A stretch of 59,145 nt of DNA, the filler included, from Squatina squatina (taxonomy: Eukaryota), in assembly GCA_031763465.1 (NCBI GenBank). It is 3 parts of 3 records of this genome, joined end to end, with 100 filler letters (N's around TTAATTAATTAA, not from the genome) between each part and the next. Parts side by side here need not be neighbours in the genome. Positions count along the whole stretch, not along the records: positions 41,759 to 59,145 come from JARFOE010000121.1; 2 more parts are not named here. One strand, given 5' to 3'. Every line of letters begins with the position of its first letter. Position 1 is the first letter of the stretch. Of the stretch, positions 1-59,145 are shown piece by piece. The translations under genes were made by a program, and so were the position numbers. The notes beneath the pieces are model-generated. The model was not told the origin of the DNA. It was given only the letters and a program-made list of their open reading frames with translations, and searched no databases.

Positions 1-108
1 AGCCAATCCAACAAACCAGCGTCGATCACAGAAATCTGAGGTCATTGTGTTCTCCGCACCAATAGAAATTTTCACTCCATATCAAATAATCAACTGACAG
101 ATACTCAC

Positions 109-215
109 TTGTCCAGCTTCTCCTCAGCATGGAGTTTGAGAGCTTGGTATCTCTGCTCCTCTTGTTTGACTCTAGCCAAATAATCTTGGGCACATTTCTT
201 CAATACTTCTTCATT
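109..215 (-). CDS. TACC1: TACC1 coiled-coil (TACC domain) exon, [35 protein letters not shown](K)
   Basis: Near-identical to recalled human TACC1 [36 protein letters not shown]; AG acceptor at 216-217 and GTGAGT donor on the minus strand; synteny with FGFR1 and NSD3. Confidence 0.92.
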
Positions 216-370
216 CTTTAGGACAAGACAGAAAACGGGTTGCTTTACTTTTGTCACATGAGATGCGGCGAAAGGGAACGCTTTTTTTTTTAATATCTCC
301 ATCGGGATTTTCTTCAACATTTTTAACTCATGGCATGCTTTAAGGAAGACGAAAGAAAAGTGACGTGTAC

Positions 371-531
371 CTTTTTGAATCCTTCTAGCACCCCTTTCAT
401 GTTCTCGTACCTCCTGAAGAGATCTGATAAGGACCTCTCCACTGAATTAAGGTCTGCCAGAGCCTGGTCCTTCTCCGTGATCAGCTGTTGCATGGACGTC
501 TGAGAAGCCATTTTATTCTTCTGTTCATCTT
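371..531 (-). CDS. TACC1: TACC1 exon, (E)[53 protein letters not shown]
   Basis: Matches TACC1 [35 protein letters not shown]; CAG acceptor and GT donor; splices in frame to 109-215 across a 155-bp intron. Confidence 0.92.
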
Positions 532-1119
532 CTGTGGGCAAGAATGGATGAATGGTCATGCCAGGCACCTTGAGGCTGGGTAAAGACTTCACTTACATTT
601 AATTTGGTATTCCTAGTGATGCCTATGTACAACAAACTGGGCAGACAAGGGATCTAGTACTGAGCCCTGTGGGACTNNNNNNNNNNNNNNNNNNNNNNNN
701 NNNNNNNNNNNNNNNNNNNNNNNNNNNNNNNNNNNNNNNNNNNNNNNNNNNNNNNNNNNNNNNNNNNNNNNNNNNNCATGATTTATATATCGTTTTCCCT
801 CAACCTGTTCTCAGGGGAGTTCTTTGGTGATTGTTGGCATTCCTAGTTTAAAAATCAAATGCTAAGACCTTTATCTTGATCTTTACTCACATCAGTCAAT
901 CAGACAACAAGCAGTCTCAGGGGTGTGATTAATTTGGGTAATGTGTGAAAATAATTCCGTCACTTTATTCAAGCATGTAATCAATATGTAGGCAGAACAC
1001 CAATGCATTATTACATTGCTTTGATGTATATTATTTTGACTGTGATCTAATGGGCATTTTATATGAATTAGAATCTGTGAATTTATGTTAACAGAGCACC
1101 AGAACCTAAAGGAATATTC

Positions 1120-1430
1120 AAATGTATTGAGTCCCTCACCACATCTTTGAGAAACATCTCAAAGCACATTGCTTACAATGAATTAACTTTGCAACAACTG
1201 CTATAATAGGCAAATACAGCAGCCATTTGGCACACAGCAAGACCCCTTAGACTGAAGTGAGATGGAAGACCAGTTGATCTATAGTTGGTGGGGTTGCTTG
1301 AGGGAGCAATATCAGGAGAAGTCCCTGCTCTTCTTTGATTAGAGCCATGGCATCTTTTATCTCCAACTGAACCAGCAGAACAAGTGGAGGGACCTTGGTT
1401 TGATGTTTCATCCAAAAGCTGGAGCAATAG
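1120..1430 (-). mobile_element. DeuSINE/SacSINE1-like SINE, decayed
   Basis: Reverse complement of the Deu-type core (ggagaagtccctgctcttctttg...gccatggcatctttt) plus the L2-like tail; same family as 18017-18300, 41760-41880 and 53710-53930. Confidence 0.6.
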
Positions 1431-2716
1431 GTGGGAGCTTTTGGAATTTTAACTCAGGTTTTTTGACATTTCCTCAGAACTTCCTTCCAAACTTGTCCAC
1501 TTAAAAACAACGAGCGGTATGAGCATTGAGTGAGCAGGTCCTGCCGTGCACATTCCACTCACATTAGTGTCATTGAAAAAAAAAAGAGGGGGATGTGTGT
1601 CCCACACCAACTCAAATCCTGTCTGACCAAGTCCCAGAATGTCTGGCCAAACGCAAAGAGGCCAAACCCACCACACTTTGGACTGGTTTCACCGAGCAAA
1701 GTGAACACTGACCATTGGGACATGATTGGTTTAAGCCTATAATACTCCCGTCCATTGCCGAAGCCTTAAAGCAAGAAACATGTGGGATCTAGCCACACAT
1801 TAACCCAGCCACATTTGTGGCTGCCTTTGACTCCAATATGCATTGCAAGACGCCTGCTCCACTTCAGAAAAATAACATATTTATCCTAAGACTTTTATTA
1901 TATGGAACATGTAGCCTTACAAAGAACAGGCTGCTTTAACTGTCTGAACAAAAGGCATCTTGAAAGAGGCCCATATGATTATGATTGAAAAGTGGCGTCA
2001 GCAAGTTGAAGGAGTGTTCAAAGAATGCATGTGGAAATGATTACCAGTGAACTTCCTTATTATAAACCTAACTGAACTTACTAATGTAGTTATGCTCAAG
2101 TCCATTCCTAATAACAGAGTGCCAATGGAGTTCCTCCCAAAGCCCCTTAAAATACCTCATACTTTAGATCCTGTTTAATGGAGCAGTGCAAGACTTGCCA
2201 GGAACCTCCAGCCCTAATGGGTTACCAACTCGTTTAAATGCTTGCGAAAGAGACAACATGAAAATCTGCCGACTGCACAGTGCGTCTATCTATCCTTCAA
2301 AAAAAAAACAGGAATGCCACAACAGGACACAGGATGGCAGGAGGACGAGAATTGTTACCAAAGCTTCTCAAATTTGACCGAGTCTGCCCTCGCGATTTAA
2401 CCACATAAGCCGTATTTTTAACTGCAACCTTCTCGCAAATATAAAGTGCTTTGCCAGCCCTTGAACATATGGCATTACAGGGCACTGCATCTGGGACTAT
2501 TTAACATGACTTGGCTTCGAGGGGAAACAAAAATCAGTCGACAGGATTGATGGAGGCAGGAGGAGGATTTGCTGACTCAGTATTTGGTGCTTCCTACATC
2601 TTAAGTCGTGTCTGGTNNNNNNNNNNNNNNNNNNNNNNNNNNNNNNNNNNNNNNNNNNNNNNNNNNNNNNNNNNNNNNNNNNNNNNNNNNNNNNNNNNNN
2701 NNNNNNNNNNNNNNNN

Positions 2717-2826
2717 TCAGGCGGGAAAGTGGAGTTGAGGTTGAAGATCGGCCATGGTCTTAGTGAATGGCGGAGCAGGCTCGAGGGGCCGGTGTGGCCT
2801 ACTCTAGCTCCTAATTCTTATGTTCT
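2717..2826 (+). mobile_element. CR1-type LINE 3' end
   Basis: gaatggcggagcaggctcgaggggcc...ggcctactctagctcctaattcttatgttct tail, which recurs at 30840-30950 and other sites. Confidence 0.7.
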
Positions 2827-4163
2827 GGGCCTGGTCAGTATGGCTTCCCCAGTATTACTGTGGTCAGCGAGGGAGCTGATCATTGTTTTTAAATTAAGAC
2901 TTAAGTGCGCCCATCTCCAGTTACATTCGCACCGAAACAAAAACCTTGACGGAGTGACTCGAGCAAAAGGGCTGGTTGTGTTAAATTGTCACGTTTATTC
3001 ACTATAACAGGGCCAGAGAAGAGCGCGGGAGAGTCTGGTTGATAAGATGTATTGAAAATAAGTCCCTGGCACTGCGTTGGGTATCTTTGTGATTGAAGGC
3101 CTTGTTTAGGGTACCTCAGGCGCGAGCAGACGTGTTGCAGGTATGGTCCCCGTGGCAGCTGCTGTATCCTCGGTGGAATGAGTTTGAGCAGAATCAGCCG
3201 GGGCTGCCAGTGGATTTGGGTTCACAGCACATGGGAGAGTGGGGGCGGGATAAAGCCCTCGTCACAGCTAACACCAAAAAAACAAGTAAATAAACCGGTG
3301 GATAGAGAGATACAACTGGTCAGAAAACCAGTGGATGGTTAGAGAGGATTGTATGTCGGCCTCAAACTGTGTGGAGCTTGCTGGGTGCCGAGCAAACAGG
3401 GCAACAAGCCAAAAAGCCTCACTTAATTGAAATTGTCTTTTTTCAGCTAGGGGAGGATTAAATCCTCGGACCCTTAATCTGCAGTGGGCTGTTCACAGGC
3501 GAAAGCACATTCTTATCTTGGCAACGTTATACGATTCGCACCCTGCTTCCGGAGGAGACCGAAACTCCTTGGCAACAGCCAGGACAAGAGAGCCAGCCTT
3601 GCACTGGGAAACGCTATTGAATTCCGAATAATAGAAATCCCGGACGGAATACAGGCCGGACTGAAGCCTGGTCGGCCACTAGAATAGTGAGGGAAAAGTC
3701 GGTGCGTTGAATATTGTTCAAGAAATGCCACGGGGACAATGTTCACTGGAAGCTTAACCCTCCGTGGCCTCAGCTCAGCCCAGTTCATCAGGGTTGACAT
3801 GCCTGTGTTTCAGTATCTTTTGCTGTCTCCCTTTGGAAGGAAAAGCCATGTTAAAATCAGCTGTGCACCTTCAGGAGTTTTCTTTCAGCTGAACTATACT
3901 CCACTGTACGAGGCAGGTTATCTTCTCCCAGACATTACGTAGAGACCGTAGAACCACACAGCACAGGAGGAGGCCATTTGGCCCATTGGGCCTGTGCCGG
4001 CCCTTTGAANNNNNNNNNNNNNNNNNNNNNNNNNNNNNNNNNNNNNNNNNNNNNNNNNNNNNNNNNNNNNNNNNNNNNNNNNNNNNNNNNNNNNNNNNNN
4101 NNNNNNNNNCTGGAGCACAAATGGTGATACATCGGGCCATCCGAGAGCAGAAGCAGTAGTGGA

Positions 4164-4254
4164 ATGATCAGCTGCATTCACTTGGTGTGCTGGGCTGTGC
4201 TTGGCATGGTGGCCCTTTCCATGGCACGGCCAGCACTGACCTTACCAGAGCAAG
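4164..4254 (+). CDS. FGFR1: FGFR1 first coding exon (signal peptide MISCIHLVCWAVLGMVALSMARPALTLPEQ-G)
   Basis: Aligns with human FGFR1 [30 protein letters not shown]; 91 coding nt ending in phase 1 at a GTAAGA donor, as recalled for human; expected position and orientation between TACC1 and NSD3. Confidence 0.88.
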
Positions 4255-4611
4255 GTAAGAATTTCTTATCCCTTCTTCAGCCTGGGACTAAACTGGGAAG
4301 TAATGCTTTCAAGATGTGTTGGAAGGACTATGCTGGTGCTCATTTCTGATGTCTTCCACAAAACAAATCATGTGTTGAGTGACTTGTCTGCACTGTGCTG
4401 GTGAGCTGAAGATGGGTGAAATCTTTGCCGTGCATTGTGTGCTTGTCAGGGTGAGTGATGTTTGAACTAGGGGCATTGGGACAGTCTCCATTGCAGGCAC
4501 CCAGTGTCTGCATCAAAGAATCCCAGGCCCAGTATAGTGTGGGTAGATGCAAACTGAAGCCCCATCTCCTCTTCCCCAGCCATGTTCCTCAGACACACTT
4601 TCAAACCTTCT

Positions 4612-4674
4612 GCTCAGTGGGTTGCACTCTCGTCCCTTGAGTCAGAAGGTTGTGGGTTCGGCCCCCACTGCAGG
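4612..4674 (+). mobile_element. tRNA-derived SINE head
   Basis: gctcagtgggttgcactctc...tgagtcagaaggttgtgggttcggccccact, with A/B-box-like head; same head at 32255-32320 and 53710. Confidence 0.6.
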
Positions 4675-5443
4675 NNNNNNNNNNNNNNNNNNNNNNNNNN
4701 NNNNNNNNNNNNNNNNNNNNNNNNNNNNNNNNNNNNNNNNNNNNNNNNNNNNNNNNNNNNNNNNNNNNNNNNNNGTCCGTCTTGGTTTCCCGTTGCCAGT
4801 TCTGTACCTTTTCGGAGCAGCAACAGGCTTCCAGACAGGGCCGCCTTTGACTTCGGCGGAAGCAAAGGACTGCTCGAGGCTGGGTCCCGGGGATCTGCAG
4901 GAGCGGAGAGCTGAGCCGGGGGAGGAGGCAGCCCATTGATGTGGCCTGTTGGGTTGCGGCTGGCTGGCACTGCGGCCTCACTCCTGTGGGTTCTGCCCAC
5001 ACGGTGGGTTCTGGAGCTCTCGGCCGCGGTGCCAAGTGTGGGCGAGGCATTCACTGCCCTGTGCTGGCGGGAACAGACCCGAACAGCCAACGGGCATTTC
5101 TCAGTGGGTCTGTGACCGAGACACTAACCTGGGGAGCAAAGTCATCTCCCCATCGGAGAATAGGGGCCTGGCTTCAAAGGAAGGCAGCGGGGGTGGGAGT
5201 TGAACTATTTTTGGATGTGGGGGTGGGAAGAAGAGTAAACAGTCAGTTTTAAAATGTCTCCCCGGTCCTGAGGAGAATCCTGGCTTACTTGTTCACTGTG
5301 TCTGATTCCGGTACATGTCTTTCCCTCCCCCCCACCCCATGAGGCTCCTCATCCTGCGCGTCGCCTATTCTTCTCCCTTAATCCCTTCCTGGTTTCCGTA
5401 AAACCCTTAATGAAAACCTGTGCTGATTGCGTGGCACCATCCT

Positions 5444-5594
5444 TAGAGTGACCAGATTTTAAGCATTCAGGCACCGCATGCACAGTCGGGTCTCCGTCTC
5501 TCGCTCGCTAGAAACTGGGACATTTCAGCCATTTTTCAGGTAGTTGTCGGGACGCTGGGACGTTTGCTGAAAACCGGGACGTCTGGTCACCCTG
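5444..5594. mobile_element. hAT (Blackjack-like) MITE, 151 bp
   Basis: Terminal inverted repeats TAGAGTGACCAGA ... TCTGGTCACCCTG (11/13); degenerate 8-bp target-site duplication ACCATCCT/GCCGTCCT; repeated subterminal GGGAC motifs. Confidence 0.7.
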
Positions 5595-6247
5595 GCCGTC
5601 CTGAACTTGGCAAGAGCAGGCTTTTGGCGTGTCCTTTTAATGTTGCTGTCGCCGTGACGACCGCGAAGGAAGACGGCCTGGCGATGGGACTCGATCCCGC
5701 TGGCCGGGAGCGGTTGTAGTGTGACGCGCAGTTCCCCCGCCCCTTGATACTGCGGTTCGCCAGTGACTTTTCAATGGTTCAGCAGCGAGAGAGAAAGAGC
5801 TTGCTTTTTTTTTCCCTGCTTAATGAACGAGTCCGGGGGAAGCTCTGTGGTCTCTGGCAGCGAGCCGGCCATTAAATTCCGAATCACGCCGCGGCCATTT
5901 GTAAACGCGAGCCCACGCCACGATTCAGAAAGCCTGTCTCGAGCACATTTCCGGTCGGGATTTGTGGGACTCGATGGCATGTGTGCTTCACTTCAGGAAA
6001 TGCCTTCAGCAGCCCTCGCCACCCCCCAGTCGAAAAGAATAGGGGAGGAGGAACGATGGGGGGAGATGGAAATGGGGAAGGGGAGGGGTGGGGGGTGTGG
6101 GGGGGAAGAGTTAACCTGCTGATGAAGGAGCTTCAATGCCGTTATTGTTAGGCCCTTTGTTTCTTTGTTGTAAGCTTTATTGCGTTGGCCCGACAGCAAA
6201 CACAGCAGTGTGCTCAGGCCTGACTGATCAATGCACTCTGAGAAAGC

Positions 6248-6276
<29 letters not shown>
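6248..6276. repeat. (CT)n microsatellite
   Basis: Direct reading. Confidence 0.95.
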
Positions 6277-6278
<2 letters not shown>

Positions 6279-8689
6279 CTCCATTCAGATACAGCAGAGC
6301 ACAGAGCGAAGGAAATGAGGAGGAGGGGACGAGGCCCCGGGTTGNNNNNNNNNNNNNNNNNNNNNNNNNNNNNNNNNNNNNNNNNNNNNNNNNNNNNNNN
6401 NNNNNNNNNNNNNNNNNNNNNNNNNNNNNNNNNNNNNNNNNNNNCCCACAATGTAGATGAACAGGTCTGTGTCCTTCTGTCTTTGAGCTGCCTTCCTTGT
6501 GTTTCTGCTTTGATATTTGTCATTTACATGTCTCCTTTCTTTCTGTCTCTGAAACCTGAATGGACTCCCTGGCGCTATCATCTACTGTGTCCATTGTGTT
6601 TTTGCCCTGGCCACCGTTAGTACCTTGTAAACCAGAGAATCCCAGGGGGTTTACAGCGCAGGAGGAGGCCATTAGGCTCGGCATGCCTGTGCCAACCCAC
6701 TGCTGGAGCAGTCAAAGGCCGATGAGAAACGGCCGAAAAATGACGGGACGGGAGACGTGCAGCTGGTGGATCGAGACTGTCCCTCTGCCCTGCTCTCTCT
6801 CCCTAAAGCTAGAGGAACCGTAAGCCACAGAAATTCACAGCCCTGGGCCTGCTCGTCTCCCGCTGCATTCAGTGAAAACGTTTCCCCGCAAAAGGTCTTT
6901 AAGGAACGTCAAATTGTTGTTTTAATACAACAGATTTGCCGTCTTCGAAACCAGTCATAATGAGTGGTTCTGCTAGGCACGTCCCCCGCGATGTCACAGA
7001 AGCAGCTTTAACTGACTTTCTTCGGCTGTCCGGTTACTTGTTAGAATTTCTTTGTCCATCTATTGTCTTTTAGAGTGGCTCTCCAAACCATTGCTGTGCT
7101 CCAGTCAGGGCGCTGCTTGTTTCTTAGAATGGCTGCACAGGCTGGCGGATAAATAGTCGGCGCAGCTGAATTGGCAAAGCTTCAACACAAATGTCGTATT
7201 TGAGTTGCGCAGCTTGGCCCATTCAAGATTGTAGTGTATTTGCCTCGTGGATTCTTTGCTAAAGAGTTCACAGCTACATATTGTTGTAAATAACCGGCTG
7301 GTTTAACGAACAAACTAAACACTCCCAGTTCATGCACACAACTGCATGCCTCCTTGTAGAGCACCTCAACTCAATGGACTGGGGTTTTATTGGGTCCTGT
7401 GAACATCATGTGACTGGCTCAGCCATTCACAATGCAACAGCACCCCTTTGAGCATGCTCAGAGGTGCACCCATTACAAAGATCACCCCACAAGTTCTGCA
7501 TGAAGTCAATCCTTGGTGTCGTCCATTCTGAGGAAGGAATGGGATTGCATCCCTAAAATCTCATGCGTTGGAAAATAACCAAATCTGTCCGGAGCCCATT
7601 TTCCAGTTGAAGAGTTCATCAACTTGGGAGTTGCCATTCAAGGCTTCCCTTTTTCCAAAGGCCCTGCATGCAGCTCAACGTGCTTTCCATCTCGCTTCTC
7701 TTTTTGTCTCGCTGTGTTCAGTAAGTACCTCGGCTTGAATCTTCCTGTCTCGTTTCTTCATTGCTTTCCCCTTCGTGTAGCTTTATGCGATCTTGACTCG
7801 TTCCGAGCATTGTGGGTCCATTTTCTCCATGAGGCCCATCGCTCGCATGTGGAGATGGGTGTGGTAAAACAAAATGGTGGCGGGTTTAACACATAACTGA
7901 AGACCTTTTTGCTTCCTAGGACAAGTCTGGACTCCTGCGGTCCTGGAAGGTCACTTGCGAGCCAGGTGTTGCCTTAACACAAAGCCTCTCGTCCTTGCTG
8001 GGGTTGGGCAAATGACACTAATAAGATGGTTTCTCCAGCTGAGTCTCTCCACAGTTCTCNNNNNNNNNNNNNNNNNNNNNNNNNNNNNNNNNNNNNNNNN
8101 NNNNNNNNNNNNNNNNNNNNNNNNNNNNNNNNNNNNNNNNNNNNNNNNNNNNNNNNNNNATGGTTCAGTGCAGGTTACCCAAAGGCTAATTAAAAATGAT
8201 AATGCAACGCTGACAGCAAAACTATTTCTCTGCCCTAAAAGTGCCTGCAAAGCAAGTAAACATTTTATTTACAGCAATTGCCATTTGCCTGACAACCTCA
8301 CCAGGCCTTGAAATCAATTCCACCAGCTGCCCGCCTGCACTTTAAGTGCGTCCCCAGCCTCTCTTTTTAAAACTTCCTTCTTTTGGGCTAAAAAAAATCA
8401 ATCTGTTTATTTATTTTTCATTTCTTCCTCTTCATTTTAAAAGGTTGCCCTTGCGAGCCATTCGTCTCCCGGCAACCGCACAGTGACTTGTGTCAGCCGG
8501 GGTCGCGGCTACACTAATGCTGTTTGACGGGCGCGGAGGCTTTGACCAGACAGCTCACCTTTTATCCAGGAAAGGACGAGTGAGGTAATGTGCAAGTGCG
8601 AGCCCGGACTGATTCTGCCTGATCTTCAGCCGTAGTGGGGGCCATATGCAGAGGAGCTTGATAATGTCCTCCCAGCGTCCGCACCACTT

Positions 8690-9060
8690 GCATTCATATA
8701 GCCCCTTTGACGTCGTTAAACCTCCCAAGGAGCTTTGCAGGAGCGTCATCAGATGTAAATTGACACCGAGCCACATCAAGAGACATTGGGACAGGCGACC
8801 GACAGCTTGGTCGAGGAGGGTGGATTAAACGACCGTCGCAGAGAAGGAGAGAGGCGAGACGTTTCGAGAGGGAATTCCAGAGCTTAGGCTGAAGGCGCGA
8901 TCGCCAATGGTGGAGCCATTAAAATCGGGGATGCGCAAGAGGCCAGAATTGAAGAGCGCAGAGATCTCGGAGGACTGGAGGAGGGTACAGAGAAAGGGAG
9001 AGGGGTGGGTGGGTGGGCAACACACGCATGCACAGAAGGAGATATTAGGACAGGGGTCAA
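8690..9060 (-). mobile_element. L2-type LINE 3' fragment
   Basis: Minus-strand translation SGLLRIPDFNGSTIGDRAFS resembles the L2 ORF2 C-terminus; similar to the 3' part of 16815-17916. Confidence 0.7.
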
Positions 9061-9260
9061 GGGTGGAGTGCACTGGCTAATTATCCCCACCCGAACAAAC
9101 CCAGGAGAATTGAGGCTAATTCTGACCTCTTCCGCACCACCACCCCCACCGCCTTCAGCTGCCACGCCAGTAGAGACCCCCCCCCGCACCCCATGCCAGC
9201 TGAGATCAGCACAACACTGAAGCTGGTGAATAGCTCATCGCCAGTTCTGCTCCTATTTAC

Positions 9261-9376
9261 AGTCTCCAGTTCAGCGAAGGTCCCTTTGCTAGCTGAGGAG
9301 GTAATTGGACCCAATGGGATGTTTCCAGCCATACAGATTGAGGGATATCTCGATGTCAAAACCTGCATCTGTGCTC
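9261..9376 (-). CDS. Possible late exon of LETM2 (…SRYPSICMAGNIPLGPITSSASKGTFAELET)
   Basis: Short similarity to recalled human LETM2 PISLPKGPITSS; GTAAAT donor; strand and position between FGFR1 and NSD3 fit LETM2; acceptor is weak. Confidence 0.25.
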
Positions 9377-10889
9377 CTGTTATGTACTGGGAATAGGTTT
9401 TGACTTCATGCAAGGTCTCAGGAACCNNNNNNNNNNNNNNNNNNNNNNNNNNNNNNNNNNNNNNNNNNNNNNNNNNNNNNNNNNNNNNNNNNNNNNNNNN
9501 NNNNNNNNNNNNNNNNNNNNNNNNNNAATAATTCACGAGACAATGTATTGGTGGTATAAGTGGTGTATAAAGTTGTTCAATCTGACTCCAGTTTTTCCTG
9601 CTGAGCTTGATACTTGTACTAAGCAAATTTCTTGGCTTGAGGATCACGCTGGTTATGAGATAAAAACGTATTACGTCCTGATTTCCCCTTCAGCTGTTGT
9701 TTATCCTGATAGAAATTCGGTGCGTGCCAGCGTGCCATATTGGCCTAGTTCTCACCAAAACAGGTGTTGTAGGTAGCGCCAGCGCCGCCGGCTGTCCTGG
9801 CAAGCTTTGCAGGTACTCCTGTGTACGTTGTTATTTAGTACACAAATGACGTCTTGCAAATGACATTGGAAGCTGGCACTCGGTATCTAGGTTCATGCAT
9901 GAGGAATGGCTATTTGGATAAGGTGCCAGAGACTGCAGTTGCCTGTGGACCCATACCCCAGCATGAATTGGCTCCCCCTCGCCCCCGCAACATGAGAAAA
10001 TGTTTCGACAGGGGGAGAAAAAAGCCTCTTGCAACATGGCCCTTTACCAAACGCTGCGTTGTTTAAAAGCCTTACTCAGCCTTTAATGCTCACTGAAGCT
10101 TTTAAAGCCATGCAGTCCAGGACTCCAAATGCAACAAGGTGGCAGCGTTGGATAGTATGTGTTCTGAGAAGATAAAAAGATAGCTTGTGGCATAATATGA
10201 GACTGTGAGCACGTAAACTCACAGAGAAGCATCACTGAATTGGATTGTTGCAGTATGATTAAAATTCATTTAAAGAGTGGATACAAAGTGATTGTTGAAA
10301 TTGATAGGAGCCTTTTTAATATTGGCTTGACCAAAATGGCATTATCCAAACCAGTGGAGCCCCAGTCATGTTTTTCACCTCCAGTTCAGGATGTCAGACT
10401 ATTTCTTTCATGGCAGTGCAATAAATCATAGATGCTCTTTGTTCACCAAAGATTTGGAGGCTAAAAATAATTTGTTCACATTTTTGACAATACAAATTTT
10501 ATTTTTCACCTAGTGTTTCACTGAAAGACTCATTTGTTGTTAAACAGTACATTTAAAGTTTTCTATCTATTTTCATAAGGATGGTTTCCCAGCACAAGTG
10601 ATTACTTTTGATTGAAGATCAGAGCAACACCCAGGGGCGGGGTTCCACTTTTATAAATTGGGTGAGGATATAAATTTGTACATGTTTTTTATTCCACAAA
10701 ATAAGCACCATCAGCTCAGTTTCCAATCATCCCCACTAATACCATTTCATAATTTGCCAATGCCAGGTGTGTTCTTTTGTTGCCCAAATACAAGAATGTT
10801 GTAAAATGCTCCATCTAGTGGGCTCAACAGAACTTGTGAAAGATGTTGTCTGAAATTTGTGTGGTGTAAATGTTAGTCAAGTCTGGTAT

Positions 10890-10965
10890 TAAGAAACATA
10901 GAAACATAGAAAATAGGTGCAGGAGTAGGCCATTAGGCCCTTCGAGCCTGCACCGCCATTCAATA
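10890..10965 (-). mobile_element. CR1-type LINE 3' tail
   Basis: agaaacatagaaacatagaaaataggtgcaggagtaggccattaggcccttcgagcctgcaccgccattcaata, essentially identical to 32581-32656. Confidence 0.75.
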
Positions 10966-11356
10966 NNNNNNNNNNNNNNNNNNNNNNNNNNNNNNNNNNN
11001 NNNNNNNNNNNNNNNNNNNNNNNNNNNNNNNNNNNNNNNNNNNNNNNNNNNNNNNNNNNNNNNNNCAAATGGCTCCGATGACCGCTTTAGAGAAGGTCCA
11101 ATTTTTGCTTTGCTTGTTTCAGAAAGTGATTTTGTTTCAACTGAAGGGGAGGGAGGCTCGCTCTGTATCTTGTCTGTTCTACCTTAGGTGCATAAAATGC
11201 TCTGGCTGAATAGGGCAGCTGATGCGGAGAGAAAAGATGTGGGTTCCTGCTCAGAAATCATACAAGTCCCTGTTCTTGTTCCCTCTCTGTGGGGAGGGAG
11301 GGAGGGAGGGATGGAACGTGAGCAGCTGAGTCATTCTGTGCACCAANNNNNNNNNN

Positions 11357-11515
11357 GGTGCAGTATAGGGTGGTGGCGGGGAGGGGGTGCAGTGCAGGAT
11401 GGTCGCGGGGAGTGGGTGCAGTGCAGGATGGTAGCGGGGATGGGGGAGCGGGCTGCAGTGTAGGGTGGTGGTGGCAGGTGTGGGGTGCAGTGCAGAGTGG
11501 TGGTGGGGAGGGGAT
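11357..11515. repeat. G-rich imperfect minisatellite (ggtgcagtgcaggatggt… units)
   Basis: About 5 degenerate copies read directly. Confidence 0.6.
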
Positions 11516-12523
11516 AGGGAGAAATTTCAGCATTGACATTTTCTGTTTAGAGTAGACAAACGTTGCTAAAGAAGCACTTTCTTATTCATTATAAAAAAAA
11601 AAAATTTGTTGATCACTCTTCTACTTGGTGACGTGTAGTGCTTCCAACGCCTTAATTTCGTTCTTGGGTTCTGTTTTGCAGCCATCACTTCAAATATGCA
11701 AGCATTGCTCGCTGAAGCAACCCATCAATTTGCAATATTATATGGTGACGTATATTCTTGCAGCTTTTCGCTGTTTATTGAGTTTTTTCATTCCCCCTCT
11801 TGAAGCCACTGCCTCCTGTTGAAGTGTTTGCTTGATGTCGGCGCATGCACATATTCCAGCAGGGGCTGTCATAATCAGTAGGGCAAGGCCTGCCTGATGA
11901 TTAATTTCTTTCTCTTTCTACTCCCATCCACTTTGTAACCCCTGAAGTCAATTGTGTCACATTAGCCGAATGAAGTATCTCCATTTAGACCACAGTCTAC
12001 TTCTAATAATTCCAAGTTGCTTAAAAAAAATTGAATCAGCCAATAATTTGAATTAACAACGTATGTGGGAATTTAAAAAAAAAGAATTATCGTATAGTTT
12101 AAATAAGGCAACTTTGTATTGAATAGGCTGTCGAGTACAACCCGAGGGCCTTGCTGGTGGTATCTGGGGATTAACATTACACTGAGTGGTGCATTAACCC
12201 ATTAAGTCTGTTTAGATGTTTTTATTTGCCAAATAAGATCAGCAGGGAATTCTCTACAAATGTCACAATGGAAAGGTAGTCGTGTGGTAGAAATACCATT
12301 CTTTGCTTGAAATTAAATTGGTGTAAGTCGATGCTTAGCCTTTATTTATAAAAAAAAAGATAAAATAACGGGCACCTTGCGAGTTGCTTTAAAATATATT
12401 CAGTGATGCAGTGTTTTCCGTGATTGCTGAGATGCCATTATGATGGCAGCTTTGCACTGCTGAGAGCTGACTGAAGGAATGAAAGCCGATTCTGATATTT
12501 GAAAATCACGGAAGAAGTATTGG

Positions 12524-13012
12524 CAGAGTTTAGCTCATTATGAAAGGACCAGAGTCTAGTATTTGAATTCTGAGTTATAGCATGTGTTGAAGATGTGTAT
12601 GGGGGACTATCCATGGATCTGAAACAGATGAGTCTAACGTCATGGGACCCCAATTGGTCGGGTGGTGAATTGATCCGGGGCTCGGTATTTTAGCGCCGGC
12701 TCTGGAACATTGTCTTCTGGCTCCCATTTGGGGTCTTTCTCGGTTTTACGGGTCAGCACAATGTGGCAGCGCTATCGAAGTGCTGATCCGGTGCTCAGCT
12801 GTCGAATGCGGCACAGCGTCGGCAACATGGCTAGCACCACATTGCCAAGGCCGGCGGGCTGGCGTCAGCCACAGCCTCAGAGTTTAGCTCATTATGAAAG
12901 GACCAGAGTCTGGTATTTGAATTCTGAGTTATAGCATGTGTTGAAAATGTGTATGGGGGACTATCCATGGATCTGCAACACATGAGTCTTAACGTCATGG
13001 GACCCCAATTGG
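12524..13012 (+). repeat. Two ~134-bp direct repeats (12524-12657 and 12878-13012)
   Basis: cagagtttagctcattatgaaaggaccagagtc…catgggaccccaattgg occurs twice with only a few mismatches. Confidence 0.9.
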
Positions 13013-13507
13013 GGAGGGCCACTAGCTGAGTCAACAGTGCCATGGGGCCTGCCACTTGGCCACCAGGGAGCCAGGTGGGGGGTGGAAAATGCCGCACGCC
13101 AGAGAGCATGCTGGCAAATGTCGGCAGCGGCGCTGGGAGCCGTTTGGACGCCATACACCGAAAGTCGGCCGATGTAAAAAATAAATAAATAACAAGGCAG
13201 CCGGCGGCGTTAGCACCTCCCCTTTAACGGTTGTTGGCAAACGTGTCCAAAGACGCGGGCCTTGCCAGCGAGCCCCAGACCAATTCTGGCCGCAGTTTGC
13301 CAGCGACGCAATAGGGGATCGCTGAGCGGCTCATGTCGTGCGCCTTACCCTGACACTAATGGTGTCCCCAGCGAAGAGGCCTTTGCGCTGACGGGGCACC
13401 ATCGCCAATTCAGGGGGGGAAAATTTCCCCATGCACTGCTTTAGCGCCCGGATAGCGCCACTTTTCTACGCTACCACTGCACTAAAACACACAAATTGGC
13501 CGGCCCA
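12643..13507. mobile_element. GC-rich non-autonomous DNA-transposon-like insertion
   Basis: Abrupt CpG-rich block in AT-rich context; imperfect inverted ends gggaccccaattg … aaattggccggccc. Confidence 0.4.
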
Positions 13508-14011
13508 AGACTTTAAATTATTTTATTTTTGAAGGGGGCATTTCAAAATTCTGAGTTTGAAATTTCAGGGGCCAATTTTCTTACAAGTCTCTCTTCTTAT
13601 TGATAATTGAATCCAACCTGTAAGCTTGATATGTGTTGCTTTTTTATATACAACGTTTTCAAACAAGGTTGATATTTAATTGTCCTCAAATGGAGTAGAC
13701 CGTTGAATTCACTTGTTCAGTGAGTGATGAAAGGTCTCCACCCAGAGCATTTATTTGTTGTTTCTCAGTTGCTGATGGATAGGCTGTGTATTTGCATATA
13801 GAAAGCTTGGGGGGGAAATGTGTGCCAGTTATAAGCAATACAAGCAGAACCATGTGTTGTGAAATAAACAGTTAGCCTGTCGTAAGCCTCCCCTCCGTTG
13901 TATTTTGGTTTTATATATTTGCAAGATTCAGCGTTTGTACAGTGGTGTTGGGAACTTCTGCTTTTTCAGCCACTGTGTTTTCCATTTTCTTCATTTTAGC
14001 TATAAGGAAAG

Positions 14012-14530
14012 ATTGAGAGAATGAGGCTGGGGAAATAGTTATGGGGAACAAGGAAATGGCAGAGGAGTTGAAGAGATATTTTGCATCAGTAGTATGGTAG
14101 AAGATACTACGAACAGCCCATTAATACTAAAAAATGTGGGGGAGGAATTAAATACCACCACCATCACTAGAGAATTAGTATTGGGCAAACTAATGGGGCT
14201 GAAGGCTGATAAGTCCCCTGGACCTGATGCTTTGCATCCTAGGACCCTAAAAGAAGTGGCCACAGAGATAGTGGATGTATTGGTTGTAATCTTTCAAAAA
14301 TCCTTAGATTCTGGAGAAGTATCGAAGGATTGGAAAACTGCCAATGTGATACCCATATTCAAAAAGGAAGGGAGGCAAAAAGTAGGTAACTATAGGCCGG
14401 TTAGCCTAACATCTATCATTGGAAAAACGTTAAGAGTCAATTATTAAGGAAGTAATAGCAGAATATTTGCAAAGTCATCATAGCTTCATGAAGGGGAAAT
14501 TATGCCTGACAAATTTATTAGAGTTCTTTG
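14012..14530 (+). mobile_element. CR1/L3 LINE ORF2 fragment, frameshifted
   Basis: KSPGPDALHPRTLKEVATEIVDVLVVIFQKSLDSGEVSKDWKTANVIPIFKK…GNYRPVSLTS and FMKGKLCLTNLLEFF are CR1 ORF2 hallmarks. Confidence 0.92.
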
Positions 14531-15016
14531 NNNNNNNNNNNNNNNNNNNNNNNNNNNNNNNNNNNNNNNNNNNNNNNNNNNNNNNNNNNNNNNNNNNNNN
14601 NNNNNNNNNNNNNNNNNNNNNNNNNNNNNNNNNNNNNNNNNNNNNNNNNNNNNNNNNNNNNNNNNNNNNNNNNNNNNNNNNNNNNNNNNNNNNNNNNNNN
14701 NNNNNNNNNNNNNNNNNNNNNNNNNNNNNNNNNNNNNNNNNNNNNNNNNNNNNNNNNNNNNNNNNNNNNNNNNNNNNNNNNNNNNNNNNNNNNNNNNNNN
14801 NNNNNNNNNNNNNNNNNNNNNNNNNNNNNNNNNNNNNNNNNNNNNNNNNNNNNNNNNNNNNNNNNNNNNNNNNNNNNNNNNNNNNNNNNNNNNNNNNNNN
14901 NNNNNNNNNNNNNNNNNNNNNNNNNNNNNNNNNNNNNNNNNNNNNNNNNNNNNNNNNNNNNNNNNNNNNNNNNNNNNNNNNNNNNNNNNNNNNNNNNNNN
15001 NNNNNNNNNNNNNNNN

Positions 15017-15103
15017 CACTGTGTGTATATATGAGAGACTGTGTCGGTATATATGAGACACCGTGTGTATATATGAGAGACTGTGTGTGTGTATGAGAGA
15101 CTG
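15017..15103. repeat. ~20-bp minisatellite (ctgtgtgtatatatgagaga)
   Basis: About 4 copies at the edge of a gap. Confidence 0.75.
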
Positions 15104-15856
15104 TTGCTGCAATTTTGCCATCTCGGTGGATACATGCCCGGCGACATTGGTAGCGGGTCCCAACCCCTCGCTGGGTGCATCCCGCTGTCTGAACTGATTT
15201 CCCTTGTTGGCGCCTGTTAAGCCCGCCCAGCAATTTTCCCGGCTTATTAAAGGAAGTGGCTCTGATGTGGAGGCAGCAGTGGCGTAGGCGCAATAAGCTT
15301 CATGATCTCCTGTACCAACATTTCTGTGAATAACATTTTTATTGTTCTCAAAACAGTTCAAATGTTTTAAATCTTTGCATCACAATGAAAAGAAATGTTC
15401 TTATTTACATTTTGTGTTTAAATATATTCATGGTGACTCGCCGAATTGTCAGATGATATGACGTTCGATTGGCAGGGCGAGGTGGGGTGAATGTAATTTC
15501 CTGTCCTCTGCAGCATTTTTTTTAATGCTAAATGAGATTTAATCATTTTTAAAGGAATTGAATAATAACTGATGGCTTTGAAGGCTCGGTAAACTTAGTA
15601 CAAAATCTGGAGAGTTCATAGACTAACAATTCAAGGGCCCGGTGTCCTCAGTCAAGATAATTTTGGCTAAATTGCTGTGCACTTAGTGAATCTGTTGGAG
15701 TTATGCATTGTGTCGTGCATATACTGTTTTTAGCTAAAGTTCTGTGGTCAATTGCTGCCCGTTCGGCTTGCAGTGGATGAAGAATAACTGTGTTTTTGTC
15801 ATTGTTCCATAGGCTCAACAGGAGAGAGGGAAAGTTGAGGATGCGGGGGCAACACG

Positions 15857-16643
15857 ATGGATCTCTCCTTTACATTCATGAAAGGTATCATGGGAAACAC
15901 GATTCAACTGCCACAACAACTTATTGATTCAGCCAATATGAGGCAGGTTCCTGACGTTCTGAATGCCAGCAGTGGCATTGGGGAAGACCGAGGGCAATCC
16001 TACGAGGCTTCCCTGCAGCAAGGGTTTATCTATCCTGCTTCTGGTGCTGATACTGTGCCACCAGTCACCAATGGCTACTCGAGCGTTAACATGTATGAAT
16101 CGCCAAACAAATACCCAGCATACTCCCAACTCCCCAATGGATCTGCCAATGGTTATGGAGCGTATAGGAATTTTGGTTCCACTGACTGTTACACAGGGGA
16201 AAACTACTTGGTGAAACAGCCCGAAATTCAGGAGAAAGCGCCCACCCCACCCGTTCCCGAACCAGTCACCCCAAAGAAGACGGGCTCTCCGGAGATTAAG
16301 CTGCGTATCACGAAAACGTACCACAATGGGANNNNNNNNNNNNNNNNNNNNNNNNNNNNNNNNNNNNNNNNNNNNNNNNNNNNNNNNNNNNNNNNNNNNN
16401 NNNNNNNNNNNNNNNNNNNNNNNNNNNNNNNATGGGAAGGCACTATTTGAGTCCTCACTGTGTGGGGATCTCCTGAACGAACAGCAAGCTCAGGCTGCTG
16501 AGTCCACTGCGGCTCGCAAACAAAAAAGGGAGAAAAAGAAAAGGAGTAAGCATAATTCTACCAATGCCGAGAGCCACGAACATAAAGTTGTTAAGGTGGA
16601 GCCCGAGGAATGCAAGATGAATTGTGGAAACTCTGTGATACAG
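15857..16643 (+). CDS. NSD3: NSD3 (WHSC1L1) first coding exon, interrupted by a spurious 100-N gap
   Basis: MDLSFTFMKGIMGNTIQLPQQLIDSANMRQ…PKKTGSPEIKLRITKTYHNG/KALFESSLCGDLLNE matches the human NSD3 N-terminus; acceptor at 15811-15812, donor CAG|GTAC at 16644. Confidence 0.95.
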
Positions 16644-16814
16644 GTACAGCTTCACATTGGTTAGGTATTCTGAGAATGAGTAATGTAATTTTTTAATTTC
16701 TCTTAACCAGTGCTCAGTCTCATAAACATTCAAAAGATTCTGTATACCAACCAAGTGAAATGCCTTTTCTTTATTGGCAGTGCTGTTGCCAGGTTGTATT
16801 TATTTAAAAAAAAA

Positions 16815-17916
16815 TTCTTGCTGTCCATTTGGACCTCTCAGCATCCTTTAGCACAATTGGCCTAACCATCCTATGCATCTCCTCCATTCCTCCATTGTCC
16901 AGAATGGAACTGCCTTCACCTGGTTCCACTCTTACCTATCCATTCATAGACAGAGAATCTCCTTTAATGGCTTCTCTTCTCGGCCCGGCGCCGTTATCTC
17001 TGGAGTCCCTCGTGGATCTATCCTTCACCCCTTCCTATTTCTCATCTACGTGCTGCCCCTCAGCGGCCTCATTCGAAGCTATGACGTCAGGTTCCACTTA
17101 TATGCTGACGAGACTCTTCGCCACCATCCCTCCGCTGCGCCTCTCTTGTCAGACTGCTTGATCGACATCCAGTCCTGGTTGAACTGTAATTTCCACCAAT
17201 TAAACACTTGCAAGGTTGAAGCCATTGTCGTGAGTCCCCATTCCCTCACTGATTCTATCCACCTCCCTGTCTCAAGGTGAACCAGACTATTTGCAACCTT
17301 GGTGTCCTATCTGACCCTGAGCTGAGCTTCCAAACCCATATCCTCTCCCTCACAAAGACAGCCTACTTCCACCTCCATAACATCACCCGTCTCCACTCTT
17401 GCATCAGCTTATCTGCTGCTGAAACCCTCATTCAAGCTTTTGACACCTGCAATCTTGACTACTCCAATGTTTTCTTGACTGGTCTCCCACCTTGCACCCT
17501 CCATCAACTTCAGCGCATCCAAAACTCTGCTGCCCATATTCTAACCTGCACCATGTCTCGCTTGCCCATCACCTCTGTGCTTGCTGACCTACATTGGCTC
17601 CCAGTCCAGCAACACCTCGGTTTTTAAAAATTCTCATCCTTGTGAGAAATCTCTCCACGGCCTTGCCCCTCCTTATCTGTGTAACCTCCTCCAGCCCACA
17701 ATACTTGGAGAACTCTGCATCTCCAACTCTGGGCTCTTCGGCATCCTCCCCACTCCCTTCGCCCTACCAGTGGTGGCCGTGCCTTCAGCTCTCTAGACTC
17801 TAAGCTCAAGATATTCCTCTAAACCTCTCTGTCTCTCCACCTTTCTCTCGACCTTTAAGATGCTCCTTAAAACTTATCTTTTTGACCAAACCTGTCCTAA
17901 TATCTCCTTTTTTTGG
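16815..17916 (+). mobile_element. L2 LINE ORF2 (RT and C-terminus), decayed
   Basis: DLSASFSTI, SGVPRGSILHPFLFLIYVLPL, YAD, NLGVLSDPELSF, LQRIQNSAA, LADLHWLPV motifs with frameshifts; L2 3' end. Confidence 0.92.
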
Positions 17917-18016
17917 NNNNNNNNNNNNNNNNNNNNNNNNNNNNNNNNNNNNNNNNNNNNNNNNNNNNNNNNNNNNNNNNNNNNNNNNNNNNNNNNNNNN
18001 NNNNNNNNNNNNNNNN

Positions 18017-18300
18017 ATAGAAGACTCCATGGTGCTACATCACAAAGAGCTGGGGAATTGTCCCAGTGTCGTGGCCAAAATGTTATCCCTCAAACCAGGA
18101 TAATTTTTTGTTAAAAAAGGAGAGAGAATATCTGGTCATTTATCTCATTGCTGTGTTTGCAACCTTGCGATTGCAAATTGGATGCTATGTTTGCCGAGGT
18201 TACAGCAGTAACTACACTTCAAAAGTGCTTGATTGACTGAAACATTATAGAATGTCCTGAAGATGTGAAAGTTGCTGTATTCATGCAAGTAGGGATGAGA
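18017..18300 (+). mobile_element. DeuSINE/SacSINE1-like SINE (core and tail)
   Basis: ccatggtgctac…aaagagctggggaattgtcccagtgtcgtggccaaaatgttatccctcaa…cagtaactacacttcaaaagtgc. Confidence 0.65.
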
Positions 18301-18403
18301 ACCAATGATTTTCCAAGCCCACACTGGTTTCTTCTTTTCACTTTCAGTACAGCAATGAACATAATGTATTGTCATTGATCATTTTTCAATTTTTTACTTG
18401 TAG

Positions 18404-18940
18404 ATTCTGAAGCCCATAGCACAAAGAATTCGTCCTCAGTGGGATGTTGGCATAACTCAAGTGGAAGATGCATTGAGATTGACTCTGGAGGACAGGATAG
18501 CACAGTATACCTTCATTTATGTGGACGAAAAGCCTGACGTATCAGCAGATACGACTCCAACATCGTTGAATCTCGAGGGGAAGAGAAATAGGCGGCTGGA
18601 CACATTGTCCAGTTCTCCACGAGACCAGACAGTGGTGCAGCAGACGGCTCTCGCGGCCCCCGCTGCTCGTGACGCAGGTCAGCGCGCACACGAACGGCAA
18701 GCAGATACCCAAGAGCCTCCCCCTAAAATGACTTGGCGAACAGCCGCAGCTAGAAAATCACTGCCGCCTTCCCTTGCAAACCTCAAAGGGAACCAGGCTG
18801 AGAAACGAAATGGTGGCTGCTCTGACTGTGAGGTGTTGCCAGTAAGAAAAAATGATCAGGTACTTGAAATCCAGGAGAAAGACGCCAATGGGAAATTGCC
18901 TAATAAGCATTTAATTGTCTCTAAGAAGGAAATCACAAGG
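18404..18940 (+). CDS. NSD3: NSD3 exon following PWWP1 (ILKPIAQRIRPQWDVGI…RIAQYTFIY…WRTAAARKSLP…)
   Basis: Matches human IRKPRPQRERAQWDIGI…ERIEQYTFIY…WKTAAARKSLP; 537 bp, phase 0-0, canonical splice sites. Confidence 0.93.
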
Positions 18941-20439
18941 GTAATTATTAAATGATTTTAAAGGGGTACAAAAAGGAAGCATGTGCCATTTGATTGTTTT
19001 GTTCCTTGCTCTACATATTAGCAGACTGTTGATGATTGGTGAACCGTTGTGTGCATGTTGGGCATAAAATCTGCCTAATCCCTGTCAGATTTCATGAAAT
19101 ACTTTAAAGTGGGTAAAGTAGTTAGGTTCTTTTAATTTGTTTGAAGTCCCAATAGCAGCCCACCAGTCACTCTATGTTTGCAAACCCATGGCATCCCATC
19201 GAGAAGCTACTCACTGCACAGCCGCCCCTCACCTGAATTTCATTTTACATTTCCTTGGACCACCTGAGTTTGAGGAAAATGCCTTGACGCTGACGGCCGC
19301 AGTGGGGAAGGAAAATAAAAATAAGAGAGAGTCGGGAATCCCACTTCTGATTGCTCTCGCGTGATTACTGTCCTGTGACGCCTGCCAGAAAATAACTGTA
19401 GGTGTGTGTGCAAGAGAGAGCACGAACAGTGGCTCAGCTCTGCTCTTTTGGAGTCCGGTGGCCTGCTGCAACCGTCTGGGCTTGCATTTAAAGGATTGGC
19501 TACTTGGTGTGAGTTACCAGAGTACAATCAGTACCTGTTCAGCCATGCCCAGCATGCGCCAGCACCTGCAGAAGGTGGGGGCAACTGAGATGGGAAAAAA
19601 AAGATGGAATCTTTCCCTGTATCTGTCTGTTCCTGAGCCTAGAAATTGATGCCTGCCATCTCCTATGTCTATCTGATTGCTGTTGGAGGGCAGGGATCTG
19701 ATGAGCCGTGGTATTGGAAAATCATTTTCTGTACTTTATGAACATCCCTGGTTTAAGTTTCTAAGATCACGTGTGCTGCAACCAGTCAGTATCTGCATAA
19801 TATACACTAACGTAAGACAGAATTGCAGAAATTCTTGCAGGAAGTGCAAATCTCTTCATTGATTAATTGCTTCTTTTAAATTATAATACTCTGTACTTGC
19901 ATACAAATGCTTTATTGGTGGCTGAGTGCCAAATCTTGACGCTATGGCTGGGCACAGCATTATGCTGTGCACCCACCTAGTCCTGGAGCTGCTGATTGTA
20001 TGTTTATGTATCTGTGTTTATCGTGTATACTTGTGTCATGGTTGTCCAGAGTGATGGGATGTTTGCATAAAAATGTCGTATTTTGCTGGTGAATGGAATT
20101 TGTTGTTTTGCAGTGTTCTGTGGGGTGCACACGTGTCTATTTTGGTTTAAATGTTCCACGGANNNNNNNNNNNNNNNNNNNNNNNNNNNNNNNNNNNNNN
20201 NNNNNNNNNNNNNNNNNNNNNNNNNNNNNNNNNNNNNNNNNNNNNNNNNNNNNNNNNNNNNNNNNNNNNNNNNNNNNNNNNNNNNNNNNNNNNNNNNNNN
20301 NNNNNNNNNNNNNNNNNNNNNNNNNNNNNNNNNATTTTCCTTTGCATTGACTTCAAAAGGCTATAGAAAAGGAAAAACGGGCAGAGTGTATAAAGGGTGG
20401 ACGATCTGTTACTGCAATTTTAAGGTAGACAGAAGTTAA

Positions 20440-21030
20440 AAGTTCCACCCTATTATCCGTATTAAATTTCATCTGTGATACTTCTTCCCACCTGCAAATA
20501 TTGTCTAGGTCCTCGGCTGCTTCATTAAACTTGAATGACCCCAAGTTTAGCATCATCTGAAAATCTGAATCATTTTCATAGCTTTTTTGAATGTTAGTCA
20601 CTTTTATATAGATTAGTGACCTCTGGGGCACTTCACTCAGTATGTCTTCCAGCCTGACACTACTCCCCTAATTAGGACGCACTGCTTTCTGACTTTCAGC
20701 CAGTTCCTTATCCATTCCAAAATTTATTTAGGATACCCACTGCCTTGTGCTAATACAGCAATATTTTATGTGGAACTTTATCAAAGTCTGTCCAGGAGCC
20801 AAGATACATTACATCATAGATCTTCCTAATATCCATTTGGGAAATCACTTCCTCAAAAATGTAAAACAAGTTCATCAAGCAGAACCTCCCCCTCCTGAAA
20901 CAGTGCTGGCTATCATTTACTAAGTTATTTTCATAGTCATGTTTCTTCCGGATGATTAGTTCTATTATTTCATGAGTTATTGATATAAGACTAATGGGGC
21001 TATAGTTACCGGGGTTTGTTTGCTGGTTGC
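20440..21030 (-). mobile_element. Old CR1 LINE ORF2 fragment
   Basis: Minus-strand remnants resembling KPGNYSPISLIS, FDKVPHK and WQMKFN-type motifs. Confidence 0.6.
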
Positions 21031-21240
21031 TGATGTCATTGTACCATGGCAGTGCTGCCCTTTAATGACCATCATTTGGAAAAGGACTACTGTTTATCTG
21101 GAACAAATAATTGACTGGGTTAAAAAAAAAAATTGTCTCCCTCTCGTGACTTCCCTTTGGGTTTGGGCTGCCTCAAAAAGGTAAAGCTGAAGGTTGATGG
21201 TCTTGGCTTTGTGTGGGTAATAAAATCATTTTATTCCTAG

Positions 21241-21379
21241 AAGGGAACGAGTATTAAGGCAGAGCCGTCGCCAAGAGAAGTTGACACAGTTCTAATCACA
21301 CCGTTAAGCCTGCGGAGTGAGAAACGGGAAGCGGAGGTGCAGCCCTCTGCACACGGAGAGGCACATCCACTTTCATCAG
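21241..21379 (+). CDS. NSD3: NSD3 exon (KGTSIKAEPSPREVDTVLITPLSLRSEKREAEVQPSAHGEAHPLSS-G)
   Basis: Polypyrimidine-TAG acceptor, CAG|GTAAAT donor, phase 0-1; weak similarity to human GIGNKTEISVRGQDRLIISTPNQRNEK. Confidence 0.72.
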
Positions 21380-21809
21380 GTAAATGCTCATCTTTGTCCC
21401 CATTACTTAAACGTTTTGTATTTTCTCCACTCGCTATTCCTCCGGACTGCAGGCAGGTACTTGACTTCCTCTCTGGTCTCCTGTACTGTCTCTGGAAGTT
21501 GGCTGCAGAGTAGTACATAAAGGATGACTCGTGAGTCAAGTTCCTGCCAAATGTATGTATGCATGCGAGCTGTGTGTTCTTTTATTCAGAGGAGGGCATG
21601 GAACCACCCCAAGCGTGTCCCCATGTTGTTGGCAAGCTTGCTACACTTGGAGGTGTGAGTATAAAGCCATATTGGAACATGANNNNNNNNNNNNNNNNNN
21701 NNNNNNNNNNNNNNNNNNNNNNNNNNNNNNNNNNNNNNNNNNNNNNNNNNNNNNNNNNNNNNNNNNNNNNNNNNNNNNNNNNCTAATGGCCTACTCCTGC
21801 ACCTATTTT

Positions 21810-22800
21810 CTATGTTCTATGAAATATGTCCCAAAGTCTGTCACAGAGAGGCCGAGCCAAAGAAGGTGATATTAGGCGGAGTGACCAAAGGCTTGGTCAA
21901 AGAGTTGGGTATTAAGGAAGGTCATGAAGGAAGAGAGGGAGGTGGAGAAGCAGAAGGGTTAAGCAAGGGAATTACAGTGGGCAAGGCCGAGGGACCTGAA
22001 AGCATGGTAACCAACATTGGGGTGAAGTGAGAGATGCACAGAGGCCAGAGTTGGTAGAACAGATAGTTATGGGGATAGTTTTATCTCCTGCTCCCTTGAC
22101 TTATTTCCATTAACTGCTGACCGCCCAACTTCCCTTCCTGACCCCTCTGCCACCGGCTAGCTGACTGAGTAAATGGTTCTCTCTCCTCAGACTGCCCCCT
22201 CCCTTTCCAAGCTGCCATTATTCCCCACCCCTCCTGAAAAACCCATCTAGTCCCTGCTAACTACCACCCTTATCCAACCTTCCTTACCTTTCCAAAATCC
22301 TTTAATGCCTCTTTAATCCATGCCCATCTAATCCTGGAGTAGTGCATAGTTTTGACAGAGGGGAGTGAAGTCTGAGACTTGATGTGATCAAGGCAGATCT
22401 GGCGATGGATGGCTAAACCAGTTGTGTACCAGCCACACTCAAGTCTGCGTCCCTTAGACTTGAGGGAGTGAAAATGGGGGGGCTGTACCAGGGGTGGTGT
22501 CCAAGATGGGAGACCATAATGGTTTTGCTCAGGAGAAGGGTAGAAAATATGAAGGTGAGGTAATGGTTGAGCAAATCAACAGCAGCAAACGATGTGGCCA
22601 ATGCAGGGCCAAAGGCTAGGCAATTGGGAGCTGTAAGTGACTTGGATGAGAATTTTACCCAGGGATAGAAGCAGAAGGGATTGGGATTGGAAGTGGGTAT
22701 GTGGGTGGGGAGGGACACATGGAAGTAGTCGGAGATGGCCTTGGCAAACATAGGTGTAGAGAGGGCAAAGGAGATGGCAAGGTCAAGATAAGTGGATCGT
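21810..22800. mobile_element. Cluster of L2-type LINE fragments in both orientations
   Basis: L2 3' end on the minus strand (gatattagg…gaccaaaggcttggtcaaagag); NYHP..NLP.LSK-like remnant on plus; PWY-containing remnant on minus. Confidence 0.6.
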
Positions 22801-23118
22801 GGTGAAGTACTTTTGCTTGTGAAGATTCAACCAATCAGAACAGTACAACTGACCTGTTGTGATGGACACATTCAAAGCATGCTGCCCACTTTTCCCAAGA
22901 TTTTTATACACCGGATGCTTCTTTTCTGCTGTTTTGGGTCAGTGACAGACAATGATAGTTCTGGAAAGACTGCATATTTCTGAAGCCGCTCCTGTTTGTA
23001 AATGCATTTGTTCATGAGATTGTTGATCAGAAGTCAGTGTGCCATACGGTTGGCCATGTGTGACGTGGTGATGACCCGTGCTTCTTCGCAGTTGTCCTTA
23101 CCCTGATGTTTGTTTCAG

Positions 23119-23250
23119 GTGGTGGCCAGCGGAGATTTGTAACCCCAAATCCGTGCCACTTAACATTCAAGCAATGAAGCACCATATAGGAGAATTCCCT
23201 GTGCGTTTCTTCGGATCGAATGATTACTATTGGGTGCATCAGGGCAGAGT
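23119..23250 (+). CDS. NSD3: NSD3 PWWP2 exon, truncated by a gap
   Basis: (R)[44 protein letters not shown]; TTTCAG acceptor. Confidence 0.95.
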
Positions 23251-23881
23251 NNNNNNNNNNNNNNNNNNNNNNNNNNNNNNNNNNNNNNNNNNNNNNNNNN
23301 NNNNNNNNNNNNNNNNNNNNNNNNNNNNNNNNNNNNNNNNNNNNNNNNNNNNNNNNNNNNNNNNNNNNNNNNNNNNNNNNNNNNNNNNNNNNNNNNNNNN
23401 NNNNNNNNNNNNNNNNNNNNNNNNNNNNNNNNNNNNNNNNNNNNNNNNNNNNNNNNNNNNNNNNNNNNNNNNNNNNNNNNNNNNNNNNNNNNNNNNNNNN
23501 NNNNNNNNNNNNNNNNNNNNNNNNNNNNNNNNNNNNNNNNNNNNNNNNNNNNNNNNNNNNNNNNNNNNNTTGCCTAAAGACTGCTGTTGAAATCTGTTTG
23601 GATTGAGGAGGAGGAGTTGAAGTGAATGATCGTTCAGTACTCCGAATCTTAACTTGGGTTTCCTCGCTGAGAGTTCGGATGCTGTCGCTCGGTAGTTATT
23701 GAATTCCTGGGAACTGAATCATTACTGGAGTTAGCTAGCTCTGTGTCAGTAAGAACAGTAGACTGTTGGCCAGTAGCTCCCGTAGCAGTAATCCCTTAAG
23801 TTCTACCTATGGTGGCTATTGTATAGAAAGGAGAGGGGAAACTGGCCCCAAATAAAAAATGTTGCTTTCTGCCACTCCTAG

Positions 23882-23994
23882 CACTGGAAGAAGCTGCTAA
23901 ACGATTCCAGGAGCTAAAAGCACTGAAAGAGAGCAAGGAAGCACTAGAAAATGAACGCAACGAGAGAAAGCCACCAGCTTATAGATTCATTAAA
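23882..23994 (+). CDS. NSD3: NSD3 exon (ALEEAAKRFQELKALKESKEALENERNERKPPAYRFIK)
   Basis: Matches human ALEEAAKRFQELKAQRESKEALEIEKNSRKPPPYKHIK; TAG acceptor and GTAAGT donor. Confidence 0.93.
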
Positions 23995-24929
23995 GTAAGT
24001 CCTGTCAAACAATGAAAAGTAAAACTGACCAACAACACTTGAGATTGTTTACATGATTTTTCTGAATAAACTAATTCTTTTAAATCTCACAATTTTTTTT
24101 TTAAATATCATTTTTCACTTTTTTTTCCAATTACTGGTGGCGGCCCAGTTTGGATGAATGTAGAAATGATACAGGAACTGCCTCCAGCACTTTGCCGTAA
24201 CTTTTAATATTAGAATAAATTACATTTGACACTCCTGATTTGACAGCATTTTCTGATGAAAGGTCCATTGACTGGGAAGATCATTTTCAGATCTGAATTT
24301 GCTCACTGAAAATAAATAGGCATTTATTTTGACGTCTCTCAGTGGCGTGCCATTTTTGTTTCGCCCCTCTCCTGTGTGTGCCAGCTCACACTTGGGGTAC
24401 AGTTCCTCAGGGTACTGACGGCCCCAGGACTCCACCTGATTGGCCAATCTTCAGATGTGGGCCCAGCCAATAGCCTAGAAATGAATGTTGGTGATACTGG
24501 GGGAAGAACGCGTCAAGCGTTCAGTTGGCAGCCCCCTCTCTGCTATTTTTTTATGGCGATGTTCCTGTTTAGCATAAATGGTTAATGCTTCCATTACAGT
24601 AGCAGACTGGACAATGTCATGCATGAAGTGTTTGTCCACTAACATTGCTGACATGTCTATATAATCCAGCAGGTCTTCTGAGTCCTGATGAGGCGGCGGG
24701 GCAATTGCAACCCATCTGGATGCTGCCACAGATACTTTTCAGCTCTCGGCAGTGATAAGGCGCAGGGACCTTGGCTCGTTATTTCCCCCCCCCCTCCCAG
24801 CCGAGCCCAGGAAAGCTAAATCNNNNNNNNNNNNNNNNNNNNNNNNNNNNNNNNNNNNNNNNNNNNNNNNNNNNNNNNNNNNNNNNNNNNNNNNNNNNNN
24901 NNNNNNNNNNNNNNNNNNNNNNATCTGCA

Positions 24930-25040
24930 TCCTCACACTCACGTACTTTCACTCACACACACACACGCACACAAAATGCCCACATATATACATATATATA
25001 TATACAAACACACATATGTAACCAAACACACACACTGTAT
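24930..25040. repeat. (CA)n/(TA)n low-complexity tract
   Basis: Direct reading. Confidence 0.85.
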
Positions 25041-25805
25041 TAATAGGTACGGGAGATGTTACTGATCAAAAGTTCCCACCTCAACAACTTACCTGCTGTT
25101 GTAAAAGTAGCTTAACTCTTGTGAAGCTTTGCATAGAAGACTGGCCATCAGACAACCAGCAGTGCTGTGCAGAGGTGTGCCAGATGCAAAGACAAGAAAC
25201 ATCTACCAACATCTGCCTCTTGATGAGTTTCAAGATTAACATCCGAGGGTTAAAACTGAGAGCATCAACAAGAGACTGACAGACATGTTCCACACAGAAA
25301 GTTATTTCACTTTCTGATCCTCCATCATTCTCTCCACCTACGTGACTAAGCTCCAGTTCATGGTAATCCCAGCATTGAATGGCAATGGCAAAAGGGAGCC
25401 TGCAGCAGCTAACAGTTAGACGACTTGGACTAGGGGTAACTAGCTACGAAATGTTGGCAGATGCCTTTGTGGAAAGAGGGCACAAAGCACAGCTACAAAA
25501 GCCTGCAGGTAGCCGCACGTTTGTTCCTTGTGGGTGGGTGAGTGCGAAAAAGTGATGAGAAACCAAAGGGGTATTATCCTGAAAATCATGGGAGCGCTCC
25601 CAGCGAGCAGGTCTCCACTCCGGGAACACCTGTTGATACGATTTACCCTTAAATGTGTAATTGGAGCACTCAATGGTTGTATTCTATTCAGTTAGAAGTG
25701 AAATTCACTTGTACAAGTTGTTCAAGTGCAAGCAACCGTGGCGAAATGGTGACGCATCTGCACAAATAAAATACGGCTCTTCGGCTTGTCTTCTTTCCAC
25801 ACCAG

Positions 25806-26075
25806 ACAAACAAACCAATTGGGAAAGTACAGATCCACGTTGCTGACTTGTCCGAAATCCCACGGTGCAACTGTAAGCCCACCGACGACAGCCCTTGCGG
25901 CCTGGACTCGGAATGCCTAAACCGGATTCTGATGTACGAGTGCCATCCCAACGTCTGCCCAGCTGGAGAACGCTGTCAGAACCAGTGCTTCACCGAGCGA
26001 CTGTACCCCGAGACGGAACTTGTGAGAACAGAAGCACGTGGCTGGGGTCTCTGCACTAAAGTAGACATCAAAAAG
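25806..26075 (+). CDS. NSD3: NSD3 AWS domain and start of SET domain exon
   Basis: [62 protein letters not shown]…RGWGL; 270 bp, phase 0-0. Confidence 0.95.
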
Positions 26076-26090
26076 GTGATTCCTCTTTGC

Positions 26091-26190
26091 NNNNNNNNNN
26101 NNNNNNNNNNNNNNNNNNNNNNNNNNNNNNNNNNTTAATTAATTAANNNNNNNNNNNNNNNNNNNNNNNNNNNNNNNNNNNNNNNNNNNN
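26091..26190. other. Artificial scaffold linker (N44-TTAATTAATTAA-N44)
   Basis: Palindromic 12-mer with stops in all six frames, centred in 100 bp; gene content changes across it. Confidence 0.95.
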
Positions 26191-26850
26191 CTTCTCTTAG
26201 TTTGATTAGTTTATCAATTATCTCCCCCCTTTGTATTTTAAATATATTTTCTCAACTCTTCTTCGAATGTCATGTCCACCATGTTAGTCTCCCTGGTAAC
26301 TACCGAGGCAAAATAATTATTTAATATTTCTGCCATTTTTACATCATTACCTGTGAATTTATCATGTGTATCCCTATCACTATCCTGAATTTTCTTTTGT
26401 TATTTATGTGTCTGTACTATTTAATTTTCTATTCCCTAATAATTTAATTTTGTAGTTTCTGATTGTCTTCCTAATTGTTTTAACTTCTTTCCTAACCTTT
26501 TCGTATTCCCTTTTGTCATCCTCTCCTTTGTTGTCTATGTATGTGGTGTATGCCTGTTTTTAGTTTCAGTTTTGCTCTTGTTTCTTTATTCATCCATGGT
26601 GTGTCATTACCGGCTAGTTTCTTCTTGCTGTTTAGTGGGATATATTTCTCCTGGACTCTATCGATCACTGCTCTTCTATGTATATGTTTGTCAGTAAACC
26701 TTTCCAACTTACCTTACCTCGTTCCATGCTCATCCCCTCAAAATCAGCTTTTTTCCAATTTATCACTTTGGTCTTTGTCTTACATATATGTCTTTCTCAA
26801 TCTTTATCTTGAACCTTATTATGTTGTTGCCGTAAGGTTTGGAAACCAAT
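26191..26850 (-). mobile_element. Decayed CR1 LINE ORF2 fragment
   Basis: Minus strand VQEKYIPL…NDTPWMNKETRAKLKLK and LNNYFASV-like remnants. Confidence 0.65.
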
Positions 26851-29557
26851 AAATTTCAAACTTCACAAAATGGCATTTGGACCTTTGATTGAACATATCT
26901 AAACCCTCAAGTGAAAAGCATCCTTTTCCATACAATGTTAAAAACAGACAGAGCTTTACGTGTCCTAAGAGTGTGCTCTGCACTATTGGTAGTTTTATTG
27001 ACAAAATTCTTGTGCCATAACTGGGACTTTATGTGCAGCACAGGGAAGTTGTATGAACACATATCCCACTCTTCTCCTATTGAGGGAGGGAGGAGAGAGA
27101 GGAGAAAAACAGAAACATGCAATAACTCTAAGAGCAGTGACTGTGGGGTTGCCAAGCCTCCAAGTTATGATTCGGAGATTACATAGAATTATTACTGTCA
27201 ATGAGCAGTAAAGCTGTAATTTAACCGAGGGCTTTCAATGACACCATAAACCACGAGAAGAAGCTCAAGTTCTTTTTGAATCCCCTTCTGACCTTCTCAA
27301 TTAACCTACATTCTTATTACTTACTGCAAACCATCCATTACATTTATAATATGTATACACATTTAAAAATTGAGGCACTTCAAAAGTGCAAGTGCTGACC
27401 TATAGATTTTCTTTCTGAAGGAATTTGCTTATGCCATGAGAAAGCAGAATAATTTTCTGATATGTAACACAAATGTATTTAATTTAAAACAGATTGTGCA
27501 TTTATCAGGCTTAGATGTGTCAAAGCTAATGCACAACTGAGGAGCCAATCAGAAAATAACTGCAGCAGTGATGTTTAATTACCTGGTAAATGGCTATCAA
27601 GTTGCTTCTATTCCCTTACCAGCACTGACACTGGGCATGGAACAGAAGAAGAACATCAAAGGTTGGAGGCCCCCACAGCTGAATCAAGGCAGACTGTTCC
27701 TGGGACACAGGCAGGACTGTCTGGGTCCGTAACACATAGGAGTAGATGGTTCGTGGAAGTGCAAACATGTGCTCAGGAGATCTCTCACACAATACTCCTT
27801 TCATCACAGCATTGTTTAGTATATCTGAGGAAGAACACAGCACAGGACCGGCTAACAATATTACATTAAACATATTGCATGCATGCACTTCCACATTAAT
27901 AAAAGCAAATGTTGAAACCCATATACCTTTCATAAATAAAATTAATGGAAAAATAAATTGTTTTGCACATAACAATGGTAGAAAATAAGAAGGGTTTGCC
28001 TTGCTGCAGTTTTTCTTAAACAAATATGCTCATGCCTCTCACTGGCAATACAGTGCAATGTGTAAAATACACCAGCTTATGTTGCAAAATACTCCTAGAT
28101 TGGCCCAAGTGTTGGAAAGGTTGCTTTAGGAGGCCAGAGGTTTGCTATTTCTACCTGGTAAATGTTCATCATTGTAGGGCCTGGGGTTCTGCAGAGATGT
28201 CATCAGTTGAGTTTGGAGCAAGTAACACATGTTTACCAGGAGCTGTCTTGGCATTCTTTCTTACGCTCAAACATTTGCAGGACCACTGGTTCCCTTAATA
28301 TTCATTGAGCATTCCCTGGAAGTGAGTGTTAACTAGTACTAGTTAACTAGAATATTTTCCAGTAGACACATACCATCTGAACATTGAGGTAATAGTGGCC
28401 CTATTAATAAAAGGGGAGAGTACCACTTGCAAAGGCATGGATAGAAACTTGAATGTAATTAATGGCAACTTGTACTCAAGAAATACCACAACAGGTAAAA
28501 TCAGGTCTGCTTTTTCAGCTAGTGTTGGATGCTGATGTTGAGCTTGACAGGCACCAAAACTTATTGAGAGTGAAATTGGTCTTCAGTGGTAATGCAAAAC
28601 AGATGGTGGTGAATCAGTAGCTCGATTTTCTTTTCCATTGAAGTCAAATGGAACAGAAAATTGGGCTGGGTGTAAAAACTGGCAGGTGATTCACTATTGC
28701 CTTTTTTGCACTAAAATTGAAGGCCAATTTCACCCTCATCATCTGTTATCTCAGTGATGAAGCAGTGAACTGCCTACAGGCTCATCTTGACATCTCCTGT
28801 TGGTGCCTGGAAGAATGCAATGGAGTAACAGCTGANNNNNNNNNNNNNNNNNNNNNNNNNNNNNNNNNNNNNNNNNNNNNNNNNNNNNNNNNNNNNNNNN
28901 NNNNNNNNNNNNNNNNNNNNNNNNNNNNNNNNNNNGGGGGTGCATGGGAGGGTAGGCTTCAGATCGGAGCTGGGGCGGGGGGCGGGGCCGCGAGGTCATT
29001 GATTGAGGCAGGGACTGAAGACAGCCTGCAGTCAGCAGAAGGGAGGCCAAAGGTTTATTTGAGGAGCTGGGAGATACACTCCTGCTCCTCTTGGTTCAGA
29101 AGGAGTGCTGTAAAATAGCACTTACCTCCTGAAGCCAGCAAATTCCATTTTCATTTCGCTGCTGGGTTTTCCGAGCCTTGGGAAACCCAGGCAGCAGCAG
29201 TTAAGTTTAAATCAGGCTTTCAACTGTAATGTGGAAGCCCGGTTTAATTACGATAATGAAGTATCACACCACTCCAAGAAGGGACACTTGCACAGCACGC
29301 TACCCGTCGCCATAAAATGGCAATGGGCGCGTATGCGCCGGGGACCCGTTCCCCGATTTTTAGGGATCATGATTGCTGGGGACCAGCTCTGACGGTCCCC
29401 AGGTGTGGCCTGCTGTTGCTGCTTTCATTTGTTGTGCTTTTTGCTTAGTCACCAACATTTACCCTTTTGATATAGTTGTAGACATATATAGAGTTAGTGT
29501 GAAAGTTTGCTTTAGACAACATGTAAACATAAAAAAAAACTGTTACTCGATACTTAC

Positions 29558-29647
29558 AAGATGGTCATCATGTTGTCTAGTTGCTTTGCATTGGTTTGTT
29601 GGCTGTATACATCAACCTTACGTTGGCTTTGACCCAAATAAACAAAC
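29558..29647 (-). CDS. FIG4: FIG4 penultimate exon ((R)FVYLGQSQRKVDVYSQQTNAKQLDNMMTI(L))
   Basis: Similar to human RFVQLGQSQHKQDKNSQQ; CAG acceptor and GTAAGT donor; 90 bp. Confidence 0.85.
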
Positions 29648-29889
29648 CTGTTGTAAAAACATAGCAATATAAAACATTGTTTCAAATGTGGAGTCAAAAG
29701 ATAGCTGGTNNNNNNNNNNNNNNNNNNNNNNNNNNNNNNNNNNNNNNNNNNNNNNNNNNNNNNNNNNNNNNNNNNNNNNNNNNNNNNNNNNNNNNNNNNN
29801 NNNNNNNNNATTTAAAAATTAATCTGCATTCGAATTGGAGAATGTGGGCAGAGAAGGGGTTACCTAAAAGGAGTAACTAGATTACATAC

Positions 29890-30039
29890 TTAGCTGAATT
29901 TGTCATTGTCAGACAAAATGTATCATCAAACAGCTCAGCTCATATGGCCTGAAGAATTCAGTGTATACATCTATCTCTTCATCAGATTTATCAGTCTTCT
30001 TCACTACTGTCATCTTTTTAAGATTCTCTGTGCAAGGAA
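29890..30039 (-). CDS. FIG4: FIG4 exon (VPCTENLKK…[22 protein letters not shown]) with an apparent 1-nt deletion
   Basis: Matches human [31 protein letters not shown] only with a frame change at ~29930; canonical splice sites. Confidence 0.88.
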
Positions 30040-30670
30040 CTAAAGAGATGAACAGTACAGAGGAAATACTTCAGCATTGAGTTTAATTAACTGAAGAATT
30101 GTAAAACACAGTTGTAAACAATAATACTATGCAATACATTATAGATTAGTAAAGGAATACTCTCGGCTGCAGTTTTAACAAACAAACTGGTTGAATTTTA
30201 AAAATACAGCAGTCGTATATACTTGAAATCAAGAAAGGTTTAAAAAGTTACTTGGGTCAAAAGAGCCACATTTTATTTTAAAGATGCACAGTTAAAAAGG
30301 CACTGATCCAGCTTTTAAATGTTTCACAGTTTATGAATTATACAAGCTATAGCTATATGACAAACATCAAGTTCCTTAAAATAAAAGCTTTTCTACAGCA
30401 TTTTATTGTTCAAAGTATATCATTTCCTTTTTCCTTATGGTGAAGGCCAACTGCTGAGTCTGAATGTGGTAGATAAAACTAATGCATTTGGATTAAAAGA
30501 AATTATAGAGTTGACCTGTGAATGCAAATGGTTAAGTGGCTCTGTGAATTACATTTTCAATTTCTTTTTGATACGACACCATTGAATTATATATAAGCTG
30601 CCAAATATTTTTAAATTAAGAGCACCGAACTGGTCAATAACATTATAATATGCAAGTTATTTATTCCTAC

Positions 30671-30729
30671 CTTCATCATAAGGCAAAGGTAGGTTCATTA
30701 GTACCGCCTGTGTCCACCAATGGGTATAG
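30671..30729 (-). CDS. FIG4: FIG4 59-bp exon ((S)YTHWWTQAVLMNLPLPYDE)
   Basis: Human [20 protein letters not shown]; T8-AAG acceptor and GTAGG donor. Confidence 0.9.
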
Positions 30730-30839
30730 CTTAAAAAAAATGCAAAGAAAAACCATTGCCAAGTATTTACAACATTTGATATAGAATAAACTGTGGTAAA
30801 CCAAAAGTTAAAGTTTTGCTTTATCTTAAAGTTAGATAC

Positions 30840-30950
30840 AGTTATTAGGGCTAAAGAGATTAAGGGATGTGGAGAGAAAGCAGGGACAGGGTACTGAATT
30901 TGGATGATCAGCCATGATCATATTGAATGGCGGAGCAGGCTCGAGGGGCC
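30840..30950 (+). mobile_element. CR1-type LINE 3' end
   Basis: taagggatgtggagagaaagcaggg…gatcagccatgatcatattgaatggcggagcaggctcgaggggcc. Confidence 0.75.
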
Positions 30951-31463
30951 NNNNNNNNNNNNNNNNNNNNNNNNNNNNNNNNNNNNNNNNNNNNNNNNNN
31001 NNNNNNNNNNNNNNNNNNNNNNNNNNNNNNNNNNNNNNNNNNNNNNNNNNTGGAAACAGCTACTTGAAGGTAAATCAGTAGGAGGCATTCAAGGAAGAGA
31101 TAGTGAGGGTCCAGACCAAGTATGTACCCTAAAAGAAAAAGGGTGGGACTGACAAATCTCGAGACCCCTGGATGTCAAGGGGCATATAGAGTAGGATAAA
31201 GGAAAAAAGGGAAAATTGTAACAGATACAAAGGGCTCAATAGTCACTGGGGTGGGGAAGGAGTTATGGGCCGGAAAACCGGATTTCACCAAATGCCGTGG
31301 AGTTTCAACAGTAAGGTATGCGCAGATTCCAAGAAAAACGAATGAAGAAAGCCAGGTTTCCCCAATTTTTTTTGGCGAGGCGGAAAAAAATAAATAAATC
31401 AGAAAACAAAGGAAATTCAGTAAATTGAACAGCTAGAATCCATAAAAGCAACATAATGCTTAC

Positions 31464-31612
31464 CGAACAGCATCAGTGTCAAATTGGAGTCTCGGTTTAT
31501 CAATTACACCGAGTGCATACAGCTGGCACGCCAAAGCACATTTTCCCACCATAAACTGAGCAGTGTTTGTACGATCCAAACAATCAACACAGTTTGTCCT
31601 TAGAACACCAGT
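31464..31612 (-). CDS. FIG4: FIG4 catalytic Sac phosphatase exon ([49 protein letters not shown](R))
   Basis: Intact CX5R(T) motif [12 protein letters not shown]; 149 bp; canonical splice sites. Confidence 0.96.
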
Positions 31613-32580
31613 CTGAAACAGAATTTAGACAGAGCAACACTATAATAAAATATATTATGAGCATAATACATCTAGTTACCATCCATTAACATTCCAGTTC
31701 CTTTTTAGTAGACTGAAAAAGATTAGATCGTGCAACGTACCGAAGCCCTTGATTTGTCCAAAAGAATTTACATTTTAGATGCCCTGTTTTTAGTATGGAA
31801 AGAATCTGCAAATGATGAACAAACATGAAACTTATCTTTTAAAGGTACACAAAATAGGAACATCACTTGCATCATTTTTTAAGTCAAGAGACTTTTTTTG
31901 AAAAATGTCGAAACACCTCAACATTAAAATGTGGAGATACAGACAATTACCTACCACAGCAGAAGACCTAGTTGTATGGTACTGTTTTAAACTTTGTTAC
32001 AAACTGCGACAAATAAATGGCAATTGACTTAAGTGCTGCGCAAGCATTTGTTTATACATGCAGGCTTTAGAAGTACCAATGTGTGCAAAAGGATTACCTA
32101 CACGTGCAGCTAAAAGTGTTGGATTAGATTTATTTTACAAGTTTGTAAAACTGATGATAAATTAGTTTTAGTTTTTTTCAAATGAGCTTAAATTACTTCT
32201 GTATTCCCACCCCAATGATTATGGTCCAAATGGTCATATTGACAAGTTAGTTAGTAGCACTCTTGCCCAACCCGAGTCAGAAGTTTGTGGGTTCAAGCTC
32301 CATTCCTGGACCCGATAGTGTAGACTGACAAGTTTCTGCTCACAAATTTCAACTTAGTTCAGAATTAATGGCAGTCTGTGTTATATTTCTCATGACTTCC
32401 TAAATATCTTTATTTGTGCTCACAAGAGTGAGCTTGCATAGGCAAACCCACATTTTCTAGAAATTGAAACCTGATCTTGTATGTTGAATATCTGGGTTAG
32501 TAATAACCCCTTTACCATTGGTTATGCACCTAAATAGTATGGGATACCATCATATTCTCCTGATCTCTTTGGACAGGTGT

Positions 32581-32656
32581 AAAACATAGAAACATAGAAA
32601 ATAGGTGCAGGAGTAGGCCATTAGGCCCTTCGAGCCTGCACCGCCATTCAATATGA
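32581..32656 (-). mobile_element. CR1-type LINE 3' tail
   Basis: Essentially identical to 10890-10965. Confidence 0.75.
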
Positions 32657-33102
32657 NNNNNNNNNNNNNNNNNNNNNNNNNNNNNNNNNNNNNNNNNNNN
32701 NNNNNNNNNNNNNNNNNNNNNNNNNNNNNNNNNNNNNNNNNNNNNNNNNNNNNNNNCTAAAGCACCTCTCTCTTTCTCTCCTGTGCACACCCCCCACCCC
32801 CAACCTTTTTAGGTTCTATTTATACTTCATAGAACAACCGAGGAGTTTTTCCATACATAACTATAGGGAGGTCTGGCGATGAAACGGTTATAGGAATACA
32901 TAACCTACAAGGATACAGACCAAGAGCTGGGAAAGTGGGACTAGGCTGGATAGCATTTCTTTTTGGGCCAGCACAGACATGACGGGCTGAATGGCCTCCT
33001 TCTGTGCTGTAAATTTCATGATTCTGTAATAGGTCACAACAGAAAGAATAATATTTAAAATGTAAAAATATTTTATGATCATATAAAAATGAAACATATT
33101 AG

Positions 33103-33112
33103 AAAAGGATAC
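33103..33112 (-). promoter_or_regulatory. U12-type (minor spliceosome) 5' splice site GTATCCTTTT
   Basis: Exact U12 donor consensus immediately after a FIG4 exon. Confidence 0.85.
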
Positions 33113-33247
33113 TTGATTGACCACAGAATCCATGAATAATATATAACAACCAGTTATGGTGGACAGTAGCTTTGGCCTTTTCCAAGATATAGCCATTCCA
33201 AGCATATTTAAGGTAAGGCTCATTCTGAATGCCATAGTAACCAGGAG
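33113..33247 (-). CDS. FIG4: FIG4 exon ([44 protein letters not shown])
   Basis: Human EPYMKYVWNGELL…[17 protein letters not shown]; followed by a GTATCCTTTT donor. Confidence 0.93.
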
Positions 33248-33820
33248 CTGAAAATGATAAATATTTTATTACCACAACCATTTAAACATAAAATGAGTAG
33301 TAACCATAAAATAGTATATGTTACCAGCAAATCACCTGTGGTATTACTCATACACAACTTGGCATCTGAAATGGTTCCAATGTTTAATGTACTCTCATTC
33401 TGTTTTGGAGAACGTAGCACAGCAAGGGATGGAGCGGTACAGAATTTTAAAGTACTGGCCCCAAAAGTGGTAACTAGTGAGTTTTTTAACTTTTAAATAG
33501 TAAAGACCACCAATATATTCAGTACAGTTACAGACCAACAATTTCCATTAGTTACTAAGAAAACAAACTTGCATTTGCATAGCATCTTAATCTATTNNNN
33601 NNNNNNNNNNNNNNNNNNNNNNNNNNNNNNNNNNNNNNNNNNNNNNNNNNNNNNNNNNNNNNNNNNNNNNNNNNNNNNNNNNNNNNNNNNNNNNNNGGTG
33701 ATGAATAGGGTTTTAAGTTTGTGTGCGTCAGTGACTTGGTTAACTGCAGAATTGTTTCACATCTATTGTATTACAGATCAAAACCTTGTACTTGTCCTAA
33801 ATTGTTTGGTGCTCACTTAC

Positions 33821-33977
33821 CTAGCTTCATCTGGATGGGCAATTCGAACAGAGTCATTTGGAATGTAGACAACGTTGGTGTCTTCTATTTTATAAATTGA
33901 ATGGCCTCCAATATCTGCAACTTTTCTTCTTTTAGTTATTAATACAATATAATATCCTTCTAAAAATCTGACAAACC
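33821..33977 (-). CDS. FIG4: FIG4 exon ([52 protein letters not shown](R))
   Basis: Strong match to the FIG4 SacN region; 157 bp; CAG acceptor and GTAAGT donor. Confidence 0.95.
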
Positions 33978-34229
33978 CTGTGAGGAAAATATGAATCGTT
34001 AGCCTTCACCATAACTAGTTTTATATTATGACAAAAATCACATCATGCAAGACATATTTACTGAATTTTAGTCTAAATAAAAATTGTTGATGGCTCAGTG
34101 AATAAAAATATGGCACTGGATGGTATTGTGCCATGCAGAGGAGGCAGATCACAGATTCACTCTCATCTGCGCCAAGTTACCTGATTTCAGCCAGGACATT
34201 GGTTCAAGTATAACAATTAGCCTCAATAT

Positions 34230-34591
34230 CCCTGGGATTGGCAGGGTGGGAAGGGGAAAGAGAAGGTAAATAAAGGTCATGGTTAGAGATGTGGAGGGGG
34301 AAAAGAAAAGAAATGGAAGTAATCTTGCAACATGGGCTAGAAATTGGTTGGGAGGTAGGAGACAGAGTAGGGTCAAATATAGAAAATAGGAGCAGGAGTA
34401 GGCTGTTTGGCCCTTCGGGCCTGCTCCACCATTCAATATGATCATGGCTGATCATCTAACTCAGAACCATGTTCCCGTTTTCTCCTCATATCCTTTAATG
34501 CCTTTAGTATCACAAAATATATCTATCTCCTTCTTAAATATATTTAGTGACTTGGTCTCCACGGCCTTTTGTGGTAGAGAATTCCACAGGT
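34230..34591. mobile_element. CR1 fragments: plus-strand RT remnant abutting a minus-strand 3' end
   Basis: WARNWLGGRRQ on plus; LWNSLPQKAVETKSLNIFKKEID on minus. Confidence 0.8.
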
Positions 34592-34900
34592 NNNNNNNNN
34601 NNNNNNNNNNNNNNNNNNNNNNNNNNNNNNNNNNNNNNNNNNNNNNNNNNNNNNNNNNNNNNNNNNNNNNNNNNNNNNNNNNNNNNNNNNNAAATGGCAA
34701 ACACATTGCATGAAGGAATTAAGTACAGTAAAATGAGTTGTGTGTTGTGATTTATGTTTCAATAATGTTAACTTCTGTTGCCACACATAAGTGAGTAAAA
34801 GAAGGAATTGAACACCTGAAGCATGATTAAATGTAACAAAAAAAATCAAAATGTTACAAGGGGAAAGTTTTACAGCATTTCTTTTGTATTTGTTTAATAG

Positions 34901-35074
34901 TGTCCCGATTATGACTTATGTGAACGTGTGTCTGGACAACGTCAAGATCCCATAACAGGGAATATATACCAGCGAGAACAATGGAATCCAGACAAGGTAG
35001 AGAAAGATAAAAAGAAAGAAGAAACTGAGGAAGAGGAGAATGAAGTAGAAGAAGAGATGGAAGAGTTTGAAGAG
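34901..35074 (+). CDS. AK9: AK9 (adenylate kinase 9) exon (CPDYDLCERVSGQRQDPITGNIYQREQWNPDK…EEFEE)
   Basis: Human CPDYDLCQRISGQRQHNNTGYIYSRDQWDPE plus Glu-rich stretch; canonical splice sites; head-to-head with FIG4. Confidence 0.92.
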
Positions 35075-36012
35075 GTAAGCATTTATTTTCCTCTGTACTT
35101 CAGCATGTTTGCAATAATAAACTGAAAATTAAAGATGTGATTTTGTGCTCCTAGCAAGAAGCTGCACTCATTGGAAGCATGGGCTGGAGATAGGGTTACG
35201 TCTCCAATCCACAATTCATGTGAACATGGCTTCCAGCATGAAATGTGGGATTGCAGAAATTGCATATCTCGCTGTTAAAAGATGCTACAGAAGGATTCTT
35301 GAAAGATGATCTCTTTGATTTTAAATAACCTCTTAATCATTCCAGGACCCCTGTCAGCACATACTTCGTCAAAAATGTTAACCGTTTGAAATCTGTTCTA
35401 TTATACACACAATCCTGATTTCTGCCACAGTGCAAAGACATGAGCAGTGTTTGTATATGTTTGTTATAACAGATTTTTAACACCTGATATTGTAGTTCTT
35501 CCACAATTAAAGATTTTGCATATGTATATTGTAATGATGGACTGTGCTGTGGAAAGGTGATGTTCTGGCTGACCTGAGATAAGGGAGCAGGAAGTTGGGT
35601 ATATAATTCAAAATTCAGGAGGTTCTGTGGAGAGAAAAAGAGGAATGGAGACATCAGATCAAATGNNNNNNNNNNNNNNNNNNNNNNNNNNNNNNNNNNN
35701 NNNNNNNNNNNNNNNNNNNNNNNNNNNNNNNNNNNNNNNNNNNNNNNNNNNNNNNNNNNNNNNNNCACACCTGTCCATCTTGGGGAGGTTAATATCATGC
35801 CCTTCAATTCCATTTGATAATTTCCTGGTTATATTAGGTTCATTGAAGTCACTATGATGTACCCTACATGTCCTACTAATGATGGAATGTATTATTGTTA
35901 TCCTTCTCTTGCCCAGTAGAGGGTCGATAACAGATTCCTATCATTTAGCCTATCCTACGCCTATTCCGTTCAGATATGTATCTAGTGTTTATAATTTTTA
36001 TCTATTTTGCAG

Positions 36013-36193
36013 CTTTTTGGACAAAATGTATTTCCTTTCATCTGAAGAAGCTTTGAATAAGTTTGTCTCCAATCCTCGGCCATATCTTCTCCCTCCACAG
36101 CCTTACCCACCTTGTAAAGTTGCAATATTGGGTCCAACGTCTATTGGAAAGACCACTCTCTGCAAATTGATTGCACAAAAATTTGATGCAAAG
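36013..36193 (+). CDS. AK9: AK9 exon with P-loop (FLDKMYFLSSEEALNKFVSNPRPYLLPPQPYPPCKVAILGPTSIGKTTLC)
   Basis: GxxxxGKT motif; human SSEEALKPFLLNPRPYLLPPMPGPPCKVFILGPQYSGKTTLC. Confidence 0.94.
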
Positions 36194-36550
36194 GTAAAAT
36201 GATGCACAGCTCCTTTCTATGCCATGTGGTTATTATGTACAATTTATCCACTTATATATTGATTTACTTGTAACTTTGTTTGCAACAGCGTTGACGCCCA
36301 TTATCAATGTCTCTTTGAGGCCCCTCTTCTAGGTGAGAATTTAGGTATCTTGATAATCATGACCACCTCTTTCTAGCAGCCAATTTACGGAGGCATGGAA
36401 TTAGTCACAAGTGAGACTAGCAGATTTGAATATCGAGCAGCTCTGTGATTNNNNNNNNNNNNNNNNNNNNNNNNNNNNNNNNNNNNNNNNNNNNNNNNNN
36501 NNNNNNNNNNNNNNNNNNNNNNNNNNNNNNNNNNNNNNNNNNNNNNNNNN

Positions 36551-36760
36551 GAAGATCTGGCTCAGAAAAAGAACAGGCAGATGGGCGAAAGTAAACATTA
36601 CTGCCCTGTGGCTTTAAAAGAAAATGTAGTTATTTTTCCAGGTGATCGAGAATGTGCTGCTAGGTATCGAGAAAAATACTATTATTTTTCTAATCCAGAT
36701 GCTCGATCGAAGTTTTTACAAAATCCAGAAGACTATATAAATAAAACAGAACCTCTAAAG
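36551..36760 (+). CDS. AK9: AK9 exon, 5' end in gap (…GESKHYCPVALKENVVIFPGDRECAARYREKYYYFSNPDARSKFLQNPEDY…EPLK)
   Basis: YHS-like repeat; human GDTKHFCPVVLKENFILQPG…AKYREKIYYFSS; GTAATG donor. Confidence 0.92.
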
Positions 36761-39619
36761 GTAATGATCTTTGAATAGTAATCATCTTCTGCAATAGGAA
36801 ATGCATTAGTTAATCTAAACTTTTACCTTTCACTCAATTGTCCTATTTTATCAAATTTATAATATATTTTAAAAAAAGCCAAGTACTCAAACCTATTGTA
36901 TCCTTGCCAGCAAAAATGCTTTAATAAAATTAAATAGCAATTGCTTCTGTAACAATGTTCCTTATAAATCTTTCATATTACTTTTAAATTTCACTAGCTT
37001 GCACATTATACTTAAATAGAGTTAATCTGACATTGGTAAGATTTTACAGAATACGCAAGAACAGTTATAAGTAACATTCATAATGTTACGGAGATGGATA
37101 ATGCTTTGTTAGGTAATGGTCATCAAGGGATTATGAGCAAATCGAGTGGATGTTCAGCCATCATCTAATTGAATGGCTCGACTCGCTTAATGGCCTACTC
37201 CTGTTCTCATGTTAACTAACTGCAAATATCAGCACTTCTTAAAATATGGCTGATGAAGAGCCAGTCAATTTTGTTACAGCTTCACTCCATCCACAATATT
37301 ACCTAAAGCATATAAATGATTTGAGCTTGCAAACATCAAATTGATAACGTAATTGCATGGTTAAAGGCATGCTATTTTAGTGGAATAAAATGTTAATTTG
37401 AAGATTGTATAGCATGTGAAAATTATAGTAAATCTAATTTTAGTGAATAATCTGTAAAAGAAAACAAAAATATGTATTGGTGACATTTTATTCACACACT
37501 TCCAACTGAACTAAATTTGGCATGCATAAAATATCTATTTAATTCTAAGCAGCATGCCTAACCTTCTGGCACCGGTGTCACCCAGGTTGGTTAAATGAAT
37601 GTAGTGAGACTTCCCTTTAAAATTAAGATATATAAATAGAGGGTTCTGCACCACTCAGGCCGAACACTATTTGATAATCGGTAGTCAGTAGTAGTAGTAA
37701 TAGACAGCCTGTGACAAGCTGCTTCTCTCTATCTCCATAGAAGCAGTCTCTCTGTTAGTTCATTAGCGTTCACTTTCTTCTATGGGAACCGTTGCATAGT
37801 GGACACAGAGGAGTTGTCCCAAGAGCTCCAGGAGCTATTAGGACAGGGAGTTAGGGTACTGTGCTGGTTTGTGCAGTAGCCAGTTGCAGGCAGAGAAAAG
37901 TGTCACTTAATTTAGTGCCCAAGTTCAGAAAAAGGCAAGAGTGAAGCCAGCTCAGTTATCGTCATTCGTGTTTACGGTGGGTTGAGANNNNNNNNNNNNN
38001 NNNNNNNNNNNNNNNNNNNNNNNNNNNNNNNNNNNNNNNNNNNNNNNNNNNNNNNNNNNNNNNNNNNNNNNNNNNNNNNNNNNNNNNAGTCTTCACTTCC
38101 ACCTTCTCAACTGATGCCCACAGCTGCTGCATTTCACCTCAACAGGTGCAAGTTACCCCGGGTGCACTAACATTGTAGGTCCAGGAAACCCCCATGCACA
38201 GTGCCACTGGCAATCAGGCAGCCTCATGTAAATGAGGCCACCGGTGACTAGCAGGAGAATTGCGGAATGGCTCCAGGATTGCAAGGAATGTCTTCCATGC
38301 AAGTTTCCTCACTGGAGAAATTTCCATTGCTGTTCTAGAACAACTCAAGAGCTGGGAACGGTGAGGAAATTCATTTAATGACAAAATGCTAAAAGCTGGA
38401 TCTTAGCAGAACAAAAAAAAAACTTTGTGAACAGTATGCTTGTATTTAACATGTGTATTTGTAATAGTTCAGATATGCGGCACTGAGTCCAACCAATGTT
38501 TCAGTGCATTGTAACGTCAACAAAGGGGTAGAATCTGACTCTGTGTTCACAACTGTCCATATGATCAACTCCTAGTCACAGCTAAGCTAAGGAAAGAATT
38601 TTCACTCAGTAAGAGCTTTACTCTGCTTACAATACAAGTGCAACAATGTTGTTCTGAAAAGTGGAACCATCAAGAACAAATTTGGAATTATGTTCTGGAC
38701 ATCACTGTAAGGATCCAGCTGCTGGAATTAATATCTTATTGACTACAATGTAAAGGCAATAATAAGAATTGTTCTACCATTATATTGCACATCAAGATTC
38801 ATGACTAACAGTATAATTACAGTTCATAACTCTGTAACTACATTGTTATTAATGAAATAGGTTTCAAAGTGCTTGAATAATTTTAGCCACATTTAGATAC
38901 ATCGTCAATAAAGATACAAATTAATTTGCATTCCTTTATGTAAACTTATGAAAATTATTGCTATTCAGAGAAGTGTGCAAAAATGATGTAGAATTGCTGA
39001 AGATCATCAATATGTTACTGGACTTTGTGGCGAAATCTTTTTTTTAATAAACTACAGCATAATGTTCATCTACAACCGATAAATATCTACCTCCAGAGAC
39101 GACGAACAAGGATTCAGCCTTGGGGTGACTGAAAAACAACTGTAACAGGAAGCAGCATGCGAGTTGTCAGAAGCCTGGATGTAACCCCAGGGGACATAAA
39201 CCTACAGCTCAGAAATGCCCTTAACTCAACAGTGATCAGCTCTAGAGAGATATGAGCACTTAGAAACCACAGCCATCACTTACTAACACACAGAGGTATG
39301 TTCTAAAGTAGAGGGATGAAAATGTAAGAATAAATTTTTACCAAGGTATTTACAAAGCCTGATGACCCATTCTACTCCTGACATATCAGCACTGTCATTT
39401 GTTTCTTTCACACTTAACCAGTCATTTAATGCATTTGAGCAGATGTAAGGCACTATTTTTATCGACAAGTAGACTTCACAATTGGTACAATGACAATTTA
39501 CACACAACTTATTTGTAATGACTGCAGATGTAAATTGACCAATTCACCAACTATCATTAGTAAACAACATTATTGGCTTCCTAGCTAACATAAAAAATGG
39601 GCTAAAATGCAATTGACTA

Positions 39620-40700
39620 ATTTGTAACTGGATTTGTTTTTGAAATCTGTCTCACCAAGAAGTGTGGGGCGATATAAGCTAAGGAGAAGTTCCGGGTTTG
39701 GGGATGCACTGCGCGTGCTCCTAAACCCGGAACTTGCGATCTGTCATAAATCCTCTGACAGAAATGGGCATTCGCAGAAGGAGAGTTGGGCTATTTGCCG
39801 AACTTCTGCCCAGCGATTGCCTGATAAAAGTAGGCATAAGGCCTGCTTTTATCAGCGTAAGACTTTTGAAGGACAGAAAAATACATTTTTTTCAATAATT
39901 TAAACATTTAAAAACCTGTGAAATAAGGTAAGTTTATTTTAAGACCCCTTAAAATATGTACATTTATTTTTCAAAAAATTACATTTTAGTTTTAAATAAT
40001 TAATTCAATTCCATTTTGATTAATTTTAAATATGTGATTAAGAAGAAATATTTTAAGTGTTTGTGTATTTTGGGAGGTATTCCCATTCATACTTATGGTG
40101 ATTCTGTCTGTACGGAACTCACCACAAGTGTGAATGGGAACACCCCTACTTTGATTGGTTGGGCTGGCCCACGTAATCCCAGGGACGCTCGCGAAGTGCC
40201 TACATCCCTGGGATAGGTGGGTTTCTACACAGGCCTATCCATAGAACCCCAGCACTGCAAGTCGCCGAACCTCCTGGACCACCAGGTTCTTTCATAAAAT
40301 TTTTAATGGTTGGAGGTTTTCGCCCGGAGGAAGCCTCCGACCGCAATTTTAGGCGCCACAAACTCTGCCAGTACAAAAGCAATAAGCAACTTATTTACAA
40401 GATGAATGTATCCTTTTAAGTGGCATTGGTGCAATTGAATGCACTGTTCAGGAGAGGCCGTTGAATGGAGCGGCGACGTTAAAAATGGTAGGTTGTGCAT
40501 TAAGTCAACGTTATATGCTGATTGACTTCAAGATCTGCCTACTCAGCATACTGCCAACGCACCTATGTGCCGCCCACGCTATCGCCTTCACAAAGATGGC
40601 GAACAGTGCAGGCTGCGCCAGAAGTGGGCGGAAGTGAAGTGGCGCCATTTTTAAAAAATGACCAAAACTACTCGCACTACGGAGTTGAATTCCAGGGCCA
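39620..40700. mobile_element. GC-rich non-autonomous element(s) in an AK9 intron
   Basis: CpG-rich arms around an AT-rich core, contrasting with the intron; no TIR or TSD resolved. Confidence 0.35.
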
Positions 40701-41046
40701 TCTTTAATCTTTATCTTTAATCTTTAAAAAATAACTTCACAAACATGGTATTACACAAAGTTCATTAAAACCAATGTATCTGATCGTGTCAGTTTTATCC
40801 CTCTATTGCACAAGTTTGGTGGAGATAAAATAAACTGATTAACAGAATAGTTGAACAAATTTTAAAGTGTTAGAATTATTCTGCTTAATGGTCAAACCTC
40901 AAATTATACCGAAGTTGAAGCATAGTTAGTCTATGATCAGTTCTACATGTCTCTCTATATCACTCAGTTCTCTGATATCTGTATCTACACACAAATAAAT
41001 AATCTGACTCATTTGTTTGAAATGCTCCTTTGCTTGATATTAACAG

Positions 41047-41265
41047 GATCAACTCATAGAATTTTTGATACCGTGCATTGTGATAAATGGAAAACACAAA
41101 CCTCACATTGTCCATTACAAATTGTATCAGAACGTGGAACCACTAGTGAAAAATCGTGATAGCCTATTTGAAAAATGTTTCCCAGTGAATTTAAAACTTG
41201 TTCGCAAGTTAGTGAGGAATTCCTACAAACGGTTAAGTAGTTTTGGCTTCTGGGATGTTGTTGAG
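41047..41265 (+). CDS. AK9: AK9 exon (DQLIEFLIPCIVINGKHKPHIVHYKL…NRDSLFEKCFPV…YKRLSSFGFWDVVE)
   Basis: Human YLIPIISINGARRNHIVQY…NRASIFEKCHPI…YKYISSFGYWDPVK; 219 bp, phase 0-0. Confidence 0.92.
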
Positions 41266-41658
41266 GTAAGTGGAACAATACTATTAATTTTTATATGCAC
41301 TATGTATGTTTTTTTATATATATATATACATACACACACACATATATAAATAAAACAAAATCTTAAAAGAAAAACATACCAAATACCTTTTCATTCGCAA
41401 TAATTAAAGATTGAGTCATATCTTTAGACTTATTGATGGAATGCTTGTATTGGAATAAAAATTCATTTTAAGCTACGTTTTTACTCTCTTAAAAGCTGTA
41501 CTAGATATTAAATTAAGATTTTTAAGATCATCTTGTGAATGAGCTAGCTGTTCTTTATAACTATCACAGTTACATTTTAAAAATTGTGTTCACTGCAACA
41601 TTTCACATGTGTGGGACATATCAATTTTGCCTATTACATTGCTTGATTATTAGAATGT

Positions 41659-41758
41659 NNNNNNNNNNNNNNNNNNNNNNNNNNNNNNNNNNNNNNNNNN
41701 NNTTAATTAATTAANNNNNNNNNNNNNNNNNNNNNNNNNNNNNNNNNNNNNNNNNNNN
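41659..41758. other. Artificial scaffold linker (N44-TTAATTAATTAA-N44)
   Basis: Identical construct to 26091-26190. Confidence 0.95.
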
Positions 41759-41759
41759 A

Positions 41760-41880
41760 CAATCTATTTTGGTGGTGTTGGTTGAGGGATAACTATCGGC
41801 CAGGACACCGGAGAGAACTCCCCTGCTCTTCTCCGAATAGTGCCATGGGATTGTTTACGTCCAGTTGCGAGAGCAGACGG
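41760..41880 (-). mobile_element. DeuSINE/SacSINE1-like core
   Basis: gttgagggataactatcggccaggacaccggagagaactcccctgctcttctccgaatagtgccatgggat. Confidence 0.75.
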
Positions 41881-41999
41881 TGTGTGTGTGCGTATGCGTG
41901 TGTTGTGGGGGATTGGCAATTAGGACCAGATTAGACTCAGCTATGTGGTTCCCTCCATGAAAAAATCCTACGCCACCACTCTCATGCGCACAAGCGCTC

Positions 42000-42200
42000 T
42001 CTCAAACACACACACGCGCACACCCTCACGCTCCTTCACGTAGGCGGGCGGGCACGTGCTCCCTCACACACACACACTCGCGCACACACCCACACACTCC
42101 CATTCTCGCGCCGCACAAACACACACGCAATTATGCCCTCACACACACACCCACATGTGCCCTCACACACACACACCCACATTCACATGCACTCACTCTG
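42000..42200. repeat. CA-rich low-complexity intronic tract
   Basis: Direct reading; accounts for the CVCVRAHV tail of ORF 42131-42883. Confidence 0.85.
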
Positions 42201-42225
42201 ATGTGGAGCAGACATAAGGCCATAC

Positions 42226-43016
42226 CTTGTTTGAGGTAGAGATCTCGTATTGCTGCCTGGTAAATCTTCATCTCGCCGGCCATCATGTCTCTGATCTCCT
42301 TGCGTTGACTGACTTGTCGACAGTTGCACTCAATCACCCCGGTATAGCTGCACAGACAGATCTCACAGCCGTACTCAAAAGACTCTCCAAAGCGGTATGA
42401 GCGACCATGAAAGGTGCAGCCACAGCTCTGGCCACAGGGGACGTCCTCACACCTTCGGCCTGGTCTGAAGCTGACCACTTCTCTCCTCAGGTCAGCTCGA
42501 TTGATGGCCTGGCAGTGAGAAGATGGCAGATATTCACAGTGATACACATAGGCTGCGCAGAAGCCAAGATAGTTGAAGCCCTCACGGTTGATCCCAACAC
42601 AGTCAAACTGGGCTCGGTTGTAACCCTCCGCATTGAATCCAGCCGCATCAAACTCCCCTCGGAAATCGTGCTCCCCTTTTTTGTTGTGTCCCGTGAGGTT
42701 AAACCCAGTTACCTTGTGGAACCCATCCCGGTCGTACCCCTGTTTGTCGAACCCATACTTGTCAAACTCTCGCCCGTCACTCAGGCCACTGAAGACCTGC
42801 CCATTTGGCCCAAACAGCGCAGGCCCAGAACGCACGGGGTTAAACGCCACCACCTGCCTTCCAGTCCGGTCCAGGCTGGACATGTTGTATCCGTAGCGAT
42901 CATAGCCTTCGTGGTCATAGCCAATCAGAACGTTGGTCAGCTTTGGCTGGCGGAAGCAGCAAGCTCCGACCTCACATCGCCTCTTACATTCCTCGTGCGT
43001 TTCAAAGTTGTTGCTG
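42226..43016 (-). CDS. Large exon (5' end in gap) of an uncharacterised modular protein: Kunitz C-terminus, GACC Cys module with G[YF][DN]xx repeats, VWC, start of a tyrosinase-like domain
   Basis: Open frame of at least 263 codons: SNNFETHEECKRRC (Kunitz end), GACC, GYDHEGYDRYGYN…, CTFHGRSYRFGESFEYGCEICLCSYTGVIEC (VWC), RKEIRDMMAGEMKIYQAAIRDL; CAAG|GTATGG donor. Confidence 0.85.
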
Positions 43017-43116
43017 NNNNNNNNNNNNNNNNNNNNNNNNNNNNNNNNNNNNNNNNNNNNNNNNNNNNNNNNNNNNNNNNNNNNNNNNNNNNNNNNNNNN
43101 NNNNNNNNNNNNNNNN

Positions 43117-45920
43117 AGAGTCAGTACCTGATCCAGTGAGAGTCAGTACCTGCCCCCAGTGAGAGTCAGTACCTGCCCCAGTGAGAGTCAGTACCTGATC
43201 CAGTGAGAGTCAGTACCTGCCCCAGTGAAAGTCAGTTCCTGATCCAGTGAGAGTCAGTCCCTGATCCAGTGAGAGTCCGTACCAGCCCCAGTGAGAGTCA
43301 GTCCCTGATCCAGTGAGTCAGTACCTGATCCAGAGAGTGTCAGTACCTGCCCCAGTGAGAGTCCGTCCCTGATCCAGTGAGAGTCAGTACCTGATCCAGT
43401 GAGAGTCAGTACCCACCCCCAGTGAGAGTCAGTACCTGGCCCCAGTGAGAGTCAGTACCTGCCCCATTGAGAGTCAGGACCTGCCCCCAGTGAGAGTTAG
43501 TACCTGGCCCCAGTGAGAGTCAGTACCTGATCCAGTGAGAGTCAGTACCTGCCCCCAGTGAGAGTCAGTACCTGCCCCAGTGAGAGTCAGTATCTGATCC
43601 AGTGAGAGTCAGTACCTGCCCCAGTGAAAGTCAGTCCCTGCCCCAGTGAAAGTCAGTACCTGATCCAGTGAGAGTCAGTACCTGCCCGCAGTGAAAGTCA
43701 GTACATGATCCAGTGAGAGTCAGTACATGATCCAGTGAGAGTCAGTCCCTGATCCAGTGAGAGTCAGTACCCGCCCCAGTGAGAGTCAGTAACTGATCCA
43801 GTGAGAGTCAGTACCTGCCCCAGTGAGAGTCCGTCCCATATCCAGTGAAAGTCAGTACCTGATCCAGTGAGAGTCAGTACCTGATCCAGTGAGAGTCAGT
43901 ACCGGCCCCCAGTGAGAGTCAGTACATGATCCAGTGAGAGTCAGTACCTGCCCCCAGTGAGAGTCAGTATCTGCCCCCAGTGAGAGTCAGTATCTGCCCC
44001 CAGTGATAGTCAGTACCTGCCCCCAGTGAGAGTCAGTATCTGCCCCCAGTGATAGTCAGTACCTGCCCCCAGTGAGAGTCAGTATCTTCCCCCAGTGAGA
44101 GTCAGTATCTGCCCCCAGTGATAGTCAGTACCTGAACCAGTGAGAGTCAGTGCCTGCCCCCAGTGAGTGTCAGTACCTGATCCAGTGAGAGTCAGTACCC
44201 GCTCCCAGTGAGAGTCAGTACCTGATCCAGTGAGAGTCAGCACCCGCCCCCAGTGAGAGTCAGTACCTGGTCCAGTGAGAGTCAGCACCCGCCCCCAGTG
44301 AGAGTCAGTACCTGCCCCCAGTGAGAGTCAGTACCCGCCCCCAGTGAGAGTCAGAACCTGTCCCCAGTGAGAGTCAGTACCCGCCCCAGTGAGAGTCAGT
44401 ACCGGATCCAGTGAGAGTCAGTACCTGCCCCCAGTGAGAGTCAGTCCCTGATCCAGTGAGAGTCAGTACCTGATTCAGTGAGAGTCAGTACCTGCACCCA
44501 GTGAGAGTCAGTCCCTGATCCAGTGAGAGTCAGTCCCTGCCCCCAGTGAGAGTCACGCCCTGATCCAGTGAGAGTCAGTCCCTGATCCAGTGAGAGTCAG
44601 TACCTGGCCCCAGTGAGAGTCAGTACCTGCCCCATTCAGAGTCAGTCCCTGATCCAGTGAGAGTCAGTACCTGATCCAGTGAGAGTCAGTACCTGCCCCA
44701 GTGAGAGTCACGCCCTGATCCAGTGAGAATCAGTACCTGCCCCATTGAGAGTCAGTACCTGATCCAGTGAGAGTCAGTACTGATCCAGTGAGAGTCAGTC
44801 CCTGCCCCCAGTGAGAGTCAGTCCCTGATCCAGTGAGAGTCAGTACCCGCCCCAGTGAGAGTCAGTCCCTGATCCAGTGAGAGTCGGTACCTGCCCCAGT
44901 GAGAGTCGGTACCTGCCCCAGTGAGAGTCAGTCCCTGATCCAGTGAGGGTCAGTACCCGCCCCCAGTGAGAGTCAGTACCTGCCCCCAGTGAGAGTCATT
45001 CCTTGATCCAGTGAGAGTCAGTCCGTGATCCAGTGAGAGTCATTACCCGCCCCAGTGAGTCAGTCCCTGATCCAGTGAGAGTCAGTACCTGATCCAGTGA
45101 GAGTCAGGACCTGCCCCAGTGAGAGTCAGGACCTGCCCCAGTGAGAGTCAGTACCTGATCCAGTGAGAGTCAGTACCTGATCCAGTGAGAGTCAGTACCC
45201 GCCCCCAGTGAGAGTCAGTACCCGCCCCCAGTGAGAGTCAGTACCCCCTCCCAGTGAGAGTCAGTACCCGCCCCCAATGACAGTCAGTACCTGCCCCCAG
45301 TGAGTGTCAGTACCTGATCCAGTGAGTGTCAGTACCTGCCCCCAGTGAGAGTCAGTACCTGATCCAGTGAGAGTCAGTACCTGATCCAGTGAGAGTCAGT
45401 ACCTGCCCCCAGTGAGAGACAGTACCTGCCCCAGTGAGAGTCAGTACCTGATCCAGTGAGAGTCAGTACCTGCCCACAGTGAAAGTCAGTCCCTGCCCCA
45501 GTGAGAGTCAATACCTGATCCAGTGAGAGTCAGTACCTGCCCCCAGTGAGAGTCAGTACCTGCCCCAGTGAGAGTCAGTCCCTGATCCAGTGAGAGTCAG
45601 TACCTGCCCGCAGTGAGAGTCAGTACATGATCCAGTGAGAGTCAGTACCCGCCCCCAGTGAGAGTCAGTACCCGACCAAGTGATAGTCAGTACCCGCCAC
45701 CAGTGAGAGTCAGTACCTGATCCAGTGAGAGTCAGTTCCCGCCCCCAGTGAGAGTCAGTCCCTGATCCAGTGAGAGTCAGTACCTGATCCAGTGAGAGTC
45801 AATACCTGCCCCAGTGAGAGTCAGTCCCTGATCCACTGAGAACCAGTCCCTGATCCAGTGAGGGTCAGTACCCGCCCCCAGTGAGAGTCAGTACCTGCCC
45901 CCAGTGAGAGTCATTCCTTG
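43117..45920. repeat. 22-23-bp minisatellite CCAGTGAGAGTCAGTACCTG(AT/CC/CCC), at least 2.8 kb
   Basis: More than 100 tandem units, bounded by gaps on both sides. Confidence 0.97.
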
Positions 45921-46252
45921 NNNNNNNNNNNNNNNNNNNNNNNNNNNNNNNNNNNNNNNNNNNNNNNNNNNNNNNNNNNNNNNNNNNNNNNNNNNNNNNN
46001 NNNNNNNNNNNNNNNNNNNNACCACTGGGGTTTCCCTCACTTCATGTTTGGGTCTGTTGTGGACTAATTGTTAGAGATTGATTGCTATGATTAGTCAACA
46101 ACTCCATTATCATCATATCGTGACTCTACCAGGATGGAGAAAGGTAAACTAGATGGACCTTTTATTGTCTCGTAATTCCGATGCTTCTAAGACACGGTCA
46201 GGCTAGTAACCTGTCGCAGAAAGCCTTTGAAGGGGGTTTGTGCTGCCATTAC

Positions 46253-46643
46253 CGTGAACTTGCTGTCTCGGTTTCCTTCAGTGCTGGAGAAATGAATCTC
46301 CAAGTCAATGGGGAGAATCAGACTGATGGCATCGTCGCCCATGTTTTTCTCAAATACGATGTCTTCCTCGCAATCAATGAGAAGCGTTATCTTCTGCGCC
46401 TCCAGGTTGAAGGCCACCCTGCCCCATCGCCCGCTGCCAAATGGAGTTCCGCCAGGGAAGACAATGGACGCTGGCTCCATGTTGTGCACAGTCCGATAAT
46501 CCAGCCGGAGCTGGTTGCTTCTGGTGCTGGACACAAGCTGGAGAAGTGGCCGCCCATCCTTCTTGGTGGTGGTTGGGGAGGTGAAGGAGATCACTGTCCC
46601 TTCCGAGTTCCTGCTCTGCTTCGCCACAAAGTGGAAACCGATG
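46253..46643 (-). CDS. LamG/thrombospondin-N (TSPN) domain exon, 5' end in gap; probably the same gene as 42226-43016
   Basis: IGFHFVAKQSRNSEGTVISF…NQLRLDYR…PFGSGRWGRVAFNLEAQKITLLIDCEE…SKFT fits the TSPN pattern (GxW[H]RVAxxxxxxxxTLxxDC); ACG|GTAATG donor. Confidence 0.8.
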
Positions 46644-46743
46644 NNNNNNNNNNNNNNNNNNNNNNNNNNNNNNNNNNNNNNNNNNNNNNNNNNNNNNNNN
46701 NNNNNNNNNNNNNNNNNNNNNNNNNNNNNNNNNNNNNNNNNNN

Positions 46744-47788
46744 TGTGTTAATCTCTCTCTAACACTCACTCCCTGTGTTCATCTCTCTCTAAACCTCAGT
46801 CCCTGTATTAATCTCTCTCTAACCCTCACTCCCTGTGTTAATCACTCTCTAACCCTCACTCCCTGTGTTAATCTCTCTCTAACCCTCATTCCCTGTGCTA
46901 ATCTCTCTCTAACAATCACTCCATGTTAATCTCTCGCTAACCCTCACTCCGTGTGTTAATCGCTCTGAAAAATCATTCCTTGTGTTAATCTCTCTCTAAA
47001 TCTTAATCCCTGTGTAAATCTCTCTCTAACCCTCACTCCCTGTGTTAAACTCACTCTCTCCCTTACTCCTTGTACTAATCTCTCTCTAACCCTCACTCCT
47101 GGTGTTAATCTCTCTCCAACAATCACTCCCTGTTTAAATCTCTCTCTAACCATCACTCCCTGTGTTAATCGCTCTCGAACACTCACTCCCTGTGTTAATC
47201 TCTCTCTCTAACCCACACTCCCTGTGTGAATCTCTCTCTGACCCTCACTCCCTGTGTTAATCGCTCTCTAACCCTCACTCCCTGTGTTAATCTCTCTCTA
47301 ACCCTCCCTCCCTGTGTGAATCTCTCCCTAACACTCACTCCCTGTGTTAATCGCTCTCTTTCCTCACTCCCTGTGTTAATCGCTCTCTAATCTTCACTCC
47401 ATGTGTTAATCTCTGTCTAAAATTCAGTCCCTGAGCTAATCTCTCTCTGACACTCACTCCCTGTGTTAAACTCTCTCTCTCCCTTACTCCCTGTACTAAT
47501 CGCTCTCTAATCCTCACTCACTGTGTTAATCTCTCTCTAACCCTCACTCCCTGTGTTAATCTCTCTCTAACACTCACTCCCTGTGTTAATCTCTCTCTAA
47601 CACTCACTCCCTGTATTAATCACCCTCGAACCTTCAGTCAACGGGATATTCTCTCTCTGAAACTCACTCCATGTGTTAATCTCTCTCTAAAATTCAGTCC
47701 CTGTGTTAATCTCTCTCTGACACTCACTCCCTGTGTTAATCTCTCTCTAACTCTCAACCCTGTGTTAAACTCTCGCCCTCACTCCCTG
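46744..47788. repeat. ~30-bp minisatellite CTGTGTTAATCTCTCTCTAACCCTCACTCC
   Basis: About 35 tandem units. Confidence 0.97.
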
Positions 47789-47888
47789 NNNNNNNNNNNN
47801 NNNNNNNNNNNNNNNNNNNNNNNNNNNNNNNNNNNNNNNNNNNNNNNNNNNNNNNNNNNNNNNNNNNNNNNNNNNNNNNNNNNNNNNN

Positions 47889-50552
47889 CTATTAACAGGG
47901 ACTAGATTTAGGATTATCAGGGACACAGATTGAGGATTATCAGGACATAGATTGAGTATTAACAGGGACTAGATTGAGGATTATCAGAGACACCGATTGA
48001 GGATTATCAGGACATAGATTGAGTATTAACAGGGACACAGGTTGAGGATTATCAGGGACACAGGTTGAGGATTATCAGGACACAGATTGTGTATTAACAG
48101 GGACACAGATTAAGAATTATCAGGGACACAGTTTGAGGATTAACAGGGACACAGATTGAGGATTATTAGGGTTGGAGATGGCGGACCATCAGGGACACAG
48201 ATTGAGGATAATCTGGGGCACAGATTGAAGATTACCACAGATGCAGATTGAGGATAATCAGGGACACAGATTGAGGATTATCTGGGACGCAGATTGAGGG
48301 TTATCAGGGACACAGGTTGAGGATTGTAAGGGACACAGATTGAGGATTATATGGGACACAGGTATAGGATTATCAGGAACACCGATTGAGGATTAACAGC
48401 AACACAGGTTGAGATTATCAGGACATAGATTGACTATTAACAGGGACTAGATTTAGGATTATCAGGGACACAGATTGAGGATTATCAGGACATAGATTGA
48501 GTATTAACAGCGACTAGATTGAGGATTATCAGGGACACAGATTGAGGATTAATAGTGTTGCAGAGTGAGGACTATTATGGACACAGATAGAGGATTAACA
48601 GGGGCACAGATAGAGGATTAAAAGGGAAACAGATGGAGGATTATCAGGGACTCAGATTGAGGATTAATAGTGTTGCAGAGTGAGGACTATTATGAACACA
48701 GATAGAGGATTAACAGGGGCACAGATACAGGATTAACAGGGGCACAGATTGAGAATTAACAGGGCCACAGTTTGATGATTAACAGGGGCACAGATGGAGA
48801 ATTATAAGGGACACAGATTGAGGATTATGAGTGAAACAGATAGAGGATTAAGTGGAATGCAGATTGAGGATTATCAGGGACACAGGTTGAGGATTACCAG
48901 GGACACAGCTTGAGGATTATCAGGGACACAAGTTGAGGATTACCAGGGACACAGATTGAGCGATAATACGGTCACAGCTTGCAGATTATCAGGCAGACAG
49001 ATTGAGGATAATCAGGGACAGAGATTGAGACTTATCAGGGAAACAGATAACATATTAACTTGGACACATATTGAGGATGATCAGCTACAATGTTTGAGTA
49101 TTTATAGGGTCACAGATTGAGGACTATTAGGGACACAGATAGAGGATTAACAGGGGCACAGATTGAGGATTATCAGGGGCACAGATTGAGGATTATCAGG
49201 GGCACAGATTGAGGATTATCGGGGGCACAGATTGAGGATTATCAGGGGCACAGGTTGAGGATTATCAGGAAACAGTTTGCGGAATATTTGGCACAGAGTT
49301 TCAGTATGATCTGGGACACAGATGGAGGATTATCAGGAGCACAGATTGAGGATTACAAGGAAACAGATTGATGATAATCATGGTCACAGATTGAGGATTA
49401 CCAGGGATTCAAATTGAGAATTATCAGGGAGTCAGATTGAGGATTATTAGGGACACAGTTTGAGGATTAATAGTGTCATAGATTTAGGAATATTATGGAC
49501 AAAGATTGATGGTTATCAAGGACAAAAATTGAGGATTATCAGGGACACAGATTGTGGATTATCGGGGCAAAGATTGAGAATTATCAGGGAGACAGATTCA
49601 GGATTATCAGGATGAAGTTTGAGGATTATCAGGGACACAGATTGAGGATGATCAGGATCACAGTCAGTAGATGACCAGTGACACGGAATGTAGATGAACA
49701 GGGACACAGTTTGAGGATTATCAAGGACACAGATTGAGGATTATCAGGGACACACATTGAGGATGATCAGGATCACAGTCAGTAGATCACCAGTGTCACG
49801 GAATGTGGATGAACAGGGACACAGATTGAGGATTATCTGGGACAAACTTTGAGGAATATCAAGGACAGAGATGGAGGATTATCAAGAGACAGTTTGAAGA
49901 ACTTCCGGGACACAGCTTGAGGATTATAAGGATAAAGGTTGATGAATTTCAGGGACATAGATTGAGGTTTATCAGGGCAAACATTGAGGATTATCAGGGA
50001 CACATATTGAGGATGATCAGGATCACATCTTGTGTATCACCAGGGACACAGAATGAAGATTAACAGGGACATAGTTTGAGGATTATCAGGGACATAGATT
50101 GAGGATTATTAGTGATACAGAAGGAGGGATATCAGGGAAAAAGTTTGAGGAATATCAGGGATAGCGATTGCAGCTTATCAGGGACACAGATTGAGGATTA
50201 TCAGAGACACAGATTGAGTATAATCAGGAAACAGGTAGCAGAATATCTGGTGCAGAGTTTCAGGATTATGTGGGACACAGATGGAGGATTTTCAGAGACA
50301 CAGATTGAGGATTATCAGGGACACAGCTTGAGGATCATCTGGGGCACAGATTGAGGATTATCAGGGGCACAGATTGAGGATTATCAGAAAACAGTTTGCG
50401 GAATATCTGGTACAGAGTTTCAAGATTATCTGGGACACAGATGGAGGATTATCAGGGTCACAGATTGAGGATTATCAGGGATTCAAATTGAGAATTATCA
50501 GGGAGTCAGATTGAGGATTATTAGGGACACAGTTTGAGGATTAATAGTGTCA
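47889..50552. repeat. ~23-bp minisatellite CAGGGACACAGATTGAGGATTAT with higher-order blocks
   Basis: More than 100 diverged units. Confidence 0.97.
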
Positions 50553-51153
50553 NNNNNNNNNNNNNNNNNNNNNNNNNNNNNNNNNNNNNNNNNNNNNNNN
50601 NNNNNNNNNNNNNNNNNNNNNNNNNNNNNNNNNNNNNNNNNNNNNNNNNNNNATGACATTTCCTGCACATTTGGTTGTCCGGCACATGAGAAGCATCCTG
50701 GACTTCCCACATGGCACAGGATGGCCAGATAAATCTGTTGGTGTGGGCGTGTTCACTTTGTAGTGATGCGGACTGCAACATCTGCATTGACAGCAGCTGT
50801 ATGGATAAAAGTTGTGGAGAAGGGAAAACGTGCCAGGTAACACCTGACCACAAGCCCAGCCCATTGTCAGCTGATGCTGCTGAAACTTCAATCTGGTGGT
50901 TTGAAGCCATTGAACCTCACCCCATCCCATGAGATTGTTTCCCAATAGCCAGTGCCAGTTATTCACTTAATCCACATGTGAAGTTGGCCTTGCTACATAT
51001 CAGGACCTCACGGACATAATAGGTGGTGGTATGTTTTATTGTTCACCGTTTGTATTCAGTTCTGTCACTGCATGTAATGTGTTGAAATATTCTGATCTTT
51101 TGCAGACAATGTAAGAAGGTGATGAATAACATCAATTTTATTTTTATTTAAAG

Positions 51154-51294
51154 CTCTACTGCCAAGCATTGGCTCCAGGCGGCCATCTTGCTTCCATACA
51201 CTCACAAGAACAGAACGAGTTCATTAAACAGTTAATTCATGCAAAAGACACAACATATCCTTATACTTGGTTCGGTATGAATGACCTCTACAAG
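51154..51294 (+). CDS. C-type lectin exon (LYCQALAPGGHLASIHSQEQNEFIKQLIHAKDTTYPYTWFGMNDLYK)
   Basis: CTLD motifs C…GGHLASIHS…WxG; canonical splice sites; phase 0-0. Confidence 0.92.
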
Positions 51295-51378
51295 GTAACA
51301 TTGTCTGTGAGGTTATAACATATTGTTTATTGTAACAGAAATATCGATGTTTAAATTATGATTTTTATTCATTCACAG

Positions 51379-51484
51379 GAGGGAACTTTCCTTTGGACTG
51401 ATGGATCGGCATCAGATTTTATGAAGTGGGCACCGGGTGAACCCAATAATGGTAGTGGAAAAGAGCACTGTATGCATTTTTACA
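51379..51484 (+). CDS. C-type lectin exon with EPN motif (EGTFLWTDGSASDFMKWAPGEPNNGSGKEHCMHFY)
   Basis: WTDGS…W.PGEPNN…EHC; CAG acceptor and GTAAGT donor. Confidence 0.93.
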
Positions 51485-52427
51485 GTAAGTTGATGCTGCA
51501 AAGTAACATTGTTTTGTTTGGAAATTAATTCCAGACAAATGACTAGATTGACTAAGATTAATGAGCTTCTAGCTGGACTCGGTGTGGTTTGAGATTTAGA
51601 CTTCAGAAGGGCTCTACTGCCAGCCCCTTTTGATCAGTTTGTCCACATTCCAGGTAAATCTGCTTAATGGAGGAATAGACACAAGTCGTACACTGGGTCT
51701 AACACTGCAGATAGAGGCATGTACCTTGGGTGTACCACTGGGGATAGAGGAACATACACTGGGTGTGTTTTTCCAGCTGCTCAATTGACCATCTCTGGAT
51801 TCAGCAGTGATGAGGCTAAGCTGAGACGAGCGTTATAATTATCCCACCTTCAATGAGATATTCCTGACATATACCAGGCTGGAGCCGAGCTCCCATTGGG
51901 TGAGATTCAACTGTTTAAATAACATTTGCAGAAAATTATTCAGCCTTCCTGTGTCCGGCCCTCACTTTACTGATGCACCAAACATCCCTTCCCCTTTCCA
52001 CAGGGGTTTCAATTCCAAGATTAAAAACGACAATGTCTGGATTCTAACTCCAGAAATCACAGCCTTTGCTCCAATCATGAAGTGCATGCAGTAGTGAAGG
52101 TGAATATTTAGCCCTGGTGGCGAGGCGCTCAGTGAAATACAGCCCAGGGTAAGCTCAGCATCTTCAGTCAGGAACTGTCCAAATCCCCACTGAATATTGT
52201 GAGGTTTTCAGATCTCAGTGAGACCACACACTGAGTGCACATGGCATCATTACAGGAATTGCCTCACTTTTTTTTTACTTACAAGGTGAATTCCTGGATC
52301 AAGAGATGTTTAAAAGGAATGGATCACAGACACTGACTCTCCCAAAAAAGAAAGGATGCAACAGTTAGACAAATAGCTGCCTAATTCACTGAGGGGCAAA
52401 AGTTTGATTCTTTCTTTCTTTCTCCAG

Positions 52428-52507
52428 CACCTCCAGGTTTGTGGAATGATCTGGCTTGTGATCATCAGATTTCCTTTGTTTGCTCCTACAAACTGGACTG
52501 CAGCTAG
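52428..52507 (+). CDS. C-type lectin last exon ((T)PPGLWNDLACDHQISFVCSYKLDCS*)
   Basis: WND motif and final CTLD cysteines; phase-1 acceptor matches the previous donor; TAG stop. Confidence 0.9.
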
Positions 52508-52621
52508 AAGAATCTGGCGATGCTCCACGGATCCTTTCCTGCAGTGGATTCAGTGCCTCGATTTGTTTGTAGCCGCAGTCACTGCCTGTGGTGACTGTAC
52601 TGACTTAGTCTCTCAGCCAAT

Positions 52622-52627
52622 AATAAA
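52622..52627 (+). terminator. Polyadenylation signal AATAAA of the C-type lectin gene
   Basis: About 115 nt after the stop, followed by a GT-rich element. Confidence 0.65.
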
Positions 52628-53709
52628 TGTAATTGCATCTTGAGCTGTGTGTTTGATGCTGTGAGTCTCGTTTATAGCAGCCTTCCTGTCCCACTGTAGC
52701 TTCCTACCCACCTCTTCACTCAACACTGCATTGGGAGAAGGCAGCACAGACTTTGCAAAATTTAATTTCCAATATAGGTGACTTTTGGTTATAAAAAGAC
52801 AAACTCTAAAAAGGATGAAATGGACTGAAAGAAATGAAGTGGGAAATATGACTGAAAGGAAATTGGAACTGATTTAAACTGGCACTCATGTAGATTATTG
52901 AAGATAAATAATTGAACTAAAAGTCCCAGAGTCAACGGGGCAATGAAAATGGGAATAAGAAAGATCAACAAACAGTACAGGACTGCAGGGAAAAGGGGGC
53001 CCGGGGAGTCGTGGAATTTACTAAAACAGATTAAAAAAATAATAGGAGAAAAAGAGACAACAGCGAAAGATGTTAACACAACAATCTTCCAGTGTTAACC
53101 CCATTGGCAATATATTCAAAGTCTTCCATCTAAGAACACTCCCTGTGAGTGTCACTCTTGCTTCCTGTCACGCAATTCTGTCACAGTTCAATCTTCCTAT
53201 GATTTGCACTGAGCCAAGTGGTGCGGCAGTATTCCTGATACTTCTCTCATTGGCTGATTAGGTCATGTGATGAACTCCTGCCTTGGTGCTCCCAGGAAGG
53301 TCAACAGACCTAACTCCATCAGCAGGTCTCACCAGCTCCATTTTGCTCCTTCCCTGTTTCCTGCTCCAATGTCTCCAGGTAGTCCCACTCACCGGTGCCT
53401 GCTGCACCCCCTGGCCATGAGAGCAGGCCAGACCCCCATCTGCCCACAATAACCCCCAGCCACAGCTCCTGATTCCTGATGCTTACACGACTGAAGCAGG
53501 GTTCCTGCTGAGCGGAAATGGGAATAAGCTGTGGGTTTCTTTAGCACTTTGAGCCCACTGAAAAATATTCATACGGAGAAGAGCTTCAGAACCTTAGAGC
53601 CAATTTCTGCCTGTGGGAAATAGCTTTTGGTGAAGTGGGGGTGGGATTCCCTGCAGGGTTTATCCATAATGGGAATCTCTGTATGACTATTTCAGTCATA
53701 TTGAGTGTC

Positions 53710-53930
53710 AGCTGTGGCTCAGTGGTAGCACTCTCACATCTGAGTCAGAAGATCTTAGATTCATGTCTCACACCAGATACTTGAGCACAGAATCCATGCT
53801 GGAAATTCAGTGCCGTACTGACACAAGATGTTCAAACCAAGGTCTGACCTGCCTGTTCAGGTGGCTGTAAAAGATCCTCTGGGAGAACTCAAAGAGCAAG
53901 GAGTTCTCCAGGCCAACATTTACCTCAACC
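53710..53930 (+). mobile_element. DeuSINE/SacSINE1-like SINE (head and core)
   Basis: gtggctcagtggtagcactctcacatctgagtcagaag…gtaaaagatcc…aagagcaaggagttctc…ggccaacatttacctcaacc; a second partial copy lies at 54320-54435. Confidence 0.7.
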
Positions 53931-54300
53931 GTGCACAGGAGGCCAGGTTATCTCAGACCGCCACAGCTTCCTGCAAAATCACCTGCTGCCGTCTGGACCA
54001 GGAGGACACGCCATGTCAATGGCCCTCAAATACATCACACACTGGAATTTTGTGCTACTAGATGGGACATCAGTCACGCCGCCCAGTCTGCAGTCCACAA
54101 CTGTATTTAGCAGATGAATGACACCCCCTCTGCCTGGGCTGAGCAGTATATCACTTTCCCCACTGACCTCCGCTGTCACCAGGACAGAGACGGCTTTACA
54201 GCAGGGGCTGGCTTCCCTCACGTGCAGGGCAGGATTGACTGTCCACACGTGGCCATGAGGGTGCCGGACCCTGAGCCAGTGACATCCATCAAAAGAGACA
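53931..54300 (+). mobile_element. Decayed PIF/Harbinger (HARBI1-like) transposase fragment
   Basis: YITFPTD…GFTAGAGFPHVQGRIDCPHVAMRVP resembles the GFPxVxGAIDCTHVxI first-Asp motif; upstream HLLPSGPGGHAMS remnant; frameshifts and stops. Confidence 0.75.
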
Positions 54301-54600
54301 TCAGCATCAGAAAGCCAGGGTAGCACTCTGACCTCCGAGTACAGAATCCATGCTGGCAGATCAGTGCAGTCCTGAGGGAGTACTGCACTGTCAAAGAGAG
54401 CAGGGAGTTCTCCTGGCCAACACTTATCTCTCAACTGTGTGCCGGAGGCCATAGCCCACACACAGGGTCCAGAGACTGAGGCAGTTTCTACACATGTCTT
54501 NNNNNNNNNNNNNNNNNNNNNNNNNNNNNNNNNNNNNNNNNNNNNNNNNNNNNNNNNNNNNNNNNNNNNNNNNNNNNNNNNNNNNNNNNNNNNNNNNNNN

Positions 54601-54915
54601 GGCAGAATGGTCAGTAGCCAGTGGACACAGATTTAAGGGAATTGGCAACAGAACCAGAGGCGACACGAGGGAAAAAATGTTTGCACAGCAAGTTGTCATG
54701 ATCTGGAATTCACTGCCTGAAAGGGTGGTGGAAGCAGATTCAATAGTAACATACAAAAGGGAATTGAATGTACAGTATACTTGAAAAGGAAAAATTTGCT
54801 GGGCTACGGGGAAAGAGTGGGATTAATTGGACAGCTCTTTCAAAGAGCTGGGAGAGGCACGATGGGCCGAGTGGCCTCCCTTTGTGCTGTATCATTCTAC
54901 GATTCTATGATTCTA
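54601..54915 (+). mobile_element. CR1 LINE 3' end with (ATTCTAYG)n tail
   Basis: GHRFK…FAQQVVMIWNSLPERVVEADSI; tail attctacgattctatgattct. Confidence 0.88.
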
Positions 54916-55039
54916 GGATTGCCTGCAATCTCTTGCTACTGATTTGTAGTGTCTGATTGGAAATTTCGTGGGAAGGCCTGATATGGCAGAACAAACAGCT
55001 TCGGCTGGGTGAAGAGAGACAGCAAGAAAGTAAAAGAAA

Positions 55040-55205
55040 GACAGATTTGCATTTATATAGCGCCTTTCGCAATCTCAGGTTGTCCAAAGCCCTTTACAAC
55101 CAATGAAGTACTTTTGATGTGTAGTCACTGTTGTGACGCAGAAAACACTGCAGCCATTATGCGCACAGCAAGATCCCACAAACAGCAACGAATTAAATGC
55201 CTAAA
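55040..55205 (-). mobile_element. SINE/L2 3' tail
   Basis: ttgcatttatatagcgcctttc…ccaatgaagtacttttgatgtgtagtcactgttg; plus-strand copy at 56270-56370. Confidence 0.7.
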
Positions 55206-57019
55206 TCANNNNNNNNNNNNNNNNNNNNNNNNNNNNNNNNNNNNNNNNNNNNNNNNNNNNNNNNNNNNNNNNNNNNNNNNNNNNNNNNNNNNNNNNNNNN
55301 NNNNNNNNAAACGACAACATAGAAGGAAGCGGTGCATGTGCATGTCCAGCTCTTCAACTGGAGTTGTCTAATTGAATCTCATTTCCTGGCCCTTTGCTCC
55401 GATTATTTTATAGTCCTTTTCACCGTTACCAGATTTCTGTTTAATTGATATAGTCTCTGCTTCATTAGCCCCTTTGTAATAAAGCATTCCAATTGTGGAA
55501 AGGTCGCTTCTAACTTTCCCCCTTTGATCTTTGATAATCCTGATTCTATGCTTTATTACCTCAGTGCATACAACCCTTCTTAATTTTGAAAAACAATATT
55601 AGGTTCTCCCTCTAATTTTCTCAATTTAAATAATGTGCTCCAATTTTTGAGCCTTTCTTAATTATAACTTCTCATCCTGATATTCTTGTGAATCATTGCA
55701 CTTTTTCATGTTCTGTTATCCTTTTTAAAATGGGGCGTCCAGAATGCCTACAATAATCCACCTCGAGCCGATCCATGTGCTGCAGGCAGAAGCTGTGGAG
55801 GAGCTGAGTTCAGCCGGTTCCCATGGTGTTGAGGGCAGCATGTACTCCTCCTCTGGTGTCACTATTCCAGTGTNNNNNNNNNNNNNNNNNNNNNNNNNNN
55901 NNNNNNNNNNNNNNNNNNNNNNNNNNNNNNNNNNNNNNNNNNNNNNNNNNNNNNNNNNNNNNNNNNNNNNNNNAACAGTGGCGGTATTAATTGGTGGTGA
56001 CTGTACTACTTAACACAGTTACAGTTCGGGGCTAGCCTTATTGCTAATGTAATCTCAGTATATCAGTGTGAATGGTTTCACTTGTCTGAAGGGGCAGAGG
56101 AATCCGGTACAGGATCAGCCAAGAATTCAGAAGGAATGCAATTTATCCACTCACAGACCCACCCTTAGCAGCCACACTGGGCAGGCCGAGCAGCAGTTCC
56201 TCCCCCCTGAGGATTAGTGCAAACGGATTCAAAAGGAAATTAAATTAAAAATTAAACATTGGTTACAATTTCCAACATTACAACAGTGGCTACACTTCAA
56301 AATGTACTTGATTGACTGTAAAGCACTTTGGGACGTCCGGTGGTCGTGAAAGGCGCCTTTCTTTATTATAGTTGTCCCCGTCGGCAGGAGTTGTCCCCGT
56401 TGGCAGGAATGTGTCCTGTCTTGTTTGACGTTCGGTTGGGATTGATGAAGCTGTCACCAGCCCTTTTCTCTGTGGCTGACGCTGACTGGCTTCTTTCCCC
56501 CTCCCCCACCTTTGTCAGCCCATTACCCTGGCCATAAACAGATTTTACTGAATTATTCATGGCCTGCAGGATTCATTAGTGAAACACGTGAGGTCCCTCA
56601 GGAGCTTGGGCACCAGGCCGAGAAGATTACGTTTCCTGGGCAGTGCTGATTCAGCTCATCGATTCCCTCAGAGCAGTGGTAAAAAAAGATTTATTATAGA
56701 GTCCAGGCATTTTACTGTTAAAGGGACAGTGTTCTTTCTGAGTCTATCATCCATAGACCACAGTTCTCAGGTCCTGGGAATGAATGAGTTTGATTAGGAG
56801 ACAGTGCAATGGGCATTTATCTCAACACAGTGGGGAGGATGGCAAGTGTGAAGGATGGGGTATTTGGAAATTAGGAGGAGATGAAGGCGTAGAAATAGAT
56901 ATGTTTTGCAACCTACACCAATTTAGCAGTGGGACTATGTATGCAGGTCACTGCTCAAATGTATCTCAGTATATCAATGATAATTGTTCCCATGTAGCCG
57001 ACTGGTTCCTTGTAATAAA

Positions 57020-57246
57020 ACCAGAGAATACTGGAAATACTTAGCAGGTCAGGCAGCATCTGTGGAGAGAGAAACAGAGTTAACGTTTCAGGTCAATGAC
57101 CTTTCATCAGAATTGGAAAAAGTTAGAGATGTAACATATTTTAAGCAAAGTGAAAGTGAGTAGGGGAGGAAAGAACAAAAGAGAAGGTCTGTGATAGAGT
57201 GGAGGGCAAGAGTGATTAAATGACAAAAGGTATGACAAAAGAATGT
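57020..57246. mobile_element. Common shark interspersed repeat end (Penelope-like)
   Basis: ctggaaatacttagcaggtcaggcagcatctgtggagagagaaacagagttaacgtttcagg; family assignment from memory. Confidence 0.5.
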
Positions 57247-57346
57247 NNNNNNNNNNNNNNNNNNNNNNNNNNNNNNNNNNNNNNNNNNNNNNNNNNNNNN
57301 NNNNNNNNNNNNNNNNNNNNNNNNNNNNNNNNNNNNNNNNNNNNNN

Positions 57347-59130
57347 CAACTAACGCAGCAGACAATGTCACATCACAAAGCTCAGACACAGAGCTGGAAC
57401 AGGACCTCACTAGCAATAGCTCCAAGGGACATTCTTGTCCTGGTAATAGACCCAATGAAACATACACATTAGCCTCTGAACTAGGAGTGAATACTGAGGT
57501 TGAAGCTGATCAGACCTTTGCTGCCACTAGTAAATGCTTATCATCATCTAACCTTAGCAATGGCTCCTGTACTCCTGTGTCTGATGCAGAGTTAGAACTC
57601 GAGTTTGGGGTTGAGTTTGGGAGCAAGATGCACAGACCACACTCGGAGCAAATGGCTTTTGTGCCACCTGTTCCCGAGAGAATGAATTTGAAGACCGCTG
57701 CCACCACTGCAATGGGTTCTTCCACTCCCAACTTGGCCTCAGAGTTGGAACACAATCACATCACACACGTGACTACTGCTGACTACGCGCAGCCATCTAG
57801 TTCCAATAGTGAATCAGCATCTCCTTCCTCTGACCCAGGCATCGTGGCAGATCTCACCAGTAAGAGCAGCAAGAAATTTATCCAGTCATACCAAAGTGAG
57901 GATGGTGGGTCCTCTGGTTCTGACTCAGAATTGGAAGAACTGGAAGAAGGACTTACATGTGAAAACAGTGCTGCATGCAACATGATTTCTTCCATCTCTG
58001 AGACAGAGTTAGACCTTACCAGTGAAAGCAGCAGTGGTAGGTCATCACACCTAACCAATTCAATCGAGGAAGCAAGCTCACCCAACTCTGATCATGAGAT
58101 TGACTGGGAAGGAGAAATCAGTACTGGAAGTGTCAAAGATCGATTGTACTTGGTAAAGACGGCCAACAATACCAGTGTTGATTCTTTGGAACCAGTTAAC
58201 GAATGGGGCCTTGGCAGTGGGTATACAGGGAGATTACTCTGTGCGGTGGATGAAACCAATTCAGACATTTCTGCCAGAGACTTGGAGTCGGAGCTAATAA
58301 CTGGGTCTTTGCCTGACCAAACTAAAGACCAGGTTACTTCACCACAAGCTTCAGAGTTCCAACCAGATAGTAAGAGTGAAGGTACCAGGCCAACATATCT
58401 TGATATTATACCAAATCAAGCAATAACTCGAGCTCCAAGTCCTAAATTACAAACACAAGAGAATGCTGAAGAGAACAGTGATGATGAACTGAGTAATGAT
58501 TCAGAGTCTTCATGTTCTGATCATGATTCAGACCCTGATCTGAGTGAAAGTTCTGACTCTCCTTGGCTCCTCAGTAACATGGTCAACACAATGATTTCAC
58601 AAGGATCCCACAACGTCAAAGATGAGTGTTGGTTGCAGACTAATTCATTCAGTGAAACCGTTTCCTCATGCTCTGACATTGAGATCGAGCCAGTCAGTGT
58701 CAGCGAGCTACTGTGCACTTCAGGCCCTCAATTTAACTCCGGCCAAGAAAGCTCTGAAAATGCAGATCTTTCCCATCCTGAATTAGACATTGAGATAATG
58801 GACAGCAATGATGATTTTGGTGACTTAATGTGCTCTGAAGATGAAGCGAAAGGAAAAGGGACAAGCACTGAAATAGTGAAGAGAGCAAAGAGAAGAAAAG
58901 AAGATCTTCTGAAACTAGAGCTGAAGATCATGATCGACGACACAAGGAGCTTAAGGAGCGTGGGCCTTGTGATGGATAGCGAGAAAATCGACAAAAGAAA
59001 GAGCTTGGTCAGGAAGGCAGGGTTGAATAAATGGAAAGGAAACACAGAGGGAGAAAAGACAAAGGGCGGCCAATTCGAGGTAAAACTTCCAGTGCGAAGT
59101 CGGCGCAAAACAGCCATAAAGGCACTTTAG
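57347..59130 (+). CDS. MAPK8IP2: MAPK8IP2 (JIP2/IB2) large central exon, 5' end in gap; homology fades after ~58840
   Basis: [46 protein letters not shown] and [27 protein letters not shown] match recalled human JIP2 blocks. Confidence 0.88.
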
Positions 59131-59145
59131 CCGCGAAAACGAGGG

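Follow-up and report, generated by a model that had tools for sequence, protein, structure and literature searches.

Which gene two minus-strand exons of Squatina squatina belong to, and whether the tyrosinase-like domain that opens in one of them is an enzyme, are the questions raised by this locus. The window, the whole 59,145-nucleotide stretch of DNA that was analyzed, holds an open frame of 130 residues with the donor ACG/GTAATG (exon A; GT at 46252-46251) and one of 263 residues with the phase-1 donor CAAG/GTATGG at 42225-42224 (exon B), the latter containing the peptides that the first-pass annotation had quoted. Both are truncated at the 5' end by gaps, at 46644-46743 and 43017-43116, respectively (Table 1). 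No further exons of the gene were found in the window. The ones that encode aa 225-483 (linker, coiled coil, VWC1, EGF, and the larger part of the Kunitz domain) are presumably located in the flanking gaps; the Kunitz reactive loop of S. squatina also falls in a gap. A concatenation linker marks the end of the scaffold piece, and thus genes to the left of it are not neighbors of the locus. A second copy of the same linker lies at 26091-26190.

Table 1. Features of the locus in the window
Feature	Coordinates	Strand	Remarks
kcp exon A	46253..46643	-	Second half of N-terminal TSPN/LamG; aa 95-224 of shark KCP; 5' end in gap
kcp exon B	42226..43016	-	aa 484-746 of shark KCP; inside ~880-aa cassette; 5' end in gap
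Kunitz C-terminal 15 residues	42971..43015	-	PF00014 at aa 442-498 of C. plagiosum protein
Small Cys-linked domain opened by GACC, with inserted G[YF][DN] five-residue repeats	42428..42970	-	Nine repeats counted
Half VWC/fibronectin-type-I-like module	42317..42427	-	Model residues 197-237 align weakly to FnI and vWC structures
Tyrosinase-fold (pseudo-enzyme) domain, first ~30 residues	42227..42316	-	Remainder past scaffold-piece end
Intronic 22-bp satellite, 125 copies	43117..45913		One gap just past satellite
Concatenation linker	41659..41758		44 N, six-frame-stop word, 44 N; scaffold piece ends there

Sequence comparison identifies both exons as shark kielin/chordin-like (kcp), an already named gene, and confirms that they are real and parts of one gene, as had been proposed. 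Both match, in the expected order, a single protein of Chiloscyllium plagiosum, XP_043569143.1, with 117 of 130 residues identical in exon A and 232 of 263 in exon B, and a single Scleropages model also contains the two. Against the roughly 3,100-residue KCP models of sharks, identity was 89-92% for exon A and 88-90% for exon B, and exon A was 92% identical to Heterodontus KCP and 55% identical to Xenopus tropicalis Kielin. Moreover, all 71 matches of an N-terminal search were long VWC-array proteins, most of them named KCP. The window fragments on their own gave no Pfam match above cutoff (LamG at E=0.08 for exon A, none for exon B) and PDB sequence matches only at E values of at least 0.047; assignment of exon A to a NELL/collagen TSPN was rejected (E 0.19-0.29).

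The features of Kielin/KCP are present in the shark protein: TSPN and a coiled coil precede VWC1 in a secreted protein, as in the nonmammalian form, and a long VWC array (26 VWC stretches) is followed by one VWD (2764-2912), the last two read in the orthologue Hemiscyllium XP_060698749.1, as those exons lie outside the window. The same orthologue carries PF00264 and, in an alignment of 2,206 columns, is 60% identical to X. tropicalis Kielin. Thus, the first-pass annotation was right about a secreted protein with TSPN/LamG, Kunitz, repeat, and VWC-like modules, all seen in shark KCP relatives, but the gene is not uncharacterized, as named kielin/chordin-like proteins contain both exons. Nor does it lack a human orthologue, since X. 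laevis Kielin is reported to be syntenic with human KCP (PMC6750614); the length range that we searched left out mammalian KCP. KCP enhances BMP and suppresses TGF-beta/activin according to frog and mouse data only (PMC6750614, PMC10315795), and the mammalian protein is described as 18 cysteine-rich domains and a VWD only.

Shark KCP, Xenopus Kielin, and mouse and human KCP are the same gene, with TSPN, coiled coil, VWC array, and VWD in common, but the shark protein differs from that of frog and mammal by an in-frame insert of about 880 residues between VWC1 and VWC2. This cassette comprises, in order, an EGF module, a Kunitz domain, a first block of G[YF][DN] repeats, a half VWC, the tyrosinase-fold domain, a second repeat block, and a Cys-rich end. 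It occupies the same position and frame in models of shark, ray, chimaera, sturgeon, coelacanth, newt, brachiopod, and octopus, it was also found in kielins of horseshoe crab, amphioxus, crinoid, and hagfish, and it is present in teleosts. None of 18 reptile and neither of 2 frog models carried it. Latimeria residues 367-1261 (895 aa) are missing from a 2,232-aa Latimeria model, and Huso residues 393-1284 (892 aa) are missing from Polyodon isoform X2. The evidence on architecture consists of gene models throughout, and only a few records on short contigs hint at transcripts that are spliced (742 aa on 4.7 kb in P0057; 2,386 aa on 9.9 kb in P0252, which is cassette-less). Cassette skipping and loss may be overstated, however, as some cassette-less models are artifacts of assembly or annotation: those of Rhincodon and Acipenser hold cassette fragments. 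The 71 N-terminal matches included no shark model from a good assembly that lacked the cassette. Subscription papers aside (the original Kielin and KCP papers among them), we found in the literature one passing remark on the cassette and no description of it or of copper-ligand loss. The word "kielin" is absent from the supplement text of PMC11803259, and in the detailed tree of that paper these domains may fall within the chordate PPOs labeled "d type or unclassified". We note that the tyrosinase domain already shows in the automatic annotation of public kcp models.

The modules upstream of the tyrosinase fold vary in how well they can be recognized. Pfam finds the six-Cys Kunitz scaffold in the C. 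plagiosum protein (PF00014, E=9e-17), and a structural model of exon B has a helix at residues 7-15, in the C-terminal stretch of the Kunitz domain. Carpet sharks and skate have Lys as the P1 residue, which we take to be the one after the second Cys as in BPTI; other species have Asn, Ser, Gly, Thr, Arg, Pro, or Glu, and the loop is 3-6 residues longer than in choanoflagellate copies. Because neither P1 nor loop length is conserved among relatives, a role as protease inhibitor is unsupported. The exon B model has pLDDT values mostly of 80-93 outside residues 57-79, and its repeats are without regular secondary structure. The repeat domain had no PDB fold match at E<=0.001 or at Z>=5, but the search used the whole exon B model, and the absent match does not show a new fold. 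The "VWC" of exon B is a VWC/FnI-like half module of 34-37 residues with weak fold matches (Z 3.7-4.7, the best at 4.7 with an rmsd of 2.1 over 41 residues). Of 44 sequence matches, 41 were rejected as homologues because they aligned with nothing but the repeats (29-51% coverage); most of these proteins were unnamed or were bacterial and helicase/exonuclease-linked. For the repeats, the closest Pfam model, PF25296 (Decapeptide), fell below cutoff, and ESM Atlas feature searches gave no usable match.

How the tyrosinase domain departs from an enzyme is seen at its copper site. That such a domain follows RKEIRD is borne out by the C. plagiosum protein, in which Pfam recovers PF00264 at E=8e-26 (92 bits against a cutoff of 22.6) besides the Kunitz domain. 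The domain model of a shark relative (pTM 0.81) gave bacterial tyrosinases as best Foldseek matches (E=6e-14, TM 0.70-0.75 by target), and the domain is nearer to Streptomyces tyrosinase (E=1e-24) than to TYRP1 (E=6e-4). Copper positions were mapped on Streptomyces tyrosinase His38/54/63/190/194/216 (numbering of PMC6312201), where the shark residues are R/K-N-H-S-H-Y, with two of six histidines kept. Where type-3 copper oxidases have H-(n)-H-(8)-H at CuA and H-(3)-H-(n)-H at CuB, the CuA site reads R/K, N (C in chimaera), and H and the CuB site S, H, and Y in 9/9 chondrichthyans, and neither site is intact in any of 58 KCP-type domains, which keep zero (6 domains), one (21), two (20), three (10), or four (1) histidines. 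All six are kept in 108 of 135 control domains. The loss in S. squatina is inferred from relatives 82-92% alike, its own active-site exons being outside the window. In a plant PPO, a single CuA His-to-Ala change is reported to abolish activity (PMC4364613). As its relatives have no intact CuA or CuB, we conclude that the KCP domain is, by sequence, a pseudo-enzyme and not an oxidase, and with four of six copper histidines missing, the idea that the protein carries its own phenol oxidase fails. Despite ligand loss, the domain is strongly conserved: shark is 73-76% identical to coelacanth, sturgeon, and newt in this domain versus 48-50% and 64-65% in two VWC blocks.

Type-3 copper proteins are among the nearest points of comparison. 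With the alpha subclass (Aguilera 2013), or short-spacing types a-f as described in PMC11803259, the KCP domain shares PF00264, the four-helix fold, secretion, the FLPWHR, GGxM, DP-F, and Asp+4 framework, and seven residues between the first two CuA positions, and it differs in the missing metal sites. Vertebrate TYR, TYRP1, and DCT (gamma subclass, type g) belong to the same fold superfamily but are distant; they keep a two-metal site, and unlike them, KCP has no transmembrane helix. Ascidian Tuphoxin, compared by description only, likewise joins a secreted alpha-type tyrosinase domain to extracellular modules in a chordate, but, as described in PMC9395347, it keeps its copper histidines and has TSP1/cupredoxin-like partners; it is not a Kielin. 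The module order of the cassette recurs in choanoflagellates (S. rosetta XP_004987702.1, XP_004992948.1, and XP_004991800.1; S. urceolata; Hartaetosiga): Kunitz, GACC domain with repeats, half VWC, tyrosinase, repeats, Cys-rich end. These proteins differ from KCP in that most have six intact histidines and in that the Kunitz loop is of canonical length, and they carry Kazal/TIG modules and, by eye, a C-terminal membrane anchor where KCP has the VWC array and VWD.

Phylogeny points the same way, and the sister group of the KCP domains is, on these alignments, the choanoflagellate module, mostly with intact copper sites. In a fast IQ-TREE run on 79 sequences (29 of 58 KCP-type, 7 of 8 choanoflagellate-type, and 43 of 135 others), SH-aLRT support was 97.3 for the KCP clade and 97.5 for the choanoflagellate-type sister; FastTree gave 0.96 for each. 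Four of 205 extracted domains were left out of the first tree for low coverage, and the outgroup was the best 150 of 5,067 matches plus one Streptomyces protein, with cnidarian and sponge kielins outside the sample. Six histidines are kept in five of the eight sister domains; five of the eight are named as Salpingoeca/Hartaetosiga, three of them intact.

We consider it probable that these are exons of a shark kcp whose cassette is a skippable, noncatalytic binding or spacer module of pre-animal Kunitz-repeat-tyrosinase descent. The first-pass annotation had instead proposed a secreted matrix protein carrying a phenol oxidase and a protease inhibitor of its own, which could serve in tanning of the egg capsule. 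The fold is a true tyrosinase fold, closer to the bacterial and hemocyanin types than to TYRP1, the repeats are Tyr rich, and VWC-only "kielin-like" proteins are reported to be abundant in argonaut eggcase matrix (bioRxiv 2021.07.10.451900). Nonetheless, tanning is highly improbable given the lost ligands, the lengthened Kunitz loop and varying P1, and a cassette also present in teleosts, newt, hagfish, and invertebrates, including animals without tanned egg capsules. Moreover, we found no tie to the oviducal gland, and Callorhinchus is reported to have 27 PPO genes (PMC11803259), which could supply such activity. The cassette might also be a separate gene nested in a kcp intron and joined to kcp by gene predictors only, as many teleost models are stand-alone "uncharacterized" proteins of 720-840 residues that stop directly after it. 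Its constant in-frame position from sharks to octopus makes this improbable, however; in most stand-alone models, the initial Met falls within the Kunitz domain or directly past it, and no signal peptide is apparent by eye, and cod and Metynnis models join TSPN to the cassette.

Close to the former pocket, three or four histidines are invariant in 13/13 chondrichthyan, sturgeon, coelacanth, newt, and arapaima sequences, which is not accounted for by a role that is structural only. The domain could be a remodeled sensor in which the equivalents of His63, His194, His200, and His215, with Tyr216 and Arg38, all invariant or nearly so in that set, bind one metal or a phenolic ligand and tune the BMP effect. 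According to PMC11803259, CuB binding is aided by the histidine that precedes the third CuB His, and the domain is more conserved than the VWC repeats. We regard a sensor as unlikely, however, since the His194 equivalent is Arg or Gln in most teleosts, six KCP-type domains keep no ligand histidine, and His200 and His215 are nonligands in the Streptomyces reference. With correspondingly little confidence, we speculate that ancestral Kielin was a BMP regulator with a built-in one-metal or phenol-pocket sensor from a pre-animal membrane oxidase, that long, frog-type, and truncated splice forms couple the metal or redox state of the matrix to BMP/TGF-beta output, and that frogs and amniotes kept only the skipped form.

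As read from gene models, the full product of about 3,100 residues runs signal peptide, TSPN, coiled coil, VWC1, cassette, about 25 more VWC modules, VWD, and Cys-rich tail. Under the noncatalytic binding/spacer reading, the VWC array would bind BMP/TGF-beta family ligands, as literature on frog and mouse KCP suggests, while the four-helix bundle, without a dicopper site, would be a folded, noncatalytic module, and the cassette would most likely anchor the BMP-binding arm to matrix or to a partner protein. Because it starts and ends in the same frame, the cassette would be skippable: judging from gene models, skipping would give frog-type Kielin, and ending the protein with the cassette would give a short form without the BMP-binding array. 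The pre-animal module, surviving in choanoflagellates mostly with copper sites intact, may have become part of Kielin no later than the bilaterian ancestor and then have undergone tandem duplication and ligand loss; vertebrates would have kept one copy, absent from frog and reptile models.

The kcp gene was already known, and the analysis adds an ancient cassette in Kielin whose tyrosinase domain has lost copper ligands, although the domain's visibility in automatic annotation lessens the surprise. The finding corrects the published view that vertebrates and several other phyla are without an alpha-type tyrosinase domain. Functional work on KCP has used frog and mouse, which seemingly have the reduced form; in most animals, Kielin appears to be longer by about 900-1,900 residues, with an insert of no described function. 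Fish and newt carry the cassette, and deletion of the cassette alone is thus feasible as a test. Ultimately, the cassette provides a type-3 copper family pseudo-enzyme that bilaterians have conserved, and its probably active choanoflagellate sister allows direct comparison.

What the two minus-strand exons encode was resolved by homology. The exons described in the first-pass annotation were confirmed at their coordinates, each closed by a GT donor and cut by a gap at its 5' end (see table). Pfam and PDB searches with the two fragments were uninformative, and a search with exon B returned 44 matches, three of them full-length matches to animal proteins (bamboo shark, acorn worm, arowana). C. 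plagiosum XP_043569143.1, reached by cluster look-up, contains both exons (identities of 117/130 for exon A and 232/263 for exon B), which places them in a single gene, and it carries the predicted tyrosinase domain after RKEIRD (PF00264, aa 748-916, E=8e-26). The nearest relative was Heterodontus for both exon A (92%) and exon B (90%), which puts the source among the sharks. When the tyrosinase-fold domain was searched against the full library, the best 150 of 5,067 matches were headed by a Hemiscyllium kielin/chordin-like protein (isoform X2, 3,102 aa), followed by kielins from Lingula, Argonauta, Arapaima, Limulus, Branchiostoma, and Anneissia. Each of these kielins combines 22 to 33 VWC stretches with a single VWD and either one or two copies of PF00264. 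Moreover, an N-terminal 355-residue query returned 71 proteins, the majority named kielin or KCP; mammalian KCP, described as having 18 cysteine-rich domains and a VWD (PMC10315795), lies below the lower length bound of that search (1,706 residues) and hence fell outside the 71. We conclude that the gene is almost certainly kcp and already known, not uncharacterized as had been proposed. PMC6750614 reports synteny between human KCP and X. laevis kcp, enhancement of BMP and inhibition of TGF-beta signaling by KCP, and valve defects on its loss.

The window consists of scaffold pieces with gaps, set end to end, and holds 38 N runs. Two of these runs are artificial linkers that join unrelated scaffolds, and gene order across them is without meaning. 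The kcp exons are on the third piece. No missing kcp exons were found in the window. The satellite between exons A and B comprises 125 copies of its unit, and the long satellites probably explain the heavy fragmentation of kcp in this assembly. Elsewhere, the pairing of TACC with NSD is ordinary vertebrate synteny, the P-loop and YHS-like exons probably belong to adenylate kinase 9, and the Ser/Glu-rich frame may resemble a JIP/MAPK8IP exon.

Features located in the window
Feature	Position	Strand	Remarks
TACC C-terminal exons	105-592	-	first scaffold piece
PWWP/AWS exons, NSD-type histone methyltransferase	15839-26090	+	first scaffold piece
Artificial concatenation linkers	26091-26190, 41659-41758		N44 + stop word + N44
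P-loop and YHS-like exons	35858-36778	+	weak Pfam P-loop and FAP206/YHS matches only
kcp exon B	43016-42226	-	263 aa; 5' end lost in gap; GT donor
kcp exon A	46643-46253	-	130 aa; 5' end lost in gap; GT donor
Long satellites flanking kcp exons	43117-45913, 46744-47774, 47891-50543		units of 22, 30, and 23 bp
Ser/Glu-rich 593-aa open frame	57349-59130	+	upstream of kcp, opposite strand; no Pfam match

Pairwise alignments gave a single in-frame insert, here called the cassette, in the VWC1-VWC2 interval. It spans aa 367-1261 in Latimeria, compared with a second and shorter model from that genus, and aa 393-1284 in Huso, compared with Polyodon; the Hemiscyllium cassette is aa 394-1270. PF00264 was present in 12 of the 71 proteins, from Hemiscyllium (two), Heterodontus, Hemitrygon, Rhinoraja, Stegostoma, Callorhinchus, Latimeria, Huso, Pleurodeles, Prochilodus, and Myxine, and in none of the 18 reptile, two frog, two caecilian, and one lungfish models among them. 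Coelacanth, arowana, and arapaima have models both with and without the cassette, which suggests alternative splicing. The cassette-less models of Rhincodon and Acipenser, however, are artefacts, as they contain cassette fragments. Many teleost models have a Trp-stop immediately after the cassette, and in two models the cassette is joined to the TSPN start. These models suggest a short form that lacks the VWC array; the stop may belong to a true terminal exon or to read-through.

The domain was also proposed to be the protein's own phenol oxidase. Ligands were mapped on an annotated Streptomyces tyrosinase (His 38, 54, 63, 190, 194, and 216, numbered as in PMC6312201), with the first CuB position taken four residues N-terminal to the second. 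Each of the nine chondrichthyan sequences retains just two of the six, namely the third His of CuA and the second of CuB. Neither copper site is intact in any of 58 KCP-type domains, many of them closely related teleost sequences, whereas the identical procedure found all six His in 108 of 135 other domains. HMMER alignments against hemocyanins gave the same replacements. In a plant PPO, replacement of a CuA His left one copper and abolished activity (PMC4364613). Judged by its ligands, the KCP domain is very probably a pseudo-enzyme that has lost oxidase activity. The observation in the first-pass annotation stands, and its interpretation was half right: the gene was already known and the oxidase is very probably dead rather than active. 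Callorhinchus milii is reported to have 27 PPO genes (PMC11803259), which make a more promising starting point in seeking the catechol oxidase of egg capsules. We note that copper His are also lost in single units of some hemocyanin-like proteins (P0087, P0080).

What the domain does instead may be docking or spacing, a role toward which we lean slightly. The fold is retained, as the structure model of the whale-shark protein (pTM 0.81) matches bacterial tyrosinases. When shark is compared with coelacanth, sturgeon, or newt, identity is 73 to 76% in the domain, above the VWC blocks (48 to 50% and 64 to 65%) and below the VWD (82 to 83%), and the domain is therefore under constraint. Four His around the former pocket, together with a Tyr and an Arg/Lys, are invariant in 13 of 13 sequences (chondrichthyans, sturgeon, coelacanth, newt, arapaima). 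This argues against a purely structural reading, although one further ligand is lost in most teleosts.

In the neighboring modules, the Kunitz scaffold is sound, with a variable P1 residue and loop length. Exon B contains 9 G[YF][DN] repeats and shark KCP as a whole 24, and the Xenopus and Pogona models have none. They gave a confident structure model, for which fold searches found no matching solved structure; nor did we find a solved structure for the G[YF][DN]xx repeat fold. Long N-terminal runs of the same repeat occur in bacterial helicase- and exonuclease-domain proteins (P0006-P0046).

Where the cassette came from is suggested by a tree from which the ligand columns were left out. KCP-type domains fall into a single clade, split into two subgroups. 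A tandem pair is present in models from brachiopod, clam, octopus, spider, and acorn worm, and vertebrates have the second copy only. The sister group comprises eight domains, five of them named choanoflagellate. The proteins that carry them share module order with the cassette, and five of the eight domains retain six His. As a separate observation, the choanoflagellate surface proteins P0091, P0097, and P0092, from Salpingoeca rosetta (XP_004987702.1, XP_004992948.1) and S. urceolata, have an intact six-His tyrosinase domain adjoining Tyr-rich repeats and a Kunitz domain. We speculate that they are candidate self-cross-linking or adhesion enzymes, and we found no paper on them. Aguilera 2013 (PMC3658974) gives the alpha-subclass as absent from arthropods, hemichordates, echinoderms, and cephalochordates as well as from chordates, and PMC11667028 mentions in passing spiralian tyrosinase sequences that exceed 3,000 aa and include a kielin/chordin-like domain. 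No description of the cassette or its ligand loss was found in the open-access literature. The simplest reading, its direction resting on parsimony with a bacterial root, is that an active pre-animal module was recruited into Kielin and then disarmed. Ultimately, shark kcp represents an already known gene in an ancestral form that has apparently not been described before.
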